64,000 bases of DNA from Squalus acanthias. Its lineage: Eukaryota. The translations under genes and the position numbers were made by a program. Under the pieces are notes generated by a model. That model did not search any database. It was not told the DNA's origin and worked only from the letters and a program-made list of their open reading frames with translations. Location of the stretch: positions 46,624,001 through 46,688,000 of the forward strand of contig CM059434.1 in the NCBI GenBank assembly GCA_030390025.1. The letters are read 5' to 3'. Shown here in pieces: positions 1 to 64,000 of this stretch (position 1 is its first letter; each line of letters starts with the position of its first letter).

Positions 1-230
1 TCAGGAACATAAATCATTAAAAGGTCATGAACAGATACAGAAAAATAATTAAAAAGGCTAATGGAATGCAGGCCTTTATATCTAGAGGCCTAGAATACAA
101 GGAGGTAGAAGTTATGCTACACTATACAAAACCCTGGTTAGACCACACCTGGAGTACTGTGAGCAGTTCTGGGCACCACACCTTAGGAAGTATATATTGG
201 CCTTGGAGGGAGTGCAGCAGAGGTTTACCA
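1..230 (+). mobile_element. Degenerate CR1 LINE ORF2 fragment (C-terminal to RT)
   Basis: [17 protein letters not shown] is homologous to KKANGMLAFIARGIEYK of the CR1 at 51351-52427; frameshifted. Confidence 0.85.
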
Positions 231-1073
231 GTCTTGCCCTTCAGGATAAGGCTCCTACTTTTCACTTTTCTAATGTATAAAAATGTGAATTGGCCATATA
301 ATTAATTTGGTCTCAAGTGTCAGAAATCATTCCTTCCACTTTTGGGTTTAAAAAATAATGGTAGTTTTGTGTGGAAAAGCATTTTTGAAGGACAATAGAA
401 ACTGCTTGGAAATTTTTGGCTTCAGATTAGAAGAACCCATCAGGAAATGACTCACTTACGGTTTCTCTCTTTCTTTTTTTTCTTTTTTCTCTCCCCTTCA
501 CCAGTTTAGTAATGTTCATAGTCAGTCGAAGGATATGGAGGATGTAGCTGGGTTGCTATAGTGGCTGAGGTGGCTGTAGAGGCTGTGACATGCTGAAGGG
601 GGTAGTGGCAGTGTGTTTAGTGTATTTATTATTGTTTAGATTTTTATGCTGCGTTAATGTGCTGGCTCAAGTATAAGTTGTACTTGGATGAAATGGGATG
701 AGTTGGAATAGCAAGAGGTGAGGGTGTGGAGTGGGACTGAGGGTGATGAGTGATAGTGGAGTGCCAAGGTGTGTTGATATTCATTTGTTGATTGGAATGC
801 GTATAATTGTAATAATACTATATAGTGAATCATTGATTATTATATGATGAAATAAAAGGTGAAATTTGTAGTTTTTAAGGAAAGGTGACTCTTGGAAAAT
901 TTAGTAGAAAATTATAGAAAATAACCCTAATCCTAATGCAGTGTTGAAAAAAGAAAATATATGCTATTAAACAATGGAGAAATTCAAGGAACTTAGAAAT
1001 TAAGTTAAAGATAGTGTGAATGATCATTGTTCTGTTATTTTTTGAAGAAATTAAGAATGAGTAGAATGCTTAC

Positions 1074-1225
1074 CTTTTGAGAGGTGAAGAATTGAGTCCA
1101 GTCATATAAGATATCATTGATAATTTTTTTTTCATTTTTATGCAAGAATAATGCTGGTTGTTGGTGAGCTGGGTGGTAGTTTTGTCGTCCGATTCTGAAT
1201 GCACAGTTTTCTTTAATTTGTTTCC
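1074..1225 (-). other. Candidate host-gene exon (152 nt)
   Basis: Minus strand TTTTTTATACAACAG|GGAAAC...CTCAAAAG|GTAAGC; open in two frames; product not recognised. Confidence 0.3.
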
Positions 1226-1829
1226 CTGTTGTATAAAAAAGGTAACTCCACGATATAACAGGCATCAAGCTGCAAAGTCCATCCGAGATTAAAACACAGG
1301 TTTCAGAAGAAACAAGCCATTGTAGTCTGGTGTCTCAATCCCAGCAATGTAATATTTTTCTAAACTCGGTTTACAATTAGTATACATACATTGTCAGGCC
1401 TACAATATCCAGATCCGGCATACACACCTTGCTAACCATGGCCATTGCTAGATGTTAAAAAAAATTGACCATTTAAAATCATTACTAAATAAATACTGTA
1501 TCGCTGCTGTCACCAATGGAGATACTGCACCATTTGTTAATGAAGGTTTAAGTTCTGAGCGTTGAAGTAAAGATGGCATTTTCCTCTTATACTACAGTAT
1601 ATAAACCACATCTTCAAACTGCTCCACAAATATCTATGCGGTTAGTCTGAAATCCTAATATTTAATTCACGTCAAGCACTGTACTTACTGGTATGAAACT
1701 ATTAAATGTGAATCTTCATAATCACTTCAGCCGAAGCAATTTTAAATATATACACAAAAAATTCAGATACTCAACCTCTTTACTAAACACTTCAATGAGA
1801 TGGTGCAAGATAGTAGTTCAGATAGATAG

Positions 1830-1980
1830 CGTGCACTGCACTTTACAACAGAGCTGTGTGATGTGGTTATATATAGAATTTGTATGCTCTCCATTACAGT
1901 GCGATTGTGGGACACGGTTGTATATATAATATGTATACTGCACATTACAGTGGGACTGTATGACATGGTTGTATATACAA
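1830..1980. repeat. ~51-bp minisatellite, left part
   Basis: Units like TGTATACTGCACATTACAGTGGGACTGTATGACATGGTTGTATATACAA; the array continues at 6890-7075. Confidence 0.85.
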
Positions 1981-2713
1981 CGGCCTGGAATTTCTGCTCT
2001 GTTGCACTGGTTTTCAGTGCAATTCGCCCGAAATCAGCCAAACCAGCACAAAAGATTGAGGAACATCCAGCACAAATTGAGTTTCCGCGATCTTTTGCAT
2101 CGGCATAAAAAACATTGCGCTGGAAGCTGGCCCCGCCCACAAAACTGGCCACGCGCCCAGATCAAGTGAATCACCATTGCGAGCTTCCACTAATTGCGCC
2201 CGTTTGTAGGCCTTCGAGGAGGCTCTTCAAATTAAGCTGTTCGTTTTTTTTTTAGGAGCAAGGACACTAATAGGCACCTTTTAAAAGCTTTTAAATGTTA
2301 AAAATGTTTTAATTTGCTAAGAAACTGGGTACTGTATACCAATGAAACTAATGGGGGGAAAAATTAGGTCGCGCTCCATTTGGGGCGCAAATATCGTCTG
2401 GACGCAAATATTAGCGCCTGGCGCTAATTATCGCCACTGACTGGAAACTTCACTTTTACCGCCCCGGGAGGTGAGTGGAGCGCTAAATCAGGCGCTGCAC
2501 ACCTGTCTTAAGGCGCAAAGGCCGAGCAGTGAGGCGCTAACTCAGCGCGCGAGCGCAGCGCAGCTGCTGCCAGTTAGCGAGGGAACACAGACACACTGGC
2601 GCCGGCCACTTCTTAAAGCGGGGGGGAGCCAACTTGCTCCCCAGCCACACCCTGCTCATTGCAGCCTTGAATCTCGGCCTGGAGAGACCTGTGAATCCAT
2701 TTTGCTGCCAAGG

Positions 2714-4532
2714 ATGGAGAGGGTGAGAGAACGAGCTCATCGCTTCACCGAGCGGGCCTTGGATGCTCTGGTTGGCGCGGTGGAGCGCACAAGATGTATA
2801 CTCTTCCCTGAGAGTGGCAGGAGGCCTTTGCCACGCGAGTTCAGAAGAGTGTGGAGGGAGGTGGCTCAGAGCGTCTCCTCCAGGAGCATGGTGCCCAGGA
2901 CCCATACTCAATGCCGCAAAAAGTTCAACGACCTCACTCGGGTCGTCAGGGTGAGTGGCTTTTTCTCAATACCTCTCCATCCCTCCATCTCAACCTTACT
3001 CTATGGCCAGAGGGTCTTAAAACCCCAATGCACAACACTCATCCAACACCTATGGCCCTTTCATGAAACACACACACACATTCCACACTTTGCATACAGT
3101 AAGGCTATTCACCTATGGGAGGCACATCAGGCAAGACCATGGCTGCATACAGTAAGGGCTATTCACCTATGGGAGGCACATCAGGCAAGACCATGGCTGT
3201 ATATTTACTCAGATGCTGACCTTTTTCTTACAGGCCAAGCTGGCGCATAATCGGAGACAGCAGCAATGGACAGGTGGAGGGCGGCCTCAGCTGCAACCCC
3301 TCAGCGATCTTGAGGAGCGCGTCCACAGGATTGTGGCAAGCTGGGTGATCGGTCCCGTCGCCACTGGAGACGCTGACCCCGTTCTGGACAGCAATGGTAA
3401 GGTCATCACCTTTTTGTCCTCTGTCCTTCCACTTGTCCCTCACAACACCAGCCTTTGACACTTTCAATCCAACTTGCTAACTCGCTGCACTTATTCCTCC
3501 CTTACTGCCACCCTGTCCTCACGCTAAAGCCACTCTTGTACCTCCCTGCTTTCAGATGGTGATTCACCAGCTGAGGAGACGGGCCCTGAAGCTGCCACTG
3601 GGAGTGAAGCTGCAGCCGAGGAGGAAGAGGAAGCCGGAGCATCAGTGCCACCCTCTCCCGAGGAAGCCCATGCCCACACTGGGAACACGCCTTCCCTGGA
3701 GGGGAGCAGGGGGGAAGGGTCTGATGAGGGTGAAGCTCCAGGACCCAGCGGGCTGCAGCAACGCCATGGGGGTAGGGAAGAACGGGGGCCTTCTCCCCAG
3801 AGGGAGAGTATGCCAGACACTCCTACTGCAATGGACGCAGAGGAGGAGCGGCTGATCGCAGAAATGAACACCCAGGCGGTGGGCATGCACACTGAGCTCA
3901 TGGGTGCAGTGGGAAGGGTGCCCGAATGCATTGAGTCACTGGCAAGGAGTGTGGAGCACTTCGCTGTAGCACAGGCGGATGCCACACTAACGTTTAGTGC
4001 TGCAATTCAGTCACTGGCTGCCGTGATCCCATCTCTGACTGCTCTCATGCAGACTCAGATTGAGGCCACGCGAGCACAGACTGCTGCCAACCTCGATGGT
4101 TCGTTCACATGTCCCCGGGGCTGTCACCGCACCGCAGCAGGCCAGCAATCTGTTCTTCAGCAGATTTCTCCGGATGCTGAAGTGCTGCCCCGTGGGAGTG
4201 CCAGTGTGTCGGGCGAGCAGGGAGTTGCTGTCCTCTCTCACGATGACAGCATTCCTGCTGCCAACACTGTCACTTCTCCACTGCACTTGCCACCGCCTGT
4301 AGGACAGACTGCTGCCGCCCATGCAGAGTTGGTGCAGTCTGCAGCCGGGCCCTCCAGGCCCAGAACTGGTCGAGGCCGTCCTTCAGGGGCATCTGCAGTG
4401 TCAGGGTCTGACGAGCAGCAGCCTTCCACCAGCCTTGCTGCAGCCACTGAGGTCCCATTACGGAGGAGCAGTAGGGTTAGAAGGGGGGAAGTGCGCAAGG
4501 GAAGGAGATCACCCTCGAAGGGCAAAAAGTAG
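2714..4532 (+). CDS. Harbinger Myb/SANT-like DNA-binding protein (NAIF1/MSANTD-like), 3 exons: 2714-2950, 3234-3396, 3556-4532 (~458 aa)
   Basis: RERAHRFTERALDALV...WREVAQ...RTHTQCRKKFNDL...AKLAHNRRQQQWTGGG; canonical GTGAGT/TTACAG and GTAAGG/TTTCAG introns (phase 0 and 1) join into one open frame. Confidence 0.88.
3091..3198. repeat. Tandem duplication (~54 bp x2) in Myb-gene intron 1
   Basis: TGCATACAGTAAGG(G)CTATTCACCTATGGGAGGCACATCAGGCAAGACCATGGC twice. Confidence 0.9.
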
Positions 4533-4845
4533 GAGGTGTGACAAAATGCTGGTCATTTTTTTATTAAAAGGTCGAGGTTCATGGTCCAACTTTTGTTTAG
4601 TGTTTTGGACATTATCTCCAGGTTGTGAGAACCAGTTATGTTATTGACTGTTTTTTTGTGTTTATTTATATGAGTTTGTCATGAGGAATTGACACACACA
4701 GAGTTTGTAAAATAAATAAGTTTCTGTATTCAAAATATACATGGTTGGTGGTTGGAATTATTGGTGCCTTGGCCGGCTTAGGGGTTGCGTGCTGGGTTCA
4801 TTGATGTTGTTAGCAATGGCAGAAGCCATTTCCACAGCAGGGGCC

Positions 4846-6006
4846 CTAGAAGCGGCTTGCTATTAGCCGTTGACGGACGGCCCTTGCAGTTTCACCATTG
4901 TGGGCCGCCCTCCCGCCTTGGTGCTGCTGATGATCTTCCTCCTCGTCCTCTTCCTCCTCTTCCTCCTCCTCCTCTGGTGGTGCTCCAAGGCCTGGTGGCA
5001 TTGGCTGGGTCCTGACGATTGCCATGTTATGCAACATGCAGCACACAACTACGAAGTTGGATACTCGCTCAGGCGAGTACTGCAGGGCTCCTCCAGAATG
5101 GTCGAGACAGCGGAACCGTTGCTTCAGCACGCCGATTGTGCGCTCAATTATGTTCCTGGTAGCTTGATGGCTCTCATTGTACCGCAGCTCAGCAGGGGTG
5201 TTGGGCGTACGGAGCGGTGTCATCAGCCAGGTGCTCAATGCATACCCCTTGTCCCCGAGAAGCCAACCAACTGGCTGATGCGGTGCCTCGAAAAGTTCTG
5301 CCACAGTAGTCTGGCGCAGGATAAAAGCATCGTGGCAGCTGCCAGGATAGTGGGCATTGACAGCGAGTATCAGCTGTCTGTGGTCACAGACCAACTGAAC
5401 ATTCAAGGAATGGAACCCCTTTCTGTTCCGGAATTCCTCGGCATTCTCATGCGGAGCACGCAAAGCCACATGCGTGCAGTCAATGGCGCCCTGCACCATG
5501 GGGAAGCCCGCTACCCTCGTAAAGCCCAGAGCGCGGTCACGCTGCTTGTCTGGGGTCATGGGGAAAGAGATGAACTCTCGTCTCCTTTTAAAGAGGGCAT
5601 TTGTGACCTGCCGGATGCAGCAATGCACCGCGAACTGGGAGATATTGGCGAGGTCCCCAGCAGCAGCTTGAAATGAGCCAGTAGCGTAGAAGTTGAGAGC
5701 CACTGTGACCTTCACTGCCACCGACAGAGACGTCCTGGACCTCAGTTGAGGCTGCAGATCTGGCTGCAGCAGGTGGCAGAGCTCAGTGACCACCTCCTTG
5801 CTGAATCGCAGCCTTCACAAACACAGCTCCTCAGACATATGAAGGTAGGAGAGCTGTTCACGATATACCCTGGGAGGGTAAGCTCTCCTGTACATACGCC
5901 TGTTGGCCCTCCTCCGTCTGGCCATCATTGCCACTCTCTCTCTGCGTCTCTGTGTCCTCCGATTCAGCTGGAGCAGGACGACGCCCCCAATCAGTGCAGC
6001 CCCCAT
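4846..6006 (-). pseudogene. Harbinger (HARBI1-like) DDE transposase, ~386 aa, one in-frame stop at 5815-5817
   Basis: GAIDCTHV, NRKGFHSLNVQLVCD, LLGDKGY and RNIIERTIGVLKQRFRCL motifs; ORFs 5815-6075 and 4846-5793 are in the same frame (LCL*RLRFSKEVV); copy 2 has Arg at this codon. Confidence 0.93.
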
Positions 6007-6194
6007 AGTGTCTTTGCAAGCAAAGTAATGAAGGACAGCAACTAAAGTACTAGCGAAGTTAGGATCAGTAGGCAAAACTACCTCACAAAGCGTTGAGTCA
6101 ATGCAGAAGTCTCTCTTTCTCTCTCTCCGAATCTCTCTCTCTCTCTCAGAACGAGTGGTGCAAAAATGTCCACCACAGAAAAAGACAGGAAGAG

Positions 6195-6350
6195 GCCCCC
6201 TTTAAATAGCGCCCCCCCCAGCCCCACAGGGATTGATAGCGTTCCAGTCTTCCGGTCGTTGGATGCGCCAGGCGGTAAGGCAGGGGGCGCCACTCAATTT
6301 CCGCTCCGGGGCGCCACAAGAGCGTTGCACCATGGAATGACGTCACAATC
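6195..6350 (-). promoter_or_regulatory. Putative transposase promoter (TATA-like TATTTAAA and CRE TGACGTCA)
   Basis: TTTAAATA at 6201-6208 (+); TGACGTCA at 6338-6345, also present at the matching place in copy 2 (~46302). Confidence 0.4.
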
Positions 6351-6889
6351 TGCGCGCGCAGGTGGTCGCAGCGGTAAGGTTTAGCGCCGCCGCACAATCT
6401 CTAGTTAAGTTCCCGAGCGGCGCAAACATCGCTGCGCCCGGGCGTTAGCGGCTTTGCGCCCCATTAGCGCCTCTTAAGGCGCTAACGGGAGGCGCAACCA
6501 ACTGAATTTTTACCCCATGGGTCTGTATAGTTTTTTTAAGTCATTTTCAGTTATTTAAAATCCGAATGCTCACAGGTGGTGGACTAGACACTGATTAAAA
6601 ATGCTTATTTTTTGTGATAAACCCACTTTCAGCTGTATTAATAAAACTGCACCAGGTTAACACCCTTAAATATATCAAGCAATATTTTTTAATACAAAAC
6701 AAATTTTAAAAATATGTTCTAAAATACTGCCATGTTGTGCTGGTTCATGGCAAATTTTACGTTCGGCGATATGCAAATGTATTTGAACGGAAACTTGAGC
6801 AAGAAAATCACTTCTGAAAACTAGTGCAATTTTGAGCGTAATTTGCGACTGGATTGCCGATTGCGCCCAAAGCGGAAACTCTACCCCTT

Positions 6890-7075
6890 TATGTATACTA
6901 TACATTACAATGGGACTGTGGGATATGGTTGCATATACAAGGAATTCACTGTACATTACTATGGGTCTGTGGGACATGGCTGTGTATACAGTCTATATAC
7001 TGTACATTATAGTGAGATTGTGTTATATGGTTGTGTATACAATCTGTATACTGTACATTAGAGTGGGACTATGAG
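6890..7075. repeat. ~51-bp minisatellite, right part
   Basis: About 3.5 degenerate units matching 1830-1980. Confidence 0.85.
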
Positions 7076-8274
7076 TCCTAGCTCAGAATTGTAGTGTTCA
7101 GATATGTTGTGTTTCCGGCTGCCATTAAAAAAAATGTTTGGAGATGTTCTCCATTTGGTGTTAGTGCTCCCTCTGCTGGTAAAAATCTCTTCCTGGTTGA
7201 CATGCCTACCACAGGCATCTTTTTCAATTCAAAGTCAACACACTTAAAATATATTTAAACAATATTGTAGAAATAAGAGGAGGCCATAATTCAAAGTATG
7301 CTAAGTTCATTATATCAATAATGCTCAACTCAATTGTTGCCTTGGAACAACTCATGTGAACCATTGCTCTACAGATCCTTCTCAGTCTAATGGAAATATG
7401 CCCCATTACACAACTTCTTTATTCTGGACAGAACATCAAGAAACATTCCCATTTTCTGTGAATAACTGGTTTCAATGAGTGTGAGGTATGAAAGCAGTTG
7501 CTGAACAATGCTTGCCAAGTTCAGCAAGCATGTTATGCCGAAACTCAAGAGTCCGGAATAATCTAATCAAGGGCAACAGTTCTCCAAATGTAATATATGC
7601 CTGCAGCACTCATATTGTTCCTGTTAAGACGACTGCAGTGTTTTTAAATTGTTTGTAAAATTTTGAAACCGAGATAAAAAGCCAAGGACTGCAGTGCAGA
7701 ACTACAGCAAAGTTGAAAAGAGTAAAAAGACTAGGCAAATCAGGATGAACAGATTAGGAGATGCCACATTTGAGTCTTAAAAGCCTATAGGTTGTAGAAG
7801 GACGGAAAAGACTGATGGATGTTAAGAAGTTCCATCGTCTTTAGCTCCTGGGAAAGAAAGAAGTCGTAATTTCAACACAGTGTTGATGTGGGGATGGGTG
7901 AGAACACGTAGAATAGTGTATTTGCAGCTTTAGAGGAACAACAAAGAGCACTGATTATAATGGCATTGATAAAATGGAGACACAAGAACACTATATTAAA
8001 GGTCACCTTACATGTATCATAAATGATGGAATGAGGAAATGTTACATCTTCAGTCTAATTCAGCTCTTCATGTAGATTGGCCCATGGTCAAGTTTCTCAC
8101 TTCCTAGCTATTCTGTTCTGACGAGCTTTGGCAGGGTGGCATTGGTGACTCAAGCAATAGTGGCTCGAACCAGAAGGCCATAAGTTCAAGACCCACATCT
8201 GCCAATTCCAACACTCTTTGAATGCTTAGGGGATTTCTGCAGTTCTCAAACAGGCTGATGGATATCAAACCATG

Positions 8275-8539
8275 ATGTGGAGATGCCGGCGTTGGACTGG
8301 GGTGGACAAAAATGAGAAGTCGCACAACACCAGGTTATAGTCCAACAGATTTATTTAATTTTACAAGCTTTCGGAGCAGTTCGCTCCTTCGTCAGGTAAG
8401 TTTAGCAGTGAGAGAATCTCCCAGAATTCTGGGAGATTCTCTCACTGCTAAACTTACCTGAAGGAGCGAACTGCTCCGAAAGCTTGTAAAATTAAATAAA
8501 TCTGTTGGACTATAACCTGGTGTTGTGCGACTTCTCATT
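8275..8539. mobile_element. Head-to-head palindromic dimer of PLE family-1 3' termini with hammerhead motifs
   Basis: Near-perfect palindrome centred on GAATTC 8424-8429; arms match the PLE end at 14850-14940; 14-bp TSD GATATCAAACCATG at 8261-8274 and 8540-8553. Confidence 0.9.
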
Positions 8540-9296
8540 GATATCAAACCATGCAGAGATAAAATATTCCATCTCAAAAGGGACAGGAAAACCAGATGGC
8601 TAGACCATGATGCTTAAACCATGTCTCCTGCAGGCTGGTCATCAGACAGCAGCTGTGAAGAGGTTGGCATACCAAGTCCAAGTGACATCTTGAATCATGC
8701 CTCTTATTTGCAGGCCAGTGTAGTTATGTGACTCAGAAAAAAGTCATCAGCCCAGCCTGGCATACGCTCTTTACTGGAAGAGGATGTACAGGTACAAACT
8801 CAGCTCCTGGGGTGAAAAAAAGGAGGAGGGAAAAAACATTTCAAAAGACCCCTAACTGCTCAATAACAACTTAACAATTTGGCTTCCAATTACTTATCTA
8901 TGCAGATACAGGACTCCGAGGTAAATCCTTATTATTGCTGAATTAAAATAAGCCTTTTTGAGAGAGAGAAACATTTCTGTGCCCATCAGTATGAGGGATG
9001 ATAATTTGGAAATGTTTTCTTCTTCTGCACTCACTCACATTGACTTCAATGGAAATAGAAATCGGGAGAGATGTAAACAGGCTTTCGACATGCACAAAGT
9101 CAAAGTCCACCCCTGTGCAGTTGCAGGTTGCAGTGCATTTTAATGCAGCAATTGACTCTACTAACATCACACATCTGAAGTGTAGACTGCATAAAGCTTG
9201 AAATTCTGTATTCTGAATTGGGAAGGACAGAGATAGTGTTCAAATGTAGCTCCCAGAATGTTGCTGCTAAATGTTTCATTAACATGTGGTTTGTAC

Positions 9297-9495
9297 TAGG
9301 AACATAGGAACAGGAGTAGACCATTCAATGAGATCATGGCTGATCTGTATCTTAACTCCATCTATCTGCCTTGGTTCCATAACCCTTAATACCCTTGTCT
9401 AACAAAAATCTAGCAATCTCAGTTTTGAAATTTTCAATTGACCCCCAGCCTCAACAGCTTTTTGGGGGAGAGAGTTCCAGATTTCCACTACCCTG
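9297..9495 (-). mobile_element. CR1 3'-end fragment
   Basis: AGGAACATAGGAACAGGAGTAG...GATCATGGCTGATCTG resembles the CR1 tail at 50663-50760. Confidence 0.8.
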
Positions 9496-9689
9496 ATAGT
9501 GCTTAACTGTGAGCAAATGGAATGTCTTGTGTCAGGTTTATTTTGTTTTGCTCTGAGGTACTATAATGTTCTGCTCAGCACTATGTTTATGCTTTGACAA
9601 AGCCTTTGTCTTAATTGCATTGCCTTACTTTCTTTATCTCCTGTACTTGCAATAACTAAACATACTAGGAAATTCTAGGTCAATTCTTA

Positions 9690-9990
9690 GCTTACACTGA
9701 GTTAACTGAATTCCAACTGGCTGCCACACCTCATGAGAAGGAAGAGAGAAAAATAATCAACTAAGGTTCATAGCGCTCATCACTGTCCAGTATCCTCTGG
9801 TGGAAGTATGTGTGTAGGAACATTGGATGAGGAAAGGCAAAGCTTGGCTGTGATGCCCCACATGGTTGAATGGCCTGCTGACAATCACTGTCTAAGCTTG
9901 CACATGAAGAAAAGTCATTTGGGCAAAATACTATAAGGCTGCTGGGATGTGAGGCACAATGTCCCAGCGTGATTCAATGCCTTCAGTAGA
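9690..9990 (+). mobile_element. Ancient dispersed SINE-like repeat (family not assigned)
   Basis: Shares GGxxGAGGA..GG..GCTGTGATGCCC..ATGGTTGAAT.GCCTGC..ACA.TCACTG with copies at ~18050-18250, ~35620-35810, ~38730-38870 and ~63860-64000 (-). Confidence 0.6.
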
Positions 9991-10407
9991 GAATAAAATT
10001 GAAACCAAAAAAGAAAATCAACATTCCACAATTGAGTAATTAGCCCCACACAGAATTCACAGGCAATAGCCAGTTATTTTCTTAACACAACAGGGCCCAG
10101 AAACCAGTGGAGAAAAGCTTGGATCAACTCAGTTTTGGAGCCCATTTCTGCCTTTGTACGACAGCAGATCTTTAAAAATCAAATCAAATACAATTCCCAA
10201 TGGATTCAGATCTATGAGTGGAAATTGACACCTTCTTAACTTCAGAATTTACCTGCACCACGTTAAAATAATGTAGGTTAACGAGAATTAGATCTGTTTA
10301 TTTTGATTGTATCTGAATTACCAACTTCTGTGTAAATAAGGATTAAGCACTGAAAGAACAAACCTTGAAATAAAGCTTTTTAGAACTTAGCAGGGTAATG
10401 CACTTAC

Positions 10408-10445
10408 GCAGAAGAATCTGTGGGAAATGTAAGTGATACGTGGAG
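10408..10445 (-). other. Candidate host-gene small exon (38 nt)
   Basis: TGTTTTTCTTTTATCCAG|CTCCAC...TTCTGC|GTAAGT. Confidence 0.4.
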
Positions 10446-11599
10446 CTGGATAAAAGAAAAACACACCAGAATTCATTCTCATGAAATAAAAAGCCAGTTA
10501 TAACTGATAATTAATTGTGAATATAGTACCAATGGGTAATCACAGATGTAGAGGCTTAACGTCTTGAAAAAAATCATTATTAGTCACATCCTTTCCTAAA
10601 CCTCATTATTACTCTATAATCCCATTGGGGGATCATTTTCAAAATTGAGTACACAGTTTGCCAATAGGTTTATTAATATATTCCTTTATATTGCCAAGAA
10701 AAATGCTTCCTTTTCACAGATAAAAGGAAGCTCGTTATTAAAATAACTTCTTTCTTTTATTCTGCTGAAACCAATTATTGAAAAAAATTACACGGGTATT
10801 CTCTGAGGTGCAACAGAACTCATGTGTCACTCCATATTCTCTTTGAAGTTGACCCTGATGGAAATCTAATGTGTATGGTTGTGTTAAAAATCTGAGGGTC
10901 TTTCATTTGGTTAAGATTATGAAAGAGCACTCTTTGGCAGCTCACAAAGATTAAGGGAAAGTGGTGGGGTTTGGGGGAAGAAGAAAATGAATCCTTTAAT
11001 ACCAACTGTGAAGTGCAGATAAGGCTTGCCAGCTTTGTGTGCCCACTCCAAGTCAACAAGCAATGTGTTGGTGAATGCCAACGGGCTGCACAGTGGCATG
11101 TTAACTCACGTTATACTTTCTAGATTTTTTTAACGGAAACCACACAGACACAGCATTGTCAATGTATCACTCGTCAGCATTTGGGGTTGCTTTGTACATA
11201 TCAGCTAAAAGCATTCACCAATGCACCAACCTCCATTGACCTCCATTCTAAGCAAAACCTAACCTAGACTTGTAGAAGGACTGAGCCAAGTCTCAATCAC
11301 AGCAAGAATGAGAATTGCATTCAAGAAAACAGTTGTTGAAAACATCTGAATTAGGCCCAACTGTTTCCATAAAATACAGTTTAAAGTTTGCATGTAAGAG
11401 GATTCCTCCATTAATATATGGAATGTGTGCCTTTCTCATTTTGAAATGTACCCCCTTATCCTCAACACTTTAAAGAGAATCTGAAGTGGTCATGGGAAGT
11501 GTTCACTTTGACTGTTTTGGCAAGCTGCAACTTTAGCCCACAAAAATTTTTACGTGAGAACTCAGGCATACAAGTTTTCTGAAGAGCACTCCTCATAAG

Positions 11600-11945
11600 A
11601 ACTAATTGTACAAATCAAGTACTCCTAGTTCAGGCAAATGGTTAGATGCAGGATAAAGTTTTGTCTCCACTAGCCCAACAATGTACCTTAACCCTAATCT
11701 AGAAAAAGTATTGACTACTACACAAGTATGCTGCTTCAATTTCCCATGTCTGAGCAAAATTGCCCAATTAGTGCCAAGTTTTGAGTTGGTTGTGTCCACT
11801 ATGAACTGTTGATTGAGTTGAGATTGCTGACACTCATTTCACTTAGTCCTCTTATAGCCAGTACAGAAATAATTTCATCTATTGGTTTGGGCTGGGTTTA
11901 AACCCAGGGCCGAGAGCTAAAAGGATAGTACTAAAATCCACTGTC
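11600..11945 (-). mobile_element. LF-SINE-like ancient SINE
   Basis: Reverse complement has TTGGCACTAATTGG and GTGAAATGAGT blocks recalled from the LF-SINE consensus; related pieces at ~22930-23210, ~58400-58660 and ~61150-61270. Confidence 0.55.
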
Positions 11946-11954
11946 ATTCTAAAG

Positions 11955-14522
11955 ATGATCCCGAAAGGACTACAGATCACGAACCCACTCAAGTCGACAT
12001 ACAACACAGACTATGCTGAGAGACTCTGCCGTCGTACCTCTCGCACACTCCTCAACCATCTCGTACACCAGCTCTACAGCAAACGCCACAACCTCGAAAC
12101 CAAGATAGAGTCCATGCTCTCAGCCTGTGCTCAGGACACAGCAGACCAGTTACGAGACACCGCCAAACAGACGAGGCAACGGAACTACGCTGCCTACATG
12201 CGCATCAAGAACAGGAAGCTTGAGAAACTCGGCATCACCACCAGCAGCAACCAAGCCTCCCCCGGTACCACGGCTGCAACCACAGGGAAGTCCATCGTCA
12301 ACTTGTCCGACCATACCCTTCAACCAGACGAAATCGAAGTTCTCGCCCTAGAGCTCAAGTTCTGCCCAACCACCAAAATGGACCCCATCGGTCTCGCGGC
12401 AGACACGGAGGAATTCATCAGGAGAATGAGGCTCCGGGAATACTTCCACAAATCCCAAGATGTCAGCAACAAACCCAATGAGACAATCAATGATCCAGAA
12501 CAGCAGACAGAGGGACTCGCAGTGCAGCAACCGAAGAAAAAAGAGTCAAACTGGACCCCTCCGGAGGGTCGATGCCCCAAGCTTGACATGTATGCTCAAG
12601 CGGTCAGGAGATGCATCAACGCCAGATTCATCAGCTGCACTCACAAGACAGTCCAGAATGTCACCCGAGCACAACGCAACGCCATCCACGCTCTCAAGAC
12701 CAACTGCAACATCGTCATCAAACCAGCGGACAAAGGAGGAGCCATCGTCATACAGAACAGAACGGACTATTGTAAAGAAGCATAACGACAACTGGACAAC
12801 CAGGAACACTACAGACAGCTACCCGCAGATCCGACCAAAGAACACACCCGCCAACTCAATAGACTGATCAAGACCTTCGATCCAGACCTTCAAAACATCC
12901 TACGCGCTCTCATCCCACGTACTCCCCGCATGGGAGACTTCTACTGCCTCCCAAAGATACACAAAGCCAACACACCCGGACGTCCTATCGTATCAGGCAA
13001 TGGAACCCTGTGTGAGAACCTCTCTGGATACGTCGAGGGCATTCTGAAACCCATCGTACAGGGAACCCCCAGCTTCTGTCGCGACACTACAGACTTCTTA
13101 CAGAAACTCAGCACCCACGGACCAGTTGAACCAGGAACACTCCTCGCCACGATGGACGTATCGGCACTCTACACCAGTATCCCCCACGATGACGGCATCG
13201 CTGCGACAGCCTCAGTACTCAACACCAACAACAGCCAATCTCCAGACGCCATCCTACAACTCATCCGCTTCATCCTTGACCACAATGTCTTCACCTTCGA
13301 CAACCATTTTTTTACCCAAACACACGGAACAGCCATGGGGACCAAATTCGCACCCCAATACGCCAACATCTTCATGCACAAGTTCGAGCAAGACTTCTTC
13401 GCTGCACAGGACCTCCAGCCAACGCTGTACACCAGATACATCGACGACATTTTCTTCCTTTGGACCCATGGCGAAGGATCACTGAAAAGACTACACGATA
13501 ACATAAACAAGTTCCATCCCACCATCAAACTCACCATGGACTACTCCTCAGAATCGGTTTCATTCTTGGACACACGAATCTCCATCAAAGACGGACGCCT
13601 CAGCACTTCACTCTACCGCAAGCCCACGGACAACCTCACGATGCTCCACTTCTCCAGCTTCCACCCTAACCACGTTAAAGAAGCCATCCCCTATGGACAA
13701 GCCCTGCGAATACACAGGATCTGCTCAGACGAGGAGGAACGCGATGGACACCTACGGACGCTGAAAAACGCCCTCGTAAGAACGGGATATGACGCTCGAC
13801 TCATCGATCGACAGTTCCGACGGGCCACAGCGAAAAATCGCATAGACCTCCTCAGAAGGCAAACACGGGACACAACCAACAGGGTACCCTACGTCGTCCA
13901 GTACTTCCCCGGAGCGGAGAAACTACGCCATGTTCTTCGCAGCCTTCAACATGTCATCGATGACGACAAACACCTCGCTAAGGCCATCCCCACGCCTCCA
14001 CTACTTGCCTTCAAACAGCCGCCTAACCTCAGAAGTACCATCGTTCGCAGCAAATTACCCAGCTTTCAGGATAACAGCGACCACGACACCACACAACCCT
14101 GCCACGGCAAACTCTGCAAGACATGCCAGATCATCAACACAGATACCACCATCACACGTGAGGACACTACCCACCAGGTACATGGTACATACTCATGTGA
14201 CTCGGCCAACGTTGTCTACCTCATACGTTGCAGGAAAGAATGCACCGCGGCATGGTACATCGGCGAGACCATGCAGACACTGAGACAACGTATGAACGAG
14301 CACCGCGCAACAATCACCAGGCAGGATTGTTACCTCCCAGTCGGGGAACACTTCAGCAGTCAAGGACATTCAGCCTCGGATCTGCGGGTAAGCGTTCTCC
14401 AAGGCAACCTTAGAAACACACGACAACGCAAAATCATCGAGCAGAAACTGATAGCCAAGTTCCGCACTCATGAAGACGGTCTCAACCGGGATCTTGGGTT
14501 TATGTCACGATACATGACGTGA
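11955..14522 (+). pseudogene. PLE reverse transcriptase / GIY-YIG endonuclease, single in-frame TAA at 12783-12785
   Basis: KPADKGG, LPKIHK..PGRPI, TMDVSALYTSIP, GTAMG, YTRYIDD, CHGKLCKTC linker, VVY..C..WYIGET..R..EH; both ORF halves in the same frame. Confidence 0.93.
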
Positions 14523-14941
14523 TCCGGACTCGAGTCGTCGTTGGCCTGTTCACAGATGTGATTCCCAGTAAAAAAGTAAAAATTTTCCCAGTAAAAAAGT
14601 AAAAATTTTACAGCTTATCGTTTTACATACAGACGGCAGCTTTTGACACGTTAGACCCCCTGCGACTCCATCTCATTGTCTCAGTTGTATCTTGCTATGT
14701 CTTTGATGTGGTACCTTCCTGGCTGACCTGATTAACTTTATCACACCTCGGCAGATAGTCAGGATGATTTAATTTAGTTGTCTGCAATTGTAAGGTACAC
14801 ATGCATTGTTCTCTATCTATATATGCTTTGTCGAGTCTGTATTTCTTTACTTCACCTGAGGAAGGGGCGATCGATAGCTCCGAAAGCTTGTGATTTCAAA
14901 TAAAACTGTTGGACTATAACCTGGTGTTGTGCGACCTCTCA
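11956..14941 (+). mobile_element. 5'-truncated Penelope-like retroelement, family 1 (Neptune-type)
   Basis: RT plus Cys linker plus GIY-YIG ORF, 3' hammerhead motif, 10-bp TSD ATTCTAAAGA at 11946-11955 and 14942-14951. Confidence 0.93.
14851..14894 (+). ncRNA. Minimal type I hammerhead ribozyme motif (PLE family 1)
   Basis: TCAC-CTGAGGA-aGGGGC(gatcgata)GCTCC-GAAA-GCTT-GTGA: core boxes, stem I, stem II, palindromic AAGCTT in place of stem III. Confidence 0.7.
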
Positions 14942-14954
14942 ATTCTAAAGAGAG

Positions 14955-16720
14955 TCATAGAATCATAGAATAGTACAGCACAGAAGGAGGCCATTTGGCC
15001 TATCGAGTCTGCGCCGGCTCTTTCGAAGAGCAATCCAGTTAGTCCCACTCCCCCGCTCTTTCCCCATATCCCTGCAATTTTTTCTCTTTCAAATATTTAT
15101 TCAATTCCCTTTTGAAGGCTACTATTGAATCTGTATCCACTACCCTATCAGGCAGTGCATTCCAAATCCTAACCACTCGTTGCGTAAAAAAGTTTTTCCT
15201 CATGTCGCCTCTGGTTCTTTTGCCAATCACTTAAATCTGTGTCCTCTGGTTATTGACCCTTCAGCCATTGGAAACAGTTTCTCTTTATTTACTCTGTCTA
15301 AACCCTTCATGATTTTAAACACCTCTATCAAATCTCCTCTTAGCCTTCTCTGCTCTAAGGAGAACAACCCCAGCTTCTCCAGTCTATCCACGTAACTGCA
15401 AATCCTCATCCCTGGAACCATTCTAGCAAATCTCTTCTGTGCCCTCTCCAAAGCCTTCACATACTTCCTAAAGTGTGGTACCCAGAATTGGACACAATAC
15501 TCCAGCTGGGGCCAAACTAGCGTTTTATATAGGGTTAACATAACTTCCTGACTTTTGTACTCTGGGGGGGGCGATTTTCCCAGCCCTGGGGAGGTGGGTA
15601 TGGAGGCGGGACTGCCAGGAAAATGGCAGAATCTGGGAGCGGGTACCCATCCCGCCCCCAACCTGCCTCTATGCCATCTTCCCAGGAGGCGGGTGCCCGA
15701 CCTGCGCCGGGTCCCGTCTCCTCGAGGCGGGAAGGGGATTAGTGCCAATTAACTGCCTGTTAACAGGTAGTTAACAGACAGTTTTTTGGCTAATCCCTAT
15801 TTTGAGCCCTAAAGTGTGGGCTTCCCGATGGCTCCGAACCTCGCCTGGGTCAGCGAGGTGAGCCGTGGGTCTGCGGGGGTCGGAGGGGCCGAAACGTCCG
15901 GTGTGCAGGTGAGTGATGAGTGCAAGTGTGGAGAGGTAAGTCTAAAGTGTGAGGTGAGTCTAAAGTGTTTTAATAAGATTACTTACCTTTGCTTCTTCCT
16001 CCAGGCTTCATCCCTTTAGGCTGCGGAGCTGCCTCATCTCACCGGCAGAGAAAGCAGAATGGCCGCTGCATTCTTAAATGCAGCAGCCTTCTGCTTTCTG
16101 CTCAGGAAAGCTTTCTAAGTGAGTCTGTGTCCTAGGTCTCAACTTAGAAGACAGATTGTCAGTGTTTGGCAGCTTCACAGAGCTGTCAAACGATAACAAT
16201 TAATCTGTCAAAAAATCTTGACAGATGAAGCATCATACACTGACATCATCTGTCACTGGCTTTCCCTTAATTGGCCAGCTAAGCCCGCTGGGCGGGCTTA
16301 ACAAGGCCAATCAAGGGAAAATAGCATGGGTTGGCCAGACATCAATGGAGGCGGGACTAAAACCCGACAAGCAGCTTTCCCGCCTCCATCATGTCCCCAT
16401 TGATAAAATCACCCCCAACGCCTCTATTTATAAAGCCCAGGATTCCGTCTGCTTTATTAACTGTTTTGTTAACTTGTCCTGCCACCATCAAAGATTTGTG
16501 CACAAGCACCCCCAGGTCTCTCTCTTCTTGCACCCCCTTGAAAATTGTACCATTTAGCATGTATTGTCTCTCCTCATTCTTCCTACTAAAATATATCACC
16601 TTACACTTTTCTGCATTGAATTTTATCTGCCATGTCTCCACCCATTCCGCCAGCTTGTCTATGTCCTCTTGAAGTCTATTACTATCTTTCTCACTGTTTA
16701 CTACACTTCCACGTTTCCTA
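14955..16720 (-). mobile_element. 5'-truncated CR1 LINE interrupted by a MITE
   Basis: CATAGAATCATAGAA tail; EQRRLRGDLIEVFKIMKG and RLQEDIDKLAEW peptides on either side of the insertion. Confidence 0.9.
15564..16416 (+). mobile_element. MITE family A copy 1 (Harbinger-like, ~850 bp)
   Basis: TIR GGGGGCGATTTT / AAAATCACCCCC; colinear with 23655-24501 and 28947-29792; no coding capacity. Confidence 0.85.
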
Positions 16721-17776
16721 AGTGAAATGAATCCAAGCAATCTTAACTCTGTTTCTAGTCCTTAAGAACCCACAGCAAAAAGATGGCCCACAATTGACAG
16801 TAAATTGCCTAACCATCTTAGGAAAGCTGGTAAGATGGTTGGCATAAGAAATGGAAAATATGCATTGGTGCAGGAGTGAGTGCTCTTTTGAGATTGAGGT
16901 TAAGGCCTACTAATAAGCAACAGTAAAGAAAGATTCATTGTGCATTCAGCTGTGGTCACCTTGAGCTGGAAATACTTAATGCCAGCATAAGAGAATAAAA
17001 AAGATAAATTTCTAGTACAAATAGTGCTGATCTCGTAAAGCACCAAGAGACCCTAGAATTGAAAAGGAACAATGATTACTATAATTTTAAGGTATTAGAA
17101 TCTGTCCTAGGGAGCAATTTGGTGTCATTTGGATTCTGAAGCACCTTTCTGCAATCTGTAGTGTGAATCTAGGGGTATGGAATAAGTTTGATAAACAAGG
17201 AATACCAATATAACCAGCAATGAGGGGATAAGTCGGGAGCAGCCATACAACTGGCAAGAAGCGTGCACCTCAACAGTCGGCAGCTGGAAGCCATCTTTAA
17301 CTGCACTGTGCACAAAATTATGCCACTTACTTTTCTCTCCTCTGGCCCCTAATCTTTATTAATGTTTTCCCCATTCAGGTCTTCTCACCCAAGAAGGCAG
17401 CTAGGTGACCCTTTACCAGATCTGTGGCAGTTGTACTGACTCCAAGGACGGGCACAAGAGCAGCCTGCATTGACTTCTGATATCCCATCCCTCTCGGGAA
17501 GTATCTTGTCTTCGTTTGATCCCAACCAAGATCTCAAACACACCGTATGGGGACTGTGGACATAATCCTACACTGAGTCGCTCCACAGCACAATACATTG
17601 GCACACCCAGCCCAAACAGTCATGACACCTGCCACTTGCTTGAGTGAATTGCTAGGACCCATATTTTAGGATTTGACACTTCCAGGTAATGATGTGAGAG
17701 CCGGCCTCCTGGCTCAGTTTCTGGGCTGTGACCATTCAGAGCCCCAGTGGAGAGGCACCTGAAGGTACCCGGTCCA

Positions 17777-17836
17777 TGGCGGAGCAGGCTCAAAGGGCTG
17801 TATGGCCTACTCCTGCTCCTATTCCTTATGTTCTTA
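17777..17836 (+). mobile_element. Very short CR1 3'-terminal fragment
   Basis: GGCGGAGCAGGCTCAAAGGGCTG.ATGGCCTACTCCTGCTCCTATTCCTTATGTTCTTA. Confidence 0.75.
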
Positions 17837-20354
17837 CGAGGCTGCTCCCAGACCTCCGTGGATCCCTTCTGTGGTTCCTGGGAGCAGGGCGAAGAGAAAG
17901 CAGGCAAGTACAAAAATTGTCGGTGCACCCTACCTTCCCCCAAGACAACCTGAAGGCTTCAGGGCCTCGTCGGCTACGGCAACCGGAAGGTCCTGATGGC
18001 AGTAGCCAGGAAAACAGCTGAAGGCTGTTACTATTGGCCTCCAGCATCCCTGGCTAGGAAAAGAAAACTTGTTAGAAAGTGTGTGCACATCAGGTAAGGT
18101 CAGGAAAGACTCTGCTGTGATCCACTTCATGGTAGAATTGTCTGCCAACACTCACTGTCCATGATCAATGGCCACGTGTGTGAGTTTCCAAAAATCACCC
18201 ATGGAATCATATCCCAGTTTGAGTAGTGCCTTCAGGAGGGTTGAAAACTGGGAGTGTGGCAAATCCAAGCACTCATTTATATAGCAGAGTTAACACCACA
18301 ATTCATTCACTCTGCAATTATAGAGCTACAGAGTTTCAATGTATCTATTAACAGCTTTAAAAAAAACTAGTAGATCATGGGTTGTTCATGGGTCCTACAG
18401 GTAAAGAGAAGCACTCTGGCAACCAGTTCCCCTAATTCTCTATTCAGACCATTTTCAAAATATTGACCAAGACTCACTGATCAGCCACAGAATATTTTTT
18501 TCTAGCTCCACAGGCTATAACTGTGACAATAGTATTTTGCCGTGGTATAATTGATAGCTCTTTCAAAGCCTTTGGGCGAAAAGGCCTCATTTTGTGTTGT
18601 ATGATTTTATGATTTATAAACCACTTTGTGACCCTACCTATAATTCATATGGAATTCTATATTTATTCTGCTGTTAACTTCCAATATTAAAATTACTTAT
18701 GTGGTATACAGAAATTTACATACAATTTATTCAGAATGGCATAGCCCATGCCACACAAAGTCCTGCACTGTCATACCCCCCGTCCTTGCTAAGCTTCACT
18801 GGTCCCTGTGCCCCAACAAATTGATTCAAAGATCCTTGTTCTCACTTTTGGGGCATGCTTCGCCAGCAAATTTAGTTTTTTGACAACTTGTTCCGTGCAT
18901 TTTCCACCATGATTCAGTCTTTAAAGACAACAATAATTCATTCGGGAAGGATTACTTAAGCTATTTTAAATATTGAAATTAAGTAGTTGTTACTAACTTT
19001 GGAATAGCTTCACGTTGCAATCAAATTTGATGTGGCCTCTCACTAGGAACAGAGGCCAAACTAACTTCCTTTTTTGTAGATTGTGGGGCAGATAAGTTCA
19101 AAATAATGCAGAACAGCCCAAAGAATTTTATTTCTCTTACCAGTCTGCTGCTGGGCGATCACAAGCCAGCATGGGCCCCGTGTTCGTGCAGGTCCACTAA
19201 CGTAGAGCCTCTGCACATGGGCAAAGATTTCAAGCTTCCAGGAATGCACACAGCTGTTCCAATTCTGAGCATATGCACAGGCATTCAAATTTGGTGCAGC
19301 CACCCAACTCTGTGCATGCACACAAGGAATTTTCAGGGCACTCTGAAATGAATGACTGGTTGAGACAGTAGGGAGTACTGATTTCTGTCAGGAAATGCTG
19401 ACAGGACCTGGGAAATGTTGAAAGTCAGCATTAAACGCTGATGGTTGGCATGCATGCTTTTAAAAAATGTCAAACATTTGCTCACTGTATTATTGCTGAA
19501 ATATGCACAAGATCTTCTGTGTCCCCTTCTTATATGATAAACTTTAAGAGCAGGATTTTGATTACTGCAGCAGAATAGGTCTTAATTTTTTTAGCAGTAG
19601 TGGCACCTCTATAGTTTGGAGGGTGGGCTTAAGGTGAGAGACTCCATCTTGTTTTCTTCTGCTCCCTGTACTGTGCACTATACCCATGGCAGGGGTTGGC
19701 CAAGCAAGTAACAATGCTATTGTGAAACCATTCCTTTACCACTGCCAATTTGTTTCTCAGCTTCTGTCAATGTAGATCCTGAAGTAAACCACAAGGAAGT
19801 GCCCCAGAGTGGCTTAGTTACAGCCAAGCTCCCATTTATCTTTTACCAAGGAGGTACTATAACCTAATTAAACCCGGAGATGCTGGTGACCCCCAAATAA
19901 ACAGAAACAGAAATTACTTCAGGTGGAAGATGTACGGTCATTAATGGTCCACTGACTGACAGAACATAGAGAAGGCCCTTAAAATGTAAAACAAATTAAG
20001 ACATCCAATCAGTGTTGGCAACTAGGCAAAATGCCAGCTTTAATCTGTGGCAGAGATCCAACCACACTACTTGTATGAGATTTATCACATGACTTTTGAG
20101 AAAGAGGCTGAGGTAACACAAATCTATCTAGTTGACAGTTACTTCATTATGTAAATTGCAGACTAGCCTGAATAAGCCCCACTGTGAGGCAGGAGACCAG
20201 TACAGGACCTCAAGCTGCTCAGCAAAGAGTAGCTTAGAGGAAGGGATGTGACACAAGAGTGAACATTTTCACTTGCCCCATTTGACAGCAGATTCAACCA
20301 ATGCAGGCATTTTATGACTTTTGATCAAGTCACCTCCTTCATTCATAATTACTG

Positions 20355-20841
20355 AGCAATTTTAGTTAGCTCAGGTGGGAGCCTTGTAATCCATGCAAAT
20401 TGGGGTTCTATGACGTCATTAGGAGCACAATGACATTTTAACCGCAGATGGAGTGGTGCGCCTGCTGCAATCAACCCGCTCAAAGAAACCAAATCTGCAG
20501 GAACAAGAAGCCCTGTAAGCAGTGCTCCTCCGGGCCCCACACGAAAAGTCTGGGCCTTTGCTGCCCTGCGCTTTCCCATCCCATCCATGAGACCCTGCCA
20601 AAGTCGCACCCCCCCCCCCCCGCCCCACAACTTGTGTGAGTGCTGGTGGGTGGCCTCTGGGACGGCGATTTTCACCTGTCAGCAGCCGGTCAGTTGCCTC
20701 TTTCCACCCGTTTCTGGCAAACAGCTGGCTGGTGGTATATAAATGCAGCTCGGGAGTTAAAATAGCTCAGGCCTGGGCGGAGTGGTTGATACTCGCCCTG
20801 TACCTCACGTGCCCAAAACCCAGTCGCAGTTAAAATCCCCC
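20355..20841. mobile_element. Partial MITE-like element
   Basis: GC-rich, ends TAAAATCCCCC like the other TIRs; left end not found. Confidence 0.45.
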
Positions 20842-20915
20842 ACCACTGTCAGCATCAAACACTTCCGATTCAGGGATATATACCAAATGTTCAACTTTTA
20901 TGCAGTCAGTCAGCA

Positions 20916-21652
20916 CTCCTCAATCACCCTTAACAGCCCTTCCCCTTTACCCGGCACCTTCCCGTGCAAGCGCAGGAGATGCAACACCTGCCCTTTTACC
21001 TCCTCCCTTCCCACTGTCCAGAACCCCAAACACCCCTTCCAGGTGAAACAGCGATTTACTTGTACTTCTTGCAATTTAGTATACTGTATTCACTGCTTAC
21101 GATGCGGTCTCCTCTACATTGGGGAGACCAAACGCAGATTGGGCGACCGCTTTGCGGAACACCTCCGTTCAGTCCGTAAGGGTGACCCTGAGCTTCCGGT
21201 CACCTGTCACTTTAATTCTCCGCTTCACTCCCACTCTGATCTCTCTGTCCTCGGCCTCTTAGATTGTTCTAATGAAGCACAACGTAAGCTCGAGGAACAG
21301 CATCTCATCTTTCGATTAGGCACCTTACAGCCTTCTGGACTCAACATTGAGTTCAACAATTTAAACTATAACCCCTGTCCCCATTTTTCATGCTGTATGA
21401 TTTTGCCATTCCCATTTACAACATTTTATCTTTCCTGCCTCTTACCTAAGCAATGTATATTCCTTCAATTCCTTCCTCCCCTCCCACTCCCCCCCCCTCC
21501 CTGTCTCTGCACCTGCTTAATATCTGTTACATCTCCAGCTTTTTCCAGTTCTGATGAAGGGTCCCAGACCTGAAACGTTAACTCTGTTTCTCTCTCCACA
21601 GGATGCTGCCTGGCCTGCTGAGTGTTTCCAGCATTTTCTGTTGTTATTTCAG
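20916..21652 (+). mobile_element. PLE family 2, 3' fragment (GIY-YIG plus hammerhead end)
   Basis: FPCKRRRCNTC, LVYCIHC..CGLLYIGETKRRLGDRFAEH; closely similar to 49150-49605. Confidence 0.92.
21545..21586 (+). ncRNA. Minimal hammerhead ribozyme motif (PLE family 2)
   Basis: CAGTT-CTGATGA-AGGGTC(cca)GACCT-GAAA-CGTTA-ACTCTG; identical copies at 37810-37851 (-) and 38405-38446 (+). Confidence 0.75.
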
Positions 21653-22929
21653 CATTTTGAGGTTGCTATTTGCAAACAAAAATTAGCACTATTCCCAGAT
21701 GTATCCCCCAGCATCACTTCTGGCTGCATTCATCAGATCATTTGACAAATTCCTTTGGGAAAGGGCATTGTAGTTTGTCTGAGATTTAGAGATCAAATAT
21801 GCTATAAAGTGGCACAAAACAGTAAAAGTGATTGAAAGTCAAGATTAATGTGCAATTGAATTACCTAAGGGAGCAAACATTTATTGCTGGCAAAGTACCA
21901 CAGTTCAATGCGCAAGACAAAGACCTCCAACCAGTTGCTGGTGAAACCCCATGCATGCATTTAGTGCAACTCTCGCTATTGTGGTTCGACATTGTGCTAA
22001 TGAAAAAGAGACGGACAGCTTTATGCGTTACATCTGCAGGTAAAAGAATGGAATGTGTACGGCTCGAGAAACAGGGCAGAGAGTGAGAGGTGACGCTGGG
22101 GAGCAGCTTAGGACAGACATGAAGAGACGTGTGCATGTGAGGGAGGGATCATCTGGGAGAGAAAGAAAATTGAAAAAAGGAGAGAGCAACTGTAGCAACA
22201 GGGAAGAAAGCTTGTAGGTGATGACTTAAACATACAGTAAAACAATGTTGCCTATCAGCTACGTTTCAACATGACAGTAAACATTTTGAAATCAGTGAAA
22301 TGCGGACAAAAATCGGTGCTGCTCTAGACTATCATGCTGGCTCCTATCCGATGCTGTTCAGAGGGATGGATGTGTACTTTAGGTGGGAGTTCTCACAAAG
22401 CTTTCAAAAGATATGGAAATCCTGCACACAATTGAGCTCCATCCCCAGAGCAGAGGCATCAGCAGCTGCATAGGAGCCGGACCAACGGCTAGCATAAATG
22501 GGATGGGAGGAGAGGGAAAGAAGAATGGTAGCCTGAACAGGGAGCGAGGTGGGACAGGAGTGCCAGTACAAACTCTGCAGGCGGAAGCGGGGTGCACGTG
22601 GAGAGGACTGCCTCTGGGTCACTGTGGCAACATATAAACAATTTTAAAACAACTTAGCAACAGTGAGTACCAATATATATCCACAATGGCCCGCAATTCT
22701 CCACAAATACCACAACCTTCTGTTATGCAAGTGATGAGATGTTTAAATTACCTACGGCTTAATTTATGACAAACCATGCTCACTGCACTATTAATGTATC
22801 AGATCTCATATTGTTGTATCAGATTGTCATTGTTAATGTATCAGATTGTCAATGTTGTTTTTGAGCTGGCAGCTTTTCTGAAGCTATTTATTGAAGCTGT
22901 TGGTCAGCTTTAGCTAGCTTTCTAGGTTG

Positions 22930-23210
22930 TCATGTATGCAGGTGAGGTATAGTACAGTTAAGTGCTAGGTAAAGGCCCACTTACTCTGCTCAAACAACAT
23001 GCCTCAACCCAGCCTGCATAAAGCACCCTTTCGTAACAGTGTACTATTTTTCCATTTCCATTAGTGTTTAATTAAAACAGTACTGTTGTGCTACTAACCC
23101 CTGTAGAAACTGTTTTGAATCCCCTTATAGCCATCAGACAGAAGAGATTTTCATTTCTTCAGTCTGGGCTAGATGTCCCAGAGGTGAAAGGCCAGTGTCT
23201 AAACAGAACA
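22930..23210 (-). mobile_element. LF-SINE-like ancient SINE
   Basis: Reverse complement has GCCTTTCACCTCT head and GGGTTGAGGCA block. Confidence 0.55.
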
Positions 23211-23654
23211 CAACACAGTTGCTTTATCAGAGTTACCTTTCTGATCTCTCAGTTCCAGTAATGATATTTAGCTAAAATTGGATTAAAATCCTGTGCACAT
23301 ACTTGAATGGAAACAAAACAGCACATAAATGTCATTTCCTCGTATAGTTGGTTTGAGGCCTGTTGAAACAAGCTTTTGCTCTCCCCTAACAGTGAGAATT
23401 TTTTTACACTTGTGAAAGTAAATATTTTTGTAAGAACATCAAAAGAATAAAATGTGACAAACATGAAGAGATTAAATATCAGATTGATTGTGCTTCTTAT
23501 GTTAACCTAAAATAAAAAGTGGAGTCACTCTAGGATAATAATACTCCACTGCATTCAGTTGTCTTTTAGCAGAGATGTTGCACAATGACATGGAAACAAT
23601 CACAACAATATCCGCATCATGAACAATATCTGAGTTGGAGGAGTAAGAACACAA

Positions 23655-24501
23655 GGGGCGCGATCTTGCCAGCCCTGGGGAGGCGGGTATGGAGGCGGGA
23701 CTGCCGGGAAAATGGCAGAATTTTGGGGCGGGTGCCCAACCCGCCCCCAACCTGCCTCCGTGCCATCTTGCCAAGAGGCGGGTAGCCGACCCGCACCGGG
23801 TCCCGGCTCCTTGGAGGTAGGAAGGGGATTACAGCTATTTAACTGCCTGTTAACAGGTAGTTAACAGGCAGATAAGAGGATTATCCCCATTTTACCCACA
23901 CAAGTGTGGGCTTCCCGAAGGCTGCGAACCCTGCCAGGGTCACCGAGGCGAGCAGTGGGTCTGCGGGGGTCAGAGGGGTGCAAAAGTGCGCTGTGGAGGT
24001 AAGTGTTGGGTGCAAGTGTGGAGAGGTGAGTATGTGAGGTAAGTGGAAAGTGTTAGAAAAAGTTTACTTACCTTTGTTTCTTCCTGCAGGCTTCAAGAGT
24101 TGGGTATGCGGAGAGTCTCGCACCTCCGCGACAGAGATGACAGATGGCTGTTGCATTCTCCAATGCACCAACCATCTAATTTCTGCTAAAGAAAGAGGTT
24201 TGATGAGTCTTGAATTCAAGAACTCATCAAACAACAGAGAATGTCAATGTTTGACAGCTTCACAGAGCTGTCAAACGATGACAATTCATCTGTCAAAACT
24301 TTTTGACAGATGAAACGTCATACGCTGATGTTCTTTGTAACTGGCTTTCCCTTAATTGGCCTGCTAAGCCCGCTGGGCGGGCTTAACAAGGTCAATCAAG
24401 GGAAAATAGCGTGGGTTGGCCAGAAGTTGATGGAGGCGGGACATCGACCCGACAAGCAGCAGTCCCACCTCCAACGTGCCCCCATTGGCGAAATCGCCCC
24501 C
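23655..24501 (+). mobile_element. MITE family A copy 2
   Basis: TIR GGGGCGCGATCT / GAAATCGCCCCC; flanks AACAC-(C/A)AA-GTGTT. Confidence 0.85.
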
Positions 24502-25045
24502 AAAGTGTTTGTTTAATAGATCAGAAGTTGTCCTAAAAGCAACACAATGCATAAAACTGTAGTTGCTGCAGCTTCGAGAGGCAGTTATGTCTAGAGGCAG
24601 AGGTATCCATGGGAGCATGGGATCAGCATTGCCTGTGGGTTAACAAACAAATTTTGGTTTCAACATCAGCAACAACAACAACAACGTGCACTTATATGGC
24701 ACCTTTGTCATAGACGATGTTCCAACGCACTTCACAGAGGCGTAAGGAAAGAAAATGCAAGCTGACTTCCAAAAGTCGTTTGATAAAGTGCCACATAATA
24801 GGCTTACCAACAAAGTTGAAGCCCATGGAATAAAAGGGACAGTAGCAGCATGGATATGAAATTGGCTAAGTGACAGGAAACAGAGAGAAGTGGTGAACAG
24901 TTGTTTTTTGGACTGGAGGAAAGTATACAGTGGTGTTCCCCAGGGTCGGTACTAGGCCCACTGCTTTTCTTGATATATATTAATGACTTGGACTTGGGTG
25001 TACAGGGCACAATTTCAAAATTTGCAGATGACACAAAACTTGGAA

Positions 25046-26511
25046 TAAGAATACCGATATTTAAGCAGGGAGATCGAACATGCCCAGGGAATTATAGACC
25101 AGTCATCTTAACATTGGTGGTAGGAAAAATAATATAATCCCTACTAAAGGAGAAAATAGAAGAACATCTAGAAATATAATAATGAATAGTCAGCATGGAT
25201 TTCAACAGGGAAAGTCTTGCTTGACCAACCTTATTGAATTTTTTGAAGAGGTAACAGAGAGAGTAGACAATGGAAATGCAGTAGATGTAATTTATCTGGA
25301 TTTTCAAAAGGCCTTCAATAAAGTACCCCATAATAGACTGATGAACAAGGTCAGAGAATGCGGAGTCGGGACAAGTAGCAGAATGGATTGCTGGCTGGCT
25401 TCAGAAACAGAAAGCAGAGAATAGGAGTAAAGGGTAGCTATTCACAGTAGCAGAAGGTGTGTAGTGGTGTTCCACAAGGATCAGTTCTGGGACTACTGCT
25501 GTTCACAATTTACATTAACGATTTAGACTTAGGAATCAAAAACACAATTTCTAAATTTGCGGATGACACTAAATTGGGGGGGATAGTCAATACTGAGGAG
25601 GACTGCAACAAGTTACAGGAGGACATTAATAAACTTGCAGAATGGACATATATTTGGCAAATGAAGTTCAACACAGATAAATGTGAGGTATTACATTTTG
25701 GTAGGAAGAATAGGGAGGTCACTTTGGTAGAAGAATAGGGAGGTCACATCACTTGGAGGGTGCGAGTCTAGGTGGGGTAGAGGAACAAAGGGATCTAGGA
25801 GTACAAATACACAAATCACTAAAAGTTGCTATGCAGGTCAGCAAGGCCATAAAAAAAGTAAACCAAGCACTAGGGTTTATTTCTAGAGGTATAGAATTGA
25901 AAAGTAGGGAAGTTACAGGAAGAAACCTGTATCGAACTTTGGTTAGCCCACACTTAGAATACTGCATACAGTTCTGGTCGCCATATTATAAAAAGGATAT
26001 AGAGGCACTGGAGAGGGTGCAGAGAAGATTTACAAGGATGATACCAGAAATGCGAGGTTACACATATCAGGAAATGATGAACAGGCTGGGTCTCTTTTCT
26101 CTTGAAAAAAGAAGGCTGAGGGGTGACCTAATAGAGGTCTTTAAAATTATGAAAAATGTTGATAGAGTGGATACAGAGAGAATGTTTCCACTTTCGGGAA
26201 GAGCATAACTAGAGGCCATCAATATAAGATAGTCACCAAGAAATCCAATAGGGAATTCAGAAGAAACTTCTTTACCCAAAGAGTGGAGAGAATATGGAAC
26301 TCGCTACCACAGGGAGTGGTTGAAGCGAATAGTATAGATTAATTTAAGTGAAGGCTAGACAAGGATATGAAGGAAAAGGGAATAGAGGGTTATGCTGATA
26401 GATTTAGATGAGGAAAGACAGGAGGAGGCTCGTGTGGAGCATAAACGCCGGCATGGACTGGTTTGGCCAAATGGCATGTTTCTGTGCCATATATCCTATG
26501 TAATCCTATGT
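25046..26511 (+). mobile_element. CR1 LINE B, 5'-truncated, inserted in CR1 A
   Basis: [47 protein letters not shown]; CCTATGTAATCCTATGT tail; frameshifts. Confidence 0.9.
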
Positions 26512-26804
26512 AAGTATAGTGAACAGTGAGGAGGATAGTAATAGACTTCAAGAGGACATAGACAGGCTGGTGGAATGGGCGGACATGTGGCCGAATGAAA
26601 TTTAACACAGAAAAGTGTAAAGTGACACATTTTGGTAGGAAGAACGAGGAGAGGCGATATAAACTAAATGGCACAATTCTAAATGTGGTGCAGGAACAGA
26701 GAGACCTGGGGGTATTTGTGCACAAATCATTGAATATAGTTGGGCAAGTTGAGAAAGTGATTAAAAAAGCATACGGGATCCTGGGGTTTATAAATAGAGG
26801 CATA

Positions 26805-27553
26805 GGGCTCGATTTTGCCAGGCCCGAGGAGACGGGAATGGAGGCGTGTGGGGTGTTAAAATTGCAAAAAATGGCGGCGTGCCCGACCCCGCCTCCATCC
26901 CGCCTCCGAGCAATTTTCCCAAATGACTGGTTTCTGATCCCGTCTCCGTCCCACCTCCAAGAGGTGGGATAGGCCCTTAAGGCCCTTAAGAACCACTTAA
27001 TTGCCTCTATAATCCCATTTTGAGAGGCCTTTCTGATTTTAACACTTTTCCAACGTGATGCACGTCTCCTCTGAAACACGACGGTGAAACCTGGCGGTAG
27101 CACACTTGGATTGCTGACTATCAGCTGCAGGTCCACCATTAAGAAGGAGATTTGATCAATCATCATTCTGGGGGAACTTTTAGCAGTCATAACCATTGCT
27201 GTGGAACTTTGGAGCCTGGAGTAGTAGTGGTAGTGGTGGTGGTGGTGGTACAAAAAAAATCTGGGAGCAGACTTAGGTCTCCTGCTACTCATTTTGCCTC
27301 CAGGTCCCTCTCACAGCAAAGACCAAAAGCTTCCCAGTCTTTGCAGACCTTAAATGCAGCAGCAATGATGACATCATCAGAGGCGACTTTCAGACTGAAA
27401 AAACTAATTGGGTCATGGGTTCCCACATGCTGGAACTCAATTGCCCAATTAGGGGAAAATTGAATAATTCTCCCACATCCAATTGGAGTCAGGTGGCTAA
27501 CACGAAAAGCGGATGACATGACCCCAGCCGACCCCAATGACAAAATCGAGCCC
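26805..27553 (+). mobile_element. MITE family B copy 1
   Basis: Perfect 13-bp TIR GGGCTCGATTTTG / CAAAATCGAGCCC; inverse-colinear with 30238-30901. Confidence 0.88.
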
Positions 27554-28946
27554 ATTGTATCCAATTCTGGGCACCACACTTTAGGAAGGATGTGAAGGCC
27601 TTAGAGAGGGTGCAGAAAAGATTTATAAGAATGGTTCAAGGGATGAGAGACTTCAGTTACGTGGATAGACTGGAGAAGCTGGGGTTGTTCTCCTTCGAGC
27701 AGAGAAGGTTGAGAGATTTGATAGAGGTGTTCAAAATCTGAGGGGGTCTAGACAGAGTAGTTAGAGAGAAACTGTTACCATTGGTGGAAGGGTCGAGAAC
27801 CAAAGGACACAGATTTAAGGTGATTGACAGAAGAACCAAAAGCGACGTGAGAAAAAACATTTTTACGCAGTGAGTGGTTATGATCTGGAATGCACTGCCT
27901 GAAAGGGTGGAGGAGGCAGATTCAATCGTGGCTTTCAAAAGGGAATTGGATAAGTACCCGAAGGAAAAAAATTTGCAGGGCTACGGGGAAAGGGTGGGGG
28001 AGTGGGACTAGCTGAAGTGCTCTTGCTGAGAGCCGGCACAGACTCGATGGGCCGAATGGCCTCCTTCTGTGCTTCTATGATTCTATGACTCTGAGCCAAA
28101 GAAAGAGATATCAGGAAGCTTTGTCAAAGAGGTGGGTTTTAAGAAGGATCCTGAAGGAGGAGGGGGAAGTGGAGAAGAGGAGGAAATTGAGGAAGAAATT
28201 TCACACTGTGGGTCCTAGGAGGTTGAAGGCATGGTCACCAATGGTGGGTGAAAAGTGGATGAATGCAAGAGAGACTGGAAGTAGAGAATGGAGAGTTCCG
28301 GATTGGTGGGGGTGGGGGTGGCAGTTGTTGGAGAGCTGGAGGAGTTACAGACTTAGGAAGGGCAAGGCCATGAATGGATTTAAACGCAAAGATGGGAACT
28401 TTAAATATGAGACGTTAGGAGACCAGGAGCCAATGTAGGTCAGCAAGGAGAAGGGTGATGGGTGAGCGAGACTTGTCCAACATTAAACATGGATCACTAA
28501 CACTGCCAATCAACATGTGTGGTACAACTTTCAATCTAATTTATCCATTTTTTTAGTGAATAACACAATTGGCACAGCACAACTGCTTTTGCTGGGACTC
28601 GATTTTATATAATCACCACTCAGCTGTGGTGACTAGTAAAAGTGGTGAGTGGGTCAGTTCCTGGGTTTTTTTCTTTGAAATCAGATTTGGTATCATTTTT
28701 TAACAGAATTTTTTAGAATGTTAAATTTTACAGAAGTAGACTATTTGACTAAAGGCTGCAGGATTAAATTAATAAGACTAAGGTTGGAGTAGAGAATTAA
28801 CGAAAATCCCCACCCCACAGCCGAGCGGTGATTCACTAAAAAAAAAGAATAAATTACATTGAAAGTTGTACATATAAACACAGGCTAAAGCAATCAAATA
28901 CTTCAGAGGACATTGATGATTCTGCCATCCCCATTTGCAACATTAT

Positions 28947-29792
28947 GGGCTGGATTTTGTCAATGGGGACGTGATGGAGGCGGGACTCCCACTTTTTGGG
29001 TTGTAGTCCCGCCTCCATCGACTTGTGGCCAACCCACTGTATTTTCCCTTGATTGACCTTGTTAAGCCCGCCCAGCGGGCTCAGCAGGCCAATCAAGGGT
29101 CCCTTGGATACAGGTGACGTCAGCCATTGAAATTTCATCTGTCAAGAGCTTTTGACAGATGAAATTTCAGCGTTTGACAGCTCTGTGAAGCTGTCAAACA
29201 CTGACAATATGATTTCTAACTTGAGTCGCTGTACTTAGAGACTCAGTTAGAAATCAATCCAGCACAGAAAGCAGAGACTGCAGCTTTTGACAGCTCCACG
29301 GCTATTCTGCTTTCTGTGCCGTGGATGTGAGGGACTCCCGACACCTTAAGGAAGCTAGCCTGCAGGACAAAGTTAAGGTAAGTACAAGTTTTTAAAACAC
29401 TTTACACACACCAAACACACTTACCTCTGCACTCATGCACCCATCACTCACCTGCACACCGGACATCTCGACCCCTCCAAGCCCTCCAGACTGACGGTCC
29501 GCCTCACTAAATCGACATGGTTCGGACCTGTCGTGAAGCCCACACTTCAGGGCTAAAAATAGGGATTAGGCAAAAAACTGCCTGTTAACTACCTGTTAAC
29601 AGGCAGTTTATTGGCACTAATCCCCTTCCCACCTCGGGGAGGCGGGTCCCAGCACAGGTCGGGTACCCGCCTCCTGGGAAACTGGCATGGAGGCGGGTTG
29701 GGGGCGGGATGGGTTCGGGACCCCCGAATCTGCTATTTTCACACCACTCCCGCCTCCAAATCCGTCTCCACGGGCCGGTGAAAATTGATCCC
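28947..29792 (-). mobile_element. MITE family A copy 3 (inverted), inside a PLE family-2 3' end (~28915-29862)
   Basis: TIR GGGCTGGATTTT / AAAATTGATCCC; reverse-colinear with copies 1 and 2. Confidence 0.85.
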
Positions 29793-30237
29793 GTTAACTC
29801 TGTTTCTCTCTCAACGGATGCTGCCTGGCCTGCTGAGTGTTTCCAGCATTTTCTGTTGTTACTCCAGAGGACATGATGGTTCAGGTGCTGGTTGGGACAG
29901 ATGGGTAGAAGGTGGGGTGGAGTAGAGGGATCGTTATCTATGGAACGCACAGAGCTTTTGAGCATTATGTTCAAATTCTGAATGAAATATAGATCCACCA
30001 TGAGATCATGCTCATTGTTTAGCAGCAACAAAATCACACCTTCTGAAGTGTGCACCAATTGACAGCCATTCCATTGCATATAGAATTCCTCAGTCTGAGG
30101 GCTGAACATTAGCATTGCTGGAGATGCCATCAGTTGACCAGCCAATGAAAACTTTGCTGTTTTATGTGATTACCAATCATTTTTAAAAATATTATTATTC
30201 AAGCATTTAACTTAACAGTGTAACAAAGATATTCTAT

Positions 30238-30901
30238 GGGCTGGATTTTGATACTGGGGCGGTTGGGGTCGTGTCATCCACTTTTCGTGTTATCCACCCG
30301 ACTGCAATTGGATGTGAGAGATTGATGCGATTTTCACCTAATTGGGCAATTGAGTTCCAGCATGTGGGAACCCATTAACCAATTAGTGTTTTCAGTCTGA
30401 AAGTCACCTCTGATGATGTCATCATTGCTGCTGCATTGAAGGTCTGCAAAGACTGCCTGGCCTTTGCTGTGAGAGGACCTGGATGCAAAATGAGCAGCAG
30501 CAGCCCCAAGTCTGCTCCCAGATATTTTTGCACCACCACTCCCAGATATGTCTCCTCCTCATCCATCCATCCATCCAGATATGTCTCCTCCTCAGCCAGC
30601 TGTGCTCCCGCCAGGTTTCACATTCATGGTTCAGAACAGGCGTGCTTCACGTAAAAAAAGGGTTAAAATCACAAAGGCCTTTCAAAATGGCATTATAGAG
30701 CCAATTTAGTGCTTGTTAAGGGCCTTAACAGCCTATCCCACCTCTTAGAGGCGGGACGGAGTCGGGACCAGCAGACACGATTTAATGAAAATTGCGTGGC
30801 GGCGGGATGGAGGCGGACTTGTGCCCGCCTGCCAGTTTTCACAATTTTAACCCCCCACACGCCTCCAAACCCACCTCCACGGGTAAAAGAATATCCAGCC
30901 T
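30238..30901 (-). mobile_element. MITE family B copy 2
   Basis: GGGCTGGAT / ATCCAGCCT termini, 3-bp TSD TAT. Confidence 0.85.
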
Positions 30902-31334
30902 TATGTCTCCATCTGAAATTAGTGAGGGTGACTGGATAATTCACAAGGAACAGTAAGAAGTCAGCTATAGTCAGTCTTACAAGTGGAAATAAACAGATTT
31001 CAGCAGGAACAATCTATTATTTATATTATTATATTCACAGGTTTTTACGTTTCATATAATTTTGTAACCTTTGTTTTTAAAGAAAAAGCCATAAAATTGC
31101 ACCATATTGAGACATTATAGGAGTGCAGAATTTATTTCCATAGTTGCCAACTCATTGGTACCTGGTACCAATATTTTGCTGCTTGACTCAGCTTCCATTG
31201 ATAAATCCTTATGCACCACACCTCAGCTTCAAAATAATTAATTTAACATCTGCAGCAGATGAACCTTGGCTGCATAAATTTGTTACCATCAAGAAACTAC
31301 GCGAAGGCTGATAATGCAGAATATCACCAAGGCT

Positions 31335-32238
31335 GAAAGAGCAGGTTGTAAGAGTTGCTAGTAACATTTGCACCACACAAGTGCCAGGCAATAACCATCT
31401 CCAACAAAAGAGAACCTAACCATCTCCCCTTGGCATTCAATGGCTTTACAATTGCTGAGGCCGCACCATCAACATGCTGGGGGCCACCACTGACCAGAAA
31501 CTCAACTGGACCAACCACGTGAAACCCAAGGCTACTAGACCAGGTCAGAGACTGGGGGTGTTCTGCGGCGTGTGGCTCAACCTCTGATTTCTCAAAGCCT
31601 CTCCACTGCCTACAAGGCACAAGTCAGGAGTGTGATGGAATATTCTCTACTTGCCTGGATGAGTGCAGCTGCAGCAGCACTCAAGAAGCACAACACCATC
31701 CAGGACAAATCAGTCTGCTTGATCGACACCTCATCCACAAGCCTAAACATCCACCCCTCCACCATCGTGCGCACCATGGCTGCAGTGTATACTATCTATA
31801 AGATGTACTACAGAAACTTTCCAAGGCTTCTCCAAGCAGCACCTCCCAAACCCACAACCTCCACCTAGAAGGACAAGTGCAGCAGTTGTATGGGAACACC
31901 AGCACCTCCAAGTTCCCCTCCAAATCACACACCTTCCTGACTTGGACATATATCACCATCCCTTCTAACGAAAGGTCATCGACCTGAAATGTTAACTCTG
32001 TTTCTCTCTCCACAGATGCTGCCTGACCTGCTGAGTATTTCCAGCATTTTCTGTTTTTATATCACCATCCCTTCATTGTCGCTGGGTCAAAATCCTGGAA
32101 CTCGCTAACGAACAACATTGTGGGTACACTTTCACCACACGGACAAGGCGATGGCCCACCACCACGTTCTCAGGGCAGCTGGGGATGTGCAATAAATTCT
32201 GGCCTTGCTAGAGACACCCACATCCTGAAAATGAATTT
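31335..32238 (+). mobile_element. Old CR1-like LINE 3' portion
   Basis: LSTAYKAQVRSVMEYSLLAW peptide; 3' end ..AATAAAT..TGGCCTTGC.AG.GAC.CCCACATCC..AATGAAT shared with 59910-60068. Confidence 0.75.
31966..32057 (+). mobile_element. Solo PLE terminus starting at the hammerhead core
   Basis: 17-bp TSD TATATCACCATCCCTTC at 31949-31965 and 32058-32074. Confidence 0.88.
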
Positions 32239-34269
32239 AAGAAAATAAGGTAAATCTGGAAGTAGTGGTTAGGGAATGCCAAGCCCATATTTTAAAAATC
32301 TTAAGATTGTAGGTGGAAAATAAGAGTGAAGGACTAAGGAAATCCACAGTTTTGAGGTCCAGGAATTTAGTTAGAGACAGAGACAGTAAGACAATATGAG
32401 GTTGCAGGAAGAAGAAAGAGAGCGTAGGATGGCATATTAGGAGTGTAAAAGGAACAAATGCTTCTCCAACAGAAGAGTCTTTCACACTCCACCCTCTCTC
32501 TCTATTATATTTCTATTCAACGACATGCAATGGCATCCTCAGAGACAAAACAAAGATTGCTTACAGGATAATTTCATCATTTTGCGAGATATATGGAACG
32601 ACTTGAGGTCAGGAGGGTGGTTGGCACGTGTGGGCTGAATGCAGATCAAAACACTTTAGCAGCCAATTATTTGTCACTTTAAAGGACCCCTTAAAATGTT
32701 TACAAAAGGAAAAGGGGAAGATGAAGCATTCTGCTAGCCTGGCTACCATTAGTCCAGGGAAACTGCTGCTTCATTAATTAGTGCTGTCTGTTACACCATA
32801 AGGCACTTGCTGCAAGCATGCCAACAGGCCTGCAGCATGCTCAGATTTCAAAGGTGGCCCTTCGTGCCAGCTGCATCTGAAGATTCTGACAAATTTTAGG
32901 GATATAATTCTGGGCCCTTTTGAAATAAAAGCTGAGCTTGACTAGGGGAGATCAATGTACCAAAAAAAAAAAATGCCGGGTGTTTGATATGCAGCAGATG
33001 TCAGCTCGGGTTTTTTTGGAAAGCTGTTGACAGTTCCTGACGTATGACATCTTGACTTTTTCACAGCTAATCCCCCATCAGTGAGGCTTTAGAACAACAA
33101 GACTTAAACAAATTTTGATAGTTTGAAATTTACTTTTGCGGAGAAGGAAAGCCAGATGGAGCAAAAAACTACATTGAGGAAAAACTCACACAGCACGATC
33201 CTTTCAAGGACACTTATGTCAGGGATTTCAAGACTTTCCCATTGTCCTTTTAGTTCAGGTCCATTAAACTCACATTTTTTTTTGGATACGGTGCTTATGA
33301 CCAAAACTACATTATTTGTACAGTTTGTGCTAGTTTTGCTTGACCCAATTAGCCACTTAACTCCATGCTTGAAACCTAAAGCCAATACAGTGATTGTAGT
33401 TGCATCAAACACTCTCTGCACTAGCCCCTCCCACCTCATCGCCATTGTGCATGTACTGTGATTTTTTTTATGAGTATATCACTATGGTGCACGGGTACAC
33501 ATCTTTGTGATACTGTTGCTTATTAATGAGGATATCTGGCCCTTTGATATATCATGCTTTCCCTGAGCTTTTGGTGACGTACCTCCTTGGATGAGGACCC
33601 TTTAGTACCAGGACAGCTTTGCAGCTCAGGATTTTCACAGGTTCATTTGTTCATTTTCATTTTGGAAAAATTGATTTGTGTAAATATGTTTTTGTCCCAG
33701 GTGTCAAAAGTTCAATTTAAATGAGGCCTAAGAGTTTATCACAATGTATTCTGACAAAAGTCTATGAGCAACAGACATTTTTGAGAAATGATTAGATATT
33801 ACAAAACATGTTTTCGAATTATGCCATCATTGACCTTCCAGTTAAACTTGTGAAATCCTGTTAAGTGAACATGCTTCTCTCCAGTTACAAACTTTACTGT
33901 ATTGAAGCCCAAACCCTTGTCGCATTCTATATCTAATCCTATATGGCTGCTTAGTTAATTGCTGTACTGTCCAACATCCATAGCAAAAGAAGCTGAAATT
34001 AAGAACATAGTTCTATTATACTGAAACAATAAATGCTTTTAAAGAACCAGAATACATCCGATCACAGATAACCAACTGTTAAAACAGGTCCCCAGGAAGG
34101 CTGGCTAAAGCCAAATACTGGGATAATTCATAAACATCTAGATGCTGTATTGGAAAATGGTGAAGTTGCTATTTTGAAGGATGAGATCAAATGGACTGAT
34201 AGGCTTTCTTCATCTGAACCAGTCTTGTAATACAAGCAAAACCACAGATTGTTACTGTGAAAGAACATT

Positions 34270-35036
34270 GGCCCGGAATTTGTGGTTGTAATGACAGCGA
34301 AACTGTCAGCGTTTGCCGTTGTTCCTCTGTAAAACTGATAGCAACTTCTGGAGTCCGCATATGCACAGTTAAACGTGGAAATTCTGAAGTTGCTGTCAGT
34401 GATACCCTGCTCCTCCACAGGGTGCGCTGTTGCAGTCCTCGCAGATGCAATCAACACAGAATCAATGAATTGATGCGAACTTCAGCTTTTTACGCACTAA
34501 TCTCGTTGTAAAAACCCTTAAAAAAGTTAAGCTTTGTTTAATGAGGTGTAACTGATTTTTTTAACGGCGTACTAAGTCAAAATTACTGCTGAGCAACCTG
34601 TCTGGCCCTGAAAAACTAATTTTATATGTGGGGTCTCATTTTCTACAATACAGGATAAAAATTCCATGATTTTTAAAATACTAAAGACTTTTTTTTTAAG
34701 TTTGTTTATGATATTTCAGCTTCTACCTTAATCCCATGTGTATGTCCCAATCATTTTTTCGCTTTATGTAAAAGTATTAAAAAGTGAATGATAAAGCTTG
34801 CTTTTTACTTCCTGGTTTGCTGTCTATGAGAATTCTTCAATGTGATTGGCTGCTGAGCCGGCTTAATGACATCACTGTTGCTGGATGCTGGAGATTCCCT
34901 ATACGTGATGGCAGAATGAAATTAACGTTGGGAAAGTTGAAATCCACGCACAGAGATCGCTAGATCTTTGTGGACAGCTTTCTTCGTGGTCAGCGGCGAG
35001 CGCCGTCACTTCGCTGCTGACAGCAAAATCCGGGCC
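34270..35036. mobile_element. MITE family C (Harbinger-like)
   Basis: TIR GGCCCGGAATTTG / CAAAATCCGGGCC, 3-bp TSD ATT. Confidence 0.85.
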
Positions 35037-37405
35037 ATTAAGTTTTTGCAATCCCTATTTGACACTCTTGTTGCACTTTAGATGTTTGATCAGTTTCATG
35101 TGATCTACCAAGACAGCTATATTAATGTTTAGAAAGGTAATCAAAATTATATATAACACAAACATTGCACAGGTTGGCTCTCATTTACTCTTCAGAACTT
35201 GAATTCAGGAAACTGATGACTCGTAGCTATAATCCATTAGTAGTCGACTTTCAAACATGAGGTCTGAATCCAGAACTCAGTCACAATTACCAATCATTCC
35301 ATTCTATCTCTGATTGGGGGCGGGTAGAGAAGTAGGAAATATCGTCAGGTGATCTGCAGGATGTACAAACACTGCCCCAGAAAAAGGAGTTGAGAACAAA
35401 TGGTTCGGACGCCTGCTGAATCAACCAAGGAGGAGCATGGACAGCATTAGTGGAGATGGGAGAACTGTCTCACTCTCCTGACTCACAATCATTGTCCGAG
35501 GATGTGAACAGCATTTACTTGGGGTGAATAAAAAGTGTAAGCAGCTCTGCTGACAGCTCAGCAAAATTACCCATGGAGTAGTTAATCTATACTGAACAGG
35601 CATGATAGAAGACGGCTAAAAGTGGGCACGTGTGGCATTGGGTGAGGACAGGATTGGGTTTGCCCATGATTGCCCTATGGTTGAATAGCCTGCAGATATT
35701 CACTGGCAGGATGACACAGGAATAACATCACCTTGGGCAAGATACCAGAGAGCATCAGCACCTGTGAAACTGTATCCTGTCAAGGAGTTAATGCCTGCAG
35801 AAGAGAAGAGAACATTGAGGGTATCATAAAAGAACTAGTATTGTACTTATATAAGGAGCTGAATCAATAAAAATGACTTTTCTAAAGGAAACTTGCTTTG
35901 CTGGACACAGAGGGAAAGTAGATCTGACCATTGCAGTTCAGATCAATACTTACTGACCTGTTGCTTTAAGCACTCTGCAAACAACATCATGGTTGAACCT
36001 ACTTGTCAGTTACATTTTAATCATTTCATTTCTCAGGTGGGTTCATTTTTCCTGAGACGCTTCCACTTTTCTGCCTAATGAAACATGATTGTTTGTAATA
36101 TGAGGAAGCTCAGCGTTGAACACGGCAAGATTTTTGCAAGGCTTCACGTTAATTAAGTACCTTGCTTTCAACAGGTCCTCCCATGGTGCACTGAGGAAGC
36201 ACAATTATATCTGTGCACATTCCAACCGACACTCTGCACCATGTCCAGGTGACACGGCTGCTATCTGGCATTGGTTAGGAATTCATGAATGGCACAAATG
36301 GCTTTAGGTGTCCAAATCTGCAGGGGATCCTGATGCACCAGCTTGGGGGAGGGGAAGAGCAGCCAGCCAGTAAATGCTGTTGTTAACCAATGTCCATCTA
36401 CTTGAAGCTAGGGTTTTTACATTATATTGTTCCCCCTGTTCAGTTTGTTTAAGTAGTGAACCTTAATAACATCACTGGAGAACCCAGCTGAATCTAGCAA
36501 TGTGGGGAAGATGAATTGACGTGTAAAGTTAAAAATCACAATACTTCTAACAACCTTTAAACACTCAGGTATTTAAATTCCCATTAGCTGTAGCCTCAGT
36601 GATGAATGCACTGTGACAAATAAAATCAACAGTTTTATTCAAGGTTTAGAATGCTACTGGCTTCTTTAATTCTATCAATCACAGAAATCATATCCAGTTT
36701 CCCTTAAATACAATTGTAACAGATGTTATTTGGTGTGTCTGTACCTGATGTCTGAGAGAGGGACAAGGTCTCTCGATTCAGATACAAATATCTTGTGGGA
36801 TCTGTTCAAATATGCGTTGGACTGACAGCTTTTTTTGAATTTGACAGTTATTTAAATCTGCTTACTCCCAGTCACTTTATTTAATGGTATTTATTAACAT
36901 GTCTGTTCAAATTAATGAATCTTTCTATAACCTTCGAAGAGAGATAGTTAGTGCAGATAACTCCTGTAGATGATAAGAAAAGGCAAAAAAGCTACATTGG
37001 AATATTACTTATATCATAGTTTAGCACAGCAGTTATAAATTATTGTTTTCTACTACACAAGAGCTAACTAAAGGAAGAAAGACTTGCAATTAAAAAAGTG
37101 CCTTTTATGACCTCAGGACATCCCAAAACTAAGCTCAATAACTACTGTAAATATATATAATGTTTCACTGCTACTATTTGCTTGTTCTTTTATTTAATAT
37201 ATTTGTTTGGCAGTTAAAGCCTAAGTCAAGTATGTTATTTTCCGAAGACAGGGAGAATCACATGAAGGCATGGGATAGAAACATTAGCTGAATTAGCAGA
37301 AATAATCTGAATAGAGTTCTCCGTTTTAAGGGCACACTACAATTTTCCCTCGATATGTGAGTAAGTGAAAACACTTTCTGTGGACCATAGGGAGCGGAGA
37401 CTCAC

Positions 37406-37418
37406 TTGTTAGCGTCGT
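37406..37418 (-). other. Candidate 13-nt microexon or terminal-exon start
   Basis: CTTTTGTCTTCCATGTTTCAG|ACGACGCTAACAA|GTGAGT; retains CpGs in an AT-rich background. Confidence 0.35.
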
Positions 37419-37718
37419 CTGAAACATGGAAGACAAAAGTGTCTAGAGTAACAACAGATAAAGAAATCTCACAAATGTAACAAAGTTTGTTTTATACTCG
37501 CGCTCTATATTTTAAATCACTTCCTCCAAAGCTGACAGGGATAAGATTTTATTACATTATTTCCACAAAAATGCAGTGATTGAAAGTAAAAATAACACTT
37601 TCAAATACACACTGCATTTGGGGGGTGATTGCCACAGTTCACTATTTTCCTGGGGAATTGGAAATGGGTCAGTAAAGAACACAGTTAAGATTTTACGACA
37701 AGTACTGAATTATGTTAT

Positions 37719-38509
37719 AGCAAAATACTGCGGATGCTGGAAATCTGAAATAACAACAGAAAATGCTGGAAACACTCAGCAGGCCAGGCAGCATCCGTGG
37801 AGAGAGAAACAGAGTTAACGTTTCAGGTCTGGGACCCTTCATCAGAACTGGAAAAAGCTGGAGATGTAACAGATATTAAGCAGGTGCAGAGACAGGGAGT
37901 GGGGTGGGGGGGGGAGGGGGTGGGTGGGAGGGGAGGAAGGAATTGAAGGAACATACATTGCTGAGGTAAGAGGCAGGAAAGATCAAATGTTGCAAATGGG
38001 AATGGCAAAATCATACAGCATGAAAAATGGGAGCAGGGGTTATAGTTTGAAATTGTTGAACTCAATGTTGAGTCCAGAAGGCTGTAAAGTGCTTAATCGA
38101 AAGATGAGATGCTGTTCCTCGAGCTTACATTGAGCTTCATTGGAACAATGTAAGAGGCCGAGGACAGAGAGATCAGAGTGGGAGGTGTTCCGCAAAGTGG
38201 TCACCCAATCTGCGTTTGAACGATCGAAAGATGAGGTGCTGTGGAACACCTCCGTTCAGTCCGTAAGGGTGACCCTGAGCTTCCGGTCGCCTGTCACTTT
38301 AATTCTCCGTTTCACTCCCACTCTGATCTCTCTGTCACCTCCCACCCACCCACCCCCTCCCTGTCTCTGCACCTGCTTAATATCTGTTACATCTCCAGCT
38401 TTTTCCAGTTCTGATGAAGGGTCCCAGACCTGAAACGTTAACTCTGTTTCTCTCTCCACAGATGCTGCCTGGCCTGCTGAGTGTTTCCAGCATTTTCTGT
38501 TGTTATTTA
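37719..38509. mobile_element. Inverted (head-to-head) PLE family-2 insertion with two hammerhead motifs
   Basis: Minus arm 37719-~38240, plus arm ~38241-38509; 13-bp TSD TGAATTATGTTAT at 37706-37718 and 38510-38522. Confidence 0.92.
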
Positions 38510-41239
38510 TGAATTATGTTATTTGGAACATATACCAACCATGTTATGTGGAATATTTATCAACTGATTATTTGGAATATATGCTGACCAGGAGGCGAAA
38601 TTTCCTCTGACCTACACAGAAAATTAAAAACATACACACAGCCTTAATGACTTAGTGAACAAATACACCATGGGTTAAATCCCTTGTCTGTGCTAAATTT
38701 CTCAATCTCAGCCAGCCATAGTGATGGAAAAAGGAAGGAAGAAAGTATAAGCAGAGTTCGCCATCCTGATACCTGCATATGTGAGAACGCTGGATGAGGA
38801 GAGCATCAAGCTTGGCTGTAATAGTTTCCAGGTCAATGAGAACACCTGCCACTCATAGTCTAAGCTCACATCCAAACAATTAATATCTGCCAAGGTATCC
38901 GAGAGGATTGTCATGGGTGGAAATATTCCTCAGCACAAGCTGCACTTTCAGGAGGTTAGGGTAAGGGGGACAAAACCCCCACAGTCCTACAACTCTCACT
39001 TGTACAAAAGAAAGGAGAACTAATTTGTAACATTTGATCCCAATTTGCTGCTCCAATTGTAAATTTAACCTCAGCCCAGCCATGCACTGGAAATAAGTCA
39101 ATTTGGATGCACCCCAAACACATAACATGTGTGGTGATTATTTTCATACAACCTCATAGAGCAGCGACTGATCAGAGGATTGAATTTTTAAAGAACTGTA
39201 CACCAGTCAGAAACACTGGCATTTCCTTTAACTCTGTAAGATGTAAGTCGGGACTTATTTTATGGCCTTGCTCTATAGGTAGTATTCTATTTTAGAAAAA
39301 ACTTCCTTCCTCTTCTGATAGCTTCATTTAAAATATGCATAAATCACTGCTATCAGACAAGCGAGGTCTCAAACTCTTAACTCCAAATTGACTGGAGCCA
39401 CAAGTTAAGAGCTTGGCAATGGGGTAGGTTTTCGTCTTTACTGCCTGGGTGCTAAGCATCACCTGGATAGAGCACAGAAGGAAAATCGGTGGGGAGAATT
39501 TCGCACCTTTTACAGGACCAGCCTGAATTTCCTTCCATTTATTTATATAGTGGGAAAATCAAGTGGCTTCTGGAAGGGGTGTGCAATCTTCCCCAACAGA
39601 TATTACTTTCTGCACCCTACCCAGGTGATGCCTCACACCCAGGAGGTAAAGACAAAAATCGACCCCCATGAAATTACTTCTCGATTGAAAAGCAGAAAAT
39701 TCTACAGCACTGCCTACCTGGCTGAAAGCACAGTGCAATTCCGACTGGATTTTCAGTTTCTCCGATAGGATCCTTTTCTGGGTAAGACTTTGGGTAGATA
39801 TAGTTCAAGATAGTTGCATCGGGCCCATTATTGTTGAGGCTGGTATTGGTACACTTGTAACGAAATACTGGAGCTGAAATGATTAAATAGATCTGGTGGT
39901 TGCCTCTGCATCTTTTGCTGGGAGTGTTTTTGTTGTGAAAATCTTGTGCAGGCTACTTCAAAGGACAGGATTAAGTGTAAAGCGGTTATGATACAAGAAA
40001 CAGCAACACATTGCAATGCTGATGTCTACAGTCAGGCATCAGGAATTCAACCCAAGCTCTTCTGGGAGCCCAATTACTTTATCCCTTGATCGAGGCAATG
40101 AGAAAAATACCAGCACCACTGATGAACGCTGGCAGAGGATCATCTGAATGGTCAAAAAATAGAGCCTTGCGTGTGCTGTTTGCATGACCTTAAACTCAAT
40201 GAGCCAAGCAAACCCATCCCAGAGGAGCTGCTAACCTGTTGTTGTTGCTTCTTCAAAACTGTTCTGTCAATCATCAGCTGGAATGAACCCATTAATTAAA
40301 GCCTTTCCAAGCAATGCGTTAATTAATAGCTTTACTTGGGGAAAAAAACTTGACTTCAACTTGATCTTCCTAAATGATGATGTCACATGGCAATTACGTT
40401 TTCTACCGTTAATAAAACTGCAAGAGTCTCTAAAACTACGGGTTGAAATGACTTCCATGTGGAAATCTTCATCTCCAGAGATAACAAAATGTGATACAGA
40501 TAGGAAGAAAAAGCAGCAAAAAATTAACTGCTCAGTTCAAATAAGAATTGCACTTATCTTAAACATCAATACAGATCCATTAATGGCATAGTGATAGATG
40601 CACTCGGTGTGGAGATGAGCCATACAAGCCAGGATGATCCCGCATTCAGTCATTGTTCTATGCTGTGAATTGATCTCAGCAATTTGTGCTACAATTGGTT
40701 TCAGTGTCCCTAGATTACAATAGATAAACTTAAGATCTTACAGGAAGGCAGTTAAAGTGGGATCTAATTGAAGTATAGATAACATAAGATGGTACAGATA
40801 AGGAAACCCCAGAATCATCTGGGGTTCCTACTCCTGAACAACGTTAAGTGAATCTGCTGCAAAATGTGTATTTACAGACATCGAGTGAGAATAAGATCAG
40901 TTTTTGCTCCATGAGTAAGAACTTCCATTCACAAATTCCTTGCATGAATGCTCCTCCTGGCCCCAGAAAAACGTTCCTACCCACTGCCGGTCTCTATGTT
41001 ACCCTGCCCCCCCCCCCCGGGACCGCTTCCCCCCTCACCCCCTTTAAGGGCCTACTTCCAGCTCAGCTCCATGGAGGGGCCATTGGATTTCCAGCCCTCC
41101 CCAATGGCAAATTGCTTCTCAGCCATCGTTGAGGGCTGGCAGCTCACTAATTAAATTAAAATGAGGCCTGCCCAAGAAAATGGTTTGGGCCTCTCGCTGG
41201 CGCCATCGGGCAGGCACCTAAGAGATCCTATCAAGGTGT

Positions 41240-41640
41240 TAACCTTGGCTCAGTTAGTGGCACTCTCGCCTCTGAGTCAGAAGGTTACGGGTGCAATTCT
41301 TACTCCAGAGACTTCACAGTCCACGGCAGAACTTAGAGAATGCAGCACTGTCTTTTGGATGAGATGTTGACTCGAGGTCCCATCTGTCCTCTCAAGTAGA
41401 TGTAAAATATACCATGGAACTATTCAAAAAAGAGCAGGATAAATGTCCTGATCCCTCAACAAACACCACTAAAACAGATTTTCTGGTCACTTATTTCACT
41501 GCTGTTTGTGGTACCTTGCTGTGTTTAAATTGGCTGCCATATTTCCCTACATTACAATGACTACATTTCAACAGTACTTCTTTGACTGTGAAGTGCTTTA
41601 GGACATCCTAAGGTTATGAATGCAAATTCTTTCTTCTCTC
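41240..41640 (+). mobile_element. Deu-domain tRNA-derived SINE (SacSINE1-like)
   Basis: Head GGCTCAGTTAGTGGCACTCTCGCCTCTGAGTCAGAAGGTT, central CCCATCTG.CCTCTCA.GTAGATGTAAAA..CCATGG.ACTATT, L2-like tail. Confidence 0.75.
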
Positions 41641-42349
41641 TTAGTTAAAGTAAGCTTGTCAGGACCTGAATCCTTTTATCTGGGGTTATTGTGTTAATGT
41701 CTAATATTCCAGTTGCACTGAGAATCTGTCAAATTAAAAAAAATATTCAGCTGAATCATTCTAAATCTTATAGAAAGAGAGATGTGGTGTAATGTGTTCA
41801 TTGAGTGAAGAGCTTTAAGGTCTAGACAAGGGCTGTCTTTCGCTAACAGTCCAACTAGTCTCATGGATCATTTACAGATCTAGAAAAGGAACAATGGTAA
41901 AATGTGGAGAATAAAAACATTCACAATCTATGTTCATATAATAAGTTAAGTTATTGGGTGACCCAGCTCTTTGGAGAAACAGCAGACCATACCAGGGACT
42001 GGAGAGGTGCAAGTTCAATCATCTGACTCTTCAGATTCAAAATCCAGGTGTGGAGAAGTGCTGAGCTGACACCAAGTACATCCCAACAGGGGAAGAGAGC
42101 TGCAGCCAGGCTGATCACCTCTTAGATGCCTGGTTAAACACTAAACTGCCTTTGTGACCACTGATATTAATGGTGCGGACAAACCAGCACACAGAAAAGG
42201 AAAACAATCTCAAACCCCGGCCCTCTCCAGAAAAGGGGAAAAAATATGCAGATCCCAGAAGCTGAGTTCCTGAATATCCTCTCAGGTCTAATTTAAAATA
42301 GGAAGACACCATGTGGGAAGACTTTTGCTTCAGCCTTAAAGATGGGTTC

Positions 42350-42625
42350 AGTTGCCTAATGGTTATGGTACTGAACCAGCAAACCAGAGAGCGTGAATTT
42401 AAATTCCAGTACGGCAAGTTGTGAAACTGAATTCAATATACCTGGTAATTTGTTGGCTAATGCCAGAAAAATAACTGTGAAAGGCTCTGGATTGTCATAT
42501 ATATCCACTTAGTTCACTGATGTTTTTTCTGGGAAGGAAGCCTGCTACCCCTATCCGGTCAGGCCTACGTGTGACTCTACATGACTGACTCTTAATGCCC
42601 TCTGAAGGGCCTAGTTCAGTGGCAT
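42350..42625 (+). mobile_element. Degenerate tRNA-derived SINE
   Basis: tRNA-like head and body ..GGCCTACGTGTGACTC..TGACTCTTAATGCCCTCTGAA recalled from a common shark SINE. Confidence 0.5.
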
Positions 42626-42811
42626 TAAACTCGTTAAACTCAGGTGCAGTCTAATCACAAGTCATCAATGCCACAGACTCTTTCCAGTTCTTAAAGGGGA
42701 GGTTCATTGATGCTGCAGAACCTCATTCTCATCATTGCTGGCTGTGCAGCTGCCTCAGCCAGCAGCAGCAGGCCAAGGAGAAGGAGCTGGATGACTCAAC
42801 CAGCCATAATC

Positions 42812-44676
42812 ATGGCAGATCCACACCCCAGGGAGAGAGCCCGCAGATTCTGCGACCATGCATTGGAGGCGTTGGTGTTTGCAGTGGAAAGACAGAGGGC
42901 GGTGCTCTACCCGGCAAGTGGCAGGAGGCCCTCGCCACAAGTCTTCCGCACTATGTGGAGGGAGGTAGCCCAGCATGTCTCGGGCAGCACTGTGATCCCC
43001 AGGACCCACACACAGTGCAGGAAGAAACTTAACGACCTCACTCGGGTGGTCAGGGTGAGTCAATGCTTCAACAAATGCTACATACCACCATCTGAACCAC
43101 AGTCTGCTCACACTGCCCAAAGCACCACACACCCCAGCACTCACCCACCAACAATCTCTACCTACCAACACTCACACCCACATCTCACACCTTGCACACA
43201 ATGACAGCTATTCAACTATGGCAGGCACATCACCCAAACACATTGCTCCACACTCACTCACATGCTTTCCTTTCTCTTGCAGGCCAAGGTGGCTCACAAC
43301 AGGAGGGAGCAGGAGCGCACAGGCGGGGGACAAGCCGACACTCAACCACTGTCTGAGCTAGAGACTCGAAAGCTGCAGATTATTGGGCTGCAGGTGGTGG
43401 GCACCGTAGTCGACTCTTGGGGACAACAATGATGTGTTCATCCCTACTCCTTCTTCTAACATCCCACTTCCCCCTCACCCCACAAGCCTTTCGCACTTTC
43501 CAGCTAATCATGCTGAATGCATGCATTTCTCCCTTCCTGCCCCCTCCTCTCACCTTAACCCGAATCTTATGCCTTTATGCTTTCAGATAATGAGCAAGCA
43601 CTTGAGCAGCCTGTCCCTGAGGGCACCATAGAGAGCGAGGCGGGAGAAGAGAAGGAGGAAGAAGACACCACGTCACTGCATGTCTCACCCGTAGGCACCA
43701 GCCCAGACACTGGCACTACGCGCTCTTTAGAGGCTAGTATAGTAGCGGGATCTGAGGCACCGGGGACGAGCTGGCTTCAGCAAGGCCAGGGGGAAAGGGT
43801 AGCTCGGGAGCCAGCTCCCCGGAGGGCGAGTTCGGCTGCACAGGACTCAGATGAGGACCTCGATGAGGAGGTGTTTAGAAGAAGGTTGATGGGCATGCAC
43901 ACAGAGATGATAGGTGCCATGGCAAGGGTGCCCGAGAGCTTCTCGGCAATGGTAAGGAGCGTGGAGGAGACCACCTTCAATATTGCACAGAGCTCTGTGC
44001 ACACCATAGAGACCATCATTTCCAGTCTGCAAAGGATGGTAGATTCCCAGAGAGACCGTGGCGACCCAGACCTGTTGCGATGGGCGATCTGGCAGCTTCC
44101 ACTGCAGCACAGGCAGAAGTGATGCAACATCTTAGTGCTGTAATGCAGTCTATGGTTGGTGGCATCCAATCTCAGACTGCTCTCATGCAGTCTCAGCTTG
44201 ATGCCACGCAAGCTCTGACAGCTGCCATCATGGCTGGGTCTACCACCGTCGACCAGGGCTTTCACGGTGTCGCAGCAGGCCAGCAATCTGTGCTGCAACA
44301 GATTGCTAGGGATGCTGAGGTGCTGCCCCAGGGGAGTGCCAGTGGGTCAGTGGAGCAGGAAACTGCTGTTCTTTCTCAGGAGGACAGCATTCCTGCTCCC
44401 ACCACTGGCACTCCACCATCATCCTTGTCGCTGCCTGTCATCCAGCCAGCCCAGATTGCTGCTGCCCATGCTGAGGTGGTGCAGTCTACAGCCAGGCCTT
44501 CCAGGCCCAGAGCTGGTCGAGGGCATCCTGCAAGGCCATTTGAATTCTCCCACACGGACACTCAGCAGCCTTCCACCAGCCATGCTGCAGCCTCTGGGCC
44601 AACACTTCATTGGAGCACTAGAGGAGGCAAAGGCACAGTAACGAGAGGCACTAAGGGATTGCACAAGGGTGAATAG
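42812..44676 (+). pseudogene. Harbinger Myb/SANT-like gene, degenerate (exons 42812-43054, 43283-~43431, 43587-44676)
   Basis: RERARRFCDHALEALV..WREVAQ..RTHTQCRKKLNDL; same intron positions as copy 1; exon-2 donor appears mutated; frameshift near 44080. Confidence 0.85.
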
Positions 44677-44839
44677 GTAATATTGTTTTTGTATATATCT
44701 GTTCACTGATTATTGATAAATTTATTAATTCAGTTTGGATTTTTTGTGATGTCTCTCATTTCAGCTTTGCGCTGTGGTATGGCCTGCGACGGGGATGGAA
44801 TGATGGGGATGTGATGAGCAATGGGGATCTGGGGTTTAA

Positions 44840-46000
44840 TTTATTGGAACTGCAGTCTGATGAGGTGGTCATGAAAGGCCGATTGAGTGGTTGCCTCCTC
44901 CCTCGCTCCTGTTCCTCCTCCTCCTCCTCCTCCTCCTCCTCTCCCTCTTTCTCCTCCTGAGGTGGTCCTGCAATCCCTGGTGGCAAGGGCTGGGCCCTCA
45001 TGATGGCCAAGTTGTGGAGCATGCAGCAGACCACGACGAAATGGGACACCCGCTCAGCCGAGTACTGGAGGGCTCCTCCCGAGCAGTCAAGGCAGCGGCA
45101 CCATTGCTTGAGCACTCCGATGGTCTGCTCGATGATGTTCCTGGTGGTGGCATGGCTCTCATTATATGAGTGCTGGGCAGGAGTGTTGGGGTTGCTGTGG
45201 GGAGTTATGAGCCAGGTGGAGAGCGGATAACCCTTGTCTCCAACCAGCCAGCCGCGAGCTTGACATGGTGGCTGGAAGAGTGCTGGCACACCGGTCTGGC
45301 GCAGGGTGAAGGCATCGTGGCTGCTGCCAGGATAGCGGGCATTCACATTGAGGATTCGCTGTCTGTGGTCACACACCAACTGCACATTAAGTGAGTGGTA
45401 GTCTTTGTGGTTACAGAAGATCTCAGAATTGTGAGGCGGTGCCCGCAAAGCCATGTGGGTACAGTCAATGGCGCCCTACACTATGGGGAAGCCCGCTATC
45501 CTGGCAAAGCCACATGCATGTTCGTCCTGCTTCTCTCTGGTGAAGGGGTAGGAAATGTAGTCCCTTCTCCTACTGTAGAGAGCCTCTTAGACCTTCCGGA
45601 TGCAGCAATGGATGGCGAACTGCGAGATGTTAGCTATATCTCCTGTTGCAGACTGGAAGGATCTGCTGGCAAAGAAATTGAGGGCATCGGTGACCTTGAC
45701 TGCCACTGAGAGAGCCGTGGGCACCCTGATATGAGGCTTGAGGTCTGGTTGCAGGAGGTGGCAGAGTTCTGTGACCACCTCCTTGCTGAAGCTGAGCCTT
45801 CTAATACACTGGAGGTTGGAGAAGTGCTCTAGGAATACCCTCAGAGGATAAGGCCTCCTGTTGAGAGCCCTCATGGCCCTTCTCCTCCCTCTGGCCACAT
45901 GTTCCAATCTTTCTCGCTGCCTCCGCTCCCTCCACCGTAGATCCTGGAGGGCGAGGTCGACTGTCAGTAGAGCCCCTATTAATGTAACCAAGTGTAGCAC
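44840..46000 (-). pseudogene. Harbinger DDE transposase, frameshifted
   Basis: FSKEVVTELCHLLQPDL, HSLNVQLVCD, LVGDKGY, RNIIEQTIGVLK in separate ORF pieces. Confidence 0.9.
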
Positions 46001-47699
46001 TTTGATATGTTGTGAGAATAAATGTAACTAATTGTTAGTAGCCACAAAACTCGTGATACTAAACAACCTTTAAATGATTGAATTAAACTGCTGCACAATG
46101 TCAAACTGACAAGGAAGCAGTGAAACAGCACTAACATGACAGCTGAGACTCATTACTCATGATCCCGTTAAGTAGCATCCCTGGCGCCGGCATCCACCTG
46201 CTTGACGCCTCCTCTCCCTGTCGCTGTCGGGGCGAGTCGCTAAGGCAGGGGGCGACAATGAATTTTGCAGATCGGGCGTCCAGTGAGCGTTGCACATTCA
46301 CTGACGTCACGATCTGCCTGGCACCAAGGTCCCCGGCGGTAACTCGTAGCAGCGGCACTACGGGGGGGGTTGGATTTTGCGTGCGTTGCCTCACCTCGCC
46401 CCGGTGTTACTGCAGCAGTGCCCTGTTAGTGCCCCCGCCAGGCGCTAACTGGAGGCGCTAACCAACTGAATTCTTCCCCCAAAGTCTCATCTCCACTGTG
46501 AGGACATTCTCCAACATGTAATGTGGCACTACCACCATGTTAAGTGGGACAGATCTAGCAGCCCAAAAAGGGATATTCATGAAGCAATGTGAGCCATCAG
46601 CAGCAGAATTGTACACCACAACAATCTTTAACCTCATGGACTGGCACATCCCTCACTGTTTGATTACCAATAAATTAACAGCGTGAATATTGACACCACT
46701 GTGCCAGCCAATGAAATGGAGCAGGGTGGTACTTGTAGAAACTACAGCAAACAGAGACTCCTGAGTACAGCAGGATTATTTCTCCAGCGAAATGCAGTGA
46801 GTGGAGAATAGTTACATACAAATTAAATGCGTAAAATTAATCCCACTTACAGCAGTGCGGTCTCCGGGCGTGAGTGACCGGGGAATTACCCAATCACCTC
46901 CATTCTGGCCTGGAGTGGTGGTGTCACTATATGCAGCCATAAATGAATGTACCTATGCCAATGCATGGTGGTGGTCTTTACATTTATTTAAAGGTTCTGC
47001 CCTCTGTGAATGAGTGCCTGCTGCTGTGCCTGGCTGGGATGGTAGCACTTTCTTGAACAATAATCTGTACACTCCTACAGTCTGCCTTGGAAGGAGGTGG
47101 TAAGAGCGTGGCACCATTGTGTAAGCAGCAGGTGGAGGGACAGAGATATCGAGGGAGGGTATGAAGAATGATGCTGCATGAATAGGAGGAGGGTGCTGGA
47201 TTGACTGTGAGGATTCTCTTTCTAATCCAAGTGGCATGGAACAGATGCACGTTCAGCGAAAGTGGGGGGACGGGGAAGGGGCCTACTCGCTGGAAACAGA
47301 TGTTTGTGGCTCAAGAGATGGCCGGACAAATGACTTCAACAGCTATCAAGAGGAATTGTTTCCCCTCAATCTGCCTCCAAATAAGCCATATCGCAAAAGG
47401 ACAGGTGACACAGTGTTAAATACTGCCTCCATCACAAAGTGTAAAATAAAAATAGCATTCTGCAACAAATACAGAAACAGCAAAACCATTTTTTTAATTC
47501 AAAAGGCCAAAATGATGACCATTTATTGGCAATAATAGCCTGTCTTTTAAGACAGATAGCACCTAAACGGCAGCTCTGCAGTCAGTATAAGCAAGGTTTT
47601 TCTGGGAGTAGTTTGCCCCTGAACTGCACTCAGTGCTAAGAAAAGAAGTTTGAAGAAAGAAGTCTCCAATCTCTCTGTTTCTCTGACCCCAGATCTACT

Positions 47700-47970
47700 G
47701 CACCCCCTCTTTCTGCCCCACCATTGATGGCTGTGCCTTCAGCTGTCTAAACTCCATCCTCTTCTGAAATTTCCTTCTAAAACACATCCACCTGGCTCTC
47801 CTCTTTGAAGCCCCACCTTAAAACCCACCTGTACAACCAAGGTTATGGTCATTCCTCTTAATATATCTTCCTTTGGCTGAGCATCCAATTTTTTGATTGC
47901 ACCTTTGCAAGGACCTTGGGACATTTTTGTGCATTAAAGGTGCTAAAATAAAACACGTTGATGTTGATGA
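47700..47970 (+). mobile_element. L2-like LINE 3' end
   Basis: CCACCATTGATGGCTGTGCCTTCAGCTG...TTAAAACCCACCT...TTAAAGGTGCTA...GTTGATGTTG tail. Confidence 0.6.
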
Positions 47971-48059
47971 ACAGCACTTTAAAAATTCCTCTATTATTTA
48001 TTTCTAATTTTGTCTCATCTATTTTGTCTCAGCCTTCCTTGGTATGTCTTCCAGTTCAA

Positions 48060-50030
48060 TTGCCCTGGTAGACCCATCGTTTCAGCCTGTTCTTGCCCCA
48101 CAGAACTTATCTCTTCCTATCTCGACTCTATTTTTTCTCCCCTTGTCCAGTCTCTTCCCACTTACATCCGCGACTCTTCCGATGCCCTCCGCCACTTTAA
48201 CAGTTTCCAGTTTCCCGGCCCCAACCGCCTCCTTTTCACTATGGACGTACAATCCTTCTACACCTCCATCCCCCACCAGGATGGCCTGAGGGCGCTCCGC
48301 TTCTTCCTTGAACAGAGGCCCAACCAGTCCCTATCCACCATCACCCTCCTCCACCTGGCTGAACTTGTTCTCACATTGAACAACTTCTCCTTTGACTCCA
48401 CTCATTTCCTCCAAATCAAAGGTGTTGCTATGGGTACCCGCATGGGTCCGAGCTATGCCTGCCTTTTCGTGGGATATGTGGAACACTCTTTGTTCCAGTC
48501 CTACTCGGGTCCCCTCCCTCACCTCTTTTTCCGGTACATTGATGACTGTATCGGTGCCGTCTCCTGCTCTCGCCCTGAACTAGAAAATTTCATTCACTAT
48601 GCTTCCAATTTCCACCCTTCCCTCACCTTCACATGATCCATCTCCGACTCTTCCCTTCCTTTCCTCGACTTCTCCGTCTCCATCTCTGGGGATAGGTTAT
48701 TGACAAACATTCACTACAAGCCCACTGACTCCCACAGCTACCTGGACTACACTTCCTCCCACCCCGCCTCCTGTAAGGACTCAATTCCATTCTCCCAGTT
48801 TCTCATTCTCCGCCGCATCTGCACTGACGATGCCACCTTCCATACCAGTGCTTCTGACATGTCTTCCTTTTTCCTCAACCAAGGATTCCCCTCTACTGTG
48901 GTTGACACGGCCCTCGACCGTGTCCGTTCTATCTCCCGCACTTCTGCCCTCACTCCTGCCCCTCCCTCCCGGAACCACAATAGAGTTCCCCTTGTCCTCA
49001 CCTTTCACCCCACCAGCCTTCACATTCAATGGATCATCCTCCGCCATTTCCGCCACCTCCAGCATGATCCCACCACCAAACGCATCTTCCCCTCACCTCC
49101 TCTTTCAGCATTCCGCAGGGACCGCTCCCTCCGCAACACCCTAGTCCACTCCTCTACCACCCCCAGCACCCCTTCCCCTTCGCCCGGCACCTTCCCGTGC
49201 AAGCGCAGGAGATGCAACACATGCCCTTATACCTCCCCCCTTCCCACTGTCCAGGGCCCCAAACACCCTTTCCAGGTGAAACAGCGATTTACTTGTACTT
49301 CCTGCAATTTAGTATACTGTATTCGCTGCTCACGATGTGGTCTCCTCTACATTGGGGAGACCAAACGCAGATTGGGTGACCGCTTTGTGGAACACCTCCG
49401 TTCAGTCCGTAAGGGGGACCCCGAGCTCCCGGTGGCCTGTCACTTTAATTCTCCGCTCCACTCCCACTCTGACCTCACCGTCCTCAGCCTCTTGCATTGT
49501 TCCACGGAAGCTCAGCGTAAGCTCGAGGAACAGCACCTCATCTTTCGTTTAGGCACTCTACAGCCCTCTGGACTCAATATAGAGTTCAACAATTTCAGAT
49601 CATAACCCCGGCCCCCATCACATATTTTTATTTTATTTTTTTATCCACCCTTTTGTTTGGCCTTTTTTTTTTCTTCCCTCCCAGAAGCTGGCAGCTGTCC
49701 TTCATTCTGCCAGCGCAATTCACACTTCATCTAGAGCCATCCTTTGTTCCTCAACCTGTCACATTACCACCTCCTCTTGCCTTGAATATCTCTTAATGTC
49801 TCTCAATGTCTCTTAATCTCTCCTGCTTTCTATCCTACCACTGACCTTCCCTTTTGTTCTTTCCTCCCCTCCCCCTTTTCCCAGCATTATACTTGCTTTA
49901 AATCTGCTTCATTTCCTGCTTTTTTCCAGTTCGAACGAAAGGTCTTCAACCTGAAACGTTAACTCTGTTTCTCTCTCCACGGATGCTGCCTGGCCTGCTG
50001 AGTTTTTCCAGCGTTTTCTGTTGTTATTTC
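48060..50030 (+). mobile_element. 5'-truncated PLE family 2 (Neptune-type)
   Basis: RT and GIY-YIG ORF, 3' end with mutated hammerhead core (49926-49967); possible TSD TTCAATT. Confidence 0.92.
48061..49605 (+). pseudogene. PLE RT / GIY-YIG endonuclease, single in-frame TGA at 48634-48636
   Basis: PGRPIVS, TMDVQSFYTSIP, GVAMG, FFRYIDD, LPFLD, CKRRRCNTC, LYIGETKR. Confidence 0.92.
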
Positions 50031-50307
50031 AATTTATTTCTAGTTGCTTCAGAAATAATCAATTTATTTTTTGGTTGTTCCTGCTTCAACTCAAAAGGCA
50101 GCCTACAAATGAGCAGCAATACAGCAAAACACTGGAATGCACAGGCTGTGTACCACTAATCAGAACAAGATGAGCAGTTCTACTTTATTTCAGTCGTACC
50201 TTTACAGGTTGTTTTCTCTGCCTCAGACCTTCCTTATTCTTCATCATCTTGTACTTTATTCAGATTCTGCCATCTATTTTGCCTGTGCTCACGCTACCAT
50301 GCCTTGT

Positions 50308-52500
50308 TTCAGTGATAGCACTCTCAACTCTGAGTCAGAAGGTTGTGGGTTCAAGTGCCACTTGAGACTTGAGCACATAATCTCGGCTGACACTTCAGTG
50401 CAGTATTGAGGGAGGGCTGCACTGACGAAGGTGGTGTCTTTCTGATGGAACATTAAACTGAAGCCCCATCTGCCCTCTTAGGTAGATGTAAAAGATTCCA
50501 CGGCACTATTTGAAGATGAGCATGGGAGTTCTCTTGACCAATAGTTATCCCTCAACAATACCACTAAAACAGATTTCCCGGTCATTTACCTCATTGCTGT
50601 TTATGGGACCTTGCTGTGCGCTAACTGGCTTCCACGTTTCCCTACATTACACGAGTGACTACATAAGAACATAAGAACATAAGAAATAGGAGCAGGAGTA
50701 GGCCAATCGGCCCCTCGAGCCTGCTCCGCCATTCAATAAGATCATGGCTGATCTGATCCTAACCGCCAATCTACTATCTATCACAGAACCATCTCCTGCA
50801 TCTAACAGAATTGCACACACGAAATAGGAGCAGAATCAGGCTACACAGTCCCTGGGCCCGCTCCACTACCCACAGGGCCATGACCGATCCGAACCTAGAC
50901 TCATGTCCAAATTCCTGCCCGCTCCCCGTAACCCTTAATGCCCTTTACTTCTAGGAAACTGTCTATTTCTGTTTTAAATTTAATTAATGTTGTAGCTTCT
51001 ACAGCTTTTTGTGGCAGCATATTCCATGGACCTACCACCCTCTGAGTGAAGTAGTTCCTCCTCATCTCAGTTTTGAAAGAGCAGCCCCTTATTCTAAGAC
51101 TATGTCCCCTAGTTCTCGTCTCACCCGTCATCGGGAACATCCTCCCCGCATCCACCCGATCCAACCCCTTCACAATCTTATATGTTTCAATAAGATCGCC
51201 TCTCATTCTTCTGAACTCCAATGAGTAGAGTCCCAATCTACCCAACCTCTCCTCATATGACCACCCCCTCATCCCCGGGATTAACCGAGTGAACCTTTTT
51301 TGCACTGCCTCGAGAGCAAGGATGTCTTTCCTTAAGTAAGGACACCAAAACTATATGCAGTATTCCAGGTGCGGTCTCACCAATACCTTGTACAACTGAA
51401 GCAATACCTCCCTATTTTTATATTCTATCCCCCTAGCAATGAAAGCCAACATTCCATTTGCCTTCTTAATCACTTGCTGCACCTGCATACTAACCTTTTG
51501 AGTTTCGTGCACCAGGACCCCCAGATCCCTTTGCACTTCAGTACTCTCCAGTTTCTTGCCATTAAGATAATAAATTGCTCTAGGATTTTTCCTGCCAAAG
51601 TGCATCACCTCACACTTTCCAGTGTTGTATTCCATCTGCCAAATCTCTGCCCACTTACTTAGCCTGTCTATGTCCCCTTGCAGGTTTTTTATGTCCTCCT
51701 CACTCACTACTTTCCCTCCCATCTTTGTATCATCTGCAAATTTTGATATGTTACACTTGGTCCCTTCCTCCAAATCGTTAATATAGATTGTGAAGAGTTG
51801 GGGACCCAGCACTGACCCCTGTGGAACACCACTAGTTACTGATTGCCAGTCTGAGAATGAACCATTTATCCCAACTCTTTGCTTTCTGTTAGATAGCCAA
51901 TCCTCTATCCATGCCAGAATATTACCCCCAATCCCGTGATTTTTTACCTTAAGCAATAATCTTTTGTGTGGCACCTTGTCAAATGCCTTTTGGAAGTCTA
52001 AATACACTACGTCCACTGGTTCCCCTTTATCCACTCTATATGTTACTTCCTCAAAGAACTCCAGCAAATTTGTCAAACATGACTTCCCCTTCGTAAAACC
52101 ATGCTGACTTTGTCCTATTAAATTATGATTATCCAAATGTCCTGTTACTGTTTCCTTAATAATGGACTCCAAAATTTTACCTACCACAGATGTTAGGCTA
52201 ACCGGTCTATAGTTACCAGCCTTCTGTCTACTGCCCTTTTTAAATAAGGGTGTTACATTAGCAGTTTTCCAGTCTGCCGGGACCTTAGCGGAATCCAGGG
52301 AGTTTTGAAAAATTATTACCAATGCATCTACAATCCCTACCGCCACTTCCTTCAAGACTCTAGGATGTAAGCCATCAGGTCCAGGTGATTTATCCGCCTT
52401 GAGTCCCATTATTTTACCAAGTACCACTTCATTGGCTGTGAAGTATTTTAGAAGGTCCTGAGCAAATGAAAGATGCTCTATAAATGCAAGTTCTTTCTTT
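50308..52500 (+). mobile_element. Deu-domain SINE split by a CR1 (50308-50663 plus ~52427-52500)
   Basis: Colinear with 41240-41640; body stops at GTGACTACA and resumes at CTTCATTGGCTGTGAAG. Confidence 0.8.
50664..52427 (-). mobile_element. Young 5'-truncated CR1 LINE (RT region) with one in-frame TAG at 51351-51353
   Basis: KSPGPDG, GNYRPVSL, YLDFQKAFD, GVPQGSVLGP, KFADD; (CATAAGAA)n tail. Confidence 0.93.
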
Positions 52501-53992
52501 TTCTCCTTCTGTTCTCACTCTGCGTTTTCTTATATTAGGACTGCTCCTCTGGGTGCTACAATAATAATGTGGGCCATAACCGCCCGAGACCCCAACACTC
52601 CCCGCATCCCCCCCCCCCCACCTTTCTGCCAGCCAGGTTGACCTCCGGGCCCCTCAATATTTTGCCAGCCCGGAGCCGGTGAGCAGCAGCGGGACACCCA
52701 TTTGGGACGTGCAACTCGCCAGATATATGTTAAATGAGGCTCAGCCTTCAAAATTGACTGGGATCTTCCCGCAGGTATCGGGCTGTCAGCCCTCGCATTC
52801 CCCCTGCCGGACGGTGGCCCGGAAATTAAATTCTCCCCTTTTAATCTTTAGTTTACACTTTTCTATCGATTCTAACTCTATTTTATATTTTTCCGTTTTA
52901 AATATTTTATTTGCATTTTTTTCTTTAAACCCGAGAGTAACTTATTTTTAAAAAAGAATTCCCAAAAAATGCATTTCAACAGCTTTGCTCCCTTACTGCT
53001 GTACTTTTACACCAGAAATTCTTTTCTCTGCTTGTTTCTGATCCTTTCAAGTTCATAGAAAACAAATCAGAAGGACAAAATACAACTATTTTGTTCACAC
53101 AATGTATGGAACAATAGGAGTCATTCTGTGATCCTGCACTCACAGCTGACAAAGGACGGAAATAGCTGTGGCACCTTGGGTTGTAAAAAAAAAGAAACTG
53201 GGAAGCCTCTCTTAGTTATTCAAAGCATTTAGTAAAATTATCCCAGACTCCTAGTAGCCTCAGACCCATACACCCCCTTCTCCAATGTTCCCAGAGCTCA
53301 GCGCCTTTTTCACTGCTTCCAAACAACATCATTCACCTCTCATTAATCCCAGATCTCCAGCACATCAGTCCCCCTACCCCATGACCCCACAACTTCTGTT
53401 CCATGGTTCCCAGGCCCTGGGATGCTCTTTCCAGTACTCCTGCGTCCACCAACAATCCCCCCTCCAATGATCCCACAATCCACTACCACCATCCCAGTAT
53501 TTCTAGAACTGAGAAACCCCCTCCTACTGTGCCCAGACTCAATGACACCTTCTGCATATTCTCACATCACCCTGTTATTCATTGACTATAATTCAATGGC
53601 CAGGATAATATATAAACCAATGGATCTTCTAAAACCATGATCCACTGGTAATTTTGTAAAAACGGCACGTCTAGTGTGCATTTCCTATTTGTCACACTTC
53701 AAGAGTCACACTTAAATTTCCGTGGCGTACACTTTATAAAGAAACAAAGGCAGTCTTTTGGAATGTAAGGAGAAACCGTCCAGTAACAGAAAACACCTGA
53801 GTCAGAACATTTGGAGACTCTTTATCCCAATCACATTTAAAAATAAGAGAAACAATGAACTCAATCAGTGGTTACTTAACAGCGATTAGACTTTGTGGCC
53901 TTAAGAGGACACTGTTTCATCTTGCACCAGAATATAATGTGAATTACATGGCATAATTCTCCTGCTTATAAAGAGTGTGTTATCCAACTTAC

Positions 53993-54100
53993 CTTGAGCA
54001 ATGCCACGGGAGATCGGCTAGTAATATTAGAAACAGTACATCCATCATACTCAAGCAGCACATTGTTGCGTCACACTTTTGTTAGCTCGGATTTCATATT
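53993..54100 (-). other. Candidate host-gene exon (108 nt, stops in all frames: UTR, start or stop exon)
   Basis: TTTGTTGCTGTTGCAG|AATATG...CTCAAG|GTAAGT. Confidence 0.4.
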
Positions 54101-55167
54101 CTGCAACAGCAACAAATCAGAGTTCAGTAACTATGAGCAGTGACAAAAATCTACCAATAAACAGAATACAATTATGAATTTCAGCCACTTTTTTCTCTTC
54201 TGTCAGCTGACAAAACAGGCAAAAGAATACAATTTATAACAGAACAAATAGATAAAACGTAAAAAATATTTTTTAAGAATTTCATGTAATTCATAAAATC
54301 ACCCAATTCTTGTGCAAATGTCAAGTTTTGCCCCACAAGGCCTAACTTCTGTTAGAGTTATGGGGCTTGAGTTTGGCTGCTGGGACACTGTCTGCTCCTG
54401 CTTCAGCCTCAATGTTCTCATTTGCTGTAGCCCCTTAGCAAAGTCACAGGAAGTACAACCTTTAAAAAAAAAATCTTCCCCATCCGACCAGAGTCCTTTC
54501 TGCCCAATTTACCTGAATCTGACCTGGCCTGACCCACCCCATCCCACTCCAAGCTGCCACAACCCATTTCCAGCTCGTAACGTTCTGTTCCTGGCGCACC
54601 ATAATATTGACTTGTTCCTGATCCGTCAGACCCACTCCAGCCTGTAGTCTGGCCATGACTAGTTCCTGGTGCGTTTGGCACATACCCAACCCATTCCCTG
54701 TTTCTTAGGCCCACTGCCAACTTGAAGCTGTTTTCAACACTGCAGGCACTTTATGCTATATTTGATTACTGTCTTCATAACTACAGTCGACAAATATGGT
54801 ATAAATCGTGTACAGTACTGGAAGCTGGCTTCAGGCCGGCAACAGGCCTGAGGGGTTAGGAGAAGGTCAGAGGTGAGCAAAGCTGGCGAGGAACAGCTAA
54901 GGGCTACAGGGTGGAGGCAGGGTGGGTCAGGGCAGTGTTTCTCAGCCTCTCTCCTCTGTAGTTTTTCCAGAATCTGGGGACTGCCTTTCCACAGCTCTGC
55001 CATATTCAGTACTGCCAGATCACAGGACCCCTCCCCCAGTGCTGTAAAATCCCAGTGTCACCACATCTAAGAACCCCCCACCCAGTGCTGCCAAACCCTG
55101 AGACCAACCTCTCCAGTGCTACCAGATGTCAACAGGACAAATTAATGAAATGTTACATATACAGGGA

Positions 55168-55385
55168 GTGGAAACACTCAGCAGATCAGGTAGCTTATGT
55201 GGAGAGAGGCAGGCAGGGTCAATTTTTCAGGTTGTTGACGTTTTGTCAGTGGTTCTGCCAAAAGGTCATCGACCCGAAATGTTAACCCTACCTTCCTCTG
55301 TTACACAGTTGCTGCCTCACCTGCCGAGTGTTTCCAGCATTTTCTGTTTTTATTTCAGATTTCCAGTATCTGCTGTATTTTGTTG
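55168..55385. mobile_element. Old degenerate head-to-head dimer of PLE termini
   Basis: GGAAACACTCAGCAG.. (minus arm) and ..AAGGTCATCGACCCGAAATGTTAAC..GAGTGTTTCCAGCATTTTCTG (plus arm). Confidence 0.75.
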
Positions 55386-57552
55386 TTTGCCTAGCCAACG
55401 GGTTGTTTGTTTATGCAATTTATGTCTCTTAAAGCTCCAAATAATCTCCCATTCATTCTCCTCATCCTTGCTCAGAAATACATACTGCTCTGGTTTGGTC
55501 CTCAATGTGCAGCCCAGATTTACATTTCCGTAGGCCCTGGGTCTTTTGCATCCTTTCTAAATTTCATCAGCTATTAAACACATTGCCACTTTATTCCCCA
55601 TCCCCAAAGCTGCTCTACTGGGTAAAACCACTCTGTAGCTATATGGCCCTGACCACCTTGCTCCCTTTCTGTTACATGCTCTACGTATTTACATAAGCAT
55701 CTGAAACACCTTTATTTCTTTATCTATCTACCAGCAGTGGGTAACAAGAACACTTATTATTTACTTGTTTTCAAAGAACACTTACTTCACTGTCACTGAA
55801 AACATTTCACAATTTTGTATCCAAATCTTTTCAGCAATTGTGTGCATTCCTCCGCTGCTCCATGCCCCTTGAAACAGCATAATCTCCAGGTTACCATGAA
55901 CAACTGGAATCACTAAAATAGTGAAAGTCACATGGGCAGACTTATACTACAGGACTGGTATCTGCTTACAGTGACACAGGGACAGCAGACAGCCAGCACT
56001 CCGCCAGCATTAAAAAGATTTAAATGAAGTTGAAAACGTTTTCAGGTTGTTTGATGGATTGCCACTGAACGTTGAAAATATCGTTTTGCGCTGGACTGCA
56101 GTGTTATTAACGTGAAGATGAAATCACTTCTGATCAACACAAACTGTGGTACAACATGTCCATAGATTGCCGTTTGTTAATGATCTGTAAGAATGGTGCG
56201 TTATCCCAGTGCACCACATTTCCAAAAGATTACTGTGCAAAGTGAGAGGGGAGTTAATTTGAAGCTGTCATCTTGTGACAGCAGGGCAACAACTGTACTG
56301 AGGAGGAAAAGACCCCTTGTTTACAATAGCATAAAACTTGATGAGAGATCAGCTTTCGGCGTTCAGGACAGATGATCGTGCATGTTAACTGTGTTTCTTA
56401 ACGATTCCCTTTTTATAATGCCACCCCCGATTCCTTTCTGATAATGGGTTGAAAGAAAGATTAAAAGCACAGACAGCTCAGAGGTGGTCAATGTGAGCGT
56501 TAACAGCAAAAGGCAGCGTGTTAAAACTGGTCAGATAGCCCACAAATGTATGAAGTAAGGATGAAGTGTCATTTTGGCTCCTGTTTAAGTTGGCTCCTAC
56601 GAAGTGAGGAGGTTTGGCAGCGCTTCCACTAAACATGGATTTTCTGAGCTAGGCTGATTGGATAACACTAGATTCCTTGTTTAGTATCACATTGCTCATG
56701 GATTACAGAATTGGCCACAGAAAGTCATGCTGCTTAAATGACAGATTCATCCAACCTGTGTTGGTTAGCAGCAGAACTGTGCCATGTTTTATACAGCAGA
56801 GCTAATATTTTCCATCTGGTAATTGCATGCAAAATGTTAGAGGGCACAGGAGTGCAGCTCAGAGCAATGGGCATCTGAAAGTGCTACGCCACATTTAAAA
56901 GGGGCTGTGAAAAGAAAGAGTATGTGCGGTCAAACCCATAGTGGGGTCCACAACATTTAGCCTTCTCATACAGTCAGTTAGATCAAGTGGGCTATGTTGC
57001 AGCCAGTCCAGCACTCATCATTCAAATACAGAGGTTCACTTCATTGTAGGAAAGAGGAAGATGTGATGTAGGTTTTTAATGTTTTACTTTTTTAAATTGG
57101 CTCAGATCCAAGTTAAACTTTGATGGGATGGAGTTTGGATGGGCTTAATATCTGGCCCAATGCAACTATTTAATCTCCACAAGATGAGATGTAAGGGGAT
57201 CTCTTTGGGTTTGAGCTAACTCCAAAATAATATGTATGGTAATGCAAGATTGGAACCAAGTCTGTCAAAGACTCGGTAATCCAATATCAGAGCTCAGCAG
57301 GTCTGCGGTATTCCAGGATGCGGTTGATAGACCAACCTAGACCATTGATCAGATTTGGAGGAGCTGACAATAAGAGTTGTCTCCAGATAACACTGTAAGC
57401 CAGTGCTCTAGTGAGTAGGGTGATCCTATCTGGGAGTATATCAGTGCTTTGTGCGAAGAAGCTCCATGGTTTTAGTTGTATATCCCAATGCGGACTTGGG
57501 GGTCCCTAAACCTTGGCTCTTGTCAATCTGCTGCTAAATTGCCTGGGCTTAC

Positions 57553-57715
57553 ATAAGTTGGTGGAACTCTACAGGGAGGATGTGCGCATTCCATATCAAT
57601 GCATGGAGAATTTTGTTTGTGTGGATTTCTCAGTAATTTGGTTTGAAGACTCTTAAGCGTTTTAAATGGTTCAGACACGTGGGTGACCCAAATAAAATGT
57701 AACCCTTCCTGAGAT
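57553..57715 (-). other. Candidate host-gene exon (163 nt) preceded by a long AG-free zone
   Basis: TATCTTTCAG|ATCTCA...ACTTAT|GTAAGC, open for 54 codons; ACTAAC at 57945-57950 (-). Confidence 0.35.
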
Positions 57716-58914
57716 CTGAAAGATATTACAGATGAACAGCTTATAAGAATGAACAGAGCGAGGGAAAGGAGGGAACCACATACACATGAAAAGAAAAAGA
57801 ATGAGATGTAAAGTGATTCGATGAAGAACAGGAGATGGTTAAATGACAGAAGTGATAATAGTATAAAAAAGAAGTATGATAGGAGAAATTAGAGAAATTA
57901 AAGTCATATGCAAGACCCAGAGAATGTGTGAATAGTTAATACAGGTTAGTTAAGTTGAAGAGATGAAGGAGGCAGAAAAACCTGGCAAAGAGGAACAGGC
58001 TCTAGTGGCCCAGGAATCTGTTGGAAGAAAAAGGCAGCTCAACACTAGGGGTGCAGACCAGCCCACCAGCAGTGTATTGTTGGGGGATTCCCATCCCAAG
58101 CACCAACCCGCTCCCTTCCTATTCACAGAAGAAGCGCGAGTACACCCATTAGCATTACTAGCACCTAAAAAAACAATATTTTGGAATACACTCTAAATGT
58201 AAAACATTGGATCTAGTACTTCATATAGGTATAACACTCCCTCTATTTATGTTAATTTCTCCCACAGATCATCCATAGGGGAGACAATAGCCAGAAACCT
58301 TCCCTTGGACCTCCGCCAAATAGAAGGTATGCATTCTGGGGTGACTTTCCCTCCATATGAGATATCTGAGTGGATATGAATCCTCAGACAAAACTGTCCA
58401 TAATTTTTCAACAAACTGCAAACCTGACTCAGCTGCTGTGGAAAATTAAAATGCCACTCTTGTGCAGTAAGAGTGCTCTTCTAAGTAAGGTTAAGGTAAA
58501 TTGGTGGATAGTATTGACAGAGCTTCACCCCAAACATAGTCCATTCTAAACCCAATCCAAGAGTACCTAATGCTGACAAATCGGTTTCAAAATGTAGAAA
58601 ATTGTTCAGTTCTATAGTGCTGACATCTCTCGGCTTAATAAGCACAGAAAATTAAAAATATATTGCAAACATCATCCAAAAAATAACGTTTATTTAGACA
58701 TTGTGTGCTCTTTAACTCAGGGACATACATTGAAATCCTGCAGATGTGGAGCTGCCAATTTCATTTCATAGGTAGCTAGAGGGACATAAGTGAAAACAAT
58801 TTGACTGCTTTAATCTCCTTGGTTAAATCACAACTGAAAAGCACTTAACACTGCTTCACTATGTGGCCCTTCACTCAATGCTGTGAGGTGTCCAAGGCTA
58901 ACTGTATAAGAAGT

Positions 58915-59135
58915 TTTTAGGATGTGGAACTTACTACCACATGGAGTAGTGAGGCGAATAGCATCGATGCATTTAAGAAGAAGCTAGATAAGCACACGAG
59001 GAAGAAAGGAGTAGAAGGATATGTTAATAGCATGAGATGAAGTAGGGTGGGAGGAGGTTTGTGTGAAGCATAAACGCTGGCATAGACCAGTTGGGCCGAA
59101 CAGCCTGTTTCTGTGCTGTAAATTCTATCTAATGT
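58915..59135 (+). mobile_element. CR1 3'-end fragment
   Basis: Homologous to 26285-26500. Confidence 0.8.
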
Positions 59136-59909
59136 AATTACCTTCTGTAGCACAGGATATTCTTCAGATATTCAAAGCATTCAGCACAACACATGGCACT
59201 TCCCAGCTGTGCCAATTAAACCAAGTAACTGCATATCTTCTTGGGTGCTTCATTTGCTTTTCAAGCCCAACAATTACAGCCTTCACCTTAACAAATCTTT
59301 TGTGTTCATGGTCATCAAGCTTAGGGTTGATATTATTGGAAATGGCATCATGTGTAGCACAGGTCAAGTCATGGCGCATAATTCCACTAACAGTGGCCAC
59401 AGTGTACCCCAACCCCACAATCAGAACCATAGAAGCCCTTTAAGGAGTTCAGAGGCTAGATGTGCACATAATGACTCATGAAGAAAAAAAAATCTGCTGC
59501 TATCGTACCACAAGCTAACGCAGCCACTAATGCTATAATAATTTTTAATAACAATATTCACCAAAATAGGTGAGAAATCATACTCGGTTTTAGTATATGG
59601 CAAAATATTCAAAATATGTTGCCTATTTCCGCAGAATGCTCATTAACAATCTACCAGAAGCATGTTCCAATCTGTCATTTATTTTTCTTTGTGTGTTTTT
59701 AATATTGTTAACGTGAGGACACCAACCAATAGGGCCAACCCCTGTGGCAAGGTGAAGCTGCAGTGACTTCAGTGTCATTATATGACCTTTTTGGTCACAA
59801 CACCATATCTTAATCTACCTGGCACCTTACCACCTGTACCCATTTAAAAATAATTACAGTTATGATTAAATTGATCATCGTTTTAAATTATTTCTGATTA
59901 AACCACTGC

Positions 59910-60068
59910 TAATATCACCTTAATTGTCGCTGGGTCAAAATCCTGGCATTCCATTGTAAACAGCATTGTGGGAGCACCTATGGCTCATCGCCACCTTCTC
60001 AAGGACAACTAGAGATGGACAATAAATGTTTGCCTTGCCAGCGACGCCCACATCCCGAGAATGAATTT
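59910..60068 (+). mobile_element. CR1-like 3'-end fragment
   Basis: Homologous to 32060-32238. Confidence 0.7.
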
Positions 60069-60155
60069 TTTACAACATATTGGAAATAGCTTGGAGATGT
60101 TCCTGAGTCTGACATTACAAGGAGTTAAGATCAGTAGAGATAGATAAGAGTCAAA

Positions 60156-60908
60156 GTGGGAGAAATTTGGTATCGCCATGTTTGGGATGCTAACTTTTAA
60201 AAGTTGAAAAAATTAGCTCCAGGCACTTTTCAACTTTTAAAAAATTTGGGGTTTGCGCTCCAGGAAGGAAGTGGACCGTTAAATCAAGCACTCCATTTCC
60301 TTCCTGGAGCGCAACAGGCAGCAGGCGGGGCAGTAGGTGTGCAGCGCTGCACAATGGGCCATGCAGCGCTGTTGGGTTGGAAGGTTCCTTCCCTCCCTTA
60401 AAGGGAAGGGCCATCGCTGCAGGCTCTGCAAGGGGAAAACTTATCTGGTCCCCGACAGCAGCCGCAATCCGGCCCGATCAGCCCGCTGCACTGCAGCAGA
60501 GTGCCGGGATGATCGATCGCTGGTGAAGACAAATGAAAAAAAAAGATAAAGAGCATTTCACAATTTTTTTCACTTACCTCGGCCACCTCGCTTTTAAGTA
60601 TCGCCCCCGAAGCGCCCGGCCTCCCGATGAACGCCTCCCGCAGCTGTCGGTGTTTTCACCCGGCGATGCTGCAGGGGGCAGAACCGAAGTTCGGGTCCTG
60701 GGCGCTACCGGGGCGATGCGCACAGCGATGGCGTCACAATCTCCGGGCAAAGGAGATCGGTGCGCATCGCCATACCGCCGCCGCAAACCTCCCGCTGAAT
60801 ATAGCGGGTGTCGATATTCTCGCCGCTTCGGTCATTAAGTGCTTAGCGCCCCGTTATCGCCCCCTGGAGGTGATAACGGGAGGTGCTAAGGTTGCCAATT
60901 TCTAGCCC
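60156..60908. mobile_element. CpG-rich MITE family D (Harbinger-like)
   Basis: Termini GTGGGAGAAATT / AATTTCTAGCCC, 3-bp TSD AAA, subterminal TTAGCGCC as in the autonomous Harbinger. Confidence 0.8.
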
Positions 60909-63900
60909 AAAGTACTTCAGTAATCTTCTCTGTCCAATTCTTTAAGTTAATTTAGTTCCTTCATTCTCTCAGACCATTAACCCCCTGCTTGATTTCATAA
61001 GCATTCACTGTTTAAAAACCACAATTAAAATGGAAACAAAGTCAAAATATCAGTAGTCCAAGTTTTCCCCGTCAATTCTTTTGTCTCCTCCTTTCCTGAA
61101 AGCACAGACTTAGACGGGGTGCTGTTCCATAGGCATCTGAATAGATAAGGAGTGGGAAACCCCATTTGGGGTCTACAATTGTCACCGACAGAAACATTTT
61201 CTTTCCTCGATCAGGACTGGATTGAAAAGTTGGTCCCAGAGGTGAAAGGACAGTCATTAGAGCAGAGTTCAAATGAACCGTGCATCCAGCCTGCTGTCAG
61301 AATAATAAAGATGCAATTACTTGCACATTCTAAAATCCAGCTCCATTTTAATTAAAACTTCCCTCTTCATAAATCTTCTTCAGATAGTGTATTAATGTGA
61401 GTAAACATTGTAAGTTGTTATGTAACATTAAACTTCTTATTTCACTAAAATGCAGAAATATTTTAGCACCCAATGCATTATCCCCTCTCTACTTATTATT
61501 CAGCTTCAGAGAGAAAAGCAATACTCCAAGTGATATATGGGGTTTTAATGGAGAATCTTGGCATCGCCAAAGCTTTTATCAGTCTGAAGAATTCTTTCCA
61601 GTTCTTTTCTCAGAGAAATAATTGGGCCCCTCTGGTATCGACAAGCTGAATTTTCTGCTTTAAAACTCCAAATGGAAAAAGGCTCTTCACACATTCACTC
61701 TCTCTCTCTCTTTATGTTACCAGATGACACTAGATTTTAGTCATTCTAATTCAAACTGACCTAAAGCTATATTATGTGTTGAAACTCTACATTTTGTAAT
61801 TAGGGAATAATAGATCTTCACTGGAATTTTCAACTATGGCTTAAATTTCAAGCTTTAAAAGTTGCAAATGAAACTGTGGTAAGTGTATCTGGAGCTAAGC
61901 CGAGAAGGTAATGACCGTAACTTAGTTTTTTCCAACCTCGCATTAGGAACTGATTCATTGTGGTGGACCCATTTTTAAAATGTGATTTTGCTTTGTTGGT
62001 GTAAAACATCATCAGCTTTCGAGAATATGCGTACACGCAAAGATTTTTTATAGCTGTAAGGGAAAAGAAAGAAAATATTCAGATTTAAGAGCTCAGTGTC
62101 GAGGAAAAAGTAAAGATGCTCACATCTATCTGCTGAAAACAAATTATCTGCTTTGTTTTTCTCTATTGATAACAGCCCTCCAGAGCATGAAACCTTCCAC
62201 ACACATACTGTTCATAGCATATTCTCACACCATATTACTGTAGTATCATTTCTGTAATACCCCTGGACCATTTGGCATGGATTATTCATTAACCAGTTCA
62301 CAAAGGAAATAAATATTACTAATTATTCTTTTTTTAAAAACAAGAAATTCTGAAATTATTATTCTCACTCTTACAGTGCCTGATGCCTGCCACTGTTGTT
62401 AAATATAGAAAGGGTAAGCATACAAGTGCTCATGATCCCTGACACACATCATGAATTTTAAAGTCACCACACCAGGAAGAACATTAATAGTCAGAGCAGA
62501 TTCACACATCCATTTCACGGAATGAAATCACTAATGGTCGTATCAATGTGAATAGTTGAGGCTTCCTGAATTCTGGAAAAATGGGTTATTTTTCTAGTGC
62601 GGAATTCTTTTCATCCCAGGCTAAAAATTTATGTAAATATCAATGGATGTTTTACAGTAATAATATTTACATCTTGGAGACACAAAAGTGTTTTCTTATT
62701 GATTGCATGGAGAGAAACCTTTGAGAATATATTAAGCTTTGCATTGTTACCTAAGAAGTTACTGCAAATGTATAAATAACAGACTTCAATTATATTTATT
62801 CTTTATATTCATACTCTCCAGTATGTGCCTAATTTCAACTGTAAACAAATATATTAGCTGCTTGAGCCTCAAAGTCTGGTGTGTGTTAATGTCTACCAAT
62901 TCAAAGAAATTGTGGTAATATAGCACAGGGCCACATCCAATCCAGTAAACAGATTATTGTAATTGTTAAATGGCCGGGTCACAAAACTCTGCAAGTGAAG
63001 ATTGTTAAAAAGGCACAACTTTTAGATTTTAAGGGACCTGCAAACTGTTGTGAAACTAATGCAAGATAAAAACAGTTTTATAGTATATGAAAATACCTGA
63101 CATTGTAATTGCGACTGAGAATGAATAATGAATGCACAATAATGAATAATGAATGCAAGCAAAGAGCACCAGTACTGGCATAAATTCACACGAACAGAAA
63201 ACAAGTTCCAAAATACAATAAGGATTCCATACCTAGTTTATACTTATAAAATACACAAAAGAATGCAGTATTGTGGCCCAATTTTGAGAAAAGCGGGTAA
63301 CACTGAATGTGTGGCCAGGCGAGCACCATTTACCATTGTGTTTAGAAAGCTTTGCAGAGCCGTGATAGTTCCCAACCCACTCAATACAAATGGGCAGTTC
63401 TTTCTAAAGGATAAATCTAGAATCAAATGGAGCACTCTGCAACTTTCATCTCCTATATCTCAACTTTCACTGATTTTTTTCCATATTACACACTGGGACT
63501 TTACTGTGTCACACCTCAGCTTTTAAATCTGAGGATCTGGATTTCATGAGTTCTGCTTTTAAAAGAAGGATTATTTTCTGAGCATCAAGTCTTGGGGAAA
63601 GCATTGGGGTTGTTCCAAATACTGAGCTACAAGTGTGGATTGTGTGGCGGAATTCACTACTCACATGCAGCAACACTGTACCATGGAGTAGATGGCAATT
63701 CCAAGGACATCTGCAGAGGCGCCCTCCATGCTAAAACCCTTAAGGGAATTCAGGGCTTCTCCAATTGATGCTTATACTGTTGACATAGAGGCTGGGGTAG
63801 CAGGGTGGAACAGACATTTCCCTCCAGCTTCAACAGGCTTGGGGATTAATTGTAGGGAGCCTTAAGGCAGAGCATCACTGAACTCATTGATGCTATTAGG

Positions 63901-64000
63901 TCACTGTCATGCCATTCAGTAGCCACAATGTATCAGTTCCCAATGGTGAGGCATGCCTGGAATGGACACAGATGATTGTGCTCTCAGGATGTCAACATAC

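Follow-up and report, generated by a model that had tools for sequence, protein, structure and literature searches.

Known Harbinger systems and the affinities of the shark element

Excision of Harbinger transposons, according to the accounts cited here, requires both of their proteins, with the Myb-like protein binding the element ends as well as the transposase (PMC2836001, PMC9392472). The Harbinger3_DR element of zebrafish was reconstructed by Sinzelle et al. in 2008 and mobilised in human cells (as cited in PMC3016246, PMC2836001, PMC9392472). Han et al. (2015, PMC4482050) set the NuwaI and PIF/Harbinger groups of the PHIS superfamily by their target-site duplications (TSDs), namely CWG for NuwaI and TWA for PIF/Harbinger, and the NuwaI hosts listed in that account include no cartilaginous fish. 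In sea kraits the Harbinger-Snek family is described as horizontally acquired, with 269 intact copies in L. colubrina (PMC8437027). As for cartilaginous fish, the elephant shark proved to be without Harbingers in a 2022 survey, which called for testing other members of the group (PMC9179366), and in the 2025 reef shark genome Tourist/Harbinger elements are, at the level of repeat annotation, the most frequent DNA transposons (PMC12498223).

The window analysed here, a stretch of 64,000 nucleotides from Squalus acanthias (contig CM059434.1), contains at 2354..6516 a full-length Harbinger element of 4,163 bp with two convergent genes, as verified by a sequence check. The most satisfactory interpretation, and one we consider very probable, is that it is a PIF/Harbinger-type DNA transposon of cartilaginous fish, specifically a copy, likely disabled but putatively still able to move, of a family that is abundant and little diverged. 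It combines a DDE_Tnp_4/IS5-like transposase retaining the catalytic triad (its frame here interrupted at codon 64), a separate Myb/SANT gene with an open predicted spliced frame, and short terminal inverted repeats (TIRs) of the type starting with G or A, flanked by a 3-bp duplication. The Harbinger identity given in the preliminary description, which was made from the sequence alone, is thereby upheld.

As far as it is described in these sources, Harbinger3_DR is comparable in that it resides in a vertebrate, encodes transposase and Myb-like protein in separate genes, and has a 3-bp duplication and an extended target preference; its target, AAACACCWGGTCTTT, is fitted by the site of the shark element at 8 of 15 positions in a hand count. 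It differs from Harbinger3_DR, compared by description and not by sequence, in its duplicated trimer, here ATG; other copies have AGA and TTA next to their ends. The shark element shares with NuwaI, as characterized by Han et al., the DDE and Myb/SANT ORFs and a 12-bp TIR starting GGG (12-61 bp and GGG in NuwaI), and its 4.16 kb compares with group means of ~4.1 and ~4.5 kb (PMC4482050). Its ATG duplication nevertheless falls outside both definitions given there: against CWG, the NuwaI and Harbinger3_DR type, ATG fits two of three letters and AGA and TTA do not, and against TWA there is ATG here, TTA at one other end and AGA at another, the comparison resting in each case on three trimers. With Harbinger-Snek it has in common the features of a high-copy, low-divergence vertebrate family with both genes and reads over both, a likeness by description and not by sequence; transfer was shown in that case (PMC8437027) and is conjectural for the shark element.

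Structure of the element and its insertion site

The preliminary description had reported both TIRs and a 3-bp TSD, and these are present: the 12-bp left TIR (2354..2365, forward strand) begins GGG and pairs at 11 of 12 letters with the right TIR (6505..6516, reverse strand), and ATG flanks the left end at 2351..2353 and the right end at 6517..6519, both on the forward strand. The same end register, 2354/6516, recurs at a junction in the public DNA run X1 where other copies lie head to tail, and the trimers AGA and TTA adjoin the ends of other family copies, bringing the trimers seen to three including ATG; the differing trimers that flank this junction show independent insertions. An alternative register, AAT...CAT, gave a better fit to the flank motif but was rejected on account of its asymmetric TIRs and its conflict with the X1 junction.

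Inside the TIRs lie clusters of a GGCGC(T/A)A-type motif, six copies on the left (2384..2540) and seven on the right (6207..6498), two of the latter also occurring in the right end of a second Harbinger copy (copy 2). The motif, a pattern picked post hoc from data already inspected, has 13 matches in the 717 bp of the ends, none in the 3,446 bp of the interior and one in 35 kb elsewhere, and these are candidate binding sites of the Myb protein. Motif scans also point to putative TATA-like elements upstream of the Myb gene (2612..2618, forward strand) and of the transposase (6200..6207, reverse strand), and the convergent 3' region (4560..4716) holds AATAAA at 4711 on the forward strand and at 4560 and 4661 on the reverse.

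The element is inserted into an outer non-coding repeat of family D1, which extends ~370 bp on each side (1982..6887, ends approximate) and itself interrupts a 51-bp tandem array; depth over this repeat in X1 is 2.6e3-6.4e4. A joint in run X11 (2296->6517) skips the inner element; no empty site was seen at base resolution.

The transposase gene

The transposase gene (4846..6006, reverse strand, read 6006->4846) comprises 386 codons with one internal stop and matches DDE_Tnp_4 (PF13359, E 7.7e-40); in alignment the triad D176/D252/E288 is intact, that is, DD35E. Its structure model (pLDDT 83, pTM 0.79) gave no match in the PDB at E <= 0.001 with Foldseek, the top rows being TnsB, piggyBac, Mos1 and integrases at E 0.004-0.05, and a sequence search of the PDB returned a single, unrelated match (E 0.45). 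Position 236 deviates from the homologues, 88 of 114 of which have P where this element has A, and the same A in the X9 and X11 contigs indicates a family trait.

A TGA at codon 64 (5815..5817, reverse strand) had been singled out as the only visible lesion of the transposase, and the remainder of the 386 codons are indeed open. The proposal that it arose by CpG decay of CGA is supported by four public runs: CGA accounts for 249,211 of 252,883 depth units in X1 (at least 98.5%) and for all depth in X9, X11 and X8. The earlier argument had appealed to the Arg of copy 2. That residue is present there, but its codon is AGA, and we therefore rejected it as evidence for an ancestral CGA. Copy 2 belongs to a different, decayed family (67-76% nucleotide identity to the element), its transposase having two in-frame stops and having lost 15 nt by deletion. 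As it stands, the element at 2354..6516 could encode only a 63-aa transposase stub or a fragment starting at Met150 and lacking the N-terminal helices.

The Myb/SANT-like gene

The Myb/SANT-like gene, as had been proposed, forms an uninterrupted predicted spliced frame of 458 aa, with no stops and two GT-AG introns. Exon 1 (2714..2950, forward strand, as are the others) encodes a tri-helix domain (Myb_DNA-bind_5, PF13873, E 5.8e-9); the predicted exons 2 (3234..3396) and 3 (3556..4532) have open frames, the latter encoding an acidic stretch, a middle region and a basic tail. Against longer proteins exon 1 matched one of 166 candidates, from Narcine, at 49%. Exon 3 is 55% identical to copy 2 over 189 aa but has no Pfam match and no match at E <= 1e-5 among 8,000 scored candidates; the ESM Atlas places it near NAIF1 and Myb/SANT clusters (0.78-0.79), which are leads only, their recognition score being below threshold.

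Splicing is predicted from the sequence, and both the donor and the acceptor of intron 1 are conserved in copy 2. Neither joint, 2950/3234 or 3396/3556, is among the 15 listed of 159 joints. Contigs of X9, which like X11 was taken as an RNA run by guess, continue through intron sequence (2872-3119, 3385-3579); for intron 2 there are two indirect hints, an X11 contig that exits the element exactly at 3396 and an X11 contig that begins at 3555.

By analogy with Harbinger3_DR and the Ping/Pong elements of rice, the Myb-like protein would bind the repeated subterminal motif, take the transposase to the nucleus and recruit it to the element ends, and the transposase would excise the element and reinsert it with a 3-bp duplication. 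Movement of the present copy would require transposase supplied by another copy. Against copy 2, dN/dS is 0.21 for the transposase (298 codons) and 0.15 for Myb exon 1 (75 codons); these values and the nesting of the element in repeats count in favour of the interpretation preferred here.

Abundance, divergence and activity of the family

In X1, the best DNA run, summed depth is 2.8e5-1.5e6 inside the element against ~18 in the 3' flank, a ratio of ~10^4; a crude correction gives roughly 370-770 per internal site, a figure that the tool warns is no copy number. This would amount to roughly hundreds of copies. Near-identical relatives, which the preliminary description had led one to expect, are found: contigs of four public runs carry CGA, and the nearest contigs differ by ~1% (39/3560 in X8, 18/1816 in X9 and 13/1429 in X11 for the longest contigs). 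No majority coding-exon indel occurs among the 12 listed of 17 indel rows, and the triad is intact; among the contigs listed none spans either whole gene, and no full-length copy with both frames open was seen. By the standard of Han et al. (2015), a potentially active family has a copy or consensus with both ORFs intact; in this copy the transposase ORF is broken, and its relatives carry CGA on contigs that cover parts of the genes.

At ten of the 37 sites listed for the element, each of the four runs (X1, X8, X9, X11) is nearly fixed for a different letter; the change private to this copy is 0.15-0.25%. All seven private coding changes alter the protein, including at least six missense changes, of which five are in the Myb gene (R26T, inside the Myb domain; R91W and R116W, in exon 2; A326T; A338S) and one in the transposase (A163T). 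The copy may thus be called one mutation from coding integrity as regards openness of the frame, but not overall. With four of the ten private changes being CpG transitions and all the coding ones protein-altering, it would appear to have decayed without selection after insertion.

Since nearly all close relatives in the sequencing data lack the stop, the element is likely to be one ordinary, disabled member of a family with many copies and little divergence, not a unique element awaiting revival. Natural open-frame copies probably exist in the same genome, so that easy resurrection, as earlier envisaged, would be nothing special, a zebrafish Harbinger having already been rebuilt. The description of the family as young is borne out in its low divergence, but not in its recency: at the published shark mutation rate of 7e-10 per generation (PMC10587355) the private change corresponds to millions of generations, and because shark mutation rates are slow, low divergence need not mean recent origin.

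The same rate bears on whether the family is active today, with intact master copies expressed and still mobilising copies like this one, which we regard as possible though on balance doubtful. It would be consistent with the departure from CGA of at most 1.5% of X1 depth at what is a CpG site, with the 7,678 of 38,963 X1 records on the element that are at least 99% alike, and with runs from organisms A and B, probably of RNA, that cover the two genes and have open-frame alleles at the sites listed. The X1 records, however, are short unitigs that do not give identity across whole copies, neither an insertion polymorphism nor a spliced read was seen, and the divergence again implies millions of generations.

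Occurrence under other organism codes

The element was found under seven other organism codes, and half of its words or more occur in 18 of the 23 listed runs, which come from 11 studies and bear eight organism codes, one run being unlabelled; runs X19 and X20 (word share 0.05) were left out of the evidence. This signal may reflect horizontal transfer, trace DNA or related sharks. Recent transfer, leaving the family at low copy number in unrelated animals, would accord with X8 (organism C), in which long contigs tile 2403 to 6418 at an even depth of 4-6 and 1.1% difference, without excess at the ends, and in which the alleles are those of the X1 minority at ~9 listed sites. Several observations speak against it and make it unlikely: X23, a second organism E run of the same study, contains 0.00 of the words; none of the listed X8 contigs extends past a TIR into flanking DNA of foreign origin; trace DNA is enough to assemble a family of hundreds of copies; the organism codes may be related sharks, organism B also carrying the outer repeat; among the 120 listed of 282 protein matches none exceeds 65% identity; and among the six runs of organisms C-H the comparison rests on one, X8. 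The flank lacks cover in X8, X9 and X11, which is not proof of its absence. Scans of JGI metagenomes and IMG/VR confirmed none of 622 and none of 602 pattern matches, respectively, giving no vector lead. A more far-reaching reading, in which this copy marks a shark Harbinger family that is competent by nature, still moves, inserts at a loose 3-bp target and has recently passed by horizontal transfer, as full-length copies of 99% identity, into several unrelated animals, must be considered quite improbable.

Assembly error and domestication as improbable alternatives

That the TGA reflects faulty sequencing or assembly of an intact copy, a notion left room by exact-locus reads that do not resolve 5817, is scarcely credible given that it is a CpG-type transition, as are three other private changes, and that the copy has nine further private substitutions.

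The HARBI1, NAIF1 and MSANTD genes belong to the same protein families as those of the element but are described as fixed host loci, unlike the multi-copy element with its triad, TIRs and TSD (PMC9392472). The best protein matches are shark sequences annotated 'putative nuclease HARBI1' (Pristiophorus, Narcine, Mobula and Heptranchias, 56-65% identical among the 120 listed), and 52 of these 120 keep all three catalytic positions. The open Myb frame and the many HARBI1-like shark genes of domesticated appearance could suggest a domesticated HARBI1/NAIF1-like pair, or a Myb gene that the host retained once the transposase was lost; this is highly improbable, as a domesticated gene would be single-copy, without TIR or TSD, at a conserved locus under selection, whereas here both TIRs and TSD are intact, depth is high, the locus is nested in repeats, all five private coding changes in the Myb gene are missense, and in the tree the protein falls among P. 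japonicus copies and not with the short-branch cross-order pairs, although no well-supported clade contains it.

Implications

The disabled, putatively movable transposon favoured here adds no new mechanism, but it supplies the full anatomy of a shark Harbinger family, comprising both genes, the triad, a candidate Myb-binding motif, a variable TSD and evidence of close relatives without the stop. It would be of greater importance if the cross-species signal were real transfer; were the family also naturally competent and mobile, it would be a living vertebrate Harbinger with no need of reconstruction, and would point to a route by which elements leave or enter cartilaginous fish. The element is a practical start for asking whether DNA transposition still occurs in sharks today, or for building a vector whose target preference is different.

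Structure of the element and its genes

The Harbinger transposon at 2354-6516 is genuine and well preserved, but it is a disabled member of an abundant family. It is flanked by ATG on either side and its 12-bp ends match at 11 of 12 letters. On the forward strand lies the predicted Myb/SANT gene, with a start ATG at 2714, three exons (2714-2950, 3234-3396 and 3556-4532), two GT-AG introns and a stop-free product of 458 amino acids, whose first exon contains a Myb_DNA-bind_5 match (E 5.8e-9). The transposase gene occupies the reverse strand from 6006 to 4846 (386 codons) and contains a single internal TGA at codon 64; with this stop read as X, it matches DDE_Tnp_4 (E 7.7e-40) and retains the triad D176, D252 and E288 with DD35E spacing. 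The transposase structure model is confident (pLDDT 83, pTM 0.79), and a Foldseek search of the PDB with it returned no match at E <= 0.001, the weak top rows being transposases and integrases. The two genes are convergent, and a motif scan places polyadenylation motifs between them and a TATA-like motif upstream of each. A direct duplication of ~50 bp is seen within Myb intron 1 (~3098-3200), across which contigs of X8, a public sequencing run from organism C, are interrupted (3119/3170).

The element shows the superfamily features tested. Published accounts that cite Sinzelle et al. 2008 state that Harbinger transposition requires both proteins, the Myb-like protein attaching to the ends and to the N-terminus of the transposase, which it carries into the nucleus (PMC2836001, PMC9392472). 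The ends, 717 bp in all, contain 13 copies of a GGCGC(T/A)A-type motif that is absent from the 3,446-bp interior and appears just once in 35 kb of other sequence. The outermost 207 bp at the two ends account for 12 hits, a number reached in none of 1,000 shuffles, but the pattern was picked after inspection of the data. This subterminal motif is the likely binding site of the Myb-like protein. By analogy, the element probably works like Harbinger3_DR, reported to have been rebuilt already (PMC3016246).

The family in public sequencing runs

At least half of 415 sampled element words were present in 18 of 23 listed public runs, and four of the 23 (X1, the best DNA run, with X8, X9 and X11) were aligned on window positions 1000-7600 at 90% likeness. 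The preliminary description had guessed that the TGA arose through CpG decay of CGA. This was right, since the letter giving CGA on the minus strand at 5817 accounts for 249,211 of 252,883 depth units in X1 and for all of those in X9 (403/403), X11 (79.7/79.7) and X8 (4.34/4.34). No coding exon shows a majority-supported indel among 12 of the 17 indel rows. The longest contigs differ from the element at 39 of 3560 positions in X8 (7 of 8 listed pieces), 18 of 1816 in X9 (8 of 8) and 13 of 1429 in X11 (7 of 8), counts that omit one more-diverged piece each in X8 and X11.

Depth in X1 is 2.8e5-1.5e6 within the element versus ~18 in its 3' flank; two crude corrections reduce this to ~370-770 per internal site, which is not a copy number, and the crude estimate suggests an abundance on the order of hundreds and nothing finer. 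A junction in X1 joining a right end to a left end of other copies over 11 letters confirms the end positions and supplies AGA and TTA as further flanking trimers. The element fits neither of the subgroups defined by target-site duplication by Han et al. (PMC4482050), a comparison on three trimers only.

The 18 runs come from 11 studies; one is unlabelled and the others fall under 8 organism codes. Organism B also has the excess of element ends and the non-coding outer repeat (1982-6887) that received the insertion, as expected of a related shark. Movement of the family between species by horizontal transfer appears improbable: the even depth of 4-6 tiling 2403-6418 in X8, lacking any end excess, could reflect a low-copy transferred element, and X8 carries ~9 alleles that are in the minority in X1, but none of its listed contigs runs into foreign flank, another run of organism E has 0.00 of the element words, a family so abundant would assemble even from trace DNA, and protein searches showed no near-identical protein among the hits listed. 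Metagenome and virus scans for the element found nothing.

X9 and X11, taken by guess as RNA runs, cover both genes. Neither predicted joint (2950/3234 or 3396/3556) was found among 15 of the 159 joints, and X9 contigs continue through intron sequence (2872-3119, 3385-3579). One X11 contig departs from the element exactly at 3396, where exon 2 has its donor, and continues in foreign sequence, which may mark a chimeric transcript with Myb exons 1-2 spliced to a non-element exon; another starts at 3555, where spliced and unspliced assembly-graph paths would merge. Together these breaks hint at splicing of the predicted intron 2.

Related elements and proteins

The second, decayed Harbinger-type element, copy 2 (42800-46480), is 67-76% identical to the element over the best blocks and 63% over Myb exons 1-2 plus introns. 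Its transposase frame is interrupted by two stops and has lost 15 nt. It retains the intron 1 donor, both acceptors and the right end; the intron 2 donor is altered and the left TIR is not recognisable. As previously described, it codes for Arg at the stop site, but through AGA, so that copy 2 alone is not evidence for CGA. Between the two copies, dN/dS is 0.21 for the transposase (298 codons) and 0.15 for Myb (75 codons), which indicates that selection acted on both genes along the lineages joining their families. The right end of a third related element lies at 60600-60910 (66% alike over 218 bp).

The transposase search gave 282 of 4,039 candidates at E <= 1e-50; the best among the 120 listed hits are shark and ray "putative nuclease HARBI1" proteins with 56-65% identity, none being closer. 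These hits point to a cartilaginous fish as the host. A tree built from 48 of the 120 hits and both window copies (50 rows) places the element's transposase among Pristiophorus japonicus copies (support 92/91), and no starred clade contains it. All three catalytic positions are kept in just 52 of the 120 hits. Many listed shark and ray HARBI1-like proteins have K, R or Q in place of the catalytic Glu, and such proteins form short-branch cross-order pairs (Narcine/Mobula, Carcharodon/Chiloscyllium, S. torazame/Rhincodon); in a further pair, Pristis/S. canicula, the triad is kept in Pristis only. Proteins of this kind suggest several domestication events in cartilaginous fish in addition to HARBI1.

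Published reports describe 269 intact Harbinger copies in sea kraits (PMC8437027) and a nematode family active in nature (10.64898/2026.05.26.728016). For sharks, a reef shark is reported to have Tourist/Harbinger as its most frequent DNA transposons (PMC12498223), and a study that found no Harbinger in the elephant shark called for more species (PMC9179366). Listings of openly available papers showed no description of a complete two-gene shark Harbinger family; such families may be tabulated in the supplements to shark genome papers or to Han et al.

Genomic surroundings

The element forms the core of a three-level nest, lying inside a ~740-bp non-coding multi-copy repeat (1982-2353, 6517-6887, outer ends approximate) that itself lies inside a 51-bp tandem array (1832-1980, 6894-7083). 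An open reverse-strand frame at ~1075-1330, with a donor-like site at its end and no Pfam match, is possibly a host exon, in which case the nest would sit in an intron. A near-perfect 91-bp inverted repeat with a 69-bp spacer (8300-8550) resembles a small MITE-like hairpin. Three non-coding ~850-bp elements (15565-16415, 23655-24503, 28950-29790) are 79-81% alike and carry inverted ends of the GGG type; a palindromic ACAC...GTGT flank at one of them resembles the Harbinger3_DR target. Retroelements include Penelope-like frames at 11847-14519 (~890 codons, broken by one stop) and 47983-49602 (RVT_1 E 6.8e-9; weak GIY-YIG, E 0.0009) and a reverse-strand LINE reverse-transcriptase frame at 51354-52514 (RVT_1 E 1.3e-31).

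Age and decay of the copy

The comparison covered 40 of 241 difference rows, of which three in the flanks were excluded and 37 fall inside the element. At 10 of the 37 the window letter is private or nearly so, the other letter making up 94% or more in X1 and 100% in X8, X9 and X11. These ten changes in 4,163 bp give a divergence of 0.24%, or 0.14% without CpG sites, as a lower bound from the 40 rows; the upper bound is ~1%. At the rate reported for another species, the epaulette shark (7e-10 per base per generation, CI 1.4-14.1e-10; PMC10587355), 1% corresponds to 14 million generations and 0.14% to ~2 million (1 million with the upper limit of the rate). Hence the family, earlier called young, is so in divergence but not necessarily in time, as at so slow a rate the insertion could date back many millions of years.

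Four of the ten private changes are CpG transitions, and the seven that fall in coding sequence are all non-synonymous (R64stop and A163T in the transposase; R26T, R91W, R116W, A326T and A338S in Myb), a pattern of unselected decay. The view that one point mutation separates the element from integrity therefore holds for its reading frames but not overall, given the further private missense changes in both genes. The truncated transposase would be just a 63-residue stub, or a product from Met150 without the predicted helices at 70-140. By analogy with known systems, the element is best read as a non-autonomous copy that may be mobilisable in trans.
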